DNA of 64,000 bases from Patescibacteria group bacterium (GTDB lineage Bacteria > Patescibacteriota > Patescibacteriia > 2-01-FULL-39-33), in contig JBAZBX010000002.1 of assembly GCA_041671305.1 (NCBI GenBank), positions 5,193 to 69,192 on the forward strand, given 5' to 3'. A model generated the notes under the pieces. The model was not told where the DNA came from. It saw nothing but the letters and a program-made list of their open reading frames with translations, and did no database searches. Below, one piece after another: positions 1 to 64,000 of this stretch. The first letter of the stretch is position 1. The number at the start of each line of letters is the position of its first letter. A program made the position numbers and the translations under genes.

Positions 1-105
1 CCAGGCACTCCTCACTTCTATATCAACAACCAAGAAATTTCCGGAGTCGGGTCTATTGATGACTTCAAAAAGTTAATTGATGCTGAATTAAATAGAAAAA
101 ATTAA
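1..105 (+). CDS. 3' end of a thioredoxin-fold DsbA-like protein (partial, start outside window)
   Basis: Frame-1 translation PGTPHFYINNQEISGVGSIDDFKKLIDAELNRKN* matches the conserved C-terminus of DsbA/BdbD-type oxidoreductases. Compare GTPTFFVNGKKLEG in the DsbA-like protein at 46256-47152. Confidence 0.4.
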   Translation, partial: PGTPHFYINNQEISGVGSIDDFKKLIDAELNRKN

Positions 106-119
106 ATTTATTATAAGAA

Positions 120-1334
120 ATGAAAAAAATCTTCATTATTTTATTTTTAATATTATTTTTGTCAACTGGATGGGCAGCTTTAGCAGCCGAAGATGGCACA
201 GCACCAGTACCAAATATTCCGCCAGAATCAGATACGCCAGCAACACCCTCTTTATATACCGGCGATGACATTCAACCGGCCGGAGAAAATGGTCCAACTC
301 CTCTAGCTCCTCAAGCCGCTCCAGCTCCTGCCGCCAAAACAGAAACTCCCAAAACCGAGTCGGCTCCCCTCTACTGGATTCCAAACGTAGGTATGGGTCA
401 GTTTACTCAGGGTACAGCTGTAGAGGTTAGTGCTGGCAGAAATATCTTGGGAGAGTATATTAGTCTCTGGTACACTTTCTTGGTAGGTGTGGCTGGATTA
501 TTGGCTATGGTCATGATAGTATTTGGAGGAGTAAACTGGCTTACTTCCGGGGGAAGTTCTAGTGCCATAGGAGACGCCAAGAAGACTATTTCTTCTGCTT
601 TGATTGGATTAACTTTAGCTTTGCTTTCTTATGTTTTATTGCAAATTATTAATCCTAACTTGCTGAGTCTCAAGATGCCTTCTATGGCCAATATTACTTA
701 TAGCGGGGATTATGCGATACCCCATATCAACATGGCACCTGGAGGAGCGACTTTAGCTAATGGAGCTAACGGAATGCCTGTACCTTATCAATCAGGAGCC
801 AAAATACCTTGCAACCAAGCCATGGATTACAATCAAGCATTTACTGCCTCGTATGAAGGATATAACTCCACTCCTTACGCTGACCAACATGGTTATACCT
901 ACGGTTTTGGACACAACAGCAACGAAAATCCCGGAACAGTAGATTATAATACCGAATTGCAATGGTTTACCAATAATTACAATAACACTTATTATCCCGG
1001 AGCTGCGACTGCCTATACCAATGCCGGTGGCAACTGGGACACATTGCCACAACAAGACCAAGCAGTACTTGCCGATACCGCCTACCAATTTGGAACAAAT
1101 TCTTCCTTTCTCTCTCAAACGGCGACTTTTATGGCTCAAGGAGATATGACGGGAGCCGCTTCATTTATGCGAAGTAATTATAAAAATTACTTTAAGACAG
1201 ATCCGGGAAAAGGCGTAGCCAGTAGAATAAATAGTAATGCCAGCATTGTTGAAAATAAAGATCCATCAACTGGAACGGCAAGTGATGGCGCGCAGCAATT
1301 TAATGATAGAGCATCATCCTCATGTCAAAAATAA
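120..1334 (+). CDS. Exported protein with an N-terminal signal peptide, Pro-rich linker and two-TM VirB2/TrbC-pilin-like hairpin, fused to a C-terminal T4-type (GH24) lysozyme domain
   Basis: Signal peptide MKKIFIILFLILFLSTGWAALAA. TM1 LWYTFLVGVAGLLAMVMIVFGG, loop GGSSSAIGDAKKT, TM2 ISSALIGLTLALLSYVLLQII. The C-terminal SYEGYNSTPYADQHGYTYGFGH aligns with the T4 lysozyme catalytic core EGxxxxxYxDxxGYxTIGIGH. It is followed by a typical GH24 helix region, AVLADTAYQFG...FMAQGDMTGAASFMRSNY. Confidence 0.6.
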   Translation: MKKIFIILFLILFLSTGWAALAAEDGTAPVPNIPPESDTPATPSLYTGDDIQPAGENGPTPLAPQAAPAPAAKTETPKTESAPLYWIPNVGMGQFTQGTAVEVSAGRNILGEYISLWYTFLVGVAGLLAMVMIVFGGVNWLTSGGSSSAIGDAKKTISSALIGLTLALLSYVLLQIINPNLLSLKMPSMANITYSGDYAIPHINMAPGGATLANGANGMPVPYQSGAKIPCNQAMDYNQAFTASYEGYNSTPYADQHGYTYGFGHNSNENPGTVDYNTELQWFTNNYNNTYYPGAATAYTNAGGNWDTLPQQDQAVLADTAYQFGTNSSFLSQTATFMAQGDMTGAASFMRSNYKNYFKTDPGKGVASRINSNASIVENKDPSTGTASDGAQQFNDRASSSCQK

Positions 1335-1343
1335 TTTTAACAC

Positions 1344-2411
1344 ATGAAAAATAATCATTTTTTTATATTAAATACTTTAGCCTTCTTGATTATTTTATCT
1401 ATTCCCTCTATTAGCAATGCTGCTACAAGTTGTTATTGTCATGAAATTGATACTTCTGGTGAAGGCGGTGGCAGTTATTACAAAACTACCTGTCCGGATG
1501 CTAGTTGTAAACAAGGAAATTGTAAATATGACAAATGCGCTCCAGACACAACTCCGATAACGGAAATAGATAGTTATGAACCAAAAGCCGCTCCTGCCGC
1601 CAAAACAGAAACTCCCAAAACCGAGTCGGCTCCCCTCACCTGGATTCCAAACGTAGGCATGGGTCAATTTACTCAAGGTACGGCTGTAGAAGTTGGTGCT
1701 GGCAAAAATATCTTGGGAGAGTATATTAATCTCTGGTACACTTTCCTGGTGGGCGTGGCTGGATTGCTGGCTATGGTTATGATAGTATTTGGAGGAGTAA
1801 ACTGGCTTACTTCCGGGGGAAGTTCTAGTGCTATAGGAGATGCCAAGAAGACTATTTCTTCTGCTTTGATTGGTTTAACCTTGGCTTTGCTTTCTTATGT
1901 TTTGTTGCAAATTATCAATCCCAACTTGCTTAGTCTCAAAATGCCTTCTATGGCCAATATTACTTATAGCGGGGATTATGCGATACCTGCAATAAACCTT
2001 GAGGATGAGATGTCTGCCAATTCTCAAACCGGCGGAGGATCAGCCAATTTATCTACGCTAAAATCTGACATGTCAAAAACTAACCAATCTGTTTTGAATC
2101 AAGTCAAAAAAAATAACCCCGATGCAAAAACGCCTAGGGTAAATAGTACCGCCAGAGATAGCAATGATTTACATGGGCTCAATAGAGCCGTGGACTATCA
2201 AAAAGGAGATGACGCCACTTTTGATGCTTATATGAACAATCTGATAAATGAAGGCACGTATACTGGCTATGGACAAGATAAAGGAGAGCCTTTTTATTAT
2301 GTAAAATTCCCAGACGGAACAAAAGGAAGGGTCGGTAATGGCTCAGGCCATTGGCACATTGATAATTGCCAGCAAGGTGAAGTGCCGATCCAAGGTAAAG
2401 GAGCATGCTAA
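1344..2411 (+). CDS. Paralogue of the preceding gene: signal peptide, Cys-rich N-terminal knot, the same two-TM pilin-like module, and a C-terminal LAS/M15-type zinc-peptidase-like domain
   Basis: The core from AAPAAKTETPKTESAPL to SGDYAIP is nearly identical to gene 120-1334 (about 93% nt identity, 1590-1987 versus 330-722). The C-terminus carries HGLNRAVD (HxxxxxxD) and GHWHID (HxH), the zinc-ligand signature of LAS/peptidase-M15 VanY-like cell-wall hydrolases. The N-terminal CYCHEIDTSG...CPDASCKQGNCKYDKC is cysteine-rich. Confidence 0.5.
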   Translation: MKNNHFFILNTLAFLIILSIPSISNAATSCYCHEIDTSGEGGGSYYKTTCPDASCKQGNCKYDKCAPDTTPITEIDSYEPKAAPAAKTETPKTESAPLTWIPNVGMGQFTQGTAVEVGAGKNILGEYINLWYTFLVGVAGLLAMVMIVFGGVNWLTSGGSSSAIGDAKKTISSALIGLTLALLSYVLLQIINPNLLSLKMPSMANITYSGDYAIPAINLEDEMSANSQTGGGSANLSTLKSDMSKTNQSVLNQVKKNNPDAKTPRVNSTARDSNDLHGLNRAVDYQKGDDATFDAYMNNLINEGTYTGYGQDKGEPFYYVKFPDGTKGRVGNGSGHWHIDNCQQGEVPIQGKGAC

Positions 2412-2415
2412 AATT

Positions 2416-3753
2416 ATGTCAAAAATAAACACCATCTTCACCTGTTCCAACTGTGGCGCCCAATATCCAAAATGGCAAGGGCGCTGTTTAGAATGCGGAA
2501 AATGGGGAACCATGGAAGAAGGCCTAGCAGAAAAAAATGAACAAAGAAATTCAAATATTCCACCAGACAAAGTCATTAATTTAAATGAACTCAAAAATAT
2601 TCCTGATTTTCGCCTGGAGACCAAAATCTCTGAATTAGACGGCGTACTCGGCGGTGGCATAGTCAAAGGCGCTCTGATTCTTCTCGGCGGCGATCCTGGG
2701 GTTGGCAAATCCACTTTGGCCCTGCAGATTGCCCAGAACATCAATGGCACACTTTATATCTCCGGCGAGGAATCCGCCAATCAAATAAAAATCAGGGCAG
2801 AGAGACTAAAAATTAATCTGGATAAATTGAAATTCTTGGCGCAAACGAACATAGAAAAAATCCTCTCCACCATTGAAGCCCAAAAACCGCCACTCGTCAT
2901 AGTAGACTCCATTCAAACCATGATTTCTTCCGAAGCCACGGGATCATCCGGATCGGTAAGCCAGATAACTTCCGTGGCCAGCCAACTCATAGGTCTAGCC
3001 AAAAAAATAGAAATTCCTATTATCATAATCGGCCACGTCACCAAAGATGGCATAGTCGCCGGCCCCAAAACCTTGGAACATCTTGTTGATGTAGTATTGT
3101 ATTTGGAAAATGATAATCAGAATTATTACAAAATACTTCGCGGAGCCAAAAACCGCTTCGGCTCAACCGGAGAAATCGGCATCTTTGAGATGACTTCTAC
3201 CGGCCTCAAAGAAACTCTTAATTCGTCCAATATTTTTCTGGAAGACTCAAACCAATCAACTTCTTCTGGCACGGCTATTTCTGCCGTTCTTGAAGGAAGC
3301 CGGCCATTTCTAATTGAAATCCAAGCCCTGACCTCCAAAACTTCCTTCGGCTATCCTCAAAGAAAATCAACCGGATATGATCTCAATCGCTTGCAAATGA
3401 TCATTGCCGTGCTTTGCAAAATAGCCAAGATAAATCTCACCAACCAAGATATTTATCTCAACGTAACGGGCGGGCTCAAAGTCAAAGACACGTCCATTGA
3501 TTTAGCGGTGGCCATGTGTATCGTCTCCGCTTTCTTGGATATTCCCATAAACAAAAAAACAATTCTCTTTGGAGAATTGGGTCTTTCCGGTGAAATAAGA
3601 ACTGTTCCTCAACCAGAAAAAAGAATCAAGGAAGCGGAAAAGCTGAAATTTGAAAAAATTATCATGCCATATTATCCGACCATGAAATACGGAACAGGCA
3701 AAATTGCCGTCAGAGACATCAGAGAAGCGATTAAAACAATAAACAGTAAGTAA
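2416..3753 (+). CDS. radA: DNA repair protein RadA/Sms
   Basis: N-terminal C4 zinc finger CSNCGAQYPKWQGRCLECGKW. Walker A GGDPGVGKSTL. RadA-specific KNRFG motif (LRGAKNRFGSTGEIGIF). Lon-protease-like C-terminal domain. Start taken at the ATG at 2416 (MSKINTIF), which avoids the overlap the track ORF (from 2338) makes with the upstream gene. Confidence 0.9.
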   Translation: MSKINTIFTCSNCGAQYPKWQGRCLECGKWGTMEEGLAEKNEQRNSNIPPDKVINLNELKNIPDFRLETKISELDGVLGGGIVKGALILLGGDPGVGKSTLALQIAQNINGTLYISGEESANQIKIRAERLKINLDKLKFLAQTNIEKILSTIEAQKPPLVIVDSIQTMISSEATGSSGSVSQITSVASQLIGLAKKIEIPIIIIGHVTKDGIVAGPKTLEHLVDVVLYLENDNQNYYKILRGAKNRFGSTGEIGIFEMTSTGLKETLNSSNIFLEDSNQSTSSGTAISAVLEGSRPFLIEIQALTSKTSFGYPQRKSTGYDLNRLQMIIAVLCKIAKINLTNQDIYLNVTGGLKVKDTSIDLAVAMCIVSAFLDIPINKKTILFGELGLSGEIRTVPQPEKRIKEAEKLKFEKIIMPYYPTMKYGTGKIAVRDIREAIKTINSK

Positions 3754-3757
3754 GCTA

Positions 3758-3907
3758 CTCTTGTCATTCCGACCGAGCTCTCAAGAGCGAGTGGAGGAAT
3801 CCCTTTCGTTAAAATTTAAAGCGATTTCTCCACTACGTCCTGATTACCGGACTTGCGCCACCGCTAAAGCTTTAGCGACACGCGGTCGGTCGGAATGACA
3901 ACGAGAG
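3758..3907. repeat. GC-rich palindromic mini-element, copy A, filling the radA/recG convergent intergenic region
   Basis: Terminal inverted repeats ctcttgtcattccgaccg (3758-3775) and cggtcggaatgacaacgagag (3887-3907). There is an internal perfect palindrome gctaaagctttagc and gtggagg/ctccac pairing. A homologous, internally deleted copy lies at 38108-38203. Confidence 0.5.
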
Positions 3908-3913
3908 ACATCT

Positions 3914-5962
3914 TTATTCCAAATGGTAAGTAAATTTATAATTTTCTAGTTTTCTAGTTAACGCAGGATAATTTTCCAATCCTTTTCCTACCAATTCTTC
4001 GGCGATATTTTTCGCTTTTTTTATTTGCTCTAAATTATTGATATCGGCAATTTGGAATTCAGCAAAACCTGATTGCTGATAGCCATAAACAGATCCTGAG
4101 CCCCGAAGCTCCAAATCCCTGTTGGCTAATTCAAATCCGTCACTGCATTCCTCCAGATATCTCAAACGCTGGAATGATTTCATGTCTTCACTGTCGCTAA
4201 ACAAAAAACAAAACGACTGAAAATCACCTCTTCCTACCCTGCCCCGAAATTGATGAAGCTGGGCCAACCCGAATCTTTCCGCCCCTTCAATCATCATAAT
4301 ACTGGCATTGGGAATATCCACTCCCACCTCAACCACGGAAGTGGAAACCAAGAGTTTCAAGTCGCCATCGGAAAACTTTTTCATCACTGCTTCCTTTTCT
4401 TCCGATTTGAGTCTCCCATGGAGCAAACCCACGCTGAGATGCGGAAAAACCAATTTATCCAACTTCTCAAATTCCTCAGTCACCGATCTCACTCCCAATT
4501 TATCCGAAGGATCAATCAAGGGACAAATTACAAAGACCTGCCTTCCTTTTTTAATCTGTTCATCAATAAATTTATAAGCGTCATTTCTTTTCTCCGGCGG
4601 AACTAGCTTGGTAATGATTTTCTTACGGCCTTTGGGCATCTGCTTAATCAAGGATAAATCAAGATCGCCATAGACAATCAAGGATAGCGACCTGGGAATA
4701 GGAGTAGCAGTGAGGGAGAGAAAATGCGGACTGGATTCTCCCCTTTTTATCAATTTATGCCTCTGTTCCACGCCAAATCTATGCTGTTCATCTACGATAG
4801 CTAGTCCTAATTTACTAAATTCTACCCCATCCTGAATCAAAGCGTGCGTACCCACGATCAAGTCAATTTCTCCAGCTTGGCATTTTTCTATGAATTTATT
4901 TTTGGAAATCTTTTCACCGTTGAACAATTTTTGTGTTCGGGTCAAAAGTCCTATTTTTATATCTGTTCCTAAAAATAAATTCTGCAGATTGCGATAGTGT
5001 TGAAAGGCCAGAATTTCCGTCGGAACCATAATCACGCTCTGCAAGCCGTTGAGATAAGATTGATATATGCCTAATGCCGCTACCACTGTTTTTCCAGAAC
5101 CCACATCTCCATTAAGTAACCGATTCATGGGGTAAAGACGCATCATATCTTTCATAATTTCCCAAGCCGATCTCTTCTGGTCTAGAGTCAATTCAAATTT
5201 AAGATTAGAAACAAATTCCTTGATTTTCGCCTCAAAAAAATCCATGGGATAAGATTTTTGAGAAGCATTCTCTTGCTTAATCACCTGTGACCAAAGCTGA
5301 ACCAAGAACAACTCATCAAATGACAATCTGGTTCTGGCCTTTTCCAGTTCTTTCATGTCGTTTGGAAAATGAATGATACGAAGAGCGCTAGATAAGCTTA
5401 TTAAATTTTCTCTAGTTTGTATTTCATGAGGCAAAAAATCCTCAATTTGTTCAACCAAATGAATAGCTAATTTAATTACTGACCTAATTTGTTTCTGTGA
5501 CAAGCCCTCGGTTGAAGAATATATCGGCACGATTCCCATAGGGATGAAATTGGAAGAATACTTTTCATACATCGGGGAGTTAAAATATACATTAAACATA
5601 TCTCCCGTTACTTTGCCGGAAATATAAAGCTTATCGCCCTGCCTGAGGCTTTTACCAATCCAAGGCTGATTAAACCAAATTATTTTTACACTGCCAGAGT
5701 CATCACTAACTATGGCCTCCGTCATAATTTTTCTCTTGCGAACGCTACGTCTATTGGAAATCAGATCAATACTGGCTACAATGGTGGCCGTCTCGCCTTC
5801 CTTTAAATCACTAATCTTGATAATTCTACTATAATCTTCATATCTAAACGGATAACAAAAAATGAGATCCAAAACGGTCTCAAGATTTATGTTTGCAAAC
5901 CTTTTTGCCAAAGCTTTTCCTATACCACTGATATCTGAAATTGGAGAGTTTAAAGAAAGCAT
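3914..5962 (-). CDS. recG: ATP-dependent DNA helicase RecG
   Basis: Wedge-domain N-terminus. Helicase motif I GDVGSGKTVVA. Motif II DEQHRFGV. 682 aa, typical RecG length. Confidence 0.9.
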   Translation of the reverse strand: MLSLNSPISDISGIGKALAKRFANINLETVLDLIFCYPFRYEDYSRIIKISDLKEGETATIVASIDLISNRRSVRKRKIMTEAIVSDDSGSVKIIWFNQPWIGKSLRQGDKLYISGKVTGDMFNVYFNSPMYEKYSSNFIPMGIVPIYSSTEGLSQKQIRSVIKLAIHLVEQIEDFLPHEIQTRENLISLSSALRIIHFPNDMKELEKARTRLSFDELFLVQLWSQVIKQENASQKSYPMDFFEAKIKEFVSNLKFELTLDQKRSAWEIMKDMMRLYPMNRLLNGDVGSGKTVVAALGIYQSYLNGLQSVIMVPTEILAFQHYRNLQNLFLGTDIKIGLLTRTQKLFNGEKISKNKFIEKCQAGEIDLIVGTHALIQDGVEFSKLGLAIVDEQHRFGVEQRHKLIKRGESSPHFLSLTATPIPRSLSLIVYGDLDLSLIKQMPKGRKKIITKLVPPEKRNDAYKFIDEQIKKGRQVFVICPLIDPSDKLGVRSVTEEFEKLDKLVFPHLSVGLLHGRLKSEEKEAVMKKFSDGDLKLLVSTSVVEVGVDIPNASIMMIEGAERFGLAQLHQFRGRVGRGDFQSFCFLFSDSEDMKSFQRLRYLEECSDGFELANRDLELRGSGSVYGYQQSGFAEFQIADINNLEQIKKAKNIAEELVGKGLENYPALTRKLENYKFTYHLE

Positions 5963-5976
5963 GGAAAATATATTAT

Positions 5977-6049
5977 TGCGTCCGGCAGGAATTGAACCTG
6001 CGACCTGCAGCTCCGCAAGCTGACGCTCTATCCCCTGAGCTACGGACGC
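5977..6049 (-). tRNA. tRNA-Arg, anticodon read as GCG
   Basis: The reverse complement folds as GCGTCCG-TA-GCTC-AGGGGATA-GAGC-G-TCAGC-TTGCGGA-GCTGC-AGGTC-GCAGG-TTCAATT-CCTGC-CGGACGC-A. It has 7-bp acceptor, D, anticodon (one T.C mismatch at 27:43) and T arms. It is closely similar to bacterial tRNA-Arg. CCA is not encoded. Confidence 0.7.
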
Positions 6050-6054
6050 GAAAT

Positions 6055-6558
6055 TTACAATCTCAAGTAGCGACGCAATTTATCGGATATAGGCTCAATT
6101 TCCCTTTCCAAATCTTCTTTAAGATATTTGAGTAAAAATCTTCTAATTGATACCGCATCTTGCCCGTCCAATGGCACAACCAGCCTGCCCAGCAATGGAT
6201 TCCTAAATTGAAAATAGAGATTTTTAATGCCAAATTCCTCATAAACCATAAAAAAATGATCTACATCCCGGAAATAATTAAAATTCCTTCCCGCCTTTAC
6301 TCCTTCATTAGTGAGAACAAAATCAATCATTTCTGGATTACGATTATCATGAAGCAGAGTCACCAAATAAAACAAAATAAGAAAAATAGCAAATAATGGA
6401 TTGTTGGCAAAAAAACACCAGGCCACAAAAGCGGTTAAAAGCAAGAGAGAAATCACATACCACCAAATATCTTTGTGGTACTTGATATACTCGGGATACT
6501 CCCAAGAATACACGATCTGACTCAACTTTTGTTCGTTGTTGTTTTGTCCTCCTTCCAT
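6055..6558 (-). CDS. Hypothetical membrane protein with two TM helices and a C-terminal soluble domain
   Basis: A 167-aa ORF with hydrophobic segments WWYVISLLLLTAFVAWCFF and LFAIFLILFYLVTLL. It lies between two tRNA genes. No recognisable family motif. Confidence 0.4.
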   Translation of the reverse strand: MEGGQNNNEQKLSQIVYSWEYPEYIKYHKDIWWYVISLLLLTAFVAWCFFANNPLFAIFLILFYLVTLLHDNRNPEMIDFVLTNEGVKAGRNFNYFRDVDHFFMVYEEFGIKNLYFQFRNPLLGRLVVPLDGQDAVSIRRFLLKYLKEDLEREIEPISDKLRRYLRL

Positions 6559-6581
6559 ATTTTTATAATTATTATCTTCTA

Positions 6582-6672
6582 CGGAGAGACAGGGATTTGA
6601 ACCCTGGATACGCCCAAAAAGACGTATAACAGGTTAGCAACCTGCCGCTTTCAGCCACTCAGCCATCTCTCC
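6582..6672 (-). tRNA. tRNA-Ser (anticodon GCT)
   Basis: Reverse complement GGAGAGATGGCTGAGTGGCTGAAAGCGGCAGGTTGCTAACCTGTTATACGTCTTTTTGGGCGTATCCAGGGTTCAAATCCCTGTCTCTCCG. Anticodon stem GCAGG/CCTGT with loop TTGCTAA. Long variable arm. GGTTCAAATCC T-arm. Confidence 0.8.
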
Positions 6673-6967
6673 ACACTATTATATTTTAAATTACCATTTT
6701 CCCATATCGGAATATTCTGATTAATTACCCCCAACTACGAGAATTACAAGGGTATTATAGCATATTTTTTTGACGTTCGTCAATGCACTCGGATCGGGGT
6801 TAAATTTTTCTAAAAATGAACAAATAAAAAATGAGTTGATAAACTGCTCAAAACCCAAAATAAAAATTACCAAAAGAATACTTGTGTAAATTTATTTATA
6901 GATGTGATATAATATATGTTATAATATATTAAATCCTTAAAAAATAATTAATTTAAATTATAAACTC

Positions 6968-8623
6968 ATGAAACTATTTAATAAAGTTTCAATGGCTGTA
7001 TTGGCCGTGGTATTTATGCTTGGTCTGACCGAGCCAACTGTCACCTTGGCAGCTTCCATGCCACTATTGGGTGCCGCGGAGAATTTCTCGGTCTTGGCCG
7101 GCTTATCAATGAGTGCTGCCGCCGCTGGCACCACCATTTCCGGTAATTTAGGTCTCAGCCCTGGCCTGGCTGTTTCAAGAACCGGCCCCTGGACGGTAGG
7201 CGGTACTGAATATTTCGGCACCACGCCTTCCTTGTCCGCAACTGCTCAAGTTGATGCCTTAGCAGCTTACAACAACCTGGCAGGACAAAGCTCTAATGGG
7301 TCATGGGGCACAAGTCCATGGAGCCCAACACCGGGTACCTATACTGTGGCTAGTGATGTTACATTCACTGGAACAATTACTCTTAACGGCGGTTATGACG
7401 ATGTCTGGATTTTTCAGGTTGGACGTGATATGACTTTTGATGGTTCGGTGGTTCTCACCGGTAATGCCCAGCCATGCCATGTTTTTTGGCAAATAGATAG
7501 AAGTGCGACTATAGCTTCGGGCAGTAATTTTGTCGGGACTCTTATCGCCTCAACGGGCAGTGTCACTTTGGTTTCCGGCGCAACAGTTAACGGCCGAATT
7601 ATGGTGCTCAATGCCTCTTTAACGACCGATGGCAATACTATTTCCGGACCAACCTGCCTAGTTGCGCCCACTCCAGCTCCCACCTGCACTCTTTCTGCTT
7701 CTCCTAATCCAGTTGATTATAATGGTACTTCTGCCATTACCTGGTCTTCAACTGATGCCACCGCTTGTACCGCCTCAGGCGGATCTACTGGCTGGACCAG
7801 TATCAGTGGTTCCTCTGGTGCCTGGACTTCTGGCGCTTTAACCCTAGGCTCTACATATTCCATGACTTGCACTGGTCCTGGTGGCACCTCGCCTCAATGC
7901 AATGTTGCAGTAACCGTGAATCCCGCACCTGATCCCGCGATTCTTCATGTCATTAAACATGTTATTAATAATAGCGGTGGCTCAACATTAGCTCCTGGCT
8001 TCAGCGTACACGTAAAAGATGACTCAGGGGATGTCGCCGGAAGCCCAGCTAGTCCGCAAGCGGGAGCAGAAGATCCAGGAACTACTTATACTTTGGATGC
8101 TGGCACTTATACCGTCAGTGAAGATACTAATACTTCTTATGTGCGAACTTTTGGCGAGGACTGTAATGCTATTACCGGTATTATCACTCTTGCCCCTGGT
8201 GAGGAAAAAACTTGTACCATTACCAATGACGATATTGTGCCCGCTCCGCCGGTCTCCACGATTATTGTCGCAAAAGTTGTTGTCGGTGGAACTAAGCTCC
8301 CCGATGCTTTTAATCTGTTTGTCGATGGTGCGCCGGTTCTTCGCAATGTGGCCAATGTTTTTTCTGTCGGTGCGCATGTTGTGAGTGAAACCGTTGATAC
8401 CAACTACACTCGCACTTTTGCCCTTGATTGTCTAAGTGGCAGCGTGACTCTTATCGCGGGTGACAACAAGACCTGCATCATTACCAATACCTATAAAGCA
8501 CCTTCATCCGGTGGCGGTTCTTACTCTCCACCTGTTCCACCGCTTATTGATGTGGTAAAAGTTCCCAGTCCCCTGGCTTTGCCTGTCGGTCCTGGTTCGG
8601 TGACCTACACTTACACACTTTAA
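6968..8623 (+). CDS. Surface protein, N-terminal portion: signal peptide, Thr/Ser/Gly-rich beta-rich region and a DUF11-like repeat. The ORF is interrupted by an in-frame TAA, and the same frame continues into 8657-9337.
   Basis: Signal peptide MKLFNKVSMAVLAVVFMLGLTEPTVTLAA. The C-terminal repeat PPLIDVVKVPSPLALPVGPGSVTYTYTL* aligns with PPLIHVTKLPSPLTLPASGGMVTYTYTVTNPGTVPL of the next ORF. Both ORFs are in the same frame (both starts are 2 mod 3). Confidence 0.5.
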   Translation: MKLFNKVSMAVLAVVFMLGLTEPTVTLAASMPLLGAAENFSVLAGLSMSAAAAGTTISGNLGLSPGLAVSRTGPWTVGGTEYFGTTPSLSATAQVDALAAYNNLAGQSSNGSWGTSPWSPTPGTYTVASDVTFTGTITLNGGYDDVWIFQVGRDMTFDGSVVLTGNAQPCHVFWQIDRSATIASGSNFVGTLIASTGSVTLVSGATVNGRIMVLNASLTTDGNTISGPTCLVAPTPAPTCTLSASPNPVDYNGTSAITWSSTDATACTASGGSTGWTSISGSSGAWTSGALTLGSTYSMTCTGPGGTSPQCNVAVTVNPAPDPAILHVIKHVINNSGGSTLAPGFSVHVKDDSGDVAGSPASPQAGAEDPGTTYTLDAGTYTVSEDTNTSYVRTFGEDCNAITGIITLAPGEEKTCTITNDDIVPAPPVSTIIVAKVVVGGTKLPDAFNLFVDGAPVLRNVANVFSVGAHVVSETVDTNYTRTFALDCLSGSVTLIAGDNKTCIITNTYKAPSSGGGSYSPPVPPLIDVVKVPSPLALPVGPGSVTYTYTL

Positions 8624-8656
8624 AATATCGGTACCGTTCCGGTAACTAATTTAACA

Positions 8657-9337
8657 ATGGTAGATGATAGCTGTAGTTCCACAACCCTTGCTTCTGGTGA
8701 TAGCAATGGCGACGCCAAACTTGATGTGAATGAAACCTGGACATATAACTGCTCTACAACACTCTCAACAACTCATACCAACACCGTCGTCGCCACTGGC
8801 TGGGCCAATGGCATCAGCGCAATTGATATCGCCAGCGCTACGGTCGTGGTCGGAGCGCCAGTCGTGCCACCGCTTATCCATGTGACAAAGCTTCCTAGTC
8901 CGCTGACGCTACCTGCTAGCGGAGGAATGGTTACTTATACATATACAGTAACTAATCCTGGTACCGTTCCATTAAGCAATGTCAGTATTACTGACGATAA
9001 ATGTACCGGCTTGCCTGGTCGTGTTGTGGGACATCCTGGAGACATCAATAAAAATGACCTACTTGAAAGCAATGAGACTTGGATATTTACTTGTAAATCC
9101 AATCTCACCAAAACCACAACTAATACCGCCACAGCAAGCGGTGAAGCTAATGGTTTGACTGCGAAAGATTATGCCATTACCACTGTTGTGGTGGCTGCTG
9201 CGGCCGTTCCTAAATTACCAAATACAGGATCTTTTTTTGAGGGCAATACTGTGCAATGGATTATGGCTATGTTGGCTGGCCTTCTCATCTTGGTTTCTGT
9301 CTCAGTTGCTCTGATTCTAAAAAAACGTACGATTTAG
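8657..9337 (+). CDS. Surface protein, C-terminal portion with an LPXTG cell-wall sorting signal. The ORF begins with codons read after an in-frame TAA, so it is a probable continuation of 6968-8623.
   Basis: DUF11-like repeat (VTYTYTVTNPGTVPLSNVSITDDKC...). C-terminal LPNTG motif, then a hydrophobic stretch WIMAMLAGLLILVSVSVALIL and KKRT, which is the canonical sortase-substrate architecture. Confidence 0.5.
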   Translation: MVDDSCSSTTLASGDSNGDAKLDVNETWTYNCSTTLSTTHTNTVVATGWANGISAIDIASATVVVGAPVVPPLIHVTKLPSPLTLPASGGMVTYTYTVTNPGTVPLSNVSITDDKCTGLPGRVVGHPGDINKNDLLESNETWIFTCKSNLTKTTTNTATASGEANGLTAKDYAITTVVVAAAAVPKLPNTGSFFEGNTVQWIMAMLAGLLILVSVSVALILKKRTI

Positions 9338-9357
9338 TTTAAATATTCTAAAGGTAG

Positions 9358-9388
9358 GAAAGACCCCGCCTTAACGGGGTCTTTGTGT
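9358..9388 (+). terminator. Stem-loop between the LPXTG substrate gene and the sortase gene (terminator or attenuator)
   Basis: aaagaccccgccttaacggggtctttgtgtt has a perfect 8-bp GC-rich stem (gaccccg...cggggtc) with a T-containing tail. It lies immediately 5' of the sortase ATG at 9390. Confidence 0.4.
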
Positions 9389-9389
9389 T

Positions 9390-10031
9390 ATGAAATCCAT
9401 GCGATCTAAAATTTCATTTAAAAAATTATTTTTTATTGTTAATATTTTTGCAATTATATTTTCTGCAATAGTTATTGTTTCTCTCTCATGTGCTCTGCCG
9501 GTTTCTAATTCCCATGCCAATGGTTATGTTTCACAAAATTTGGTTAATGGCGCCTCAGCTGAGTCTACTCAGATTATGGGTCAGACAGTCCTAACTATAC
9601 GTCTCAAAATTCCCAAAATAAAAGTGGATACTGCTCTGGAATCTGTAGGTCTGACAGCTCAAGGAGCAGTAAACGTGCCTAAGGGACTTACCAACGCTGC
9701 TTGGTTCAATCTTGGGCCTCATCCCGGAGAAAATGGCAATGCGGTTATTACCGGTCATTATGGGATTTGGAAAAACGGTACGCCAACAGTATTCAATAAT
9801 TTATATAAATTACGTCCAGGTGATAAATTATATATTGAAAATGAAAAAGGGGAAATTATTACTTTTGTGGTAAGAGAAAGTAGAAATTATAACCCAAATA
9901 CGGACGCTTCAGACATATTCATTTCAAATGATGGCAAGTCGCATCTTAATCTCATCACCTGTGAAGGAGCTTGGAATAAAGTTTCTAAAAGTTATCCCAA
10001 ACGACTAGTGGTATTTACTGATAAAGAATAA
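9390..10031 (+). CDS. Sortase (transpeptidase)
   Basis: N-terminal TM anchor. Catalytic His region VITGHY. TLxTC-type catalytic Cys motif NLITCEG. Conserved Arg downstream. It is adjacent to an LPNTG-bearing substrate. Confidence 0.8.
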   Translation: MKSMRSKISFKKLFFIVNIFAIIFSAIVIVSLSCALPVSNSHANGYVSQNLVNGASAESTQIMGQTVLTIRLKIPKIKVDTALESVGLTAQGAVNVPKGLTNAAWFNLGPHPGENGNAVITGHYGIWKNGTPTVFNNLYKLRPGDKLYIENEKGEIITFVVRESRNYNPNTDASDIFISNDGKSHLNLITCEGAWNKVSKSYPKRLVVFTDKE

Positions 10032-10060
10032 ACAAGGAGGCATAGTCCACCATCAGTTGA

Positions 10061-10092
10061 AATAATCCAGATTTAATCTGGATTATTTTTTA
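10061..10092 (+). terminator. Rho-independent terminator after the sortase gene
   Basis: aaataatccagatttaatctggattatttttt has a 10-bp stem followed by a T-run. Confidence 0.5.
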
Positions 10093-10204
10093 CACTTTTG
10101 ACTAAAAACAAAAAAACTGGCCTAAGCCAGATTCTTTTATTTTTTCTCTCCTCTGCGAGCTCAATCGGACTTCGTTCGACGTAGCTCGCTTCGGCGAGCG
10201 CAGT

Positions 10205-10291
10205 CGGAGAGGGCGAGATTCGAACTCGCGATCCTTTTAAGGGGACTTCAGTTTTCAAGACTGACGCATTCAACCGCTCTGCCACCTCTCC
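10205..10291 (-). tRNA. tRNA-Ser (anticodon TGA)
   Basis: Reverse complement GGAGAGGTGGCAGAGCGGTTGAATGCGTCAGTCTTGAAAACTGAAGTCCCCTTAAAAGGATCGCGAGTTCGAATCTCGCCCTCTCCG. Anticodon stem TCAGT/ACTGA with loop CTTGAAA. Long variable arm. GTTCGAATC T-loop. Confidence 0.8.
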
Positions 10292-10455
10292 AATTTTATC
10301 TTGATTTAAATAACAATATCAACCTTTAAAATCTTGATTATTTTAGCATTTATAAGCAAAAATTTCAACCCCCCTTGTCCGCCATAGCTTTTTAGCGAAG
10401 GAGGATTCAATCGCCGACCGCAGGCAGACATTTATTTCAATAAATAAGCATCATT

Positions 10456-11193
10456 CTATCCTCTTGCCATGGCAAAGCCATAAATCTTCTCAAAACCAGC
10501 CCCTTTTAAGGTTCTAGCGCATTCCTGCATTGTCGCGCCTGTTGTATAGACGTCATCTACCAATATAACTTCTTTGGGTAAATCCTCTTTCCAATTTATA
10601 TCAGAAATTAATTTAAAACAACCCTTTATGCTTTCTTTTCTTTTTTCTACATCCAACATTGCTTGGTGTTTACCATATCTCTTTCTGGCAATAATCTTAT
10701 CACAAATATTATTCCCTCTGACTTTATTCAAAATATTACCAATTATTATGGACTGATTAAATCCTCTCTCCAAATATCTGCGCTTATGCAAAGGCACCGG
10801 GATCAAAATAGCCTCCTCTGGCCAAAATCTTTCTCGTTCAAAATATTTCATAATCATCTTCTCCCAAACCTCACTGAGAGCATCGCAATAGCTATATTTA
10901 ATTAAGTGTATGACTTCTTTTACTAATTTATTATGATAATTAGACACTACCCACAAACCAGAGATTACCGACTCACCCACGCAATTCGGGCAAACCGTCG
11001 GAAAATCAATCTCCCTATTGCAAATCGGACAACAAAAATTATTTTTTATAATTATGGAGTCCAGACACTTGTCACAAATAAAATTATCAAATTCATGGCA
11101 ACCCAAACATCTTTTGGGAAACAACAAATCATGAGCTAATTCAGAAAGAGCAGTAATACTACTGCCAAATGGCATCGTCAACTTTCCATTCAT
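10456..11193 (-). CDS. comF: ComF family protein (ComFC-like phosphoribosyltransferase-fold competence protein)
   Basis: N-terminal double zinc ribbon (LLFPKRCLGCHEF...CDKC...CPICNREIDFPTVCPNCVG). C-terminal PRTase motif VILVDDVYTTGATMQECARTL. The true start is probably the Met of MPFGSS (about 11175). Confidence 0.7.
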   Translation of the reverse strand: MNGKLTMPFGSSITALSELAHDLLFPKRCLGCHEFDNFICDKCLDSIIIKNNFCCPICNREIDFPTVCPNCVGESVISGLWVVSNYHNKLVKEVIHLIKYSYCDALSEVWEKMIMKYFERERFWPEEAILIPVPLHKRRYLERGFNQSIIIGNILNKVRGNNICDKIIARKRYGKHQAMLDVEKRKESIKGCFKLISDINWKEDLPKEVILVDDVYTTGATMQECARTLKGAGFEKIYGFAMARG

Positions 11194-11743
11194 TGCCGAC
11201 TTTTATAAATGATAATTTTAAGTTTTTGTATGAAATAACCGGCTCTAATCCATTTCCGGTTGAAATCGTTCTCTGAGCTTGCACCACAATAATGGCGCTA
11301 CTGACTTCGGAACTGATTAAATCTGCACTCAATCCCCTGGTAGTTATTCCCTGGAATGTATCTACACTGCTGGTAGACGCTCGTTCCATGGCTATGGCAT
11401 CGTTTATGGTTTTCTGCATTTTGTCACTCATAAATGGCTTTAAGTCATCAAGATTTTTGAATTTCTGATCTGTAGAGTAACTTCCATATCTTTCCGAAAA
11501 AGAAAGCGCCAATTGCTTAAGTCCCAAAGGATATTTTTTTTCTTCAGCCACACGTACCGGACTAGAGACTGGAAGTACGGCGGAACCATTGCCAGTTGAA
11601 ACTGTTTGTGAATTATTATTATTCTGAGAATTAATTGGTTGATTGACGTTTTTTGTACCAAAGATAAGCCAAATAATAAACGCCAGTAAAACTATTACCG
11701 CTACGACCAACAAAGTAATGATAATTCTTTTTCTATTATCCAT
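11159..11743 (-). CDS. Membrane-anchored exported protein, possibly a VirB8/TcpC-like T4SS component
   Basis: Single N-terminal TM segment IITLLVVAVIVLLAFIIWLIF, a Ser/Asn-rich linker, then an approximately 120-aa domain ending in beta-strand-rich LKLSFIKVGNEWKVDDAIW (NTF2-like feel). The gene lies directly downstream of the VirB4 gene. The family assignment rests on position and architecture only. Confidence 0.3.
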   Translation of the reverse strand: MDNRKRIIITLLVVAVIVLLAFIIWLIFGTKNVNQPINSQNNNNSQTVSTGNGSAVLPVSSPVRVAEEKKYPLGLKQLALSFSERYGSYSTDQKFKNLDDLKPFMSDKMQKTINDAIAMERASTSSVDTFQGITTRGLSADLISSEVSSAIIVVQAQRTISTGNGLEPVISYKNLKLSFIKVGNEWKVDDAIWQ

Positions 11744-11759
11744 ATTTAATAATATTAGC

Positions 11760-13700
11760 TTAAATTAATTTTTTCTCTTCTTCCGGCGTTTGTTCTTGAG
11801 CCAATGACTCATCAAATTCTTTCTTGGCCGCTTCAATTTCCAACAACTGCCTTGGATCAGAAGTAATTAATTGATCTTCAGAGTATGATGCTACCACTTT
11901 GATAGCGGCGTGCTTCGCTCCGGCAAAAAATATTCCTTCGCCTACCCCGCCTTCCAAAAGCAAATATTTTTCTCCTTCGGTCAACATGAAAGTTTTTTGA
12001 ATCAGACTTATAGCCGCCGGAGATTGTTTGAGAAGCAATTGAAGAGATGAATTATTTACAATCGCCTGACCATAGGGTGAAGTCAAAAAGTCATTTACGT
12101 CTTGGGTGATAGTGGTTACTCCGAGATAATACTTACGACAACGCTTGACTAAGGCAAAAATAAATTTAGCCGAATCTTCTCTTTGCATCAGCCACCAAGC
12201 TTCATCAACAATCAAAATCCTTTTTTTCATCTGAGATCTGACTACATTCCAGATATAATTAACAATAGTATAAATTGCCAGCGGTTTGAGCTCATCTTCC
12301 AAGTCTCTGACACTGAAAACCACCAACTGATTGTTCATCTCCACATTGGTCGGCTGATTGAGTAATCCGGCAAAAGTGCCTTCGGTATATTTCTTGAGCC
12401 TGAGTGAAATATCTGCCGCTCCTTCCATACCTTCCAAAATCTCCTGAAAATCCTGCAGAATTGGCGGCTCAATTTTGGTTAAATCAGCATTAGCCGTGAT
12501 GTCTTTCTTGGCATAAGTCTCCAAAAGCGCTCTATCAATAATAGAATCTTCTTCATAAGTGACATTACCGATCATCAGTCTTATCAATCCTTTGACCGTA
12601 ATTACTCCGCTTCGGATAATATCTTCCGCTTTTGAATCCTCACCCATGGCGCGAGGCAAATCAAACGGATTAATCTTGCTTTCAGAATTAAGCGAGATAT
12701 CCACATAAGTGCCTCCGACAGCATCACACAAATGCTTGTATTCTCTTTCCGGATCTATAATTATCACTTCCGTGCCAAACATCAAACTTCTAAGTACTTC
12801 CAGCTTGATGGCATATGATTTTCCGGCGCCGGAAGTGGCAAAAACTACCGCATTGGCATTTTGCAATGAGAAACGATCAAACAAGATTAGGCTGTTATTG
12901 TGCCTATTTATGCCATAAAGGATTCCCTTATCAGAAGACAAATCCGAAGACACAAACGGGAAAGAACTTGCTGCCGGCGAAGTGTTCATATTGACCAGAA
13001 TATTTAACTCGTCAAAAGCTAGTGGCAAAGTGGAATTAAACCCCTGTTCCGATTGATAAAATACTCTCTTGGAATAAACCAGATGCGAACCGAAAAAATT
13101 CTCTATCCTCTCCGAGACTTGATCCAAATCTTCCAGCTTCTTGGCATAAAGAGTGACATACAAGGCGGTTTGAAAAAAATGCTCCACGCCCTGAGTCAAG
13201 TCGTCTCGGAGTTTTTCCATATCACGGAGGGCGGTTTCTGCCAGAGGATCCCTGGGCGCTCCTTTTTCTGCCGAGGAGATAAGTCCGGCCTCCACATTTC
13301 CCACTTTTTTCTTGAGTTGTTTAAGGATGACTGGAGTTTTGACAGGGTAGAAATAAAACGACATGTCGGCCACCACATCCATGTTGATAATCGGCGCAAA
13401 CCAGCCAATGGAAATATATCGCGGATATTGCACCACAAAAATAGTCCTGACAAACATCTCGCCAAGCTTGATATGCGAAGAAGTCACCTCCAAAGCCGCC
13501 GGCGCAATCAAATCTCTAACCGAAACTACGCCCTGGCGATAAATCCTTTCTTCTTCCAATAGTTCCTGAGCGGAAGCAATTTGTTCCTGTTCCAAAAACT
13601 TCTGTTGTTGGGGCGTCAATTTTGGCACCACAACAGCTTCCGGCTGAGGCAAGTTACTTTTGTTTATATCTTGAGGATCAAACATAATTATTTTCTTCAA
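11760..13700 (-). CDS. virB4: Type IV secretion/conjugation ATPase, VirB4/TrbE/CagE family (C-terminal ATPase portion)
   Basis: Walker A VFATSGAGKSYAIK. Walker B RILIVDEAWWLM. Conserved VirB4 blocks (IIDPEREY, ITQDVNDF). The track start is a TTG; an ATG (MFDPQD) lies 5 codons in. Confidence 0.85.
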   Translation of the reverse strand: MKKIIMFDPQDINKSNLPQPEAVVVPKLTPQQQKFLEQEQIASAQELLEEERIYRQGVVSVRDLIAPAALEVTSSHIKLGEMFVRTIFVVQYPRYISIGWFAPIINMDVVADMSFYFYPVKTPVILKQLKKKVGNVEAGLISSAEKGAPRDPLAETALRDMEKLRDDLTQGVEHFFQTALYVTLYAKKLEDLDQVSERIENFFGSHLVYSKRVFYQSEQGFNSTLPLAFDELNILVNMNTSPAASSFPFVSSDLSSDKGILYGINRHNNSLILFDRFSLQNANAVVFATSGAGKSYAIKLEVLRSLMFGTEVIIIDPEREYKHLCDAVGGTYVDISLNSESKINPFDLPRAMGEDSKAEDIIRSGVITVKGLIRLMIGNVTYEEDSIIDRALLETYAKKDITANADLTKIEPPILQDFQEILEGMEGAADISLRLKKYTEGTFAGLLNQPTNVEMNNQLVVFSVRDLEDELKPLAIYTIVNYIWNVVRSQMKKRILIVDEAWWLMQREDSAKFIFALVKRCRKYYLGVTTITQDVNDFLTSPYGQAIVNNSSLQLLLKQSPAAISLIQKTFMLTEGEKYLLLEGGVGEGIFFAGAKHAAIKVVASYSEDQLITSDPRQLLEIEAAKKEFDESLAQEQTPEEEKKLI

Positions 13701-14403
13701 GTTTTAATTTATCAACATCTCCTAATTTCTCGCTACGTGAGACTACGGGATTATAAGTATTGTAGAATAATTCTATCAGCGATTGAGTATCCAAAACCGT
13801 CGCTCTCAGCCCCATGCCGGATAATCCGGAGAGAATCTTGTCCAGCAAAGTGAATAAATCCCTATGCCTCTGGGAAAATTGCTTCTGTCCCAAACTGATG
13901 ATATTGGTCGGAGAAAGCACATCACCTGTTCTGGCCCAAAATCCTCTCTTGCCATTGGAAGACGGATCATAGGGCACGACTACATAAAACCTTTTGGTCA
14001 TGATATCGCCCAACTCAACCAATTGGGAAATATATTGATAATATTCTGAAATTTGTAATTTGAGCAATTCGTTGGTCTGAATTTTTTCCGCCTCTTTGAT
14101 AGAAACAAGATATTCATCCAAATCCAACTTTCTGGATTGAACCAAAATTTGAAGCGGTGAATCCAACAAATTCAAAAAACTGATATACCCAGAGATAATA
14201 GCCGACTGCTCGTCTTCCGACTTGAGGGCAAAATTAATACTGGAAACCAGAAGAACCGCCCGAAGCGTTCCGTCTTTGAGCACAACACAATCATCACGGA
14301 TTTCAGCGATATGCATCCGGCTTTGCGTGGATGGTGTCTTGTTGGTAGCAACTTTGTCTGGCATATTTTTATCTTTCTCCTGTGTATACCCCGCCCGTAT
14401 CAA
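13678..14403 (-). CDS. VirB4 N-terminal domain, encoded as a separate ORF overlapping the ATPase ORF
   Basis: IAEIRDDCVVLKDGTLRAVLLVSSINFALKSEDEQSAIISGYISFLNLLDSPLQILVQSRKLDLDEY matches the conserved N-terminal block of Gram-positive-type VirB4 proteins (PrgJ, TcpF, TraE). The TGA stop at 13678-13680 overlaps the downstream ATG (ATGTTTGA) in a different frame. Confidence 0.55.
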   Translation of the reverse strand: MIRAGYTQEKDKNMPDKVATNKTPSTQSRMHIAEIRDDCVVLKDGTLRAVLLVSSINFALKSEDEQSAIISGYISFLNLLDSPLQILVQSRKLDLDEYLVSIKEAEKIQTNELLKLQISEYYQYISQLVELGDIMTKRFYVVVPYDPSSNGKRGFWARTGDVLSPTNIISLGQKQFSQRHRDLFTLLDKILSGLSGMGLRATVLDTQSLIELFYNTYNPVVSRSEKLGDVDKLKLEENNYV

Positions 14404-14842
14404 TAATCAAGGCGAGTTCAGATATTTTTGAATTAGATAATGGTTGTCTGGCCATTTTTACAACCGGAATCCTGTGTTCTTTCGGTTTTTTGAGGCTGGC
14501 CTTAATCTCGTCTCTGGATATTTTCTTTTTCCAAACTTTTAACTTGGGATTTTTCAATGTAGAAATAAAATTAAGCAGAAAATAATGAAATGGCTGGCCA
14601 TTGATAGTGGCAAAAGCGATGACGATGGTAAGTGACAAAACGATTAATCCAGAAACTATAAATAATGAGAGATCAAAAATTTTATAAAAAATAAATATTA
14701 TCAACCCTCCGATAAGCATTTCAATAAATTGCCTCACGGTGATAGGTCCGATAACTTTGTCCTCTACGTCCAAAAATTGTGGCACGACTACTTGTTCCAT
14801 AAAAATTAATAAATTTAATAACCGATAATCAAGAAACAACAA
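14369..14842 (-). CDS. Small two-TM membrane protein, PrgI/VirB3-like candidate
   Basis: 157 aa. Hydrophobic helices LIGGLIIFIFYKIF and LFIVSGLIVLSLTIVIAFATI. It lies immediately upstream of, and overlaps, the VirB4 N-domain ORF, as VirB3/PrgI does in T4SS operons. Confidence 0.35.
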   Translation of the reverse strand: MLFLDYRLLNLLIFMEQVVVPQFLDVEDKVIGPITVRQFIEMLIGGLIIFIFYKIFDLSLFIVSGLIVLSLTIVIAFATINGQPFHYFLLNFISTLKNPKLKVWKKKISRDEIKASLKKPKEHRIPVVKMARQPLSNSKISELALIIDTGGVYTGER

Positions 14843-14894
14843 TCAAAGGAATTCTTATATTTTGGTTATTGTTTCTTGTGTTTTGATTATTATC

Positions 14895-16670
14895 TCAGTA
14901 TCTCAATTCGCTATTTAATTGCATCACAGCATCAAATTCTTCCAAGGATAACGTTGGTTTCCCAGATACTAGACGCTCTTTAATTATATCATCTATGCTC
15001 CGACCTTCTGTCATGCTAGTCTGCCCCAGCAATCTGTAAAACCGATTTACCTCATTGCCAAACCAGGCATTTATCCCCTCTATTCGACGCGCATATGATT
15101 CTTCCTGCAATAACTTTATTTTCTCTCTAATTGATCTCGTCGCCTCAACCGGATTGGAAGCCAAGCGACGAAAATCTATCAAAGTCATATCAGACAATTC
15201 TTCAATGGGGCCGGTCAGCTTTTTAGCTAATTTAATGCCGTCAACTATGGGCCTTCTAGTATTCTGAGATTCAAGCACCCTCTGAGGAATATTCTTCTGC
15301 ACAACATAAGGCGCAGGACGTGGCAAAGGAGCTGATTCTGACTGTTTGAGACTGACGGGAACACTGACAGGAATGGATTTTTCTTCAACAAAATTATTTA
15401 CTAAATTATTCTTCAAGCTTGCCTCAATGATATCATCATTACTTTCTAATTTTTTTTCTGAAATAAGTGAAGCAGGTGGAATATTGATTGGAACCGGTTT
15501 TTTAGCTTCCTCTTTCTTCTCTTCGCCGATGTCATCCAATTTTACGATTTTCGGTTTAACCATCAAATCTTCCGGCATGCGGAGTATGGGCAAACCATCT
15601 TCCTCATCCATAATCGGAGCTGGACTAACCTCTGCTGTAATTTTATTTTGCGAATCAAAACTATCTATCTTGGCAACTTCGGGCTGCTTCGGAGCAACGG
15701 GAACATTTTTTATCTCTGGTAATGTCGGAGGGACTGCTTGCTTGGACAACTCAGCCTGTGGCGAAACAATTGGAATAGGTTCTACAGAAACAGACACTGA
15801 AGAATTGGTTCCCTGTCTTCTCATCTCCTCTGCCCTTTTCTCTTGCAAAGTTTTGACCTTGACTTCGGCTTTTTCAAATTGCGGTATTTTTGGCTTAAAT
15901 TCTATCCTTTGTATCGCATCTCCGCCAGAAATATGATACTCCTTGAATGTTTCCTGCTCTTTCTTAATTAGTCCCAGCAATTCCGTCGCCTGCTCTTTGG
16001 TAAATTCCATTCCGCCTATCTTCTGACTCTTGGTCAAGGCTTCTATGCTCTCTATCTCATCACGCACGTCACGGAATCTTGAAATAATAATATTGGATAA
16101 TCTTTTGTGCAAGATCTCGTCACTTTCATTATACCCGAATTTGGAAATAATATCATCTGCCAAACTGTCATAATCAAGTTTATAGGTCTCCGCTTCCGGA
16201 ACAGCAATCTTTTTTAATTCTTCTTCATCCATGGTAGAAAAAGTCATGGACTTGGAATTATCCGTGATCACGGTCGGAGAACTATTTTGAGAACCAGCCG
16301 TTTCAGCCTTGATCAAGTAATCTTTGGGGGTCTTTTCTGATGGCTTTTTCTTTTTTATTTTTTTCTTCTTAACTGGTGGAGTACCGCCAAGACTTTTGAT
16401 AAATGATTCAACATCTCCCTTAATATATTTACGCATTGGCCAAAGCTGGTTTATGGCAATGGCCAAGGCTATTTGATTAATAGTCTCCGGCGACTGTTTG
16501 AGAAGACTCTTTCTTAAATTAGAAATTAAATCAGCTGAATTATCAGACCCCGCCCTCACTCTTGAACCACAAACATCAACATCATATAATTCCTGGTCAG
16601 ACAAATTAAAAGGAATAAACCAGGAATTAGTCTTCTTAATATCTTCAATTATTTTTGAATTTAATGACAT
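14895..16670 (-). CDS. Hypothetical Lys/Glu-rich protein (poly-Lys tract KKKKIKKKKP, coiled-coil-like) in the T4SS-like operon
   Basis: 591-aa ORF with no TM and no nucleotide-binding motif. It has a low-complexity Pro/Val/Lys-rich central region and a charged C-terminus. It sits between the VirB6-like and PrgI-like genes. Confidence 0.3.
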   Translation of the reverse strand: MSLNSKIIEDIKKTNSWFIPFNLSDQELYDVDVCGSRVRAGSDNSADLISNLRKSLLKQSPETINQIALAIAINQLWPMRKYIKGDVESFIKSLGGTPPVKKKKIKKKKPSEKTPKDYLIKAETAGSQNSSPTVITDNSKSMTFSTMDEEELKKIAVPEAETYKLDYDSLADDIISKFGYNESDEILHKRLSNIIISRFRDVRDEIESIEALTKSQKIGGMEFTKEQATELLGLIKKEQETFKEYHISGGDAIQRIEFKPKIPQFEKAEVKVKTLQEKRAEEMRRQGTNSSVSVSVEPIPIVSPQAELSKQAVPPTLPEIKNVPVAPKQPEVAKIDSFDSQNKITAEVSPAPIMDEEDGLPILRMPEDLMVKPKIVKLDDIGEEKKEEAKKPVPINIPPASLISEKKLESNDDIIEASLKNNLVNNFVEEKSIPVSVPVSLKQSESAPLPRPAPYVVQKNIPQRVLESQNTRRPIVDGIKLAKKLTGPIEELSDMTLIDFRRLASNPVEATRSIREKIKLLQEESYARRIEGINAWFGNEVNRFYRLLGQTSMTEGRSIDDIIKERLVSGKPTLSLEEFDAVMQLNSELRY

Positions 16671-16690
16671 TTTATCAAAAAATCTTTTAT

Positions 16691-19600
16691 TTAGGCTTGT
16701 TTAGGTTTAAAATTTTCCCACACCTCCGGATTATCCTGAAGCGCCTTCAGCATAATTTGTATCATTTTGAGATAAGCACTATCACCAGCGTCAACATAAC
16801 CATACATGCCCTTTTTAATCTTAAATTCTTTCATGATCTTTTCTCTAATTACCTCTAATTCCGCATCACTCAACTCATCTGCTTTTTTGCCATTACTGCC
16901 AGAACCAATGGCATTCCAAAGCAAATTAGTGGCTGCTTCATTACTTTTGTGTTTAGCCGCATTTCTGCGATAATTATATAATTTTGCTCCATTGGATTTA
17001 AGAGTAAAAGATTGAACTAATTTCAACGCACTGGCCATGGAACCCTTATTGTCACCCTCAGCCGGCGGAGGACCCATTTGTATGTTACCAAAATCAGATA
17101 CTGACAAACCGCCGATAAAAGAACCAACCATTTTATCTTCAAGAATTTTCATATCGGCATCATAATTAGTCCGGGCATAAAAATCTCCAGCCGTCTCCGC
17201 TAGTTTTTTCCTTTCCGCTAATTGTTCAGCCATGGCAATTAAATCAACCTTAGTACTACCTGTACTGACATGTTCTCCGCCCAAGCCAAAATTATCAGTT
17301 AAACGTTTATATTCCGCATCATAATTAGCCAACGCGTTTCCATTCTTATCGAACTCTTCCATAGAAGGCATAATGCCGTTATGAGCTGCGGCATACTCTT
17401 TCCTATGCTCATCTAATCTTTGCGCCCGATTCATGGTTGCGTCCACGAAAGCTTTCTTTGACAAAACTTTCTGATCTTCTATGGAACCCCTAATCGTCTT
17501 CATGGTGGATGCGCCACAAACATCACTTACATTTTCATAAATATCAGCCATGCCTTTCTGTATAGCCGCCCTCAATTCACCAGCCTCAGTGCCTTTTCCA
17601 GCTTTCTCTAATTGCTTAACCTCAGAAATACGCTCCTTAATACGACTAGAAATTTCACTTGCATTCTGAGTAACCAAATCCGCCAAAATATCCCTGCTTT
17701 CTTCGTTCATTGGCTTGTCACTGGAAGAATCATAAACAAGATGACTAAGTTGCTCTGTGCCAACAAGTCTATTTTTTAATAAAGCATTTCCAATAGTCAA
17801 AGTATTATCTTTATCTACTAAACCACTTTCCGAATCAACGGTCAATAAACTTCTAAGTTGTCCGAAGTCTAATTGTTTTCTAATTATTTCTTTGATTCCC
17901 TCATCTTGGAATTGCGCGAGGGTATTGGCAAGCGCTTTAGGATCAGCATCATGGAACCCATACATATATCTAATGAAAGAATTGATATCGGCTTTTTTTC
18001 CATTCTTCTTATATTCCTGCTCATCCGGTTCCAGCATAAAAGTATCAAATAGTTTTTGTAAACGACCATGTTCCTTCTCTCCTCCAGTATCAATCTTTCT
18101 AACAGCCTTATCTATATCATAGGTTCCAGACATAACTCCTTCCCGTAAATCCTTTTTACTGGTAGTATCCAAAGCTCTAGCCTGATGTCTAAAATATTTA
18201 TCCTTTAGATCACCAATTATTTTAGAATTGGCGCCGTTTAAATTAGTTTTTGTAAACAACTCTCCGAATACTTGGTTGGCTCTATTTTCTAAATTTTTAT
18301 CTAATGTAGGATTGGCAATAACCCTTCTGATGAGCTCTGGAGCAACTGCCATCTGCTGATCTATATTCCCCTTTTCAGCCATAGCAACGAGTTCTTCAGC
18401 GGTCATATCTTCTATTCTCTTTCTATTCACCAAAGCAGCATTACGCGCGGTTTCTTCATTTCGCTTTGTTCTAGCGCTCTTCATATTGGCAGTCATACGA
18501 GCAAAAGGCCTAGACAATAATGTACGCGCCAAAGGCACTTTATTAGCAAGCTTAAAACCAGTTCTAGCCAATCCTTCTCCTATTAATAATCTATCATTAA
18601 TTCCAGTAGCAATAGCTCCGCCCACGGCTCCAACGCCCCGTCCTATGCCTTTCGTCGCTCTCCAAGGCATGGCCTGGGCTCCCTTTCTGGCCTTATTTAA
18701 AAAACTCAAACTGCTTCCTGCCCAGGAAGCGCCGACAGCGCCGGTTTTTTGTCCCATCACCAGTGAAGCTACCAACATGCCAATAACCAAAGCAAAATTG
18801 ATTATACCCTCAGTGGACATTGCATTGGATAATACTATCATTTGTTTTGTGGATGATGTATTATCCACTATCTTATTACTAGCCCCTAATCCATTTATTA
18901 CATTTGCATCCTGATTTTTAGTAGTATTTCCACTAAATCCCATAATTACAAAGGAAATCCAAAGGAAAAATAGCATAATAGGCCCGACAATCAAATTTTT
19001 GCTCATCTCTGTCCACCATTGGCTGGCATACTGCTCGCCCTTTTTGAAAGTGGTAAGAAGGAAGGGCAAAGGAGAAAGCACGGTAAGAAACAAAAGCACC
19101 ACAATTCTATATATCAGTATGGCAATAATGGCCACCAGAACAGCAGCGGCCACCACACTAGCGATAAGCGCATAAACTAGAGCGGTAATAACATTTCCAA
19201 AACCTATTTCCTGACCTTCTACAGAAGTGTTAGCGGCACCATAATCCATATAACTACCCTTATCGCCGCCCATAAGATTATACATATCCGGAATACCCAG
19301 AGCAGAAAGAATAATATTGCCACCAGTAATTCCTTGGAGAGGCGCGGCGAAAGCCAGCATCAAAACTTGCGAAACATCAATCATCAAACCGCAAAACATC
19401 TTAGAAAAGTTGATCAATATGGCCATCACCAGTAATTTGGGCAATAATTCCTTTATTTGCCACTGCGGAATCTTGATAATGGTACCAATAGCAATAGCGA
19501 TAAGGATGACGATAAAAAAGTTATTGCACAGATCCCTGATCACCTTCCAGCCGTTGGTAACCGCATCCAAATGAGTATTTATAGGGTATGACATGACGGA

Positions 19601-20095
19601 AAGCATGGCATAGACCAAAGCAGAAACAATCCAACCGGCTGCTACCGCAATCATATATATCAACCAACCGAGAAGATTACCTACAATAGTGCCAAAACCT
19701 GGGGATGTAGATGTAGTAGACTTCCCGGTTGCCGGATCCGTTGTTACCGTAGTTCCAGTTTTACTATCTTTTTCTATTAAATTTCCAAAAAAATCAGAAC
19801 TATATGTAGTATCGCCTGAATTTGCCGGGCTAGAAAACTGTTTTACCGTTCCATCTTCATAACGATATTGCGTATTAACTGTATTGCCAGTCTTCTCTTG
19901 CCAAACATCCATGGTCTTACCAGAGTCATCTCTGCTGCTTTTTACAATAAGCTTATACTCCGCCTGCACATTGACTAAAGGAGAAAACAAAAATAAAGCC
20001 ACAACAAAAACAACCATGATTATTCTCCATTTTTTCCTCTTCATATTTTCCAACATTTTATTCATATTTTTACCGATAAATATATCAATCCCCAC
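16691..20095 (-). CDS. Large polytopic membrane protein, VirB6/TrbL-like, with an approximately 650-aa hydrophilic C-terminal extension
   Basis: Signal/anchor IIMVVFVVALFLFSPLVNVQA. A secreted Thr-rich segment. At least six predicted TM helices between about aa 140 and 470 (for example AVLVAIIAILIYRIVVLLFLTVL). Then a long charged, coiled-coil-rich domain. It lies next to the VirB4 genes. The family call is tentative. Confidence 0.4.
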   Translation of the reverse strand: MGIDIFIGKNMNKMLENMKRKKWRIIMVVFVVALFLFSPLVNVQAEYKLIVKSSRDDSGKTMDVWQEKTGNTVNTQYRYEDGTVKQFSSPANSGDTTYSSDFFGNLIEKDSKTGTTVTTDPATGKSTTSTSPGFGTIVGNLLGWLIYMIAVAAGWIVSALVYAMLSVMSYPINTHLDAVTNGWKVIRDLCNNFFIVILIAIAIGTIIKIPQWQIKELLPKLLVMAILINFSKMFCGLMIDVSQVLMLAFAAPLQGITGGNIILSALGIPDMYNLMGGDKGSYMDYGAANTSVEGQEIGFGNVITALVYALIASVVAAAVLVAIIAILIYRIVVLLFLTVLSPLPFLLTTFKKGEQYASQWWTEMSKNLIVGPIMLFFLWISFVIMGFSGNTTKNQDANVINGLGASNKIVDNTSSTKQMIVLSNAMSTEGIINFALVIGMLVASLVMGQKTGAVGASWAGSSLSFLNKARKGAQAMPWRATKGIGRGVGAVGGAIATGINDRLLIGEGLARTGFKLANKVPLARTLLSRPFARMTANMKSARTKRNEETARNAALVNRKRIEDMTAEELVAMAEKGNIDQQMAVAPELIRRVIANPTLDKNLENRANQVFGELFTKTNLNGANSKIIGDLKDKYFRHQARALDTTSKKDLREGVMSGTYDIDKAVRKIDTGGEKEHGRLQKLFDTFMLEPDEQEYKKNGKKADINSFIRYMYGFHDADPKALANTLAQFQDEGIKEIIRKQLDFGQLRSLLTVDSESGLVDKDNTLTIGNALLKNRLVGTEQLSHLVYDSSSDKPMNEESRDILADLVTQNASEISSRIKERISEVKQLEKAGKGTEAGELRAAIQKGMADIYENVSDVCGASTMKTIRGSIEDQKVLSKKAFVDATMNRAQRLDEHRKEYAAAHNGIMPSMEEFDKNGNALANYDAEYKRLTDNFGLGGEHVSTGSTKVDLIAMAEQLAERKKLAETAGDFYARTNYDADMKILEDKMVGSFIGGLSVSDFGNIQMGPPPAEGDNKGSMASALKLVQSFTLKSNGAKLYNYRRNAAKHKSNEAATNLLWNAIGSGSNGKKADELSDAELEVIREKIMKEFKIKKGMYGYVDAGDSAYLKMIQIMLKALQDNPEVWENFKPKQA

Positions 20096-20111
20096 TGTCT
20101 TTTAATTTAAT

Positions 20112-23100
20112 TTAATTAAGACTTCCAGTTTCCGTATTCCAAGTTTTGGCGCCTTCATAATTCCAATTATCCTTCACTTTGATAATGATATTACCGGTAC
20201 CAGCAATATCTCCGTAATAATGATACAAAACAAATGGATCTGAAGGATTCGGCCTGGAAAGAAGCGCTGTGCCTGAAAAAGTCGTAGTGGTATCATCTCC
20301 CCAAGAAACACTATAAGCCCGAATTGGCAATTGCTCCGGATCAATTTCCGCCGTAAATTCCAACTTGATCGGACTATTTGACTTGACCTTGCGCAGTTCT
20401 GCAGGATCAGTGGTTGTGGCTAACAAATTAGTAGTAGTGACATGCTTAATTTCCGGATAATTGAAACACATTCTAGCACTTGTAGAGAGTGTCGTGCTTG
20501 CTTCATGAGCCTCTCTTTTGCTAATTCCACCGCAATTTTCCGTTGGCACTGACCAATCCATAGAACTCACCAAACTATAATACCCGCCCTCAATCGGACT
20601 TCCGTCTTTGTTGGCTCTCCACTCCCAAACGCCATAACTCTTGGCAAAAAGTTTTTTCAGCTCGTCCACGTCATGGACTTGCCCCATCCTAGATTGGCCA
20701 ATATCAGTCTTGCTCATGTTTTCTTCATAGAATAACGGCTGGTTGTATGGCACGTCGTCCTTGCTATCCCACTCATTCGGATATTGACCGGTAATTGGAG
20801 CAATAATAGAAGCAAAAGGATTTTGGTCAGTATTATAATTATAACGATTATAATGGTAAATATTGGCGTAGATATAAGTCCCTCCGCTACAGAAATAATT
20901 AGAATTAAGGCTTCCATCGCTATTGCAGACGGAGCTGAAAGAATTATTTAATTTCTCATCTGAGACAGAATTACCGCAACATTTGAGACCCAGGGTATTA
21001 GAATTAGTTAAGCCAACATAATTTCCACAATAATTTCTAGGCGTAGAACCATTTAAACGCAAACAATACATAGAATGATCAAAACATTGATTAGGATTAC
21101 CTACAACATACTCCGATAATCCTCCACCACAACCCGCATCAGTACAACTTGACATATTGCTATTGGAAAAAAGCGACAAACCATCAGCTACTGTTTCAAA
21201 CATATCGCCATACAGAGCATTTACTACACAATCCGTGTCATTGGTTTTGTAACTGGAGCCGGGTGAGGTCCTAGCCGAATAAGCTTTTTGCTGTCCGGAA
21301 GAATCTACCACCTGAACCACCTTATCGCAATAGCCGGCAGTAAATCCGTTGGAACTAATTCCTCCTATAACTCCGCTGGCATACGCTTTGTCTGAAGCAG
21401 CCGTACCGCCGGAGCCAAAAGCATAACCCAGGATATCACCTTGGACATCCGGATGCGGATCACTGGCTTGTCCACTATAATTAGGATCGGTGTCCGTCAC
21501 TATCTTGAAAGCGACATAGCCAATAGCCACCGTCTCATCGTTAATCCATTCTATGAGTCCGGAAACGATACCGCTCATATCCTTCAAAGCGGAAAGTGTA
21601 TGCCAAGGAAGTCCAAAAGCTACAGGAAATTTAGCAATATTGAAGCCGAACATGCCCCATCCACCCCAATAATCGTCCTGAGTCATGGTAAATGGCGACA
21701 TAATAAACTTTCCGATATCTTCCAGGGCTGTTGTTATACTACCCCACAAAGATTTATCCTTTATGATTAAAAATCCACTACTATCGTAATCATTATGACT
21801 AGCTAAATAATTACATGTATTTGCCAATTCAAAATCATTACAACTATCATCTTGCTGACATTCACTTCCGCTGTCGCCAATTCCGCAAAAAGTCCTAGAC
21901 AAAGGCAAACATTCTTCATAATTATTTCCATTAAGATCAAAAATTTTAGGACATTCCTTACTACCCCTTTCACTATTTAGATGAATATCCACAACAGAAG
22001 TATTTTCTCTATAATTTGTCAGGGGATTACATGGTGTGGTTTCACCACTGCTTATGCCACCAGCACAAACTCCACAACTTGAACCACCATTATTAGTACA
22101 ACTTGCCGCCAAGTTTTCAGCGCTATACATGCTTTCTGCTTCGGGAGCGTTGGTGCCAAAATAAAATGGCAACTCTCCGGCAATACCAAAAGATTCATAT
22201 GGCTTCATAAATACAAATAGTGGCATCGGGAAGAAATTTTTCTTGTCAAATCCGACATAGAGTCCGCTATAGAAGAAACGATAGACATTAGGATATCTCA
22301 AAAGAGTTCTCATGGATGCAGGCACATCAGAAAAAGGATAAAATTTGACTTCCTGACCCGTATGAGACTCCACCAAATCCATGACAGAGGCATATTTTCC
22401 TAAGTTTGCCGCATTAGCATTTAGGGTAAAATTAGAAAAATTCATTTTTTTCTCCGCTTTGGATACGCAATAATACAAAGGCATTCTTTCTTGATAATAC
22501 GGTGAATAGTCATTGACTGATTCTCCGGCAATATTATCTACCGGCCACCATTGCAGACATTGCTGACTGTTGATAGCTGGATCTTTGAGGATGCAATATC
22601 CGTATTGGCCATAATATTGGGTGTTGTCTTTGTTGTACCTACAACCAGGAGCATCGGCTTCGGGATAGACACGACAAGTTCTGGCTATCTGACTAACTTC
22701 GGTGCCATCAGTATCCAAGATAGTGTTGACGCCAATATTATCCCACATTGTATATCCGCCTAACTTTGTATTATCAAATCCTTTCTCAAGAGACGGAGCC
22801 AAACTGAACAAGGCAATTTTCATGCTGGTAGCTCCGCTAGGCGGAGTTACCCTATAAACTACATGTTTCCATGGAGTACCTTGATTGATTTTCAAAGTGT
22901 CAGCTGATTCCCATTTAGGACCAAATAATTGTGGCCCAGAATTAATGGTAATAATGTTATATGAGCCATTGGAATTTCTCTCTAGTGCGTTGCCCTCTCC
23001 GTTCAAAAATAGATAACGAACTTCCGCGTATGGCAAATTAGTGCCGTCTCCGGAACCCGCGATGTTGGTAGTATTGACCCAGAAAGAAAGATAATATGGC

Positions 23101-26100
23101 GTGTCATCTTCAACTCCGATATTTTCTGATATGACTATATTGCCGGAATTAAGTTGCAGATAAGAACCTCCGCTTTCCGCTTTCTGAGGATCAGAAACCA
23201 CCTTGAACAAACTAGAATTCCAAGTAATACTATTCATTTTGGGCTTAACTGATTGACAAGCCTTGGCGGGAGTGGAAGAACAAGCCAAACTGCCGGGAAC
23301 CCAGCCGATAGGATCACTGGATTCTCCAAATGTCATCTCAAAATCACCATTGACTACTTCAGAAGTTCCGCCAAGTTGATTCATAGCATCATACGGATAG
23401 TTGATAGTACCGCTAACCTTACTGTCAACCTCAGAAACCAGAGGATTAGTCATGACGTAGCCGGTTTTATTTTTATCTATCTCTGGTGAATAAGTCGCGA
23501 CAGTACTGGAACTATTTACTTGCCTATTGCAAGAACCGTCATCAGCAAAAGATTGACACATGCTAATATCCAAGCATTTATCATTTTCTGTAAAATTAAA
23601 CTGGGAATCATTTTTGGATTTCTGATAAGTATTGCAAGTCAGCCAATTACTGCAAGTCCTGTCGGCACCGGCTGAAACTATCATATTGGCATTGTTGGTT
23701 TGAATTCCAGCAATCGGCGAAACCCCTCCTCCCGCGACTGACGAAGTGAGATCCGCGTTATAAGTGAGCTGGGAATCAAAAATTAAATTCTTCCAAAATC
23801 TATCTCCCGTAGAGGTGGCCGAATAATCAATCTGTCCCCTATCATTTACCAGAACGCAACCAGTTCGGAAATTAACCTGGCCGTTGCAGGATCCGGAATT
23901 GACTGAACTGCTTAGTTTATAATAAACTCCGGCCAAAGTGACCTGAGAAGTTGAGCTACTGACACCAACAGCACAATCCTTGTTTTCTGCCGAGGAAACA
24001 TAGAAAAGTCTAGAATCAATTTTTGAAGATTGTTGGAAAGGATCTATTATCAAAGTCGCTCCACTACAGGAAGACAATAAACTGATGGCCGAGTCTGAAT
24101 TATACAAAGTATTCGTCTTGATGGAGACGGTATTATCGGATTTTATTTTTAATTTGGTATAGACATTTGTCAACGGATCAACATATTCGTTGCATCCGCT
24201 CTGAGCGCCCTGGCAAATTCCCGCCCATCCCTGATAATCAGTTCTTTCTACTCCAGTGACATTATCAACTATGCCTATTGGTTGGATTTTGGAAGACTGA
24301 TTCTCATAACCAGTGCCAAAGGTTTGATTGGCGGTAGTAATACATGGAATACTAGTACCCTGCTGAACCCAAGAACCGGTTGAGCCTGCTCCTTTGACAT
24401 ATTCACATACTTTGCCATGAGGATCTTTAAAATAAGAAAATGAATTCTGACCCGCATATTCCTCACACCATAATTCATTAAATTTACAAATATCCGTTTT
24501 ATATCGCTCTGGAAGATTTTTCAGATAAGCCGTGCTATAACCAGTAACCTCGTCATATTTATTGATTATTGGCAGGCCGTAAGACGTGCATCCCATTTCC
24601 TTGCTGGAACAAGAATATTTAGAATCCGCCACCAGATAAACGGTATTGTAAGCGGGAACAGATATAGATGAAGTAGCCGGATCAGAATTAAAAATCTCAC
24701 CTCCCGGATAATCATAATTATGGGTATCCACTAATTTCTCACAACCCGCCGCTTCCGCGCGACAAAGCTTAGCAAATGATTTGAGATAAGCAACGTTGCC
24801 AAGCCTATCCTTGTATGCGGAACAGCCAAGCATATTGCCGGGAACACAGCGATGATTATCTACTCCTGCAGTCGTATCAGCGCAAGTCTGAGTAGCCGTA
24901 GGATTATTGTATAATGTCTGTCCATTGCCATCGCCTAAATTATTATCGCAAGAAAAAGGCGTGTACCATGAATTTTCTACCAAATAAACACTATTTTGCA
25001 CCTCTTTCAAAATAATATTATTGAGATAAATATTTACTCCCTGAGGAATATTGAATTCCAAATACTGTTCAGCTGAGGAATCCAAGTTCCAATGGACAAA
25101 AACCGGTCCCAAATCGTATTTTCTCCATTCAGAGCTTACCTGCGCGCGTGACAGGCTAAGATTAGAATTATCCACCTTGGCCATGGCAAAAAAGTCATTC
25201 ACCGAGCCAGCCGAACCGAACTTGATAGAATTAAAAGCAAATGAGACATTGCCTTTCGCCCAGAAAGACAAAACGTATGTTTTATTTTGAGAAATATTTA
25301 CCAAGTGTTTCAGGGTGGAAGTAGAAGCGGTATTTGGATTGGTCAAAGAATGACCGCCGACAAAAGTGGAAACATTACTTAGCGTGGCTGTGGCATTGGA
25401 ATTAACGCCTTGATCATAGAGCCAGAGAGCCGAAGAAGTTGTAAGATCAAAATTACTATTGAGAATATTACGCACATTGTTGCCGGTATTGCCGGTATAA
25501 GCGCGGCAACCTTTCATTTCGGCCGAGCACGTCTTCCCTTCTCCAGGAATCGCCATATAAATACATTCATTATTGCCATTCCAGAAACCATTATGAGAAA
25601 CACAATCCTTGGCAGAATCAATATTATTGGTTTGAGTCAAAGTTCTTCTGTACGGATGGCAATTATCGGAAATGGTAATTGTCTGAGAAAGCAGACGATA
25701 TGACTTAGCGCCGGTCGCATCATAAAATTCCCGACAATCCGGATTTACGGCCATATCTTCTTGTGCGCAATAACCGTCATCAAGAGATTCATCGGTATTG
25801 TCCACACAAAGAGGCTGACCCACACTGCCCGTAGAAGTAGAGTAAGCTAAATCCGTGCAAGGCTTGTTGGAAGCTAAAATATTTGATTTTTTTAATTTGT
25901 ATACTTTTAATTGATAGCCGGCCGTGTCATCGCCTTCCCAAGTGTAGTAAGTGCCATCATTAATCCCCGGTTTTTCACAAACCTGGAAATTAACATAATA
26001 TTCCCTATTTTCCGCTCCTTTGGATAAATCATCCAAATTTGTAAATTCATCGCATCCGGCCAAATCCGCAGAACAATATTTAGGCACACTGTCGGCGATG

Positions 26101-29100
26101 AATTGATTGTATTTAGAAGAGGTAAAATCCGTTTCTTCCTGCTTGTAGACTTGATAACCCACGCACTCACCGGGACAGACATCCAAAGTTTCTGCTACGC
26201 CAGGAACAGCCGGATCCCCGTTGGTAGGAGTATATAATTCACAATCCACTTCGTCTGCCGTACAAACTGGCGCGTATTTAGAGCAAAGTGTGTTTCTATT
26301 CTGCAATACGGAATTAATATTGGTATAATCCGCCCAAGCACCGGTGGTTGAACTCTTGTAGCAATTATAATAATCCGGGGCTTTTTTGAGATAAGCCAAC
26401 TGGCTTGACGGCCTATACGACGGATTGTATTCTGAATAATCGCTTGGAGTTTCAATATTATAAGTCACTTCCTCCAATTGAATATCATCAAAATAAATAT
26501 TGCCTCCCGCATAGTTACTGCCAAGTTTCAAATCAAAATTATAATCTGAACTCATGAAAGCATCCTGGCCTACAGTAAATGACTTGCTCAGCCTCTGCCA
26601 AGAATTAGTTATATTGGCATTGGCACTAGCAGAAACGATAGAATTTTCTCCCTGATATAATCCAATTGAGGAATTGGCAGTTGAAGGCAAATAAACCCAT
26701 CCAGAGAGAATGTATTTCTTTCCTTTTTCAAGAATGGCATTATGACTAGCCTGAGTTAATTTTTCAGCACAACTACCACTACTTGTGCATTGCAATCCCA
26801 AAGAATGCGTTCCGCTATGGATAAAGGTACTAGCCACGGCGCCAGTTCCGGCATCAGAGGCCCATCCCCCATCCAGAGAGAATTCAAATCCGCCGTTATA
26901 AAACAAGTTGCTTCCCAATCCTGCTTTCGTCCTGATAAATTGAGAACAACCATCATTACTGCCATCGCAAGTCTGGACGTTTCTATTAAAATAAATATCG
27001 GCTGAAGTATTTGACACCGCTGGCATATTCAAAGAAACTGAATTTTGCTTACAATCTTCAATTTGTTTTTTGAATTCAAAATTATCAAAATAAGCTTTGG
27101 CCGTAGTGCCTGCCTTGGTAATAATCTTAATAGTGGCCGTGGCATAATTGTCAGCATCAAAATACATATAATAATCATTCCATCCAGCACCAATGCTGGT
27201 AAGCGGAAGATTAATCGCTAATTGATTATCCCGATAAATTTGAACATCTACCTCTCCAGCGCTGAAATAATCAGCCCTGGCAGAAAATTTAAATTGATAA
27301 GTAGATGTGGCGTCCACTTGAATATCTTTCAAGGTTATAATTTCACTGTTGGGAGCTGCCGTTTGCGGAGCGTTGTTGGCGGTTACCACCAAAACAGCAG
27401 AATTATCCTTGCCCTTATTTGAATCCCAATAATCCCTGGTATATGCATCCATGGAAGATAATTCTTCTAACCAAAACTGGGGCAAGAAAGAATTGGTGGC
27501 CTTCTGATTGAAATTTTGATTTAAGCTGGACAAAACATCAGCCGTTTCCAAGCAATTTTCCAAATTACAGCTTGAAGCGCCATAGGGAATGGTGCAACTT
27601 CCCTCAAAAGAACAGGTTTTGGTGGAAGAATTATAAGTACAATGATTATCTCCGGTACAAGACGTAGGAGAACAGGCAGAAGCCATGGTTACGATATTTG
27701 CGGTGCTACTGAGGTCGCTAACCAGATGCGACTCAGAAATATTTAAATTTGGGGTAGCAGTACATCCGCTGGGATCATTACAAATTCCGGCAACTAAATC
27801 AGGAGCTAAACTTCTCCATATTTTGGAAATCGGATCAAATAAATTACTATACCACCTGCAACCGGCATTTTGTGAATTACAATCTCTATAATCCAAAGAG
27901 TTGGAGAGGTAAGACTGCGCCGAACCCTGACGACTCTTGAAAGTCTGACAGGTATTATTTCTGGAATCGCACGTTGTGCCGAAATTCCAAAATCTTCTTT
28001 CTTCTGTGCAATACCCATAGGAAGAGCAGGAGCCATCGGCATTTTCCTTGATGCATTGCTGTTCATCCGCGCAATACTGATCCCTATTCATGGTTCCCTC
28101 TTGAGAATTCTGAAAGGTATTATGATCGCCGTATCCCTGTCTTCTGCAATAAACTTCCGGCGCCTTAAATACCCAATAAGGATCAACTAGGCCGTAAAAT
28201 TTGCTTCCAGACTTATCAAATTGATCCATAATATCGCCCAAGGTTATATTTTCCTTGCTGTCCTTGAGATAATTGGCGGCTATTTCCCAGCCTATTGGCA
28301 CAATCCTGTATTTTCTCAAAATAAGAATGGTTCTATAGGTAATGGCGGTGGTATAATTTTGCGAGTTAGCATTATTGGGCACAAATAACCTGTTTTTGAA
28401 ATCATCGCCGACCTGCCATACTTGTTTTTTGTCTTTGATGTATGAAGAAAAAGCCTGGTCAATTACGCAGTCAGTCGGCCCTGGATTATTTTTGGCATCA
28501 TCCGGACAAGTCATCAGCTTGCTCAAAATGTCATAAGGACCGCCAATGGCATATTCGCTTTGTTTTAATTTATTGAATCTGGCCTCGGCTCCGGCCGCAC
28601 CCTCAGAATATGGCTGAGCGTCTGGGTTTAAAAGACTGGAAAGATCAGGCAAAGGCAATCCGGATAAAAAGCTATTGTTGTTATTGCCTGACGATCCGCT
28701 AGTAAACAATCCTGACTTGAAATTATTAAGCAATTGTCCAACCAAAGTTTGAGCAAAGGTATTAACAAAATCAACTATAGTTCCGGTAAAAACTTCTTCC
28801 GCCAAAGTGGACTTTTCGGTGACGGCCGGAAGCATATCCTTCACCACATCGCCAGGCGTCAAAACTTTATTGGCAAAATCAGTAACACTCTTCCAACCGG
28901 TCGGATCCACCACTTTTTCTCCCACTTTGATCTTATCGGCGACATAAGCGATTGATTCGCCACTGAGCTTCAAATAAACAGAAATGTCATTCTCCCCTTC
29001 ATTCAAAGAATTATTGTACTCAAAAGCAAAATTCGGATTGGTAATGGCGGTGTTCCAATTGGTCATCATCTTGGAAAAAGTACAACGCACCTGCCTAGGC

Positions 29101-29756
29101 TTTTTCCAATTTATACTGGTTTGTATAGACAAGCTAAGAGTCGGACTTTTACATAAATCCACTCCATATCTTTGTCCCACCTGATCAATAAAATCTCCCA
29201 AAGCGCTGTCCCCCAAATTCTGCAAATACGCTCCCCAACCCTCTGTGATAAATAATGGTTTTTGTCCCTTACCACCGGAAGCAATCCAAGTCGCCGTGTC
29301 AGCCGCTAACTGCTGAGACATCAGAGAGAGAGATGATTTAAAGGCGGAAGCGAGAGCCACTCTTCTGGTTTCTTTTTTCAAGTCATCAGAAACTTTTTTG
29401 GCATATTCTTTCCATTGGCTACGATTCGTCAAATCGGCATTATTCTTTTGGGCTTCATCTATACAAGCCATTTGTGCTTGCGTGGCCGCTAACTGAGCCT
29501 GTCCGCAATCCGTGGGAGAGGCGCAAGGCTTAGCCACAATGCTTTGGCATTTTGCCACAGCCGCCGAAGCCGCCTTATCCGCCTGATCCGGCAAACCGAC
29601 TTCTCCGCTGTTTCCAGCTGAAAACCAGTCAGCAGATTGGTCGGCGATATCTGCTTCCGCTCTTGCCATTATTGGAAACGCGGACAAAGTAAAAAACATC
29701 AACAACGCAAAAATAGCTACCGAAAAATAAATTTTATTGTGAAAATTAAACTTCAT
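20112..29756 (-). CDS. Giant (3214 aa) cysteine-rich exported protein with carbohydrate-binding-module-like (CBM4/9, ConA-like) domains
   Basis: One uninterrupted 9.6 kb ORF. N-terminal signal/anchor IYFSVAIFALLMFFTLSAFPIMA. More than 150 Cys, with a recurring module GCxx(Y/F) (GCRAYTGNTG, GCSAYKDRLG, GCTSYGLP, GCNEYVDPL, GCSQFIRT, GCDEFTNL, GCRWYSNLF...). NGGFE/NGDFE motifs (YNGGFEFSLDGGW, VNGDFEMTFGE) and the YFDNFEF/YFDDIQLEEV strand ends are typical of CBM_4_9 domains. Confidence 0.6.
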   Translation of the reverse strand: MKFNFHNKIYFSVAIFALLMFFTLSAFPIMARAEADIADQSADWFSAGNSGEVGLPDQADKAASAAVAKCQSIVAKPCASPTDCGQAQLAATQAQMACIDEAQKNNADLTNRSQWKEYAKKVSDDLKKETRRVALASAFKSSLSLMSQQLAADTATWIASGGKGQKPLFITEGWGAYLQNLGDSALGDFIDQVGQRYGVDLCKSPTLSLSIQTSINWKKPRQVRCTFSKMMTNWNTAITNPNFAFEYNNSLNEGENDISVYLKLSGESIAYVADKIKVGEKVVDPTGWKSVTDFANKVLTPGDVVKDMLPAVTEKSTLAEEVFTGTIVDFVNTFAQTLVGQLLNNFKSGLFTSGSSGNNNNSFLSGLPLPDLSSLLNPDAQPYSEGAAGAEARFNKLKQSEYAIGGPYDILSKLMTCPDDAKNNPGPTDCVIDQAFSSYIKDKKQVWQVGDDFKNRLFVPNNANSQNYTTAITYRTILILRKYRIVPIGWEIAANYLKDSKENITLGDIMDQFDKSGSKFYGLVDPYWVFKAPEVYCRRQGYGDHNTFQNSQEGTMNRDQYCADEQQCIKENADGSCSSYGYCTEERRFWNFGTTCDSRNNTCQTFKSRQGSAQSYLSNSLDYRDCNSQNAGCRWYSNLFDPISKIWRSLAPDLVAGICNDPSGCTATPNLNISESHLVSDLSSTANIVTMASACSPTSCTGDNHCTYNSSTKTCSFEGSCTIPYGASSCNLENCLETADVLSSLNQNFNQKATNSFLPQFWLEELSSMDAYTRDYWDSNKGKDNSAVLVVTANNAPQTAAPNSEIITLKDIQVDATSTYQFKFSARADYFSAGEVDVQIYRDNQLAINLPLTSIGAGWNDYYMYFDADNYATATIKIITKAGTTAKAYFDNFEFKKQIEDCKQNSVSLNMPAVSNTSADIYFNRNVQTCDGSNDGCSQFIRTKAGLGSNLFYNGGFEFSLDGGWASDAGTGAVASTFIHSGTHSLGLQCTSSGSCAEKLTQASHNAILEKGKKYILSGWVYLPSTANSSIGLYQGENSIVSASANANITNSWQRLSKSFTVGQDAFMSSDYNFDLKLGSNYAGGNIYFDDIQLEEVTYNIETPSDYSEYNPSYRPSSQLAYLKKAPDYYNCYKSSTTGAWADYTNINSVLQNRNTLCSKYAPVCTADEVDCELYTPTNGDPAVPGVAETLDVCPGECVGYQVYKQEETDFTSSKYNQFIADSVPKYCSADLAGCDEFTNLDDLSKGAENREYYVNFQVCEKPGINDGTYYTWEGDDTAGYQLKVYKLKKSNILASNKPCTDLAYSTSTGSVGQPLCVDNTDESLDDGYCAQEDMAVNPDCREFYDATGAKSYRLLSQTITISDNCHPYRRTLTQTNNIDSAKDCVSHNGFWNGNNECIYMAIPGEGKTCSAEMKGCRAYTGNTGNNVRNILNSNFDLTTSSALWLYDQGVNSNATATLSNVSTFVGGHSLTNPNTASTSTLKHLVNISQNKTYVLSFWAKGNVSFAFNSIKFGSAGSVNDFFAMAKVDNSNLSLSRAQVSSEWRKYDLGPVFVHWNLDSSAEQYLEFNIPQGVNIYLNNIILKEVQNSVYLVENSWYTPFSCDNNLGDGNGQTLYNNPTATQTCADTTAGVDNHRCVPGNMLGCSAYKDRLGNVAYLKSFAKLCRAEAAGCEKLVDTHNYDYPGGEIFNSDPATSSISVPAYNTVYLVADSKYSCSSKEMGCTSYGLPIINKYDEVTGYSTAYLKNLPERYKTDICKFNELWCEEYAGQNSFSYFKDPHGKVCEYVKGAGSTGSWVQQGTSIPCITTANQTFGTGYENQSSKIQPIGIVDNVTGVERTDYQGWAGICQGAQSGCNEYVDPLTNVYTKLKIKSDNTVSIKTNTLYNSDSAISLLSSCSGATLIIDPFQQSSKIDSRLFYVSSAENKDCAVGVSSSTSQVTLAGVYYKLSSSVNSGSCNGQVNFRTGCVLVNDRGQIDYSATSTGDRFWKNLIFDSQLTYNADLTSSVAGGGVSPIAGIQTNNANMIVSAGADRTCSNWLTCNTYQKSKNDSQFNFTENDKCLDISMCQSFADDGSCNRQVNSSSTVATYSPEIDKNKTGYVMTNPLVSEVDSKVSGTINYPYDAMNQLGGTSEVVNGDFEMTFGESSDPIGWVPGSLACSSTPAKACQSVKPKMNSITWNSSLFKVVSDPQKAESGGSYLQLNSGNIVISENIGVEDDTPYYLSFWVNTTNIAGSGDGTNLPYAEVRYLFLNGEGNALERNSNGSYNIITINSGPQLFGPKWESADTLKINQGTPWKHVVYRVTPPSGATSMKIALFSLAPSLEKGFDNTKLGGYTMWDNIGVNTILDTDGTEVSQIARTCRVYPEADAPGCRYNKDNTQYYGQYGYCILKDPAINSQQCLQWWPVDNIAGESVNDYSPYYQERMPLYYCVSKAEKKMNFSNFTLNANAANLGKYASVMDLVESHTGQEVKFYPFSDVPASMRTLLRYPNVYRFFYSGLYVGFDKKNFFPMPLFVFMKPYESFGIAGELPFYFGTNAPEAESMYSAENLAASCTNNGGSSCGVCAGGISSGETTPCNPLTNYRENTSVVDIHLNSERGSKECPKIFDLNGNNYEECLPLSRTFCGIGDSGSECQQDDSCNDFELANTCNYLASHNDYDSSGFLIIKDKSLWGSITTALEDIGKFIMSPFTMTQDDYWGGWGMFGFNIAKFPVAFGLPWHTLSALKDMSGIVSGLIEWINDETVAIGYVAFKIVTDTDPNYSGQASDPHPDVQGDILGYAFGSGGTAASDKAYASGVIGGISSNGFTAGYCDKVVQVVDSSGQQKAYSARTSPGSSYKTNDTDCVVNALYGDMFETVADGLSLFSNSNMSSCTDAGCGGGLSEYVVGNPNQCFDHSMYCLRLNGSTPRNYCGNYVGLTNSNTLGLKCCGNSVSDEKLNNSFSSVCNSDGSLNSNYFCSGGTYIYANIYHYNRYNYNTDQNPFASIIAPITGQYPNEWDSKDDVPYNQPLFYEENMSKTDIGQSRMGQVHDVDELKKLFAKSYGVWEWRANKDGSPIEGGYYSLVSSMDWSVPTENCGGISKREAHEASTTLSTSARMCFNYPEIKHVTTTNLLATTTDPAELRKVKSNSPIKLEFTAEIDPEQLPIRAYSVSWGDDTTTTFSGTALLSRPNPSDPFVLYHYYGDIAGTGNIIIKVKDNWNYEGAKTWNTETGSLN

Positions 29757-29779
29757 TAATATTTAACTTATATCGTAGC

Positions 29780-30697
29780 TCACTTAACCGTGGAAGTAGC
29801 CGTTGAATTTAATTTATCTATAAACATCTGTTTTAATTCGTCATCAGAAATGGAATCTAGCAGGGTCTTGGGCGCGCCGTTTTTGATCATTAATTCTTTG
29901 ATCTGAGCGCCAGTCAAATTTTTGAGATCATCTATTGAACTTATATTTAATCCTGAGGTATCCAGAGTTTTTGATCCGGTGGAAGTACTAACTGCCGTTG
30001 GAACAGAAACCCCATTGGAAGTTATCTGACTAGCCAAATCGGGATTTTCACTCAAAACTTCCTGATAACCATTCAAAATATCCTGATCAGTCATAGCATC
30101 TACCTCGGCCTGAGTTAATCCGCTCTGAACCAAAATTTTTCTAATATCGGAAATATTAATCTGCGGAGTTGACTGCGTAGGAGGACTAGCCTGAAAAGTG
30201 GGAACTGTTCCTGCCGAAGAAGTGGAGACGCTGGAGCCATTACCAAAGCAAGTTTTGCCTTCCGGACAATTCGGATCTGTGCCCTGTTTAACTTCCTGGC
30301 CATCATTTATGCCATCGCCATCGCTATCGGTCAAGTACGGACTGGTATTATAGACGTAGGATTCATCATAATCCGAAAGCCCATCACTGTCCGTATCCTG
30401 AGCTTTTAAGGCATTAATCGCCTCTTGTTGAGGATCAGTTTCAGTGGAAAGAGCAGAATTTCCCTTCACCAAAAAGCTAAACGGATTATTGATATTGCTG
30501 GCCAGTTGATAATACCCGAAAAACAAAGCAAAGACGCAAACAACCAAAATAACAACGGAATTTACCCTTTCCCTTTTTCTAATACTGTTTAAATTGTTTA
30601 TCTTATCATCCGAAATGTTACTTTTGCCATATGTATTTTGATTCCTGAGATTATTTGTGGCAAAATCATTTCTCTTGGATGGCCTGTCACCTTCCAT
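29780..30697 (-). CDS. Membrane-anchored protein with thrombospondin-type-3-like Ca-binding repeats, first gene of the operon
   Basis: TM segment VVILVVCVFALFFGYYQL. DTDSDGLSDYDE and DSDGDGINDGQEVKQGTDPNCPEG (DxDxDG...C motifs as in TSP3/OmpA-like repeats). C-terminal duplicated module of about 35 aa (LTQAEVDAMTDQDIL / LTGAQIKELMIKNGAP...DDELKQMF). Confidence 0.4.
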   Translation of the reverse strand: MEGDRPSKRNDFATNNLRNQNTYGKSNISDDKINNLNSIRKRERVNSVVILVVCVFALFFGYYQLASNINNPFSFLVKGNSALSTETDPQQEAINALKAQDTDSDGLSDYDESYVYNTSPYLTDSDGDGINDGQEVKQGTDPNCPEGKTCFGNGSSVSTSSAGTVPTFQASPPTQSTPQINISDIRKILVQSGLTQAEVDAMTDQDILNGYQEVLSENPDLASQITSNGVSVPTAVSTSTGSKTLDTSGLNISSIDDLKNLTGAQIKELMIKNGAPKTLLDSISDDELKQMFIDKLNSTATSTVK

Positions 30698-30791
30698 GGG
30701 CTGTGGATAAAAGTTTATTACTTAAATTATACCACAAAAAAATATTTTTTACTATTATATTATGACAGAAATAAGAATTAATTATCAATTC

Positions 30792-31634
30792 CTAATTTTT
30801 GGATTGCTCGCCATAATTTAAAATGTTTGCCAACCGTATCCAATTTTCCACACTAAGATCCTGCGCCCTTATCTTTTCGTCAAATCCACAAGTTTTTATG
30901 GCTTCCTTGGCTTCAACACTTGAAATTTTGAGTCCCACCGAAAGATTGTTGTGAAGCTGTTTGCGTCTGGAAGAAAACCCTATTTTGGCCATCCGAAAAA
31001 ATAACTTGCTATCAATTTTCGGTAATTTTTCTTTTAATTTTAGACGAATAACCGCAGAATCTACCTTGGGAGCGGGCCAAAAGCTATTTCTTTTCACTTG
31101 GAAAACAATTTCCGCCTCACTATAAAACTGCGCGGACAAAGAGAGCAAAGACATCTCGCCCGCTGGCGCCACAATACGCTCTGCCACCTCATATTGGACC
31201 ATAAGTATCATTTCTGACGGCTTAGGCTCCTGTTCCAAGAATAATCGTAAGAATTTAGAAGTAATATTATAAGGCAAATTCGCTACCACTTTGTAGCCAA
31301 AATTTTCCAGTCCGGCCTCGGATTTATTTAAACGCAAAATATCTTTTTCTATCAATTCAAATTTACTATCTTTTCCAAATTCAGCTTGCAAAAAATCGCA
31401 AGCATTCCTGTCCAATTCTATCGCGAGTAATTTACCAGATACTTTTAGCAGTTCCCCGGTCAAAACACCGACTCCGGGGCCAACTTCCATTACCGTGTCG
31501 CCTGAGTTAATGTTTGAGGCGATGATAATTTTACTGACCACATCCGTATCAATTAGAAAATTTTGCCCCTTGCTTTTGGAAGGGACGATTCCATATTTCG
31601 CGCAGATTGATTTTATTTGAGTTTCCGAAAGCAT
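30792..31634 (-). CDS. rsmA: 16S rRNA (adenine1518/1519-N6)-dimethyltransferase RsmA/KsgA
   Basis: SKGQNFLID motif. SAM-binding VMEVGPGVGVLT. NLPYNITS (motif IV). Confidence 0.85.
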   Translation of the reverse strand: MLSETQIKSICAKYGIVPSKSKGQNFLIDTDVVSKIIIASNINSGDTVMEVGPGVGVLTGELLKVSGKLLAIELDRNACDFLQAEFGKDSKFELIEKDILRLNKSEAGLENFGYKVVANLPYNITSKFLRLFLEQEPKPSEMILMVQYEVAERIVAPAGEMSLLSLSAQFYSEAEIVFQVKRNSFWPAPKVDSAVIRLKLKEKLPKIDSKLFFRMAKIGFSSRRKQLHNNLSVGLKISSVEAKEAIKTCGFDEKIRAQDLSVENWIRLANILNYGEQSKN

Positions 31635-31688
31635 AGCTTTATATATTTAACATAATTAATTTACAATACTTAAAAATTGAAAATTTAA

Positions 31689-32750
31689 TCATTGTTTGAA
31701 AATTGGAAATTGATGATTGAAAATTCTCCCCCTCCCCCACAACCAAAACTTAGCGCCATATACCAAGAACAGAATCAAGGTAAAAACATCAACAAAATAC
31801 AAAAATATACTATTCAGACGAAAGTTCAAAAAAACAGAAAAAATATTAAATACTATCAAATGATGAAAAATATATACAAACAAGGCACTTTGACCCAGTT
31901 TTTCCAGCCAAAAACTGGCTCTGCCCAACTTATTGGCGGAAAAATAACTGAAACTCAATATAAGCAGAATAGCGCCTACAATCCAAATGGAAGTAATAAT
32001 TCCGGGAATCCAGCAATGATTGAGCGCATAATCATTTTCAAAACTGATCAGAGGAACACGAAAAATAACTGAACGCGCCAAAACCAACACCAGAGCAGAA
32101 ACAACCAAGCCAAATCCCCAATTAAACACCTGAACAAAAAATGTTTTCAACTTATCTGGATCACTACTATAATCCACAAAATATTTTCCCAAAATCAAGC
32201 CGAAAAGAACTAAGCTGAAATACGGCCACAACGGAAATTCTTTGAAAAATATTTCTCCTATCCAAAAATGCCCGTTCAACCAAGCTGAAAATGGTTGGAA
32301 TAGCAACCAAAAACTTATTGGCAGAAGACATGCCAAGCCGATGAGATATTTAATCGCTCTCTTAAATTGTAATAAATACAAAATAGGCAGAGACACGATT
32401 ATACTAGCGCCAATCGCCTGGAGCACCTTACCTCCCCAGATATCGCCAAATCCGAAAACAATCAGACTAAACACATAACCAATTACCATGACACCAAAAC
32501 CTCTTATCAGATATTTAGAGACGATTTGCCAATTGGTTTTGGATTTTAAATTTTTTTGATAAGAAATGACCAGGCAAAAGCCAACCACAAATAGGAACAA
32601 CGGCGCGGCCAAAGTGACCGTGGAATAAATCATATGATAGCTGAAGAATGACAAACTCTTGTCCAGCCACCATCTGGCGGTATGGTTTAAAACCATAAAT
32701 AATATGGCCAATCCCCGCAGTATGTCTATAAATTTGTATCGTGAGGCCAT
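31689..32750 (-). CDS. Polytopic membrane protein, acyltransferase-3/DUF1624-like
   Basis: About 10 TM helices. The N-terminal FIDILRGLAILFMVLNH motif resembles acyltransferase_3/DUF1624 membrane acyltransferases. Confidence 0.4.
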   Translation of the reverse strand: MASRYKFIDILRGLAILFMVLNHTARWWLDKSLSFFSYHMIYSTVTLAAPLFLFVVGFCLVISYQKNLKSKTNWQIVSKYLIRGFGVMVIGYVFSLIVFGFGDIWGGKVLQAIGASIIVSLPILYLLQFKRAIKYLIGLACLLPISFWLLFQPFSAWLNGHFWIGEIFFKEFPLWPYFSLVLFGLILGKYFVDYSSDPDKLKTFFVQVFNWGFGLVVSALVLVLARSVIFRVPLISFENDYALNHCWIPGIITSIWIVGAILLILSFSYFSANKLGRASFWLEKLGQSALFVYIFHHLIVFNIFSVFLNFRLNSIFLYFVDVFTLILFLVYGAKFWLWGRGRIFNHQFPIFKQ

Positions 32751-32752
32751 AA

Positions 32753-33937
32753 TTATCTAAACAATAAATAAAGCAGGGACATCAGACCGGCAACAATAAA
32801 TATAGCTCCCCAAAAAGGCATAAATAACTGCACCAGAATTAAACATAAGATAATGGCAATAATTTTTCCAATTACGAGCGACATTTCAAAAAATGTTACT
32901 CCTTCCATGACTGAATTATCTTGGGCTCTTTCGTAGGTAGTGGCCGTAATCGGAATAGCAATGGCTTGTTTGGATAATCTGGAAGCTGTATCCAAAAGCA
33001 AAACGCCCCCAACCGAAGAGATTAACGCCCTAAGCATCCACACAAAACAATAAGCTATTTCTCCTAGTTTCAAAAGCGCGTCATGACCATTTTTGTCAGT
33101 TAACTTTCCAATATACAGATAAACTAGCAAGGTGATCAATGTTGCCAATCCCGTGATTACGCCCAGACTCAAAAAATCTTTAATTACTACAAACATAAAT
33201 ATAGGCCATACCACCAAAACTACAAATTCTTCTCCATAGCCCAAAAGAGGAAGAAATCTTCTAAAATTTTCACGCGCGAATAAACGCTTAAAAGCTCCCT
33301 TATAATCAAATGATCCCGGAACCAGATTTTCCTTGGTGACCAGCATGGGCACATTGGACAAAATCATAATTATGGCAGCGAAAATAAACAAAATTTTGAA
33401 ACCATAAAACTGCAAAATCATGCCTCCCACGACCGGGCCAGCCACATAAACCAAGGCCTCCAAAATGATGAGATTTCCGACTTCCCTTCCCTGCTCTCCA
33501 TCCACTGAAAATTTGGCGAAATCCGCATGATAAGCCGGCCAATAAAACATCTTCCAAAGTACATATAGGATTATGGCCACAAAAATTAAACCAATATATT
33601 TGGAAGCTCCAAAAAGACAGAGATAAAATAGAGCCGTGAAGACACAGCCCAAGGCGATGGAAATTTCATAACCAAATTTTTTAGCAAACTTCGCCCCCAA
33701 AGGTACGCAAAACAAATAAGCAATATAAACTGCCAGATAAAACAAAAGGATAAGAGAAACGGTCAGGCGCAAATCATATTTTTTGATAAACAAAGTAAAG
33801 AGGAATACCGGCTCAAAAATACTGACCATAGCAATGGCAAAATTCAAAATAATCGTAGCCGAATAAAGCTCCCTCACCTGCCTCCTCATACGGCAAGGCA
33901 AAAAAGAAACCACTAGTGATTTTATTTTATTATCCAT
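32753..33937 (-). CDS. MFS-type transporter (putative)
   Basis: 394 aa with about 12 predicted TM helices and a central cytoplasmic loop. MFS-like organisation. Confidence 0.45.
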   Translation of the reverse strand: MDNKIKSLVVSFLPCRMRRQVRELYSATIILNFAIAMVSIFEPVFLFTLFIKKYDLRLTVSLILLFYLAVYIAYLFCVPLGAKFAKKFGYEISIALGCVFTALFYLCLFGASKYIGLIFVAIILYVLWKMFYWPAYHADFAKFSVDGEQGREVGNLIILEALVYVAGPVVGGMILQFYGFKILFIFAAIIMILSNVPMLVTKENLVPGSFDYKGAFKRLFARENFRRFLPLLGYGEEFVVLVVWPIFMFVVIKDFLSLGVITGLATLITLLVYLYIGKLTDKNGHDALLKLGEIAYCFVWMLRALISSVGGVLLLDTASRLSKQAIAIPITATTYERAQDNSVMEGVTFFEMSLVIGKIIAIILCLILVQLFMPFWGAIFIVAGLMSLLYLLFR

Positions 33938-33941
33938 GATA

Positions 33942-34949
33942 TTATTTACGTCTCAAAATTTTCTTGATAATTCTATAATAAAGATAACCGAAAGCATCAA
34001 CAGAAATATTCCAAGCCCCAACATATTCTGTCAATTCGGTTTGCGGAGCAAAGCCTACCTTGAAGCGGGTTACTCCCGGCCACTTCGCCTCATTGGCTCC
34101 GCCAAAATCATAATGTTCACACCACCTGAATTTACCCATGGTAATTCCTTCCCACTGCAGAAGATACGGCACCATCTTGTCGCGATACTCGTGATCCGAA
34201 GCGCCGTGGAGATAAATACACCATTTGCCAAAGATGATCATAATATTAGCCGCCACGACTTTTTCTTCATATTTGGCTACTATTAATCGTAATATTCCCG
34301 CCTCGCCAAGAACTTTGACCATTTCCTGATAATATTTTTTTGAATGGGATTTAATATGATCACGTTTAGCCGTTTTCTGGGTTAATTTCCAAAAATCTTG
34401 AAAATAGCTGGCTCCTTCATCAATCTGTATGCAATGCTTCTGAGCCACTTTGATATTGTAACGGGTCTTGGATTTCATCTGTGCCATAATCTTTTCATCA
34501 TCCTGAGTCAAATCCATAACCAAACTACTCTTTGGTTGGACTTCTCCCGCAAAATCAAACCCTAAATTTTTCAAAATATTTCTAGTCTCCGGCGTATCCG
34601 GCCAGGGCGGATCCATTTTGACAAAAACCGCGCCATTTTTCTTGGCTAATTTTTTGGCTTCTCTAATTAATAATCTAAACTCCGGCGCATCAGCTTCCGT
34701 TATTCCCACCGGACCACGCGGAGCATAAAAATAGCATTTGCCCAATGGCAAGTCATATTTAATCAGTTGAATTACAGCTCTAAAAATTCCTTCATCACTG
34801 GTAAGCGCCAATCTCACGACGGGTCTACCCACGGTCGCTTGAAATTCTCCCCATTGCCAAGATTGCAAAAATCCCCCATCAGGGGCATTTTGCTTGACGA
34901 AATCATCCCAAATTTCACTCCAAGAATTGTCACAAATGATGAGTTTCAT
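33942..34949 (-). CDS. FemAB-family aminoacyltransferase (peptidoglycan interpeptide-bridge formation, FemX/MurM-like)
   Basis: N-terminal FLQSWQWGEFQ block, characteristic of the FemAB family. GNAT-like duplicated fold, about 335 aa. Clustered with a membrane acyltransferase and a transporter. Confidence 0.6.
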   Translation of the reverse strand: MKLIICDNSWSEIWDDFVKQNAPDGGFLQSWQWGEFQATVGRPVVRLALTSDEGIFRAVIQLIKYDLPLGKCYFYAPRGPVGITEADAPEFRLLIREAKKLAKKNGAVFVKMDPPWPDTPETRNILKNLGFDFAGEVQPKSSLVMDLTQDDEKIMAQMKSKTRYNIKVAQKHCIQIDEGASYFQDFWKLTQKTAKRDHIKSHSKKYYQEMVKVLGEAGILRLIVAKYEEKVVAANIMIIFGKWCIYLHGASDHEYRDKMVPYLLQWEGITMGKFRWCEHYDFGGANEAKWPGVTRFKVGFAPQTELTEYVGAWNISVDAFGYLYYRIIKKILRRK

Positions 34950-35062
34950 AAATACCTCGTTAAAACGTTATTATATTGTGATTATATCAGAAAAATAAGG
35001 ATAAAAAAAGCGTCGCAGCTGCTGGATGGCCACGGCGACGGGAACTGAAAATTTGATTACGC

Positions 35063-35311
35063 TCAGGGCAAGACCTCCGCCTTGAAGTGAATGGACTTAC
35101 CACCATCGGGACGAATCGTTTCAAACGTCCTGATCCGAAACTTGATACCACCCTTGAATTCAATATCTTGAACCCCGATTTCTCTGGTTTGGGATTCCGA
35201 CTGAATCGCTTTGATGGTCGTGACCACAGGTTGTTGTCCATGTGAGCCATGACAACATCCCGCCACCAACAAAACCATCAACCCCGCCATGACCAATGAC
35301 ATAATACGCAT
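35063..35311 (-). CDS. Small lipoprotein (hypothetical) within a GC-rich island
   Basis: MRIMSLVMAGLMVLLVAGCC has a lipobox (LVAGC). About 83 aa. Local GC content is clearly higher (about 48%) than the surrounding sequence. Confidence 0.4.
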   Translation of the reverse strand: MRIMSLVMAGLMVLLVAGCCHGSHGQQPVVTTIKAIQSESQTREIGVQDIEFKGGIKFRIRTFETIRPDGGKSIHFKAEVLP

Positions 35312-35398
35312 CGTCTTTTCCTTTCGATTGTGTTGTGGTTGATACCAAAAATCAAGAATGTAGCATATCAAAATATAATGTTTATGTCAAGGAAGATT

Positions 35399-38300
35399 CT
35401 ATATCACAAAACTAATCAGCTTATTGGCGACAAAAATAGTTTTTTTGATTTCTGCGCCTTCAAGATATTTCTTCACATTATCATCTTCCTTGGCCAACTT
35501 TATGGCATCGGCTTCAGAGATGTCTACTGGCAATTTCAACTTGGCACGAACCTTGCCATTAATTTGGATAACTAACTCTATTTCCTCGTCTTTAATTTTA
35601 CTCTCATCATACTTCGGCCAAGCTTCTTTAAAAATACTTTCCTTGTGTCCTAACTTGTTCCACAGTTCCTCTGTCATATGCGGAGCAAACGGAGCAAGAA
35701 TTATTAAAAACTTTTCCACAAATTCTTTTGATACCACCTTTGATTCATTAATTAAAACCATCATGGCCGATATTGCCGTATTAAATCTCATATTTTCAAT
35801 ATCTTCGCCAACTTTTTTTATGGTTTTATGCAACAAAATTTCTAATTCTGGAGTTATTGTGCCGTCATTAGAAAAATTATTAACTAAATTCCAAACCTTT
35901 TCCAAAAATCGGCTTATTCCGATAATTCCTTTGGTATTCCAAGGTTTGGCGTCTTCCAAGGGACCCATAAACATTTCATACATTCTGAAAGCATCGGCAC
36001 CATTTTCCTTGACCTGATCATCAGGATTAATTACATTACCCTGAGACTTAGACATTTTCTCGCCGTTTTCAGCCAGAATCATGCCTTGATTGACCAACTT
36101 CGTAAACGGCTCTTCCTGCGGTACATAACCCAAATCATAGAGAACCATATTCCAAAATCTGCCATAGAGCAGATGAAGCACGGCATGCTCCGCACCGCCC
36201 ACATAGACATCAACCGGCATAAAGTATTTCAACTTTTCCAAGTCAGCAAAAACCTTGTCATTTTGAGGATCAATAAATCTCAGCCAATACCAAGATGAAC
36301 CCGCCCATTGAGGCATAGTGTTTGTCTCACGATGCGCTTCTCCTCCGCAAATCGGACATTTGGTCTTGACCCAATCTGTAATATTTACAAGTGGCGACTC
36401 ACCGGTGCCAGTCGGCTCATACTTGTCAACTTCTGGCAAAGTCAGCGGCAATTCATTTTCCGGTACGGGAATCCAGCCAGTGGTCTTGCAAGCCAAAACC
36501 TTTTTCAAAATTTCCGGCGCTTCAAAAACCGTGAAGTGCTTATGTCCATGCCATAATTCAAAATTCCAACCTTCCGGCAAATCCTTGTGCGTATCCGTAT
36601 GAATGTACGGATCATCATCAGAGAGAATAATATTTTTATTAATCGCTAATTGCGTCACTTTTTCCCAATCAATCGGTCTTCCTTCCCAGAATTCACGCAA
36701 AGATTTTACATCCGAACTGGGCGCGCCTTGTTCAAATAATTTCCATAGTTCATCGGACAGCTTGCCGATAGCCGAACCCACCAAAAATAAATGTCCAATT
36801 TTCTTTCCTGTTTTTTCAATTAGTCTCAGCGCCGCATTACTGCCCAGACTGTGGCCGATAATTATGTCATTTTCCCCCATTTTCTCCATATATGGTGTAA
36901 GCTCTTCCATCCACTTCTCAATTTTCGGACTGGCACTAGTAGTCATGGTCGGAGTAAACACTTCAAACCCGTTTTGTTCCAATTCTCTTTTCATCCAAGG
37001 AAACCAATTGCCATCTCCGGATCCTTCCCAGCCATGAATTATCAAAACTTTTTGTTTCTGTTTCTTGCAATTCTCGCAATAGACCAATGGAATCGGTTCA
37101 CCCCAATATCTTTGGCGAGAAAAAACCCAATCACGCAATTTATAATTCACCGCTTTATGACCGCATTTATTTTCTTCCAGCCAGGACGTCATTTTACCAA
37201 TCGCCTCACTTGGTCTCAAATCGTTGAGAAACTCCGAGTTGATCATTACTCCCGAATCAATATCTACAAAAGCTTTTTCACCATTTTGGAATATATCCCA
37301 GTACCACTTATGGTTTGGCAAATTTATAAAAGATTTCACTTCCGAAGAAGAAATCCAGTCGCCTTGATGATGTTCTGTATCTATTTTATCTGATCGCTTT
37401 TCATTTTTTAATTCCACCAAAAAACACAGAGAGTCTGCATATCTATTTACGCCCTTATGCTCTGCATAATGATTATTATGAATTTCGCCACCTATCTGTT
37501 TGATGGATTTTACATTTTGATATCCCGTTTCCTCCGTCATCTCCCTGACTGCTGCCTGCTCAGGAGTTTCATTAGCTTCTACCCCTCCCATTACGAATGA
37601 TTTCCAATCATGTTTCCCCCAATCAAGGCAATAGTATGAGTCATCAGCCCAGTGCTTGACCAAAACACACACCATTTTTCTCCTTATGGTTTCTTTGTCT
37701 AATTTAATTTTGTCTTTTTCCGTAACCGCAGTAAACAAAGGAGCCACCACTTGGATTATTGGCAAATCAAATTTATTAGCGAATTCCCAGTCTCTCTCAT
37801 CGTGGTATGGCACGGCCATGATTGCTCCAGTGCCATAAGAAGCCAGCACGTAATCAGAAATCCAAACCGGAATTTCTGTGCCGTTAACCGGATTAATGGC
37901 ACTAATTCCTTTCAATTCCACACCAGTCTTATCCTTGGCCAAATCAGTCCTTTCCAAATCAGTTTTATTTTTGGCTTGAGCAATATATTTTTCAACTTCC
38001 TTGATATTTTTAATTTTACCTTTCAACTCCTCAATCAGTTTATGCTCAGGAGAAATGACCATGTAAGTCGCTCCGAACAAAGTATCCGGGCGAGTTGTAT
38101 AAACACGAATTGTCATCCCGAGGAAGTCAGACCCAACTGACAACCGTGAGGATCCCGCGGGATTGCCACGCTTCGCCCTTGAAGGCTCGCTCGCAATGAC
38201 AGCAAAATCCACCTCCGCTCCTTCGCTCCGACCAATCCAATTCCTTTGTAAAGCTTTGATGGATTCCGTCCAATCCAAATTATCCAAACCACTAAGCAAC

Positions 38301-38908
38301 CTATCCGCATAAGCCGTGATGCGAAGCATCCATTGTCGCATATCCTTTTTAATCACTTCCGTACCGCAACGATCGCACTTGCCATCTTTGACCTCTTCAT
38401 TGGCTAATCCCGTTTTGCACGATGGACAAAAATTTATCGGCACTGTGGCTTCATAGGCCAAGCCTTTTTTGAATAATTGCAAAAAAATCCATTGCGTCCA
38501 TTTGTAATAATTAGGATCAGTAGTATTTATTTCCCTATTCCAATCATAGGAAAATCCCAAAGACATAATCTGTCTTTTGAAAGTTTTAATATTCTGTTCA
38601 GTTATAACTTTCGGTTGTGTTCCGGTTTTAATCGCATAATTTTCTGCCGGAAGTCCAAAGGCGTCCCAGCCCATGGGATGCAAAACATTAAATCCTTTCA
38701 AGCGAAAATACCTGGAATAAATATCCGTGGCCGTATATCCTTCGGGATGCCCGACATGAAGACCAGCCGCTGACGGATAAGGAAACATATCCAAAACATA
38801 CTTTTTGGGCTTACTGCCAAAGTCTTCAGCGCGGTTAATCTGACTCTTTTCCCATTGATCCTGCCATTTACCCTCACCATTATCTTTTAAAAAATCTTTA
38901 TATGTCAT
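35399..38908 (-). CDS. leuS: Leucyl-tRNA synthetase with two inserted enzymatic domains (NUDIX and alpha/beta hydrolase)
   Basis: HIGH region [14 protein letters not shown]. Editing-domain TTRPDT and [19 protein letters not shown] blocks. KMSKS ([10 protein letters not shown]). C-terminal anticodon-binding domain. At 1169 aa it is about 300 aa longer than typical bacterial LeuRS. Confidence 0.9.
36494..37060 (-). other. Alpha/beta serine-hydrolase domain (YdeN/RBBP9-like) inserted in LeuRS (approximately aa 617-805), between the CxxC halves of a zinc knuckle
   Basis: [19 protein letters not shown], nucleophile elbow [19 protein letters not shown] and a downstream His-containing block. The insertion is bracketed by YCENCKK upstream and KCPICGG downstream. 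Confidence 0.55.
37304..37696 (-). other. NUDIX hydrolase domain inserted in LeuRS (approximately aa 405-535), after the editing domain
   Basis: Perfect Nudix box [22 protein letters not shown] (Gx5Ex7REUxEExGU) within [12 protein letters not shown]...GDWISSSEV. It is flanked on both sides by canonical LeuRS sequence. Confidence 0.6.
38108..38203. repeat. GC-rich palindromic mini-element, copy B, inserted in-frame within the leuS coding sequence
   Basis: Termini ttgtcatcccgagg...ctcgcaatgaca. The reverse complement gtcattgcgagcgagccttcaagggcgaagcgtggcaatccc matches gtcattccgaccgagctctcaagagcgagtggaggaatccc of copy A. It encodes the LeuRS segment [27 protein letters not shown], which E. coli LeuRS lacks at this position. 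Confidence 0.5.
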
Positions 38909-39183
38909 ATTTATTAATCTTATTTATTTCTCGTCTCGCCCGCATCGCTACGCGAAGCGTTGCGGGCAGGCCACTTCTTTTCTCCTCCATTTTGGAGAAA
39001 TTCTTTATAGGTTGCCATATAGAATAGTTCTTTTTTAATGTTGTTAATTTACCATATATCCCTTATTTATTCAACTTAGCCGACAAAACTTATCATTTTT
39101 TAATTATATCAATCTCCCATTTCTCCGCTGTTTTAATTAGCTTATTTTATTTATAATTTCATAAACCAGAAAACGGCCAAAGG

Positions 39184-39211
39184 TTGACAAATAACCTAAA
39201 AAGGCTACAAT
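39184..39211 (+). promoter_or_regulatory. Consensus sigma-70-type promoter (TTGACA-16 nt-TACAAT) for the GC-rich ORF at 39255
   Basis: ttgaca at 39184-39189, tacaat at 39206-39211, GGAGA Shine-Dalgarno 7 nt before the ATG at 39255. Confidence 0.4.
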
Positions 39212-39254
39212 ATCTCTCAGTACAAACCGTGGCTCAACCAGAAGGAGAAACACC

Positions 39255-39764
39255 ATGAGACTCTTGAATCGCATGCCCATAATGTTGGCGGTAATTGTGA
39301 TAGCTGGCATAGTGCTGATCGTCGTGCCACCACCTTTACTGATTTTTGCTTTGGTGTGGGTGGCGATTTCCGGCTTGGCAATCCTGTTCAAGGAAATCAA
39401 GTTGGCCATCGCTGAATTACTGCTTGATCAAGAGAAGCGTCTACTCTTGATGGCTCTCTACGAATTGGCCTATTACAGCCGACCAAGTAAAGGCGGGGAA
39501 GGCGAACACGACGAACACTACAAGTACTATCCCGATGATCTGTATTGGAAAAAAGCCTCTTCTCACTCCGATTGCTACTCAGCAATCAACGAATCAATGA
39601 TGGGTACTCCCAACGACATCTACCAGGGAGTCATAACCGCCTTAACGGTAGAAGGCCTGCATCCCTATGATGCAAACAAGTTAGTCAAGCGGCTTATTGA
39701 TAAATGCTTGGCTGAAAAAGTCCCACGGTGGCGCATCAATCTGGTGGCTAAACCTGTTGAATAA
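39255..39764 (+). CDS. Hypothetical membrane protein (two N-terminal TM helices) within a GC-rich island
   Basis: 169 aa. MPIMLAVIVIAGIVLIVVPPPLLIFALVWVAISGLAILF. Local GC content about 48% versus about 36% in the flanks. Own consensus promoter and terminator. Confidence 0.4.
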   Translation: MRLLNRMPIMLAVIVIAGIVLIVVPPPLLIFALVWVAISGLAILFKEIKLAIAELLLDQEKRLLLMALYELAYYSRPSKGGEGEHDEHYKYYPDDLYWKKASSHSDCYSAINESMMGTPNDIYQGVITALTVEGLHPYDANKLVKRLIDKCLAEKVPRWRINLVAKPVE

Positions 39765-39806
39765 AAACGCCACCACGATGTGTTGATCCAGCGAACCCAA
39801 AACAAT

Positions 39807-39835
39807 AAGCGCGACCCTGGAGGAATCGCGCTTTT
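39807..39835. terminator. Bidirectional rho-independent terminator between convergent genes (39255-39764 and uvrA)
   Basis: aagcgcgaccctggaggaatcgcgctttt has a 7-bp GC stem flanked by A/T runs on both strands. Confidence 0.5.
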
Positions 39836-39847
39836 CAATTTGCATTT

Positions 39848-42727
39848 TTAATTTAATAATTTCTTCAAATACTGACCTGTATAACTCTCTTTGACTTTGA
39901 CAATATCCAAAGGCGTTCCCTCAGCCACCAAATATCCACCCTTGGTTCCACCTTCCGGACCCAAATCAATCACCCAATCAGCTGATTTTACCACGTCCAA
40001 ATTATGCTCAATAATTAAAACTGAATTTTCCTTGTCCACGAGACGATTAAGCACCTGAAGCAACCTACTGACGTCATCAAAGTGCAATCCGGTGGTAGGT
40101 TCGTCAAGAATATACAGAGTCTTTCCGGTCGGCCTGCGGGATAATTCAGTGGCCAGCTTCACTCTCTGCGCCTCGCCGCCGGAGAGCGTAGTCGCGCTCT
40201 GGCCGAGCCGAAGATACCCGAGCCCGACTTCTTCCAAAATATTTAATTTATCTATAATCTGATTTTTATCTTCAAAAAATCTCTTGGCTTCAGACACGGT
40301 CATATTCAAAACATCAGCAATATTTTTATTTTTGTAAAATATTTCCAAAGCTTCACGATTATATCTCTGTCCGTGGCATTCTTCACATTCCACATAAACA
40401 TCCGGCAAAAATTGCATCTCAATCTTTACCATGCCATCTCCCCCGCAGGTCTCGCATCTGCCTCCGCCCTTAACATTAAAACTGAAATGACCCTGCTTGA
40501 AACCGCGCATCTTGCTTTCCGGCAACGAGGCATACAAATCTCTGATATAAGTAAAGACGCCAGTATAGGTTGCGGGATTGGATCTGGGAGTTCGTCCAAT
40601 GGGAGACTGATCTATGTCAATAACCTTATCCAAATTATCCAATCCTCTAATTTCTTTGTGTTTGCCCGGAAGATCTTTGGTGCGATAAAACTTGGCAGAC
40701 AAAGCCTTGGCCAAAATCTCCGTCATGAGTGTTGATTTTCCAGAACCGGAAACTCCGGTGATGACTACCAGCTTGCCCAAAGGAATTTTGACATCAATAT
40801 TTTTTAAATTGAATTCACTGGCGCCGATTATTTCAATAAATTTGCCATTGCCTTTGCGAAACTGCGACGGCGTATAAATCTTTTTCCTGCCGGAAAGATA
40901 TTGTCCGGTTATAGATTTTTTATCTTTCAAAATTTGATTATAAGTTCCTTCAAAAATAATTTCACCGCCTAGCACTCCTGCGCCCGGACCGATATCAATT
41001 AGATAATCAGAATCCTTCATCATCTGTTCATCATGTTCTACCACGATTACGCTATTTCCCTTGTCGCGAAGTTTTTTTAGAGTTTCAATCAGCCTGGAAG
41101 TATCCCGACCATGAAGTCCGATTGAGGGTTCGTCCAAAACGTAAGTGACTGACTCTAGTCCTGATCCGATTTGTACGGCCAGTCTGATTCTTTGCGCTTC
41201 CCCTCCCGCCAAAGTGTTGGCACTTCTAGAAAGAGTAAGATAATTAAGTCCCACATTCTGTAAAAAAGTCATCTTCTTAATAATTTCCTTGATTACCGCT
41301 TTGGCAATTTTGGCTTCTCTGGAATTAACCGGCCATTTCTTGCTTAGATTATCAAAAAATTTATAAGCTTCATCAATATCCAAATTAGAAAGCTCGGCAA
41401 TATTTAATCCGTCTATGGTCACAGCCAAGGATTCCGGCCTGAGTCTTGTGCCTTTGCAAACCGGACAAGTGGAAATCCTCATATAATCTTCCAAAGTCTT
41501 CTGAAGATATTCCGATTTGGATTCAATATATTTATCATCAAGAAATTTAACTAATCCCTCAAATATTATTTTCCTGCTTGCCTCGCCGAAGCCTTTTGGC
41601 GAAGGCTGGCCATCAATTTCATATTCTTTCCCTCCCGTCCCATGGAAAATAATATCCAATGCGGTTTGAGGCAATTCATTGACGGGCACGCTCAAGGAAA
41701 AATTATTTGCTTCAGCAACTTGCTCCAATAATTTGAAATTAGAACTCTGTGAAGCAAAATTCCTGGCCCAAGGCTTTATAGCTCCCTCAGCCAAAGTCAA
41801 TCTTCTGTTGGGAATAATCAATCCCGGATCAGGCACCAGCTTGATACCCAAACCCCGGCATGAAGGGCAAGCGCCGAACGGAGAATTAAAAGAAAAACTG
41901 CGAGGCTCTATTTCCTGGAGGCTTATCCCGCAATTGTGACAAACATAATACAGATTAAAATTAATATTTTTATCTTCATTGGGAAGAAATACATTAGCGA
42001 AGCCATTACCCAAATCCAATGCCGTGTTTACAGCCTTGGCCAATCTCTGCCAATTCAAATCCAACTTGCTTTGCGACTTTACCTCAGCGCTTATTGCTAC
42101 CGAGTCAATGAGTATTTCAATGGTGTGAGTAGCATCCTTATTCAAATTAATTTTTTTTACTTCTTCAGTAGAATAAAAATTTCCATCAATACGCAAAATC
42201 TCATAACTGCTCTTGATAACTCCCTCCAGCTGTTTATTGTGGCTTCCTTTTTTATTCAAAACAATAGGGGCCAAGATTTGCGCTCTTGATCCCTGTGGAA
42301 GCTTAGATAATTGATCCAAAACCTGATTCGGAGTTTGCTTGGATATTTCTCGTCCGCATTTCGGGCAATGCACCACGCCCACTCTGGCATACATCAAACG
42401 CAAATAATCGTATATTTCCGTGATAGTTCCAACAGTTGATCTGGGATTGACGGAAGATGATTTCTGATCAATGGCAATAGTCGGAGTGAGTCCTTCTATA
42501 CTATCTACATCTGGTTTATCCATCAAATCCAAAAATTGTTTGGCATAAGAAGAAAGACTCTCCGCATAGCGCCTCTGCCCTTCAGCGTAAATAGTATCAA
42601 ACGCTAGCGATGACTTGCCAGAACCGGAAAGTCCGGTGATGACAACGAGTTTTTCTTTGGGAATATCAAGATCAATTCCCTTGAGATTGTTGACTCGCGC
42701 GCCTTTGATGGAAATTTTATCCAGCAT
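39848..42727 (-). CDS. uvrA: Excinuclease ABC subunit A
   Basis: Tandem ABC ATPase modules ([33 protein letters not shown]). Zinc-finger CxxC pairs. 959 aa. Confidence 0.95.
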
Positions 42728-42890
42728 GTAATATGGATGATTATTAAACCATATGGAAGAATCGGTAAATTAACGTCCATTATAAACTAAAATTACTTCC
42801 TTGTCAAAAGGTTTCCCGCTTTCTGGCATCAAAACTCCCAGAAAAATAAAAAACACCCCATTAATTGGGGCGTTTTTGCATAAAATTAAA

Positions 42891-43277
42891 CTAAACGGTT
42901 GTTCCAGCAACTCCCTTAGGATTGGGTCCATATTTGTTATCACCTGACTGGCTATCGGTCACCATAAATACAAGAAGAACAATAGCGCCGATTATAGGAA
43001 TAAGAGAAATAAAAAGCCACCAACCAGTACGGCCAGTGTCATGAAGTCTTCTTATAGCGACTGCCAAAGATGGCAAAAGAACTGCCAAAGAATAAAGTCC
43101 GCTTAGTATTCCCATATTAAAATTTGAGGTACTGCTATAAGTACCAATAAACATATCAATGATAGATAATACAATCATAATAATCATATTGAACAAAACA
43201 AAATACCAATACTCACTACGAGTAGCACGTCCACTAAATACCACGTACTTCTTCAGTACTTCAACATAATAATTCAT
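42891..43277 (-). CDS. DUF805-family inner membrane protein
   Basis: FSGRATRSEYWYFVLFNMII signature of DUF805 (YhaH-like). Three or four TM helices. 128 aa. Confidence 0.6.
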   Translation of the reverse strand: MNYYVEVLKKYVVFSGRATRSEYWYFVLFNMIIMIVLSIIDMFIGTYSSTSNFNMGILSGLYSLAVLLPSLAVAIRRLHDTGRTGWWLFISLIPIIGAIVLLVFMVTDSQSGDNKYGPNPKGVAGTTV

Positions 43278-43357
43278 AATTTTATTTTTAAATTATTTTT
43301 ATTTGAGAAAACTATTTTTCGACCTACAAAGAATTAAATTCTTCGTTAAATAGTTAT

Positions 43358-44260
43358 TTACATTAAACCGTATTTAGCAATATTATCATCAGCTATTTTC
43401 TGAATCTTGGCAATTTCCGTTTTGCCACCATCATCCTTAAATAAATGTTTGAATCTTTTTTGCGGTTTCAAAAATTCTTCAACTGGAATCTTCTTGGTTA
43501 TCTTCTGAGTCTTTTCTAATTTGCCGTTGATGTATTCCACGATTGGATAAAATCCAGATTGGACTGCGGACTTCGCTACATCCATAGTATCTTTCGGCTC
43601 TATTCCCCAGCCTGGCACGCATGGACAATAAATTTGTAAATATTTTGAACCCTTGATTGATAACGCCTTTTTTACTTTCGCAACCACATCCAAAGTATTG
43701 CCCACGCTAGCAGTAGCGACATAAGGCAAATGATGAGCCAAAGCAATGCCAATCATATCTTTTTTGAGTTGCTGGCTGCCCAAAGATTTTTTTCCGGGAG
43801 GCGTGGTGGTTGTATTGGCATCAAGAGGCGTGGAACCGCTGGATTGGTATCCCGTATTCTGATAAGCTTCATTGTCATAGCAGACATAGAGGGTGTTTTC
43901 TCCTCTCTCCCACATACCTGAGATAAGACCGATACCTATATCAAAAGTCGCTCCATCTCCGCCCACAACCAAAATATTGATTTTGTCTTCCAATCCCTTG
44001 GACTTGAGCGCGGCCAAAATTCCCGAAGCAATTGAAGCCGGATTTTCAAACAAAGAATGAATCCAAGGCATTTTGAAAGCCGTCATGGGGTATTGAGTCG
44101 TCGTTACTTCACTGCATCCTGTGGCGTTGGCAACAATCGTATTGGGTCCTGCCGTATCCATCACCAATCTGGAAGCAATAATCATGCCACAACCAGCACA
44201 AGCGCTATGACCTGGATTTATCTGATGTGATGTCGGAGCTTTGTATTTTTTATTTTCCAT
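43358..44260 (-). CDS. porB: Pyruvate/2-oxoacid:ferredoxin oxidoreductase, beta (TPP-binding) subunit
   Basis: Cys cluster CAGCG...GCSEV. TPP motif GGDGATFDIGI. Last gene of a gamma-delta-alpha-beta operon. Confidence 0.8.
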   Translation of the reverse strand: MENKKYKAPTSHQINPGHSACAGCGMIIASRLVMDTAGPNTIVANATGCSEVTTTQYPMTAFKMPWIHSLFENPASIASGILAALKSKGLEDKINILVVGGDGATFDIGIGLISGMWERGENTLYVCYDNEAYQNTGYQSSGSTPLDANTTTTPPGKKSLGSQQLKKDMIGIALAHHLPYVATASVGNTLDVVAKVKKALSIKGSKYLQIYCPCVPGWGIEPKDTMDVAKSAVQSGFYPIVEYINGKLEKTQKITKKIPVEEFLKPQKRFKHLFKDDGGKTEIAKIQKIADDNIAKYGLM

Positions 44261-44264
44261 ATAT

Positions 44265-45392
44265 TTATTTACCTACAAAAATTACTTTTTCTTTTGTTTT
44301 CTTTACGCTTTCATAGACCTTTTTGATCATCTCCTTGGTAATATCCCTTCCTCCCAAGCCCAAGATGTAACTGACAATATTTTTTTTCTCTCCGTTTAAG
44401 GCTCTCTTTATTTCTGTGGCGATAGTTCCTTCAGTGCCAAGGGAAATAGACTTGTCTATCACCGCAATATTTTTTGCTTTAGTGAGAGCTTTGGCTATTT
44501 CTTCATCCGGAAACGGTCTGAAAGAAACGATTTTCAAAACTCCAATTTTTTCTTCTACTAATTCATCCACTGCCTCTTTTATAGTGCCCAGCACTGAACC
44601 AATAGCCACAATGACGGTTTCCGCGTTTTCATCGCCATAATATTCAATCAAATTTAAATTCCGGCCAAAAATTTTCTGGAATTCTTTCATTTCTTTGGCA
44701 ATAACTTTTTTGCTGGCGACAATATCATCATGTAATTCCTGCCTTATTTCCATATAATGCGCTGGCGTGGCAAAAGCGCCGAAAGTCAACGGATTATCTA
44801 CATCCAAAAATTCTGTCGGATTATACTCCGGCAAATATTTTTTTACCATGTCTAATTCCGGAACATCAACCGGCTCTACCACATGGGTAAGCACGAACCC
44901 GTCCAGATTTACCATCACAGGAATAAGTAATTGTTCTGCCACTTTATAAGCCAAGACGTGTAGATCACAAACCTCTTGGACAGTCTCGCCAAAAAGCATA
45001 ATCCAACCGGCATCGCGAGTCACCATTACGTCTTGCTGATCATTCCAAATGTTAATCGGAGCGGATATAGCGCGATTGGCGTCAGTCATGACCACGGGCA
45101 ATCTCATGCCGGCAATATTAAATAGCACTTCAAACATCAACAAAAGTCCTTGCGATGAAGTGGCCGTATAAGTACGAACTCCGGTGGCTGAAGCGCCTTC
45201 CACAATGGAAGCGGCGGCAAATTCGCTCTCAGCTCGAACATATTCAAAATCCGCGTCACCGTTGGCCTTCAACTTTGCCAATTCTTCCACAATATGAGTT
45301 TGCGGAGTAATGGGATAAGCAGAGACCACCTTGGGACCAATGGCTTGAATTGTCTCGGCAATCGCTCTACTGCCTTCTAATATTTTTTTCAT
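44265..45392 (-). CDS. porA: Pyruvate/2-oxoacid:ferredoxin oxidoreductase, alpha subunit
   Basis: 375 aa with the PFOR domain I fold. It lies between the delta and beta subunit genes. Confidence 0.8.
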   Translation of the reverse strand: MKKILEGSRAIAETIQAIGPKVVSAYPITPQTHIVEELAKLKANGDADFEYVRAESEFAAASIVEGASATGVRTYTATSSQGLLLMFEVLFNIAGMRLPVVMTDANRAISAPINIWNDQQDVMVTRDAGWIMLFGETVQEVCDLHVLAYKVAEQLLIPVMVNLDGFVLTHVVEPVDVPELDMVKKYLPEYNPTEFLDVDNPLTFGAFATPAHYMEIRQELHDDIVASKKVIAKEMKEFQKIFGRNLNLIEYYGDENAETVIVAIGSVLGTIKEAVDELVEEKIGVLKIVSFRPFPDEEIAKALTKAKNIAVIDKSISLGTEGTIATEIKRALNGEKKNIVSYILGLGGRDITKEMIKKVYESVKKTKEKVIFVGK

Positions 45393-45401
45393 ATTTTGAT
45401 T

Positions 45402-45677
45402 TTATTTTTTCTCTTCTTTCATTTCAATCGCCTTAACCGGACATTCTTTGGCGCACAGTCCGCAACCCTTGCACCAATCCAAGTCACAAGCATAAAAATT
45501 CTTGCCGACTGAATTCTTCTCACCAGTCGGAAAACAAATTCCTTCGGGACAGACTCTTTCGCAATTTCCACACCCAATGCATTTCTCATAATTAATAACT
45601 GAATAGACCAGCTCACGCCAATTACCGGTTTTCACCTGCGAAGAACTTCCCGGTTTGGCTGTTAGAGATATTTTCAT
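45402..45677 (-). CDS. porD: Pyruvate:ferredoxin oxidoreductase delta subunit (2x[4Fe-4S] ferredoxin)
   Basis: Two CxxCxxCxxxCP motifs (CIGCGNCERVCP, CKGCGLCAKECP). 91 aa. Confidence 0.8.
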   Translation of the reverse strand: MKISLTAKPGSSSQVKTGNWRELVYSVINYEKCIGCGNCERVCPEGICFPTGEKNSVGKNFYACDLDWCKGCGLCAKECPVKAIEMKEEKK

Positions 45678-45691
45678 ATTGAATTTCTAAA

Positions 45692-46228
45692 TTATTTAAT
45701 CATCTCATATCCGCGTCTTGCCGCTTCCACATTTTTCTCACCGATTTCTCCGCTAAATCTTTCTCTAATGGCTTTCTCTACCGATTCAATGCTGATTAAT
45801 CCTGACAGGCCGGCAAACGCCCCCAGAAGAATTGTATTAATAATCGGCCTGCCAATTATTTCCATGGCCAAATCGGTTCCGGAAATTACTTTTAGCGTTA
45901 CGCCACTGGGCAAATTGATATTTTCCGGCATCTTAGAAGCATTGACTAGGACAGTGGAGCCTTTTTCCAATCCGGCAAAAACATCTACGCCACCAATCAA
46001 ACTGGCGTCTTGAATTATCACAAAATTAGGATTATAAACCTGGCTACGAAGCCTGATATATTTATCATCAATTCTCACATAAGCGGCCACCGGCGCTCCC
46101 CTTCTCTCCACACCAAAATTAGGGAAAGCCTGGGAAAACTTGCCATCATAAAAAACCGCCTCAGCAATGAGTTCGGCCATAGTAACTGACCCTTGACCGC
46201 CTCGGCCGTGTATTCTTATTTCAATCAT
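45692..46228 (-). CDS. porG: Pyruvate:ferredoxin oxidoreductase gamma subunit
   Basis: N-terminal IRIHGRGGQGSVT motif typical of POR gamma. 178 aa. Confidence 0.8.
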   Translation of the reverse strand: MIEIRIHGRGGQGSVTMAELIAEAVFYDGKFSQAFPNFGVERRGAPVAAYVRIDDKYIRLRSQVYNPNFVIIQDASLIGGVDVFAGLEKGSTVLVNASKMPENINLPSGVTLKVISGTDLAMEIIGRPIINTILLGAFAGLSGLISIESVEKAIRERFSGEIGEKNVEAARRGYEMIK

Positions 46229-46255
46229 AAATTAAATTTAATTTTGAATTTGATT

Positions 46256-47152
46256 CTAATTATTTTGTCCTGTAATTTGCTTGTACTTGCTCAAAATGGC
46301 TTCCCAATCAGCGGAAGTAATGGCTCCTTCCAATTTCTTGCCGTTGACGAAAAAGGTTGGCGTGCCCACTATTCCTAAATTCTGACCGTCAATTGAATCC
46401 TGCGACACCTGGCTGACATATTTGCCTGACTGGATGCATGCTCCCATTTTATTCCAGTCCAGACCCAAAGACTGCACCAAATTTTGAAGATCCGCCGTTG
46501 AATTAATGCTTCCAAAATTAGTATACAATTTATCATGGAAAATCCAAAATTTTCCTTGATCGCCGGCACACAAAGAAGCCTGAGCCAAAAGATTTGAATT
46601 CTCATCTATAACCACATAATTCCTGAATATATATAATACCTCATCCTGGTGCTTGGTGACAAATCCTCTGATCGCCGAAAATTCCGCTTCACAGACAGAA
46701 CATTGAAAATCAGCGAATTCCACAATCACCAACGTTGATGACGGATTGCCCCACATGGGCCTGTCCATTTTTTCCGCCAAAAGCCTGGTAGAATCCTTAA
46801 CCGTTGCAATAACCCCCGTCGCCACCGTAGATGAAGAAGATGAAACAACCGCGGAAGTAGACGAGGTAGTAAATAAATTATCAATATTATTCAATTGCCC
46901 TGAACCGGATTTATCCACGCCAAAATTAGAAATAATTAGATAAACTACCAAGGCAAGAAGCAAAATTATCACTATCATGCCTGCGATAATGGCCTTGCCC
47001 CAACCTTTTTTATACCATTTAACTGCCACAGCGAGGTATTGCTCAGAAATCTGCTGGTCACCAGCATCAGACAAACCGAAAGTATTATCACCAACGGAGT
47101 TATCTATAGAGCTATTTGATGTAGCATCCTGGTTCTCGTAATTATTATCCAT
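46256..47152 (-). CDS. Membrane-anchored thiol:disulfide oxidoreductase, DsbA/BdbD family
   Basis: TM anchor. Thioredoxin active site FADFQCSVCEAEF (CxxC). C-terminal GTPTFFVNGKKLEG block. Confidence 0.7.
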   Translation of the reverse strand: MDNNYENQDATSNSSIDNSVGDNTFGLSDAGDQQISEQYLAVAVKWYKKGWGKAIIAGMIVIILLLALVVYLIISNFGVDKSGSGQLNNIDNLFTTSSTSAVVSSSSSTVATGVIATVKDSTRLLAEKMDRPMWGNPSSTLVIVEFADFQCSVCEAEFSAIRGFVTKHQDEVLYIFRNYVVIDENSNLLAQASLCAGDQGKFWIFHDKLYTNFGSINSTADLQNLVQSLGLDWNKMGACIQSGKYVSQVSQDSIDGQNLGIVGTPTFFVNGKKLEGAITSADWEAILSKYKQITGQNN

Positions 47153-47280
47153 ATTTTATGGGGTTATCAAAAGCTAATTATCACTGACATTTGAATTATA
47201 TCATAATTCTCATTACCCTCCAACATTGACTTAGTTAAAAAACTATGCTAATATAAACATATCAAATTAATTTTTTTATT

Positions 47281-47490
47281 ATGTGGATTAACATAATTCA
47301 ACTTATTTCTGCTATAGCTTTAATTATAGCAATTTTATTACAAAATCGTGGTTCCGGACTTGGCTCTGCTTTCGGCGGAGAGGGCAATGCCTACAGATCC
47401 AAGAGAGGAATAGAAAAAGTTTTGGTCCAAGTATCAGTCGTCTTGGCTATCATCTTTTTTGTTACTGCCTTTATCAATCTCCTATATTAA
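47281..47490 (+). CDS. secG: Preprotein translocase subunit SecG (putative)
   Basis: 69 aa with two TM helices. IALIIAILLQNRGSGLGSAFGG matches the SecG LLQ...G.G...FGG signature. Confidence 0.55.
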   Translation: MWINIIQLISAIALIIAILLQNRGSGLGSAFGGEGNAYRSKRGIEKVLVQVSVVLAIIFFVTAFINLLY

Positions 47491-47544
47491 TCTAGCCAGC
47501 GGAATATTTCCTATGGCCTAAAACATTTTTAATCGGTAAATTCC

Positions 47545-49374
47545 GTGAATTTATTATCTTCGTGGAGAAAAAAAATTTCTAGTTTTTTTTCTGCCCAAAA
47601 CAAGCAACTTAGAGAATTTCAGAAGCAACACAGGCTGGATATGCATCTGGTCAGTTCTTTGAATAAATCCAAATTCCCAACCCTCAAGCAATTAAAACAT
47701 CTACCAAAAATGTTGAACAAAAAAGAGAAAAGAACTATGGGAGTACTAACCGCCATAGTGCTTTTGGGAGTAATTCTGCTAATTACAAATTTATATTTTC
47801 TCGTTACTACCCCCATACCGCAAAGAGGTGGCCAATACACGGAAGGATTAATCGGCGCTCCACGCTTTATCAATCCCCTATTGTCGCAAACCAATGACGT
47901 TGATCAAGATATTTCCAAGCTGATTTTCTCCGGCCTGCTGAAATTTGACAAGGACAGAATATTAACTCCCGATCTGGCTGAAAGCTATGAAATTTCCGAC
48001 AATCAATTAGTCTATACCTTCCACCTGAGACAAAACATTAAATGGCATGATGGCGAACCATTCAAAGCCGATGATGTGATTTTTACCATGGCTTCAATCC
48101 AGGATCCGGAATTCAAAAGTCCTTTATCCATAAGTTTCCAAGGCATCATGGCGGAAAAAATTGATGACAATACCATAAAATTTACGCTCAAGGAACCATT
48201 TGCCCCTTTCCTGGGACTGATGACTTTTGGAATTTTGCCGGAACATCTATGGTATAATGTGCCCGCCACCAATGCCGATCTGACAGAACTCAACAAAAAA
48301 CCCATAGGCACAGGCTCATGGCAATTTGATTCATTCAAAAAAGACAAGAATGGAATTATTTTTTCTTACACGTTAATCCCTAATCCATATTATTATGGCG
48401 ATAGGCCAAACTTGGAAAAAATTGTTTTTAAATTTTATGGGGATTTTGCTTCTGCCATAGATGCTCTCAAAAACAAAAGCGTGCAAGCCATCGCTTATTT
48501 GCCACAGGAGTTCCAAACAGAGCTAAAAAAATATAAAAATATAAATTATCAAAAATTAGATCAGCCTCAATATACGGCCATGTTTTTCAATCAGAAAAAT
48601 AATGGCTTCCTCCAAGCTGATTATATTAGGCAGGCTTTAGCTCTATCCATAGACAAGCAAAAAATCATAGATACAGTACTTCCCGGCAACGCCAATATTA
48701 TTGATACCCCCACCCTGCCAGGAGTTGATACCAATCCGGACATAAAAAAATATAATTATGATCCGCAGTCTGCCGTAACTCTCCTGGAGAAAAACGGCTG
48801 GCAACTTAACTCCACTACGACGAACGGAATTACCCAGCAAGTAAGGCAAAAGAAAAATCAAACTTTGGAAATTACCATAACTACGGTTGATCAGCCTCAA
48901 AATAGCAAAATTGCCGATCTCATCAAACAAGACTGGGAACAAATAGGTATCAAGACAAACATCCAGCTCGTAGATAAATCCAAAATTCTTCAAGATGTCA
49001 TAAATACCAGAAAGTATGAAGTGTTGCTCTTTGGAGAAAACTTAGGTTCGGATCCTGATCCGTTCCCCTTTTGGCATTCTTCGCAAAATGAATATCCCGG
49101 TTTGAACTTGGCTATCTTTTCCAACAAAACAGTAGATCAACTGTTGGAAAATGCCAGAAAAACCAATGATTGGGAAGCCAGAAAAAAGAATTATCTTGAA
49201 TTCCAAAAAATAGTCGCTCAGGAACTTCCTGCTATTTTCTTATACAATCAAATATATATTTATCCTCAAGATAACAGCATCAAGGGCTTTGATGTCAAAA
49301 ACATCTCGGCGCCGTCTGATCGTTTTGCCAACTTATACCAATGGTATGAGAAAACCAAGCGAATCTGGAAATAG
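47545..49374 (+). CDS. ABC transporter substrate-binding protein, family 5 (oligo/dipeptide-binding), membrane-anchored
   Basis: SBP_bac_5-like length and blocks (ISDNQLVYTFHLRQNIKWHDGEPFKADDV, PNPYYYG). N-terminal TM anchor VLTAIVLLGVILLITNLYFLV, preceded by an approximately 65-aa basic leader. The true start may be a later Met. Confidence 0.65.
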   Translation: MNLLSSWRKKISSFFSAQNKQLREFQKQHRLDMHLVSSLNKSKFPTLKQLKHLPKMLNKKEKRTMGVLTAIVLLGVILLITNLYFLVTTPIPQRGGQYTEGLIGAPRFINPLLSQTNDVDQDISKLIFSGLLKFDKDRILTPDLAESYEISDNQLVYTFHLRQNIKWHDGEPFKADDVIFTMASIQDPEFKSPLSISFQGIMAEKIDDNTIKFTLKEPFAPFLGLMTFGILPEHLWYNVPATNADLTELNKKPIGTGSWQFDSFKKDKNGIIFSYTLIPNPYYYGDRPNLEKIVFKFYGDFASAIDALKNKSVQAIAYLPQEFQTELKKYKNINYQKLDQPQYTAMFFNQKNNGFLQADYIRQALALSIDKQKIIDTVLPGNANIIDTPTLPGVDTNPDIKKYNYDPQSAVTLLEKNGWQLNSTTTNGITQQVRQKKNQTLEITITTVDQPQNSKIADLIKQDWEQIGIKTNIQLVDKSKILQDVINTRKYEVLLFGENLGSDPDPFPFWHSSQNEYPGLNLAIFSNKTVDQLLENARKTNDWEARKKNYLEFQKIVAQELPAIFLYNQIYIYPQDNSIKGFDVKNISAPSDRFANLYQWYEKTKRIWK

Positions 49375-49439
49375 AATAAAATAACCAAGAAACGATAATC
49401 GAGTTAGGTATTTAATTGTCTTGGTTATTGCCGTAATCG

Positions 49440-49522
49440 GCCGATGTGGTGAAATGGTATACACGCACGGTTCAGAACCGTGTGGGAGCAATCCCGTGAG
49501 AGTTCAAATCTCTCCATCGGCA
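49440..49522 (+). tRNA. tRNA-Leu (anticodon CAG)
   Basis: GCCGATG-TG-GTGAAATGGTATACAC-G-CACGG-TTCAGAA-CCGTG-(long variable arm TGGGAGCAATCCCGT)-GAGAG-TTCAAAT-CTCTC-CATCGGC-A. Confidence 0.8.
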
Positions 49523-49715
49523 TAAATAGTGAATTTGTTAATAATATAAATTCTGCCCTCTTGCTGTGACTAACCTCTCCACAGCTAAGAATTTATATAT
49601 TTGAGTTAATTGCAAACCCGACTTGCAATCAGCTCACAGTGATAAAACTCTATTAATTTTATAAATAACTTTAATTCTCAATGGAATTAAATAATTCCAT
49701 TTTTGAAAAAAATGT

Positions 49716-51620
49716 ATGAACAATTCAAATTTAAATGAACGAAGGCCAAACCAGACCTTCAAACCAAATCTCGGTAACACACAAAAACAAAAAACGATTA
49801 ATCTGGATGCGGATAAATATTTTCCCGTCCCAGTTAAATCTCCTACCACTAGTCAGACGAGTCCCAAGGTAGTAGCAAAACCACACTACCCACAACCGAA
49901 TAGACTACACCAAAATAAACCTGTGACAAAAAACATTACTCCAGAAAAAAGATCTGGCGACGTGTTAAGGGTTATTCCCATCGGTGGCTGCGAAGAAGTG
50001 GGACGCAATATGACCGTATTTGAATACGGCCAAGATATTGTAATTCTGGATATGGGAATCCAATTTCCCGAAGAAGACATGCCGGGAATAGATTATATCA
50101 TTCCTAATGCAGACTATCTGAAAGGAAAGGAAAAAAATATCCGTGGCGTAATATTTTCACACGGACATCTGGATCATATCGGAGCAGCGCCTATTCTTTT
50201 GGAAAAACTAGGTAATCCTACAATTATCGGCGCAGATCTAACTCTGGCTATGGTAAAACATAGACAAGAAGATTACAAAAAGGGCAGTGCCGATAAACTC
50301 AAGACTGTAGTTGTCAAAAATCTCAATGAAAAAATTAAATTAGGTATTTTTGAAATAAGCTTCTTCCAGATTGAGCACTCCATTATGGATGCCATGGGAA
50401 TAATTTTCAAAACTCCAACTGCTACCGTCATTCATCCCGGAGACTGGACTCTAGAAAGAGACATCGCAGGCAAACCGATATTGGATTATACTTTCTTGAG
50501 TAAACTTCCCAGGCCAACAGTGCTAATGATGGAAAGTTTAGGCGCCATTGATGTCCGAAAAAGCGCCACCACTGCGGAGATGAAAAAAAATATTACCCAA
50601 CTGCTTTCCGATGCTCCAGGCAGAATTATCCTGGGGACATTCTCTTCTCAAATAGAGAGGATAGACTGGCTTTTTGAAATTGGCCAAAAACTTGGCAAAA
50701 AAATCGCGCTTGACGGCTATAGCATGAAGGTCAATGTAGAAATAGCCAAAAAATTAGGATATATCAAAATAGCCAAAGGCCAACTGATCAAAATTGAACA
50801 AATTGATGATTTTCCCGACAACAAAGTCATGGTGCTTTGCACCGGAGCTCAAGGCGAAGGCAATGCCGTACTATCCAGAATTATTGAAGGCACAAACCGC
50901 CATATCAAAATTAGAAAAAACGACACCGTAATACTTTCATCCTCAATCATCCCAGGAAACGAAAGAACTATCCAAAGACTCAAAGACAACCTGTATCGCC
51001 AATGCGATAATGTCATTCATGGCAGTATCATGGATATCCATGTTTCCGGACACGGCAACAGAAATGATATTATTTATATGCTGGAACAGATAATGCCGGA
51101 TTATTTCATCCCTGTTTACGCCAATCATTATTTTCTCAAGGAAGCCGCCAAGCTGGCTCGTGAGATTGGATTTAATCCCGAGAGAATATTCGTGCCGGAT
51201 AATGGACAGGTTATGGAATTTGATAAAAATGGCGGAAGAATCACGGAACAGAAAGTTCCCTCCAGTTACGTTTTCGTGGACGGCCTCGGCATTACAGATA
51301 GCAACAATGTTGTACTTCGCGATAGAAAAATGATGGCCGAAGACGGCATGCTAGTCGTCATTGCCACAGTTGATGGAAAGAATGGCCAGCTTATCCATAA
51401 TCCCGATCTTATCTCGCGCGGTTTTGTCTATATGAAAGAAAATAAACGGCTGATTGAAATGGTCAGACAAAAAGTCAAAAAATTAATCAAAGAAAACAAT
51501 CCCAAAGTCGCGCCCGATGATCAATACCTGAAAGAATTGATTAGAAACGAAATCGGTAAATTCCTTTATCAGAAAACTGAAAAGAGACCCATGATTTTGC
51601 CGGTGATTATAGAAGTATAA
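49716..51620 (+). CDS. rnj: Ribonuclease J (metallo-beta-lactamase/beta-CASP RNase) with an approximately 85-aa low-complexity N-terminal extension
   Basis: LRVIPIGGCEEVGRNMTVFEY RNase J start block. MBL motif FSHGHLDHIGAAP. beta-CASP and C-terminal domains. The basic Pro/Gln/Asn-rich N-terminus has no internal Met before the conserved start block. Confidence 0.85.
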   Translation: MNNSNLNERRPNQTFKPNLGNTQKQKTINLDADKYFPVPVKSPTTSQTSPKVVAKPHYPQPNRLHQNKPVTKNITPEKRSGDVLRVIPIGGCEEVGRNMTVFEYGQDIVILDMGIQFPEEDMPGIDYIIPNADYLKGKEKNIRGVIFSHGHLDHIGAAPILLEKLGNPTIIGADLTLAMVKHRQEDYKKGSADKLKTVVVKNLNEKIKLGIFEISFFQIEHSIMDAMGIIFKTPTATVIHPGDWTLERDIAGKPILDYTFLSKLPRPTVLMMESLGAIDVRKSATTAEMKKNITQLLSDAPGRIILGTFSSQIERIDWLFEIGQKLGKKIALDGYSMKVNVEIAKKLGYIKIAKGQLIKIEQIDDFPDNKVMVLCTGAQGEGNAVLSRIIEGTNRHIKIRKNDTVILSSSIIPGNERTIQRLKDNLYRQCDNVIHGSIMDIHVSGHGNRNDIIYMLEQIMPDYFIPVYANHYFLKEAAKLAREIGFNPERIFVPDNGQVMEFDKNGGRITEQKVPSSYVFVDGLGITDSNNVVLRDRKMMAEDGMLVVIATVDGKNGQLIHNPDLISRGFVYMKENKRLIEMVRQKVKKLIKENNPKVAPDDQYLKELIRNEIGKFLYQKTEKRPMILPVIIEV

Positions 51621-51732
51621 TTCCACTTTGTCGCTTTTCCTTTTTTAGTAACAGGAATGCAGGTACAAAATACAAAATTTGCATTATAAATTTAAAAAAT
51701 GCTACAATTAATGCAAATAAATCAATAATTTT

Positions 51733-52680
51733 ATGTCCAAACCAGTCATCGTCTCAGGAACACAGCCATCAGGATTTTTGCATATCGGTAATTATCTTGG
51801 CGCCATAAAAAATTGGGTTGATTTGCAAAACAGCGGAAAGTATGATTGCTTCTTTTTTATCGCTGATTTTCATTCCATAACCGAAAATTATTCGCCAGCA
51901 GAAAAAAGAGTGCAAGTTCTCAATCTGGCTTGCGATTATCTGGCTGCCGGACTTGATCCCAAAAAATCAACTATTTTTATCCAATCACAAGTCCCCCAAT
52001 GCACGGAATTGGCTTGGATTTTTAATACCTTGACTCCAATTGGCGAGCTGGAGAGAATGATACAATTCAAAGACAAGTCTCAAAAGCAAAATAAAAATGT
52101 AAATGCCGGACTCCTCACCTACCCCATCCTACAAGCCGCGGACATTTTGATTTATCATGGTGAATTTGTGCCTGTCGGTCAAGATCAAATCCAGCATTTG
52201 GAATTGACCCACGATACGGTTAAGTGGTTCAACAACAAATATGCCACAAAGTATTTCCAAGACGTTAAGCCGCTTCTGACAGAAACTCCCAAAATCATGA
52301 GCCTAGTAGAGCCGACGAGCAAGATGTCCAAATCCGCCGGAGCCAAACATTACATTGGGATTGATGAGTCGCCGGAAATTATCTCTCAAAAACTATCCAA
52401 AGCAGTTTCTACTCCCGAAGGCATAGAGAATTTAAGAGCTATTTACAAAGCATTTGAGAAATCCATGTCCGGTGAATTTAAGGAAAATAAAATGTCCGAG
52501 ACTAAAAAAATTATTGCTCAAGGCATTGCCAATTACTTTGCCGACTTCCGCAAGAAAAAAGCCGAGTTAATGAAAGATCCGAAAAAAGTCATGAAAATTT
52601 TGGAGCAAGGAAAGAAAAAAGCCCAACCCATAGCACAGAAAACACTTCAAGAAGTGAAAAAGATTATCGGATTAATATAG
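51733..52680 (+). CDS. trpS: Tryptophanyl-tRNA synthetase
   Basis: SGTQPSGFLHIGNYLGA (class I HIGH-type). KMSKS (SKMSKSAG). About 315 aa. Confidence 0.85.
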   Translation: MSKPVIVSGTQPSGFLHIGNYLGAIKNWVDLQNSGKYDCFFFIADFHSITENYSPAEKRVQVLNLACDYLAAGLDPKKSTIFIQSQVPQCTELAWIFNTLTPIGELERMIQFKDKSQKQNKNVNAGLLTYPILQAADILIYHGEFVPVGQDQIQHLELTHDTVKWFNNKYATKYFQDVKPLLTETPKIMSLVEPTSKMSKSAGAKHYIGIDESPEIISQKLSKAVSTPEGIENLRAIYKAFEKSMSGEFKENKMSETKKIIAQGIANYFADFRKKKAELMKDPKKVMKILEQGKKKAQPIAQKTLQEVKKIIGLI

Positions 52681-52689
52681 TTATATTAC

Positions 52690-52722
52690 AAAAAATCCCG
52701 CTTAAGCGGGATTTTTTTATTT
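52690..52722. terminator. Bidirectional rho-independent terminator
   Basis: aaaaaatcccgcttaagcgggatttttttatttt has an 8-bp stem with A-run and T-run flanks. It lies between trpS (+) and a minus-strand ORF. Confidence 0.5.
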
Positions 52723-52727
52723 TGTTT

Positions 52728-53000
52728 TTAATCTTCCTTTCCCCAAAATTCATCTGCTTCCTCTTCCATTTTTTTGAGTCTTATATAATAATCAGGAAAC
52801 TCATTAAGATGTGCTAGGGCAATTTTCCCCGTTGTAAATGCACCGTCATTAGTCACATTAGTTTGAGGATCGCGAATGCCGTGTTCAAGTTCTACATCCA
52901 TACCCATCCTAAATTGTTCCACATCAAATTTAGCCCAATCAAGTCCTAGACGTTCACCAATTTCCTTAGCTTCCTCAGCTGTAAAAGATTGCTTACTCAT
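52728..53000 (-). CDS. Hypothetical small acidic protein
   Basis: 90-aa ORF (MSKQSFTAEEAKEIGERLGLDW...). No recognisable motif. Co-oriented with, and upstream of, the PGM/PMM gene. Confidence 0.3.
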   Translation of the reverse strand: MSKQSFTAEEAKEIGERLGLDWAKFDVEQFRMGMDVELEHGIRDPQTNVTNDGAFTTGKIALAHLNEFPDYYIRLKKMEEEADEFWGKED

Positions 53001-53004
53001 AATA

Positions 53005-54378
53005 TTATCTGATAATTTTTAATAATTTAACCTTTTCTTTTTCCATGACCTTTATACTTTGACTTTCTACATTCAATCGTACAAGAGGCTCCGTATTGGA
53101 CGACCGGACATTAAAAAACCAACCCTGACCATAAACAGAAAGTCCGTCAATATTTTTCTGTTCATAATTCTTGTACATCGTGGATAATTTATTTTTCACT
53201 TTTTCAAAATTTCCAATTTTCAAATTTATTTCTCCGGAAATAACAAACTTATCCCTATAAATTTTTATTGCCTCAGAAAGCTTGAGTCCGCTCATAGCCA
53301 GATATTCCATCACGAGCAAGGCCGGTATAATGCCATCGCCGAAAACATAATTCTTTTTCAGTTCTTTGGAAAATAAAAAATTCAAAAAATAATGACCGGA
53401 ATTTTCACTGCCAAATAAATACTTTTTATTTTGCATCTTCTTGAGAATATTGGTATATCCGGAACGATTCACTACAGGTTTACCACCCATTTTTACTATC
53501 ATCTCAGAAATATTTACAGGCAAACGAGCATCCAAAACCAAGGGCAATCCCGGCTTCAAACTGCCGTATTTGAGAAGCATGATTTGATAAAGCAAACAAT
53601 TGATGTGGTAGGAATTAACTGAAACTCCCTGGTCATCTACAAAAATACATCTATCAGCATCACCATCCCAAATTATTCCCAAATCCGCTTTCTGTTTTTT
53701 CACTTCAGAGCAAAGCAAGTCCCTGCTTTCCTGAAGCATCGGATTCAAGCCGTGAGTTGGATATTTATCTCCTTTAACAAAATTAATTTTTGTTTTCTTA
53801 ATCTTTAATTTGGAAAATATGTGGGAAGCCATAATTGATCCCGCGCCATCGCTGGCATCCAATATAACATTTAAATCCTGAATATGAGAAAAATCCACGA
53901 TGCTCCGGCAATATTTTTCATACTCGCCGGCAATGCTTATTTTTTTAACAATCGCTTTTTTGCGCAATGGTTTTATCACCATGGCATTAGCAATTTTTTG
54001 CAATTCCTTTAATCCTGTCTTAAGTCCAATCGGTACGCCATCAACCGTGCAAAATTTCAATCCAGTATATCCATTGGGATTATGCGAAGGTGTAATCATG
54101 ACTCCGCCATCAAATTTTTTGACCCCTACGGCAAAAAACAATGCCGGCGTGCAATTAACTCCCAAATCAAAAATTTTTGCTCCGGCATCATAAGCGCCCT
54201 GAATAAAAGGCTTGGATAGCTTAGCCGATTCAATCCTTTTATCTTTGCATACGGCAATGGTTTTTAACTTTTTAAACTTCACAAAAGCATAGCCAAGACG
54301 ATAACCGTCTTCATTGTTAATTTCTGCCGGATAAATTCCTCGGATATCATATTCTTTGAAAATTTTTGGATTGATCAT
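53005..54378 (-). CDS. Phosphoglucomutase/phosphomannomutase family protein (alpha-D-phosphohexomutase)
   Basis: Active-site Ser loop GGVMITPSHNP (T/SxSHNP) and a four-domain length of 457 aa. Confidence 0.75.
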   Translation of the reverse strand: MINPKIFKEYDIRGIYPAEINNEDGYRLGYAFVKFKKLKTIAVCKDKRIESAKLSKPFIQGAYDAGAKIFDLGVNCTPALFFAVGVKKFDGGVMITPSHNPNGYTGLKFCTVDGVPIGLKTGLKELQKIANAMVIKPLRKKAIVKKISIAGEYEKYCRSIVDFSHIQDLNVILDASDGAGSIMASHIFSKLKIKKTKINFVKGDKYPTHGLNPMLQESRDLLCSEVKKQKADLGIIWDGDADRCIFVDDQGVSVNSYHINCLLYQIMLLKYGSLKPGLPLVLDARLPVNISEMIVKMGGKPVVNRSGYTNILKKMQNKKYLFGSENSGHYFLNFLFSKELKKNYVFGDGIIPALLVMEYLAMSGLKLSEAIKIYRDKFVISGEINLKIGNFEKVKNKLSTMYKNYEQKNIDGLSVYGQGWFFNVRSSNTEPLVRLNVESQSIKVMEKEKVKLLKIIR

Positions 54379-54412
54379 ATTGATATATAATTAAAATATT
54401 ACTTAAATTTTA

Positions 54413-55141
54413 TCATTTTTTCCTAGCGATAGCCATCAAATTATATCCATTCCAAAAACTGGTTTTTGTTCCCTTGTTCTCATAATATATTTCTTGAATT
54501 TCAAAACCGGCTTTTTGCAAAAGATTTTTCATCTCGCCCTTAGCAAACGAATGGACGTATCTTCGGCTTTCAGCCCCTATCGGCTTCCAGGGTATGAAAA
54601 CATCCTTAAACGACCAAACGCCCTGAGATAATTTATATTTATAATCTACAATCATGGGACGATATTTTTTGATGCCAAAAATATTCCAATTAGACATGAC
54701 CAAAGTTCCTCCGGGTTTGAGTAATTTATAAATATCCGCCAAAATCTTCAATCGCAATTCTTTAGTCGGAATATGATGCAAAACCGCCAGCATAAAAACG
54801 AGATTAAAGGACTGGCTCGCCGTAACATCCAATTTTATTATATCCCCTACTTCAAATTTAATATTTTTTTTATTCGCAAATTTTTCTCTGGCAATTTTTA
54901 TTAATTCTTCTGAACTATCCACTCCTAAATAGCTTACATTTTTATCCAAGAATAATTCAGCCAGACGGCCATTGCCACAACCCAAATCCAAAACCCTATC
55001 TCCATCTTGGACAAAGCCCCTAAGCTCATCCAGAATATGCCACCATTTGGCTCTGGTCACAGAAAAATCTCCGGCGATAGTATTGTAAATATCGTGCGTT
55101 TCCCGTAATATTTTATTGACTTTATCTTGTTTTATGGGCAT
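54413..55141 (-). CDS. Class I SAM-dependent methyltransferase
   Basis: Motif I VLDLGCGNGRLAE. Motif post-I DSSEE. About 242 aa. Confidence 0.6.
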   Translation of the reverse strand: MPIKQDKVNKILRETHDIYNTIAGDFSVTRAKWWHILDELRGFVQDGDRVLDLGCGNGRLAELFLDKNVSYLGVDSSEELIKIAREKFANKKNIKFEVGDIIKLDVTASQSFNLVFMLAVLHHIPTKELRLKILADIYKLLKPGGTLVMSNWNIFGIKKYRPMIVDYKYKLSQGVWSFKDVFIPWKPIGAESRRYVHSFAKGEMKNLLQKAGFEIQEIYYENKGTKTSFWNGYNLMAIARKK

Positions 55142-55176
55142 AATGTATTGATAATTAACAACTGTTATGACAGATT

Positions 55177-56739
55177 ATGAAGGATTTTAATCAAAAAATA
55201 CTTACCAATATTCTAAAACAAAAGCCTTCTACCGAAAAGGATCTTTTTAATATCTCCAGAAAGGAATTCGGCAAATACAAACTTCCCTCGCCGGAAAAAT
55301 CGTTACTGCTTTCAGCTTATCATAAATTAGTCAAAAATAAAAAGCTCAAAGCGGACAAAAAGATTGAGCAACTCCTCACCAAGCGAGCCGTGAGAACTCT
55401 TTCCGGAGTAGCCGTAATTTCCGTCCTGACCAAAGCCTATCCCTGCCCAGGAAAATGCTTGTATTGTCCCACCGAAAAAAACATGCCCAAAAGCTATCTC
55501 TCCAACGAGCCGGCAGTGATGAGAGCGATTCTAGCCAAGTTTGATCCTTTCAAACAAGTTCAGATAAGACTAGACGCACTCAAGGCCAACGGACATTCAA
55601 CTGAAAAAGTAGAATTAATCGTCATGGGCGGTACTTGGTCATATCTGGATACCAAATATCAAAATTGGTTTATTAAACGCTGTCTTGAGGCGCTAAATGG
55701 CAAAACCGCCAAAAATCTGGAACAAGCGCAGAAACAAAATGAGTCAGCCAAACATCGCTGTATTGGATTAACATTGGAAACTAGACCTGATTATATTGAT
55801 GAAAAAGAAATAATAAAAATGAGAAAATTAGGCGCGACCAGAGTAGAGCTGGGCATCCAGCACATTGATGATAATATTTTGAAATTAAATCGTCGCGGAC
55901 ACAAAAATGCCAAGTCCATTGAAGCCATTGCATTACTAAAAAAAGCGGGATTCAAGATAAACTATCACCTCATGCTCAATCTTCCTGGATCAACTCCAAT
56001 CAAAGATTTGGCCATGTTCAAAAAATTGTATAGTTCTCCAAATTACATGCCGGATATGATCAAAATTTATCCTTGCGTAGTAAATAAATATGCTCCTTTA
56101 TATAAATTATGGAAAACTGGCCAGTACCAACCATACTCCGACAGGCAACTGAGAGATTTAATTGTCAAAATAAAAAAAATCACTCCTCCCTTTGTCCGAA
56201 TCACTAGGCTGATTCGTGATATTCCCGAGGAAAGCATTATGGCCGGAAATAAAATTACCAACCTGCGTCAGCTCATCAATAATTCCGCAAGCCAAGACGG
56301 CTGGTCATGCAAGTGCATAAGATGCCGGGAAGCGGGACACCAACAAAACAATTTTCAAAAGCCAAAGTTAAATGTAATTAAATATCAAGCTTCAAAAGGC
56401 ACGGAATATTTTTTGTCATTTGAGTCAAAAGACGAAAAAATCTTATACGCCTTTTTGCGGCTGAGAATAAATAACCATCCTGAAAATAATTTTATTCCTG
56501 CCTTGCGAAATTCGGCTATAATCCGCGAATTACATACTTATGGACAACTTACTTCCCTGGGCGACGCAGGAGAAGTACAGCATACTGGCATGGGCAAAAA
56601 ATTATTGGAGCAAGCTGAAACAATCACCCGCCAACATCGTCTAAATAAAATAGCGGTAATATCCGGCATTGGCGTCAGAAAATATTATCAAAAATTGGGA
56701 TACGAGTTGCAAGATGAGTACATGGTTAAAAATATTTAA
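55177..56739 (+). CDS. Elp3-family radical SAM protein with a C-terminal GNAT acetyltransferase domain
   Basis: Radical SAM Cx4Cx2C (YPCPGKCLYCP). Elp3-like length of 520 aa. C-terminal GNAT block GMGKKLLEQAE...GYE. This resembles archaeal/eukaryotic tRNA U34 modification Elp3. Confidence 0.65.
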   Translation: MKDFNQKILTNILKQKPSTEKDLFNISRKEFGKYKLPSPEKSLLLSAYHKLVKNKKLKADKKIEQLLTKRAVRTLSGVAVISVLTKAYPCPGKCLYCPTEKNMPKSYLSNEPAVMRAILAKFDPFKQVQIRLDALKANGHSTEKVELIVMGGTWSYLDTKYQNWFIKRCLEALNGKTAKNLEQAQKQNESAKHRCIGLTLETRPDYIDEKEIIKMRKLGATRVELGIQHIDDNILKLNRRGHKNAKSIEAIALLKKAGFKINYHLMLNLPGSTPIKDLAMFKKLYSSPNYMPDMIKIYPCVVNKYAPLYKLWKTGQYQPYSDRQLRDLIVKIKKITPPFVRITRLIRDIPEESIMAGNKITNLRQLINNSASQDGWSCKCIRCREAGHQQNNFQKPKLNVIKYQASKGTEYFLSFESKDEKILYAFLRLRINNHPENNFIPALRNSAIIRELHTYGQLTSLGDAGEVQHTGMGKKLLEQAETITRQHRLNKIAVISGIGVRKYYQKLGYELQDEYMVKNI

Positions 56740-56800
56740 GAGTGTCATTACAAAAATTAATTCATAATTAATAATCCTTAATTATAATAAGTAAGTAAGT

Positions 56801-57265
56801 ATGTCTGATATCAACAAAACAACTCTCGGTGAAATAGGAGTGTTTACCAATATGATCGCGTCCGGCCCGGTTATTATTCAAGCGCACGACGGGGTTGAAA
56901 AAACTCTGTTGGTTAAACACGGCGACAGACCTATTGAAGAATTAAAATGGAAATTCTGCGGCGGAAAAATTTTGAAGGGAATGGATTTGGAAGAAAACGC
57001 CATCCGTGAAGCTCAAGAAGAAATCGGCGCCACAGTCAAGCTCATAAAGCCTCTTAAACCGCTAGTCATTTGGAATGAGGTTCCTGAAACTGGGTCAGAA
57101 CAGCCGGAAGCAATTATCCTTATTCATTATTTAGCCACAATTGATCAAGAACCGAAAAAAGGTAAACAAATTTTGGCCATGGAATGGTTTGATATAAATA
57201 ATTTGCCAGACGATTGTGCGCCCAATATAAAACCGATCATCCAAAATTATTTGGATTTGAAATAA
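56801..57265 (+). CDS. NUDIX-family hydrolase (divergent Nudix box)
   Basis: LLVKHGDRPIEELKWKFCGGKILKGMDLEENAIREAQEEIGA has an REx2EExG core with shortened spacing. It is similar in its LVKH...W..GG layout to the NUDIX insert in LeuRS. Confidence 0.5.
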   Translation: MSDINKTTLGEIGVFTNMIASGPVIIQAHDGVEKTLLVKHGDRPIEELKWKFCGGKILKGMDLEENAIREAQEEIGATVKLIKPLKPLVIWNEVPETGSEQPEAIILIHYLATIDQEPKKGKQILAMEWFDINNLPDDCAPNIKPIIQNYLDLK

Positions 57266-57282
57266 TCCTTTTTGAAAATAAA

Positions 57283-57312
57283 AAAGTCCCGCCTTCAAGC
57301 GGGATTTTTATT
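57283..57312. terminator. Bidirectional rho-independent terminator
   Basis: aaagtcccgccttcaagcgggatttttatt has a 7-bp stem and T-run. It lies between the NUDIX gene (+) and rsmE (-). Confidence 0.5.
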
Positions 57313-57446
57313 CTCACAAAATAAAATCAACCTCTATAAACGATGGCCAAGATAGACAAAATTAAAGCCAAGACTGCCAAAATAATCGCCAAAGCAATTC
57401 CCAATTTTTCCTTCATAAATTTGATGAAATTAATATTGAAATTATT

Positions 57447-58163
57447 TTATTTACCACTCATAGCCAAAACGGAAGCGACAAATATCGTAGCTGTTTCCGC
57501 TCTTAGTATTCTTTTGCCCAGGCCGACGGTTTTCAGTCCCAAAGCCTTGGCTCCCTCTATTTCTTCATCCTCATAACCGCCTTCCGGACCGACAAAAATA
57601 TGAATTATTTTATTATTAATTTCTGATTTGAAATTATTATCAATTTCTTTCTCCCAAGAAATAAGTTTATCTCCTTCCTGCTGACTGCACCAATTAATAG
57701 CTTCATGAAAATTTACCAGATTGCCAAATTCCATAAGTCTGGTTCCTCCGCATTGTTCAATGGCTTCTTTTATTATTTCTCCATATCTTTTTCTCTTCGC
57801 CGGACTTACCTCCCTCACCACGCATCTATCAGATACCACCGGCACTACCGCATAAACTCCTATCTCCGCCAACTTCTGCAAAATCAAATCCAATTTATCC
57901 GACTTGAGCAATGATTGATAAATTATAATTTTGGTTTTTAATTCTTTGTCGTCATCTCTCTTGTCAAGGAGCAAAAATTCTGCGCAATTGCTATCCAGCT
58001 TGATAAGTTGAGCCAAATATTCCCCGCCCAAATTATTAAAAATAAAAAACCTATCCCCTTCTTTGGCACGCAACACTTTGGCTATTTGTGAGACTAATTT
58101 TTTGTCCTGACACGACGCATAATCGCCGGAAAAATCAGAAGGAGGAAGATAAAATCTCTGCAT
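57447..58163 (-). CDS. rsmE: 16S rRNA (uracil1498-N3)-methyltransferase RsmE
   Basis: MQRFYLPP start. PUA-like N-domain. SPOUT C-domain with GPEGGYEDEE and LGKRILRAETA motifs. Confidence 0.75.
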   Translation of the reverse strand: MQRFYLPPSDFSGDYASCQDKKLVSQIAKVLRAKEGDRFFIFNNLGGEYLAQLIKLDSNCAEFLLLDKRDDDKELKTKIIIYQSLLKSDKLDLILQKLAEIGVYAVVPVVSDRCVVREVSPAKRKRYGEIIKEAIEQCGGTRLMEFGNLVNFHEAINWCSQQEGDKLISWEKEIDNNFKSEINNKIIHIFVGPEGGYEDEEIEGAKALGLKTVGLGKRILRAETATIFVASVLAMSGK

Positions 58164-58242
58164 AATAAAACAATTGAAAAATTATTCTCTTAATGCTAAT
58201 ATTATATCATTAATTTAGATATAAATCACTAATTTTAAACCT

Positions 58243-59490
58243 ATGTCTATAGCACCCGCCATTTTTGAACTCATCAGAAAAGAAATTAAACGTCAACAGG
58301 AAGGCCTGATTATGATTGCCTCGGAAAATTATGCTTCTGTTGACTCCCTCAAAGCCATAGGAACGCCCTTATCCAATAAATATTCCGAAGGTTATCCCGG
58401 CAAAAGATTCTATACTGGCAACCAGTACATTGATGAGATAGAAAACTTGGCCAAAGCTGAAGCTCTGAAAATGTTCGGCTTGTCAGATCAAGAATGGGCT
58501 TCTAACGTCCAACCTCATTCCGGCTCTTCAGCCAACATGGCGGTTTACATGGGGTTACTTAGTGTCGGCGACAAGATAATGGGCATGGACTTAAGCCAAG
58601 GCGGACATTTGACTCATGGCAGTCCGGTAAATTTTTCTGGCAAGCTTTTTAATTTTGTGCACTATGGCGTAAACAAGGAAACACATCTTTTGGATTACGA
58701 CGAAATTGAAAGAATTGCGCTTGAAGAAAAACCCAAGATGATTGTCTGTGGGTATACTGCCTATCCCAGAACGGTTGATTTCCAAAGATTCAGACAAATT
58801 GCTGATAAAGTCGGAGCCCTAGTCATGGCTGACGTTTCGCACATCATAGGATTAATTATTGCCGGTGTTCATCCAACTCCTTTTCCTTATGCTGATGTGG
58901 TAACGTCAACCACTCACAAAACTCTCTCTGGTCCCAGAAGCGCTTTTATTGTCAGTAAAATCCAATATGCTTCACAAATTGATAAGGCCGTGTTTCCCGG
59001 AATGCAAGGCGGGCCATTAGACAATATTGTCGCCGCCAAAGCTATTGCCTTTTCTGAAGCTCAAAGCGAAGAATTCAAAGCCAAGCAATGGCAAATCGTC
59101 AAAAACAGCCAAGCCTTAGCTCAAACCTTATCCGATGCAGGCATCACCGTCATCACTGGCGGAACAGATACTCATTTGATGCTTTTGGATTGCAGGTCAG
59201 TCAACTTGCCTGGCAAGGAGGCGGTTAATCTTTTGGCGGAAGCAAATATTTATACCAACTTCAATATGATTCCTTATGATCCGGCTACGCCTTTCAATCC
59301 CTCAGGCATGAGGATCGGCACTCCCGCCCTGACCACCAGAGGTATGAAAGAAGATGAGATGAAAATCATCGGGGAATGGATTGCGCAAATATTTAAAAAT
59401 CCAAACGATGAACAATTAAGAATAAAAATAAAAGAACAAGTCAAAGAATTAACCCTGGGATTCCCGATTTATGAAAACTTCCAAATCTAA
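58243..59490 (+). CDS. glyA: Serine hydroxymethyltransferase
   Basis: PLP-lysine block TTHKTLSGPRSAFI. GHLTHG. 415 aa. Confidence 0.95.
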   Translation: MSIAPAIFELIRKEIKRQQEGLIMIASENYASVDSLKAIGTPLSNKYSEGYPGKRFYTGNQYIDEIENLAKAEALKMFGLSDQEWASNVQPHSGSSANMAVYMGLLSVGDKIMGMDLSQGGHLTHGSPVNFSGKLFNFVHYGVNKETHLLDYDEIERIALEEKPKMIVCGYTAYPRTVDFQRFRQIADKVGALVMADVSHIIGLIIAGVHPTPFPYADVVTSTTHKTLSGPRSAFIVSKIQYASQIDKAVFPGMQGGPLDNIVAAKAIAFSEAQSEEFKAKQWQIVKNSQALAQTLSDAGITVITGGTDTHLMLLDCRSVNLPGKEAVNLLAEANIYTNFNMIPYDPATPFNPSGMRIGTPALTTRGMKEDEMKIIGEWIAQIFKNPNDEQLRIKIKEQVKELTLGFPIYENFQI

Positions 59491-60310
59491 AACAAAAAAG
59501 TTAGCCAAAATACTTGATGGCGAAAAGTTAGCCAAAGAAATAAAATTAGATTTGGCGCAAAAAATATTTTTATCCAAACAAAAACCCGGCTTGGCCACTA
59601 TTTTAATTGGCGACGATCCGGCATCGCTTTTATACGTTAATTTGAAAGAAAAAGAAGCTGGAAAAGTTGGGATAAATTTTCATAAATATTTATGCAATCA
59701 GGATTGCTACCAAGATATTTCTGAGAAAGAACTTTTGACTATGATAAAATTCCTCAATGAAGACCCAGGTACAAATGGAATTATCGTCCAACTTCCTCTG
59801 CCAGAGAAATATCACACTCAGAAAATAATCAATGCCGTTGATCCAGGAAAAGATGTAGACGGATTCCATCCCAAAAACAAGGAAGTTATTCCTCCCACCA
59901 TTTTTGCCATTATTGAACTACTGAGATCAACAAAAGAAAAATTAGAAAACAAAAAAACTCTCATCATCGGCAAGAGTTCTATATTTATAAACGGGCTAGA
60001 AAGCTACATCCAAAAAGAACTAAAAATAAAAAATCTCAAACAAAGCAATATTATTCCAAATAATTCCAAAGATTACGACATTATTATCATTGCCATTGGC
60101 CAAGCCAAAGCGTTGAAGAAAACCATGATCAAGGATGGTGCGATTATCATAGATGTAGGAATAAATAAACTGCACGAAAAAACCATCGGCGACGCTGACC
60201 CCAAAGTGACTGAAGTCGCTTCCTATTTCTCCCCGGTTCCTGGAGGTGTCGGACCTCTGACTGTAGCCTGCCTACTGAAAAATACCTACCTGCTTTCAAA
60301 GAAAAAATAA
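59471..60310 (+). CDS. folD: Bifunctional methylenetetrahydrofolate dehydrogenase/methenyl-THF cyclohydrolase
   Basis: KILDGEKLAKEI start block, PGLATILIGDDPAS, C-terminal PVPGGVGPLTVACLL. Overlaps glyA by 20 nt. Confidence 0.85.
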   Translation: MKTSKSKTKKLAKILDGEKLAKEIKLDLAQKIFLSKQKPGLATILIGDDPASLLYVNLKEKEAGKVGINFHKYLCNQDCYQDISEKELLTMIKFLNEDPGTNGIIVQLPLPEKYHTQKIINAVDPGKDVDGFHPKNKEVIPPTIFAIIELLRSTKEKLENKKTLIIGKSSIFINGLESYIQKELKIKNLKQSNIIPNNSKDYDIIIIAIGQAKALKKTMIKDGAIIIDVGINKLHEKTIGDADPKVTEVASYFSPVPGGVGPLTVACLLKNTYLLSKKK

Positions 60311-60362
60311 ATAATGCAAAACGCCGTCTTGATGAAAGATCAAGACGGCGTTTAGTTTATAA

Positions 60363-60935
60363 TTAATTCTTATTGAGTAACCTTTCCATCAATTCAATAA
60401 AAATCTTGGCATTGAATTCCACATCCGGCATAGCTCTATGCGCGTTGATATGTTCATAACCAAAATGCTTGGCAACATTGCCCAAAGTGTAGCTGGGCAA
60501 AGTCAATATTTTGCGCGATAATTCCAAAGTATCAATCATCTTGTTCTCAGGCATGGGCAAAGATCTTTTACGGCAATAATCAAGAATAAACAGCCAGTCA
60601 AATTCTCTAATGTTGTGTCCCACCACGATTGAATCTCCGATAAAATGGAAAAATTCTTTCATCACGTCATCAATTTTGCGTCCGTTGGCAATCAGATATA
60701 TCTCGTTGAGACCATGAACTTTCTCCGCTTCAGTCGGAACTGACTTGGTCGGCCTCACCAGCTCCTCAAAACGATCTACGATTTCCTTGCCACGCAATTT
60801 CAAAGCGGCGATTTCCAAAATCTCATCCTTGTCAGGATAAAGACCGGAGGTTTCCAAATCAAAAACCGAAAATTCGGTTTCCAAAAAATTCTGATACTTT
60901 TGTTTTTGTTCTTCTGGTGTCATAACATATACCAT
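60363..60935 (-). CDS. DEDDh 3'-5' exonuclease (DnaQ/epsilon-like)
   Basis: Exo I FSVFDLETSGL. Exo II VVGHNIREFDWLFI. Exo III HRAMPDVE. Confidence 0.7.
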   Translation of the reverse strand: MVYVMTPEEQKQKYQNFLETEFSVFDLETSGLYPDKDEILEIAALKLRGKEIVDRFEELVRPTKSVPTEAEKVHGLNEIYLIANGRKIDDVMKEFFHFIGDSIVVGHNIREFDWLFILDYCRKRSLPMPENKMIDTLELSRKILTLPSYTLGNVAKHFGYEHINAHRAMPDVEFNAKIFIELMERLLNKN

Positions 60936-61091
60936 GTTAAAGCAAAATCACGGTTTTAGCAAGGCTTGAAAAATAAGGATTTTTGTGGTATAATGGCTAC
61001 AATAATTTTCAATGATCAATTATCAATTTTCAAACAATTTTTAATGATCTAATTTAAAAATTGGAAATTAAAAATTATAAATTTATCCCCT

Positions 61092-62177
61092 ATGTCTTTT
61101 TCCATCGGTATCGTTGGTTTGCCCAATGTCGGAAAATCTACACTATTTAAAGCCCTAACCAAAAAACAGGTTGATGCTTCTAATTATCCATTTTGTACCA
61201 TAGACCCCAATGTTGGCGTAGTGCCCGTGCCAGATATCAGGCTAGAGCAACTCGGCCAAGTTTCCCATTCCGCCAAAATAGTCCCTACCACCATTGAGTT
61301 TGTAGATATTGCGGGACTCGTCAAAGGCGCTTCCAAAGGCGAAGGATTGGGCAATAAATTTCTAGCCAACATCCGCGAAGTAGATGCCATTGTTCAAGTC
61401 GTCAGGCAATTTTCTGACAGCAATGTCATTCATGTGGAAGGCAGAGTCAATCCCGAGTCTGACAAAGAAACCATAAACATGGAATTAATCCTGGCTGACC
61501 TCCAATCAGTTGACAAAAAAATTGATGCCAATGCCAAAGAAGTCAGAGCAGGCAAAAAAGAAGCCAAGGAAATTGAGCCGGTTTTAGTTAAACTCAAAGC
61601 CGGATTGGACGCTGGCAAATTAGCCTTTGAAATTATTACCGATCCAGAAGAAATAGAATTAATCAAAGAACTGCACTTGCTTACCATCAAACCCATGATT
61701 TATGTGCTTAACGTTGACGAAGACAAAATTTTCCCTGCCCGAAATGCTTCGCATAACGATGCAGGCGGGCAAGAGACTGATTATCTGACGGTATCAGCCA
61801 AAATAGAAGCTGAACTTTCCGAATTGCCTGAAGCCGAAGCCAAGGAATACCTCAAGGATTTATCCCTTGATTCCTCCGGCCTAGATAGGCTGATCGTCAA
61901 AGCTTATGAAGCTCTTAATTTGATTACTTATATTACCTCTGGCGAGATGGAGACAAAGGCTTGGACCATCAAACGTGGCTGGAAAGCTCCGCAAGCCGCC
62001 GGAGTCATTCATACCGATTTTGAAAAAGGATTCATCCGAGCGGAAATAATCAATTGGAAAGATCTAGTTGATGCCGAGGGAGAAGCCAAAGCCAAAGAAA
62101 AAGGATTAGTGAGATTGGAAGGCAAAGACTATGTGATGGCCGATGGCGACGTAGCTCACTTTCGGTTCAGTAATTAA
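61092..62177 (+). CDS. ychF: Ribosome-binding ATPase YchF (Obg-like)
   Basis: G1 [15 protein letters not shown]-domain NKFL. C-terminal TGS domain (GFIRAEII...). 361 aa. Confidence 0.9.
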
Positions 62178-62226
62178 ATAATAACTAATAACCAAGATAC
62201 AATAACCAAAAAGATTTTTACATTTT

Positions 62227-62424
62227 TTGATTATTGATTATTGTTTCTTGTATCTTAATTTTATGGAAGATGACACAAAGCTAAAAGTGATTCTCTACTT
62301 ATTGGTCGTTCTCAGCGCTGTTGCCTTGATCGGCCTATGGGAGTTATTTATCAAGCCAGGTTCAATCTTTATCTGGCAACTTATCGGCCCCTATGTATCT
62401 CAAATCTGGCATATGGTTTTCTAA
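62227..62424 (+). CDS. Small hypothetical membrane protein
   Basis: 65-aa ORF with one or two hydrophobic helices (LKVILYLLVVLSAVALIGLW). It is followed by a terminator. Weak support. Confidence 0.25.
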   Translation: MIIDYCFLYLNFMEDDTKLKVILYLLVVLSAVALIGLWELFIKPGSIFIWQLIGPYVSQIWHMVF

Positions 62425-62439
62425 TCTAACGCCAACAAA

Positions 62440-62472
62440 AAATCCGGCGATAAGCCGGTTTTTTATTTTTTA
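62440..62472. terminator. Bidirectional rho-independent terminator
   Basis: aaaaaatccggcgataagccggttttttatttttt has a 7-bp stem flanked by an A-run and a T-run. Confidence 0.45.
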
Positions 62473-62475
62473 ATT

Positions 62476-63585
62476 TTATAATTTTATCTCTCCACTGCTT
62501 AATCCCATTCTTTTGAGTATTTTGCTCTTCTGTGAGCCGATCGCCAAATCAGGCTGTCCGTAATCGTTTATTACAATCGGCAAAATTTCTATCTTTTCTA
62601 ATTCTTTATCCTGGAAATAAACCTTGGCAATTGCGCCTTCCCTGGTTTCCTGCGACCACATCTGATCAAAAATTAAATTACCCAGAGAATAAATAATATA
62701 TTTGCCCTTATAATTTTCTATATTCTGCACCCAATGCGGATGATGACCGATAACCAAATCTGCTCCGGCATCAATTACTCCATGATCAAAAGCGATCTGC
62801 TGAGAATTAGCTTTGGCTACATATTCCGTTCCTGCATGGACAAGCACGATAATTACATCTGCTTGTTTTTTTAAACTATCAATATCTGATTTGGCTTTTC
62901 CCAAATTCATATTGGCCATGCCCGCTTTTACTGAAGTGGCAAGATACAAATCTTCAGGATAGGCGTAAGACAAAAAGCCGAACTTCACGCCATTAATTTC
63001 TTTAATATATGGCGCATGCGCTTCCCTGTCGTTTTTGCCGGCTCCCACATAACCAATGCCATTATCATTCAAAGTCTTGAAAGTATCCAGCATACCCTTT
63101 TGCCCCTGATTGCCAAAATGATTATTGGCGAGAGAAATCAAATCAATTCCCGCTTCTTCTAATCCAGCCATAGACTTGGGATCGGCATTGAAACTAAACG
63201 ATCCGGTCTGAACCAGATGACTACCACTGGAAATAGTAAACGGCGATTCCAAATTAACAATTGCCAAATCAACTTTTTTGAATTCATTTCCAATCTTCTC
63301 AAACGGCCAGGCAAAATCATTTTTCTTAACCATCTTCTGTCCCACCACTCTTGAAAGCATGACATCACCGCCAAAAGCCATGATGGTTTCTTTCGGCTCT
63401 ACTGCAATTGGCTCCTCCACCACAGCAAAAGTCGCCGGAAGGGATTGCGCCATCACCTCCTTAATTTGTCCTGTCTGGTAAGTGGAAGTCTTGGCCGACC
63501 TTATGGCCACAAAAAGCAACCCAATCACGACCACTAGGATCAAAATTAAAATCGCCAGAATTATTTCTATTTTAAACTTTTTCAT
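62476..63585 (-). CDS. CapA/PgsA-family metallophosphoesterase (poly-gamma-glutamate capsule synthesis-like)
   Basis: N-terminal TM anchor. MAFGGDVMLSRVV, DLAIVNLESP, GIDLISLANNH and VLVHAGTEY blocks typical of PGA_cap. Confidence 0.6.
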   Translation of the reverse strand: MKKFKIEIILAILILILVVVIGLLFVAIRSAKTSTYQTGQIKEVMAQSLPATFAVVEEPIAVEPKETIMAFGGDVMLSRVVGQKMVKKNDFAWPFEKIGNEFKKVDLAIVNLESPFTISSGSHLVQTGSFSFNADPKSMAGLEEAGIDLISLANNHFGNQGQKGMLDTFKTLNDNGIGYVGAGKNDREAHAPYIKEINGVKFGFLSYAYPEDLYLATSVKAGMANMNLGKAKSDIDSLKKQADVIIVLVHAGTEYVAKANSQQIAFDHGVIDAGADLVIGHHPHWVQNIENYKGKYIIYSLGNLIFDQMWSQETREGAIAKVYFQDKELEKIEILPIVINDYGQPDLAIGSQKSKILKRMGLSSGEIKL

Positions 63586-63976
63586 AAATAATTATATTAC
63601 GCCAAATTTTTTGATCTTCCCTTTTGTAAATAAGATTGCCTTCATCCACTCTGGAAAATTTCATTTTTTCAATCTTATCAGCAATATTAATGCCGTATGC
63701 CTCATCTCCCAAATGCCATTCAGGCATCACTATTACTACCCGGCCACCGCTTAAAAGCGCTTTTTCAAATTGAGCAAACGAAGCCAGATACAATTGCTCC
63801 AAGTCTTTGATAATTTTAATAATTTTTGCCTCGCCCTCATTGCCTTTGATGGGAGGACCCAGATAAGGCTCGGTCACAATCGCCGTCACGGACTTAGATT
63901 TTATTTTTTCAGATAATTTTGTGACATCTAATTTTGAAATATCAAATTTGCAATCATTAATTTTTTCTTTATCCAC
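63572..63976 (-). CDS. Putative methyltransferase C-terminal portion. The gene likely extends beyond the window end.
   Basis: TEPYLGPP resembles MTase motif IV ((D/N/E)PPY-like) and is followed by a variable region. No motif I lies within the window, so the N-terminus is presumably upstream of position 64000. Confidence 0.3.
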   Translation of the reverse strand: MDKEKINDCKFDISKLDVTKLSEKIKSKSVTAIVTEPYLGPPIKGNEGEAKIIKIIKDLEQLYLASFAQFEKALLSGGRVVIVMPEWHLGDEAYGINIADKIEKMKFSRVDEGNLIYKREDQKIWRNIIIYEKV

Positions 63977-64000
63977 AAGCCAGTTTAAATTATCCTTGCT

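Follow-up and report, generated by a model that had tools for sequence, protein, structure and literature searches.

An in-frame TGTC-tagged palindromic dimer in the leuS gene of a Patescibacteria group bacterium and its relationship to NTS/Ssn-related repeats

The window analyzed in this study is a 64-kb stretch of DNA from a Patescibacteria group bacterium, a member of the Candidate Phyla Radiation (CPR). On its reverse strand lies leuS (35399-38908; a 1169-residue ORF supported by Pfam), whose coding sequence contains two TGTC-tagged hairpin units arranged as an inverted dimer of 91 bp, hereafter copy B (38111-38201, reverse strand). Read on the coding strand from 38201 down to 38111, its 91 nt are TGTCATTGCGAGCGAGCCTTCAAGGGCGAAGCGTGGCAATCCC GC GGGATCCTCACGGTTGTCAGTTGGGTCTGACTTCCTCGGGATGACA. 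The left arm (38159-38201, reverse strand) can be written as TGTCATTGC-GAGCGA-[GCCTTCAAGGGC]-GAAGCGTG-GCAATCCC, which comprises the head and tail, the outer stem and, between G/A-rich internal loops, the inner hairpin, and the right arm (38111-38156), whose head reads on the forward strand, as TGTCATCCC-GAGGAA-[GTCAGACCCAACTGAC]-AACCGTGA-GGATCCC. A first-pass annotation of the sequence had described here a palindromic element richer in GC than its host DNA that did not break the frame. Both properties were confirmed: all 91 nt are open in the host frame, and the GC content is 0.59 compared with 0.40 in the rest of leuS, which places the element in the top 0.5% of 91-nt windows. Copy B is translated as residues 237-266 (VIASEPS...FLGMT) of leucyl-tRNA synthetase (LeuRS), an essential enzyme, to which it adds 30 residues. 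Since it keeps the frame and contains no stop codon, it is most likely read through as an extension of a surface loop.

Both an alignment with Thermus LeuRS and an AlphaFold model placed the insertion at the tip of the beta-hairpin through which the chain enters the CP1 editing domain. In the alignment, 25 residues of the copy B region have no counterpart and fall between Thermus residues 239 and 242; in the model, strands 231-239 and 261-271 are joined by a low-confidence coil (residues 240-260). The dimer takes the place of a beta-hairpin turn of approximately eight residues, giving 30 residues instead. No target-site duplication was seen at its junctions with leuS, and an exact-protein look-up of this LeuRS returned no record.

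A second inverted dimer, copy A (139 bp; 3762-3900, forward strand), occupies the spacer between the convergent genes radA and recG, both confirmed by Pfam. Its inverted-repeat complementarity extends to 3758-3907, so that it accounts for 150 of the 160 nt between the stop codons of radA (3751-3753) and recG (3914-3916). The features reported for it earlier, terminal inverted repeats of 18-21 bp and an inner palindrome, CGCTAAAGCTTTAGCG, are present. The left arm (3762-3803, forward strand) reads TGTCATTCC-GACCGA-[GCTCTCAAGAGC]-GAGTGGA-GGAATCCC, whereas the right arm (3822-3900, reverse strand) is longer owing to a nested extra hairpin at about 3853-3886, which contains the inner palindrome. 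A scan for terminators found no canonical terminator inside copy A.

Copies A and B, which were the only copies found in the 64 kb, are each composed of an inverted pair of imperfect hairpins of about 45 nt. Their local alignment score was 34, compared with 14.1 +/- 2.2 for shuffled sequences (0 of 2000 reached it), and their outer stems show compensatory differences (ATTCC..GGAAT versus ATTGC..GCAAT), in agreement with the homology that had been suggested between them. TGTCAT opens all four arms in the window, and homology to other copies starts exactly at this motif. A common arm plan could be recognized: a single-stranded TGTCAT head leads to a covarying 5-bp outer stem (ATTSC/GSAAT); inside this stem lie conserved G/A-rich internal loops and an inner hairpin that is hypervariable, and the arm closes with an ATCC tail. 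Together, these parts form composite hairpins of 39-49 nt. Of 108 distinct metagenome arms among the matches listed, 106 had complementary S positions, although the search pattern permitted all four combinations there. In the covariation test, 91% of cells were paired, versus 82% in shuffles (0 of 500 reached it) and 21-46% with slid partners. Prediction of RNA folding, proposed as a check for both copies, strongly supported copy A (-71.6 kcal/mol, z = -9.3) but not copy B as a whole (z = -1.5), nor did single arms fold better than shuffled sequences; for single arms and whole copy B, the structure is therefore argued from covariation alone.

Another GC-rich palindrome in the leuS leader (38925-38975, reverse strand) had been put forward as a degenerate relative. 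It is indeed a real hairpin (z = -4.8), bordered by an imperfect repeat of leuS codons 1-16, but it has neither the TGTCAT head nor the AATCC tail, so that it is at best a candidate relative. Other GC-rich islands of the window were not palindromic, apart from 10140-10249, whose fold arises from its overlap with a tRNA-Ser gene.

To understand the history of the leuS insertion, we compared LeuRS homologs. As expected from the earlier suggestion that orthologs without the segment should exist, the syntenic uvrA-leuS locus of L006, the closest GTDB genome (72% identity), shows a 21-residue baseline loop and no element. The same baseline loop was present in 75 of 85 loci (5 contigs with LeuRS homologs and 80 genome loci, from a collection in which the LeuRS scan returned mostly Firmicutes and one close relative), and in about half of 120 homolog clusters. 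On the other hand, the closest LeuRS (L001, 77% identity) carries an insertion at the same place that starts with VIAS and ends with LGMT. Because this copy is apparently orthologous, the leuS insertion appears to be old and may no longer be mobile. The loop DNA of L001, L002, L003 and L005 starts with TGTCATTGCGAG and ends with ..GATGACA or AATGACA, and these loops differ in their 3' reading frames and internal indels. Between the window and L001, indels shift the frame and the loop peptide is therefore not conserved, in contrast to the DNA termini; as judged from these sequences, homology of the loop elements is at the level of DNA, not of the peptide. The same LeuRS loop contains a true GTAG-tagged palindrome in L004, and one CPR locus, L274, has elements in both TruB and LeuRS. 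In L274, ComEC is encoded beside leuS.

Further copies beyond A and B, another expectation of the first-pass annotation, were found in abundance. A pattern scan of metagenomes matched at least 120 stretches, with contig GC contents from 0.33 to 0.69 among the matches listed, and 67 viral contigs contained a canonical arm. Two contigs that otherwise share nothing with the window were especially informative. One carries an element 85% identical to copy B inside a Dus gene (L268), compared with 68% identity between copy B and the apparently orthologous LeuRS copy of L001. The other carries, in an unrelated spacer, an element 89% identical to copy A over 94 nt (L258); the first 41 nt of the copy A left arm (through GGAATCC) are identical to its left arm, and the nested extra hairpin is absent from it. 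Thus, a real repeat family of the selfish type exists as had been proposed, but its supposed restriction to this lineage was not upheld, as copies occur elsewhere in metagenomes. Arms were also observed singly and in direct tandem arrays.

Long ORFs held 10 of the 54 arms that could be evaluated in contigs of GC below 0.5. Pfam-confirmed hosts of in-frame copies include PolA, Dus, UvrB, DnaX, an RluA-like protein and methyltransferases. Together with leuS, nine other host genes carried in-frame copies, and every intragenic copy examined preserved the frame, in favor of the first-pass interpretation. The same Dus loop was hit by independent insertions in both orientations; more generally, the LeuRS, Dus and TruB loops were hit independently, in both orientations and by different sub-families. 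The window itself provides an empty site within a methyltransferase gene (54808-54830, reverse strand), where the ortholog in L176 carries a 94-bp element. This element replaces about 20 nt of the empty site, and no target-site duplication was detected in the filled/empty pair.

Searches of annotation resources did not assign the element to a known family. In Rfam, nothing in the window reached the gathering threshold of a family, and at E <= 10 copies A and B gave no more than chance-level hits. With six peptides encoded by the elements, NCBIfam gave no family at E <= 10 (in a library that we assume to include the RPE domain models), and a protein search with element-encoded peptides gave no candidates. 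Literature searches combining CPR with MITE or palindrome retrieved nothing specific, and those using sequence strings or peptide words gave only papers on primers and cell lines.

The genes adjacent to the arms were more revealing. Units of the form arm-GIY-YIG-arm were identified in three loci (L154, L158 and L247), with genes of 95-110 aa that match PF01541. The protein encoded in L158 shares 53% identity (E = 3e-22) with the sole Neisseria gonorrhoeae homolog, whose gene lies among 16 NTS copies in 3.2 kb; from this NTS-rich locus we infer that the gonococcal homolog is SsnA. Among the matches listed, a GIY-YIG gene adjoins an arm in 6 of 120 metagenome loci, compared with 0 of 67 viral loci. 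A GIY-YIG profile run against all ORFs of the 64-kb window gave nothing below E = 0.5.

Ssn nucleases have been reported to bind hairpins of this kind solely as single-stranded DNA, via the GTCAT head, and to cleave a few nucleotides upstream of it (Chenal et al., 2025, PMC11893778). Several features are common to NTS/SRM repeats and the extended arms described here, including a GTCAT head, a stem of the form ATTCC..GGAAT and a tail reading ATC(Y), the single, inverted-pair and clustered occurrence, and, in the related contigs, the arm-GIY-YIG-arm layout, which is that of NTS-ssnA-NTS. The window arms have the unpaired, orienting HGTCWY head, followed by a hairpin semi-palindrome and a tail of the RNCYNB type (here ATCCC). 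In spite of these similarities, the published SRM string, HGTCWYN(0-2)YYVSBRHN(0-5)WNVSBRGN(0-2)RNCYNB, had no match in the window and recognized none of the four arms, while it does match Neisseria NTS and three arms in L274. Thus, one CPR genome contains both extended arms and arms that fit the string perfectly. The window arms differ from NTS/SRM in that the stem is broken by two G/A-rich internal loops and supplemented with an extra hairpin of variable length. In addition, the window lacks an ssn gene, and neither Patescibacteria nor intragenic copies are mentioned in PMC11893778.

A second published group, the CGTC-tagged REPs, has been described in Proteobacteria, Chlorobi, Bacteroidetes, Spirochaetes and Thermotogae (Di Nocera et al., 2013, PMC3733652). 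Its families CGTC-1 to -4 have a CGTC (or TGTC/CCTC) tag, an 8-9-bp stem opening with A-T pairs, a 4-5-nt loop and a 3-nt tail; no transposase has been linked to them, their mostly inverted dimers occupy spacers of convergent or codirectional genes, and in-frame intragenic dimers encoding 20-30 aa were reported in repair and replication genes, tRNA synthetases and truB (PMC3733652). Our elements resemble them in the often-TGTC tag, the A-T-opened stem, the short tail and the predominance of inverted dimers. They also share the preference for spacers of convergent genes, as copy A between radA and recG, and the mixture of intergenic dimers with some in-frame intragenic units, as seen in copies A and B and the nine other hosts. 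However, in the extended arms a 5-bp stem gives way to internal loops and an inner hairpin within 39-49 nt, and these arms fall outside the definition of CGTC-1 to -4.

The first-pass annotation had compared copy B with the Rickettsia palindromic elements as a mere analogy. These elements are reported to be about 100-150 bp long and to lie in frame in unrelated housekeeping genes at apparently tolerated sites (Ogata et al., 2000, as cited in PMC10969869). The resemblance holds, since our elements are likewise in-frame palindromic insertions in unrelated coding genes, but analogy understates it: RPE-4 and RPE-6 have been equated with CGTC-tagged REPs (PMC3733652), which makes this a homology of kind. 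Differences are that the peptides encoded here match no NCBIfam family (E <= 10) and that the host lineage is another one; RPE-1 is a longer and unrelated palindrome. Classical REP/BIME/REPIN sequences are also short imperfect palindromes with an unpaired tag that form inverted doublets foldable into one long hairpin, and are presumed to be recognized as single-stranded DNA. They differ in having a GTAG tag and a Y1 (HUH) transposase rather than TGTCAT and a GIY-YIG nuclease.

Based on these observations, copy B is very probably an inverted dimer that is non-autonomous and has no ORF of its own, built from an extended-arm variant of the CGTC/TGTC-tagged REPs, that is, of NTS/Ssn-related repeats. 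This assignment follows from the arms that bracket GIY-YIG genes, one of whose products is 53% identical to the putative SsnA. To our knowledge, mobility has never been demonstrated for NTS/CGTC repeats. How the dimers spread is a more tentative matter, and we give Ssn-dependent spread somewhat less than an even chance. Gene-less dimers would spread in trans while DNA is single-stranded, during replication or transformation, via Ssn nicking and host repair or recombination. Insertion would leave no target-site duplication and would often replace a few host bases. Inside essential genes, only copies in tolerant loops that keep the frame would survive, which would explain the repeated hits on the same loops. 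Taken as a whole, identity and proposed spread together probably offer the best explanation of the data. Against this reading stand the presence of two copies and no GIY-YIG gene in the window, the mismatch of its arms to both published definitions, the lack of folding support for single arms and copy B, the small share of loci with an adjacent GIY-YIG gene and the age of the leuS insertion suggested by L001.

Several alternative explanations were considered. One is that the segment represents an ancient, lineage-specific LeuRS loop kept for protein function and that its resemblance to the spacer sequence is incidental. The insertion of L001, with the same position and the same VIAS and LGMT ends, and the intact frame speak in its favor. 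It is nevertheless very improbable and largely refuted by L006, the Dus copy and DNA-level conservation: L006 and most homologs lack the segment, its peptide is unconserved between the window and L001 while the DNA termini are retained, DNA 85% identical lies in a Dus gene, related copies are intergenic, and model confidence for the segment is low. We regard as even less credible that the hairpin goes untranslated, by ribosomal bypassing or removal from the mRNA. GC-rich palindromes are bypassed in yeast mitochondria, but the element is open in the host frame, as are all other intragenic copies examined in nine host genes, a pattern predicted by selection for read-through, and no take-off/landing codon pair is evident.

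Other alternatives concern the mobilizing machinery. A classical REP/REPIN doublet mobilized by a RAYT (IS200/IS605-type tyrosine transposase) would account for the REPIN-like inverted doublet, for the GTAG palindrome in the LeuRS loop of L004 and for the known presence of REPs inside genes (PMC3733652). This is improbable given the TGTCAT tag in place of GTAG, the lack of a Y1_Tnp domain in the ten window ORFs scanned with Pfam, the arms flanking GIY-YIG genes and the absence of a transposase linked to CGTC repeats (PMC3733652). Only slightly more plausible is a cut-and-paste MITE that descends from an insertion sequence with a DDE transposase and TG..CA ends. The 18-21-bp terminal inverted repeats, TGT...ACA termini, small size and many dispersed copies fit such an origin, but the filled/empty pair shows replaced host bases and no target-site duplication, single arms and direct tandem arrays occur, the GIY-YIG nuclease is the only gene seen between arms, and each arm is itself a covarying hairpin. 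A somewhat stronger competitor, still unlikely, dispenses with transposition: the repeats would be spread and homogenized by homologous recombination, gene conversion or natural transformation between copies, with Ssn acting only as a restriction-like modulator. In Neisseria, NTS and SsnA modulate transformation, and nuclease activity and an effect on transformation were shown rather than transposition (Chenal et al., 2025, PMC11893778). Copy B is also nearer to the Dus copy than to its apparent ortholog in L001, loops are replaced and not simply interrupted, and ComEC neighbors leuS in L274. However, recombination alone cannot make the first copy at a new site such as the LeuRS or Dus loop, and independent insertions in both orientations at one Dus loop need a de novo insertion step.

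Returning to Ssn-dependent spread, a more far-reaching version is that Ssn-type GIY-YIG nucleases actively insert extended-arm dimers into single-stranded DNA and prefer certain sequence or structural contexts. We consider this speculative and on balance doubtful, although it would explain the repeat hits on the LeuRS, Dus and TruB loops, the replacement of host bases and the lack of target-site duplication.

The TGTC-tagged repeat superfamily is already known to be very widespread, and its in-frame copies were reported in 2013 (PMC3733652); what is new here is the CPR host, the arm architecture and the recurrent use of one LeuRS loop. With these results, the Candidate Phyla Radiation joins the known hosts of the CGTC/NTS superfamily, which here too lengthens essential enzymes by 20-30 residues, and a large structural variant comes to light that the published search motifs miss. 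A single locus thereby joins the Rickettsia RPE observation of 2000, the REP catalog of 2013, which lacked a mobilizing enzyme, and the discovery of the Ssn nucleases in 2025. Ssn-driven spread of repeats becomes directly testable through the pairs of arms and nucleases in CPR. On the practical side, CPR proteins are made longer by insertions of this kind, which also give rise to spurious small ORFs and can introduce errors when marker genes such as leuS are aligned or used for phylogenies. If insertion by Ssn proves true, protein-coding palindromes like those of Rickettsia would for the first time have a mechanism, and they would be a general force remodeling essential enzymes in reduced genomes such as those of CPR.

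The leuS gene (35399..38908, minus strand) is a 1169-aa ORF whose product contains the catalytic, editing and anticodon-binding domains of LeuRS (Pfam). Copy B extends from 38201 down to 38111 on the coding strand as TGTCATTGCGAGCGAGCCTTCAAGGGCGAAGCGTGGCAATCCC-GC-GGGATCCTCACGGTTGTCAGTTGGGTCTGACTTCCTCGGGATGACA and encodes 30 residues in frame, in agreement with the frame-preserving location proposed in the first-pass annotation. The GC-richness noted there was also evident: copy B has a G+C content of 59% compared with 40% in the remainder of leuS, putting it among the highest 0.5% of windows of its length (91 nt). Copy A is located at 3762-3900, with inverted-repeat complementarity extending to 3758-3907, between the stop codons of the convergent radA and recG genes, and takes up 150 nt of their 160-nt stop-to-stop spacer. 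The homology previously claimed between the two copies was upheld by the alignment of their left arms, the score of which was matched by none of 2000 shuffles, and by compensatory changes (ATTCC..GGAAT in A and ATTGC..GCAAT in B). Copy A is far more stable than its shuffles (folding z = -9.3); folding of the whole copy B, and of single arms, was thermodynamically unexceptional. No third copy was found within the 64-kb window.

To place copy B within LeuRS, we surveyed the loop in the best 120 homologue clusters by measuring the distance from RNWIG to TTRPDT, which we take to be the threonine-rich editing-site motif. This spacing is 21 residues in 53 of the 120 clusters and 44 in the window LeuRS. 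Within the GTDB set, the nearest genome is a Patescibacteria MAG (L006; LeuRS identity 72%), which has the same uvrA-leuS synteny and a loop at the 21-residue baseline; thus, the comparison of leuS orthologues suggested earlier revealed a syntenic gene without the segment. When aligned with Thermus thermophilus LeuRS (1H3N/2V0C), 25 window residues were unmatched between residues 239 and 242, at a beta-hairpin turn ahead of TTRPDT, and an AlphaFold2 model (residues 1-430) placed a low-confidence coil (240-260) between strands 231-239 and 261-271. As judged by sequence comparison, copy B is an insertion in leuS; it has become fixed in LeuRS at a permissive hairpin tip, where it is read through. 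The homologue in contig L001 (LeuRS identity 77%) has a loop element that is probably orthologous to copy B, with different inner hairpins, which implies that the insertion would be older than the split between the window lineage and L001. The insertion is missing from L006 and from another homologue contig, L004.

Comparison of the loop DNA in five LeuRS homologues (L001-L005) identified elements starting TGTCATTGCGAG at the identical loop in four of them. Those of L001, L002 and L003 are dimeric and end in ..GATGACA or AATGACA, and that of L005 is a solo arm of 27 nt. Internal indels change the reading frame of these elements, the end being GMT in some and RND or RDD elsewhere. At the level of sequence, the homology among these inserts resides in the DNA and not in the peptide. 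The loop of L004 (L004:1071-1100) contains a GTAG-tagged perfect palindrome, TGTAGAGACGTTGCA/TGCAACGTCTCTACG, unrelated to the TGTCAT elements. Among the best 120 clusters, TGTCAT-type inserts (by peptide signature) were detected in 10, other repeat-like inserts in at least eight further clusters, and a whole serine-hydrolase domain in one (P0036). Because all of these occupy the same loop, it is a recurrent landing or survival site.

Repeat types differ by lineage in the LeuRS loops of clusters P0014, P0018, P0021, P0042, P0064 and P0114, and the inserts include peptides of low complexity, for example KSQI..NSKFKIQNSK and PPYQGE..PPWKGGE. The window LeuRS body also contains inserted NUDIX and serine-hydrolase (PF06821) domains (aa 432-528 and 621-786); the NUDIX domain is common to many CPR LeuRS homologues, and P0036 has its hydrolase in the loop that carries the repeat in the window. 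In L004 and the CPR genome L274, leuS is two ORFs, with the break near the hydrolase/repeat loop. Upstream of the window leuS start (within 38908-39020, minus strand), a pseudo-start MATYKEFLQNGGEKKW, identical to the P0001 N-terminus at 15 of 16 positions, is followed by a GC palindrome (38925-38975), a stop and the real start, so that the first 16 leuS codons are duplicated around a hairpin insertion. The uvrA-leuS spacer (38909-39847) is 940 nt long compared with ~100-160 nt in L001 and L004, and its 169-aa ORF (39255-39764, plus strand) had no Pfam match. Elsewhere in the window, a 300-nt direct repeat (324-623 and 1590-1889, 93% identical) lies in adjacent ORFs (120-1334 and 1344-2411), probably a tandem pair of paralogues whose N-termini resemble signal peptides, and a single 3214-aa ORF (20112-29756, minus strand) is followed by one of 1134 aa.

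An exact-match scan for the canonical arm TGTCATTGCGAGCGAAGCGWRGCAATC detected it in 67 viral contigs, either single, in inverted pairs or in direct tandem arrays, and homology between viral arms begins abruptly at TGTCAT. Tandem arrays with a period of 37-45 nt were observed in four IMG/VR contigs (L090, L094, L117 and L126), several of them inside ORFs of ~200 codons on contigs with a G+C of 54-55%. A gapped pattern built from the two window arms gave at least 120 matching stretches in metagenomes, and contig G+C ranged from 0.33 to 0.69 among the matches listed. The further copies anticipated by the first-pass annotation thus exist in unrelated metagenome contigs: an element in L268 is 85% identical to copy B over its full length and one in L258 is 89% identical to copy A over 94 nt, with no other sequence common to the window and either contig.

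Among the matches listed, outer-stem S positions were complementary in 106 of 108 distinct arms under a pattern that permitted all four combinations. In twenty 39-nt arms, the proposed structure paired 91% of cells compared with 82% in shuffles (0/500 as high), slid partners paired only 21-46%, and pair 8-34 was CG in 11 arms and GC in 9. This complementarity and these pairing statistics indicate that the arm is a composite hairpin. From its head (TGTC) to its tail (ATCC), it comprises an outer stem of 5 bp, internal loops rich in G/A whose sequence is conserved, and an inner hairpin that is hypervariable.

Colonisation of coding sequences by this element is general. On contigs with G+C <0.5, 10 of 54 evaluable arms among the matches listed were at least 50 codons within ORFs of at least 150 codons. 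Hosts confirmed by Pfam were DNA polymerase I, dihydrouridine synthase (Dus; three contigs), UvrB, the DnaX C-terminal region, an RluA-type pseudouridine synthase, a SAM methyltransferase and an Eco57I-like methylase. The Dus loop contains a B-like element in one orientation (L268:1750-1840) and A-like elements in the opposite orientation (L169:6110-6245 and L229:4735-4785). This loop, after VK[IL]R[ST]SI, is a second recurrent site, with differing sub-families. One DNA polymerase I gene (L222:98-4327, minus strand) has both a LAGLIDADG intein and a hairpin dimer. Within the 22 kb examined of L274 (1.03 Mb), 13 arm heads were found, among them those of intragenic elements in the LeuRS loop, in truB and in one other ORF. 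An orthologue of the window gene 54413-55141, the methyltransferase gene of L176, has a 94-bp element where the window has ~20 unrelated bases; no target-site duplication was seen in this filled-empty comparison.

Six metagenome loci among the matches listed carry a GIY-YIG-signature ORF of 85-110 aa no more than 205 nt from an arm. In three of them (L154, L158 and L247) the ORF lies between inverted arms, which are only a few bases off its start and stop, and four arm-adjacent GIY-YIG proteins matched PF01541. A tblastn search with the L158 protein against two Neisseria gonorrhoeae chromosomes gave a single match in each (53% identity, E = 3e-22), in a 3.2-kb region with 16 copies of CGTCATTCCCGCG.A.GCGGGAATC. 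Such a match amid NTS copies is the layout reported for SsnA. This nuclease consists of one GIY-YIG domain; it binds the hairpin of NTS solely in single-stranded form, cleaves just upstream of it, and has homologues across bacteria with flanking 'Ssn-related motifs' (Chenal et al. 2025, PMC11893778). Head, outer stem and tail are common to NTS and the window arms. The degenerate search string of that study gave no match to the window arms; three arms in L274 fit it and adjoin ten extended arms, and arms there (L274:7334-7361 and 9896-9980) match the Neisseria NTS consensus core, TGTCATTCCCGCGAAGGCGGGAATCCAG, exactly.

On the basis of the GIY-YIG genes bracketed by arms, the enzymology reported for SsnA and the absence of duplicated targets, we favour, at slightly less than even confidence, a mechanism in which the element would spread via Ssn-dependent events on single-stranded DNA that host repair would then complete. 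The main alternative is that spread is driven by recombination or transformation. Mobilisation as a REP by a RAYT is unlikely, and a previous study found no dedicated transposase for CGTC-tagged REPs (Di Nocera et al. 2013, PMC3733652); a DDE-type MITE is also improbable, the filled and empty methyltransferase genes showing no duplicated target. With regard to leuS itself, it is unlikely that the segment is a lineage-specific functional loop of LeuRS, given the related element within the Dus gene of L268, or that the hairpin is skipped by translational bypass, copy B being open in frame throughout.

The superfamily had been defined earlier as 'CGTC-tagged REPs', whose tag is often TGTC, and includes Neisseria dRS3 and Rickettsia conorii RPE-6 and RPE-4; its intragenic units and dimers account for 20-30 residues in uvrA/B, recB, dnaE, tRNA synthetase and truB genes (PMC3733652). 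The premise that Rickettsia offers the sole case of in-frame palindromes is therefore outdated. Copy B belongs to the CGTC/NTS superfamily as an inverted dimer that lacks an ORF and is of an extended-arm variant; elements of this kind, and their occurrence in frame, have both been described before. What is new here is Patescibacteria as a host phylum, an arm architecture outside both published definitions, and the evidence of repeated occupation of single LeuRS and Dus loops.
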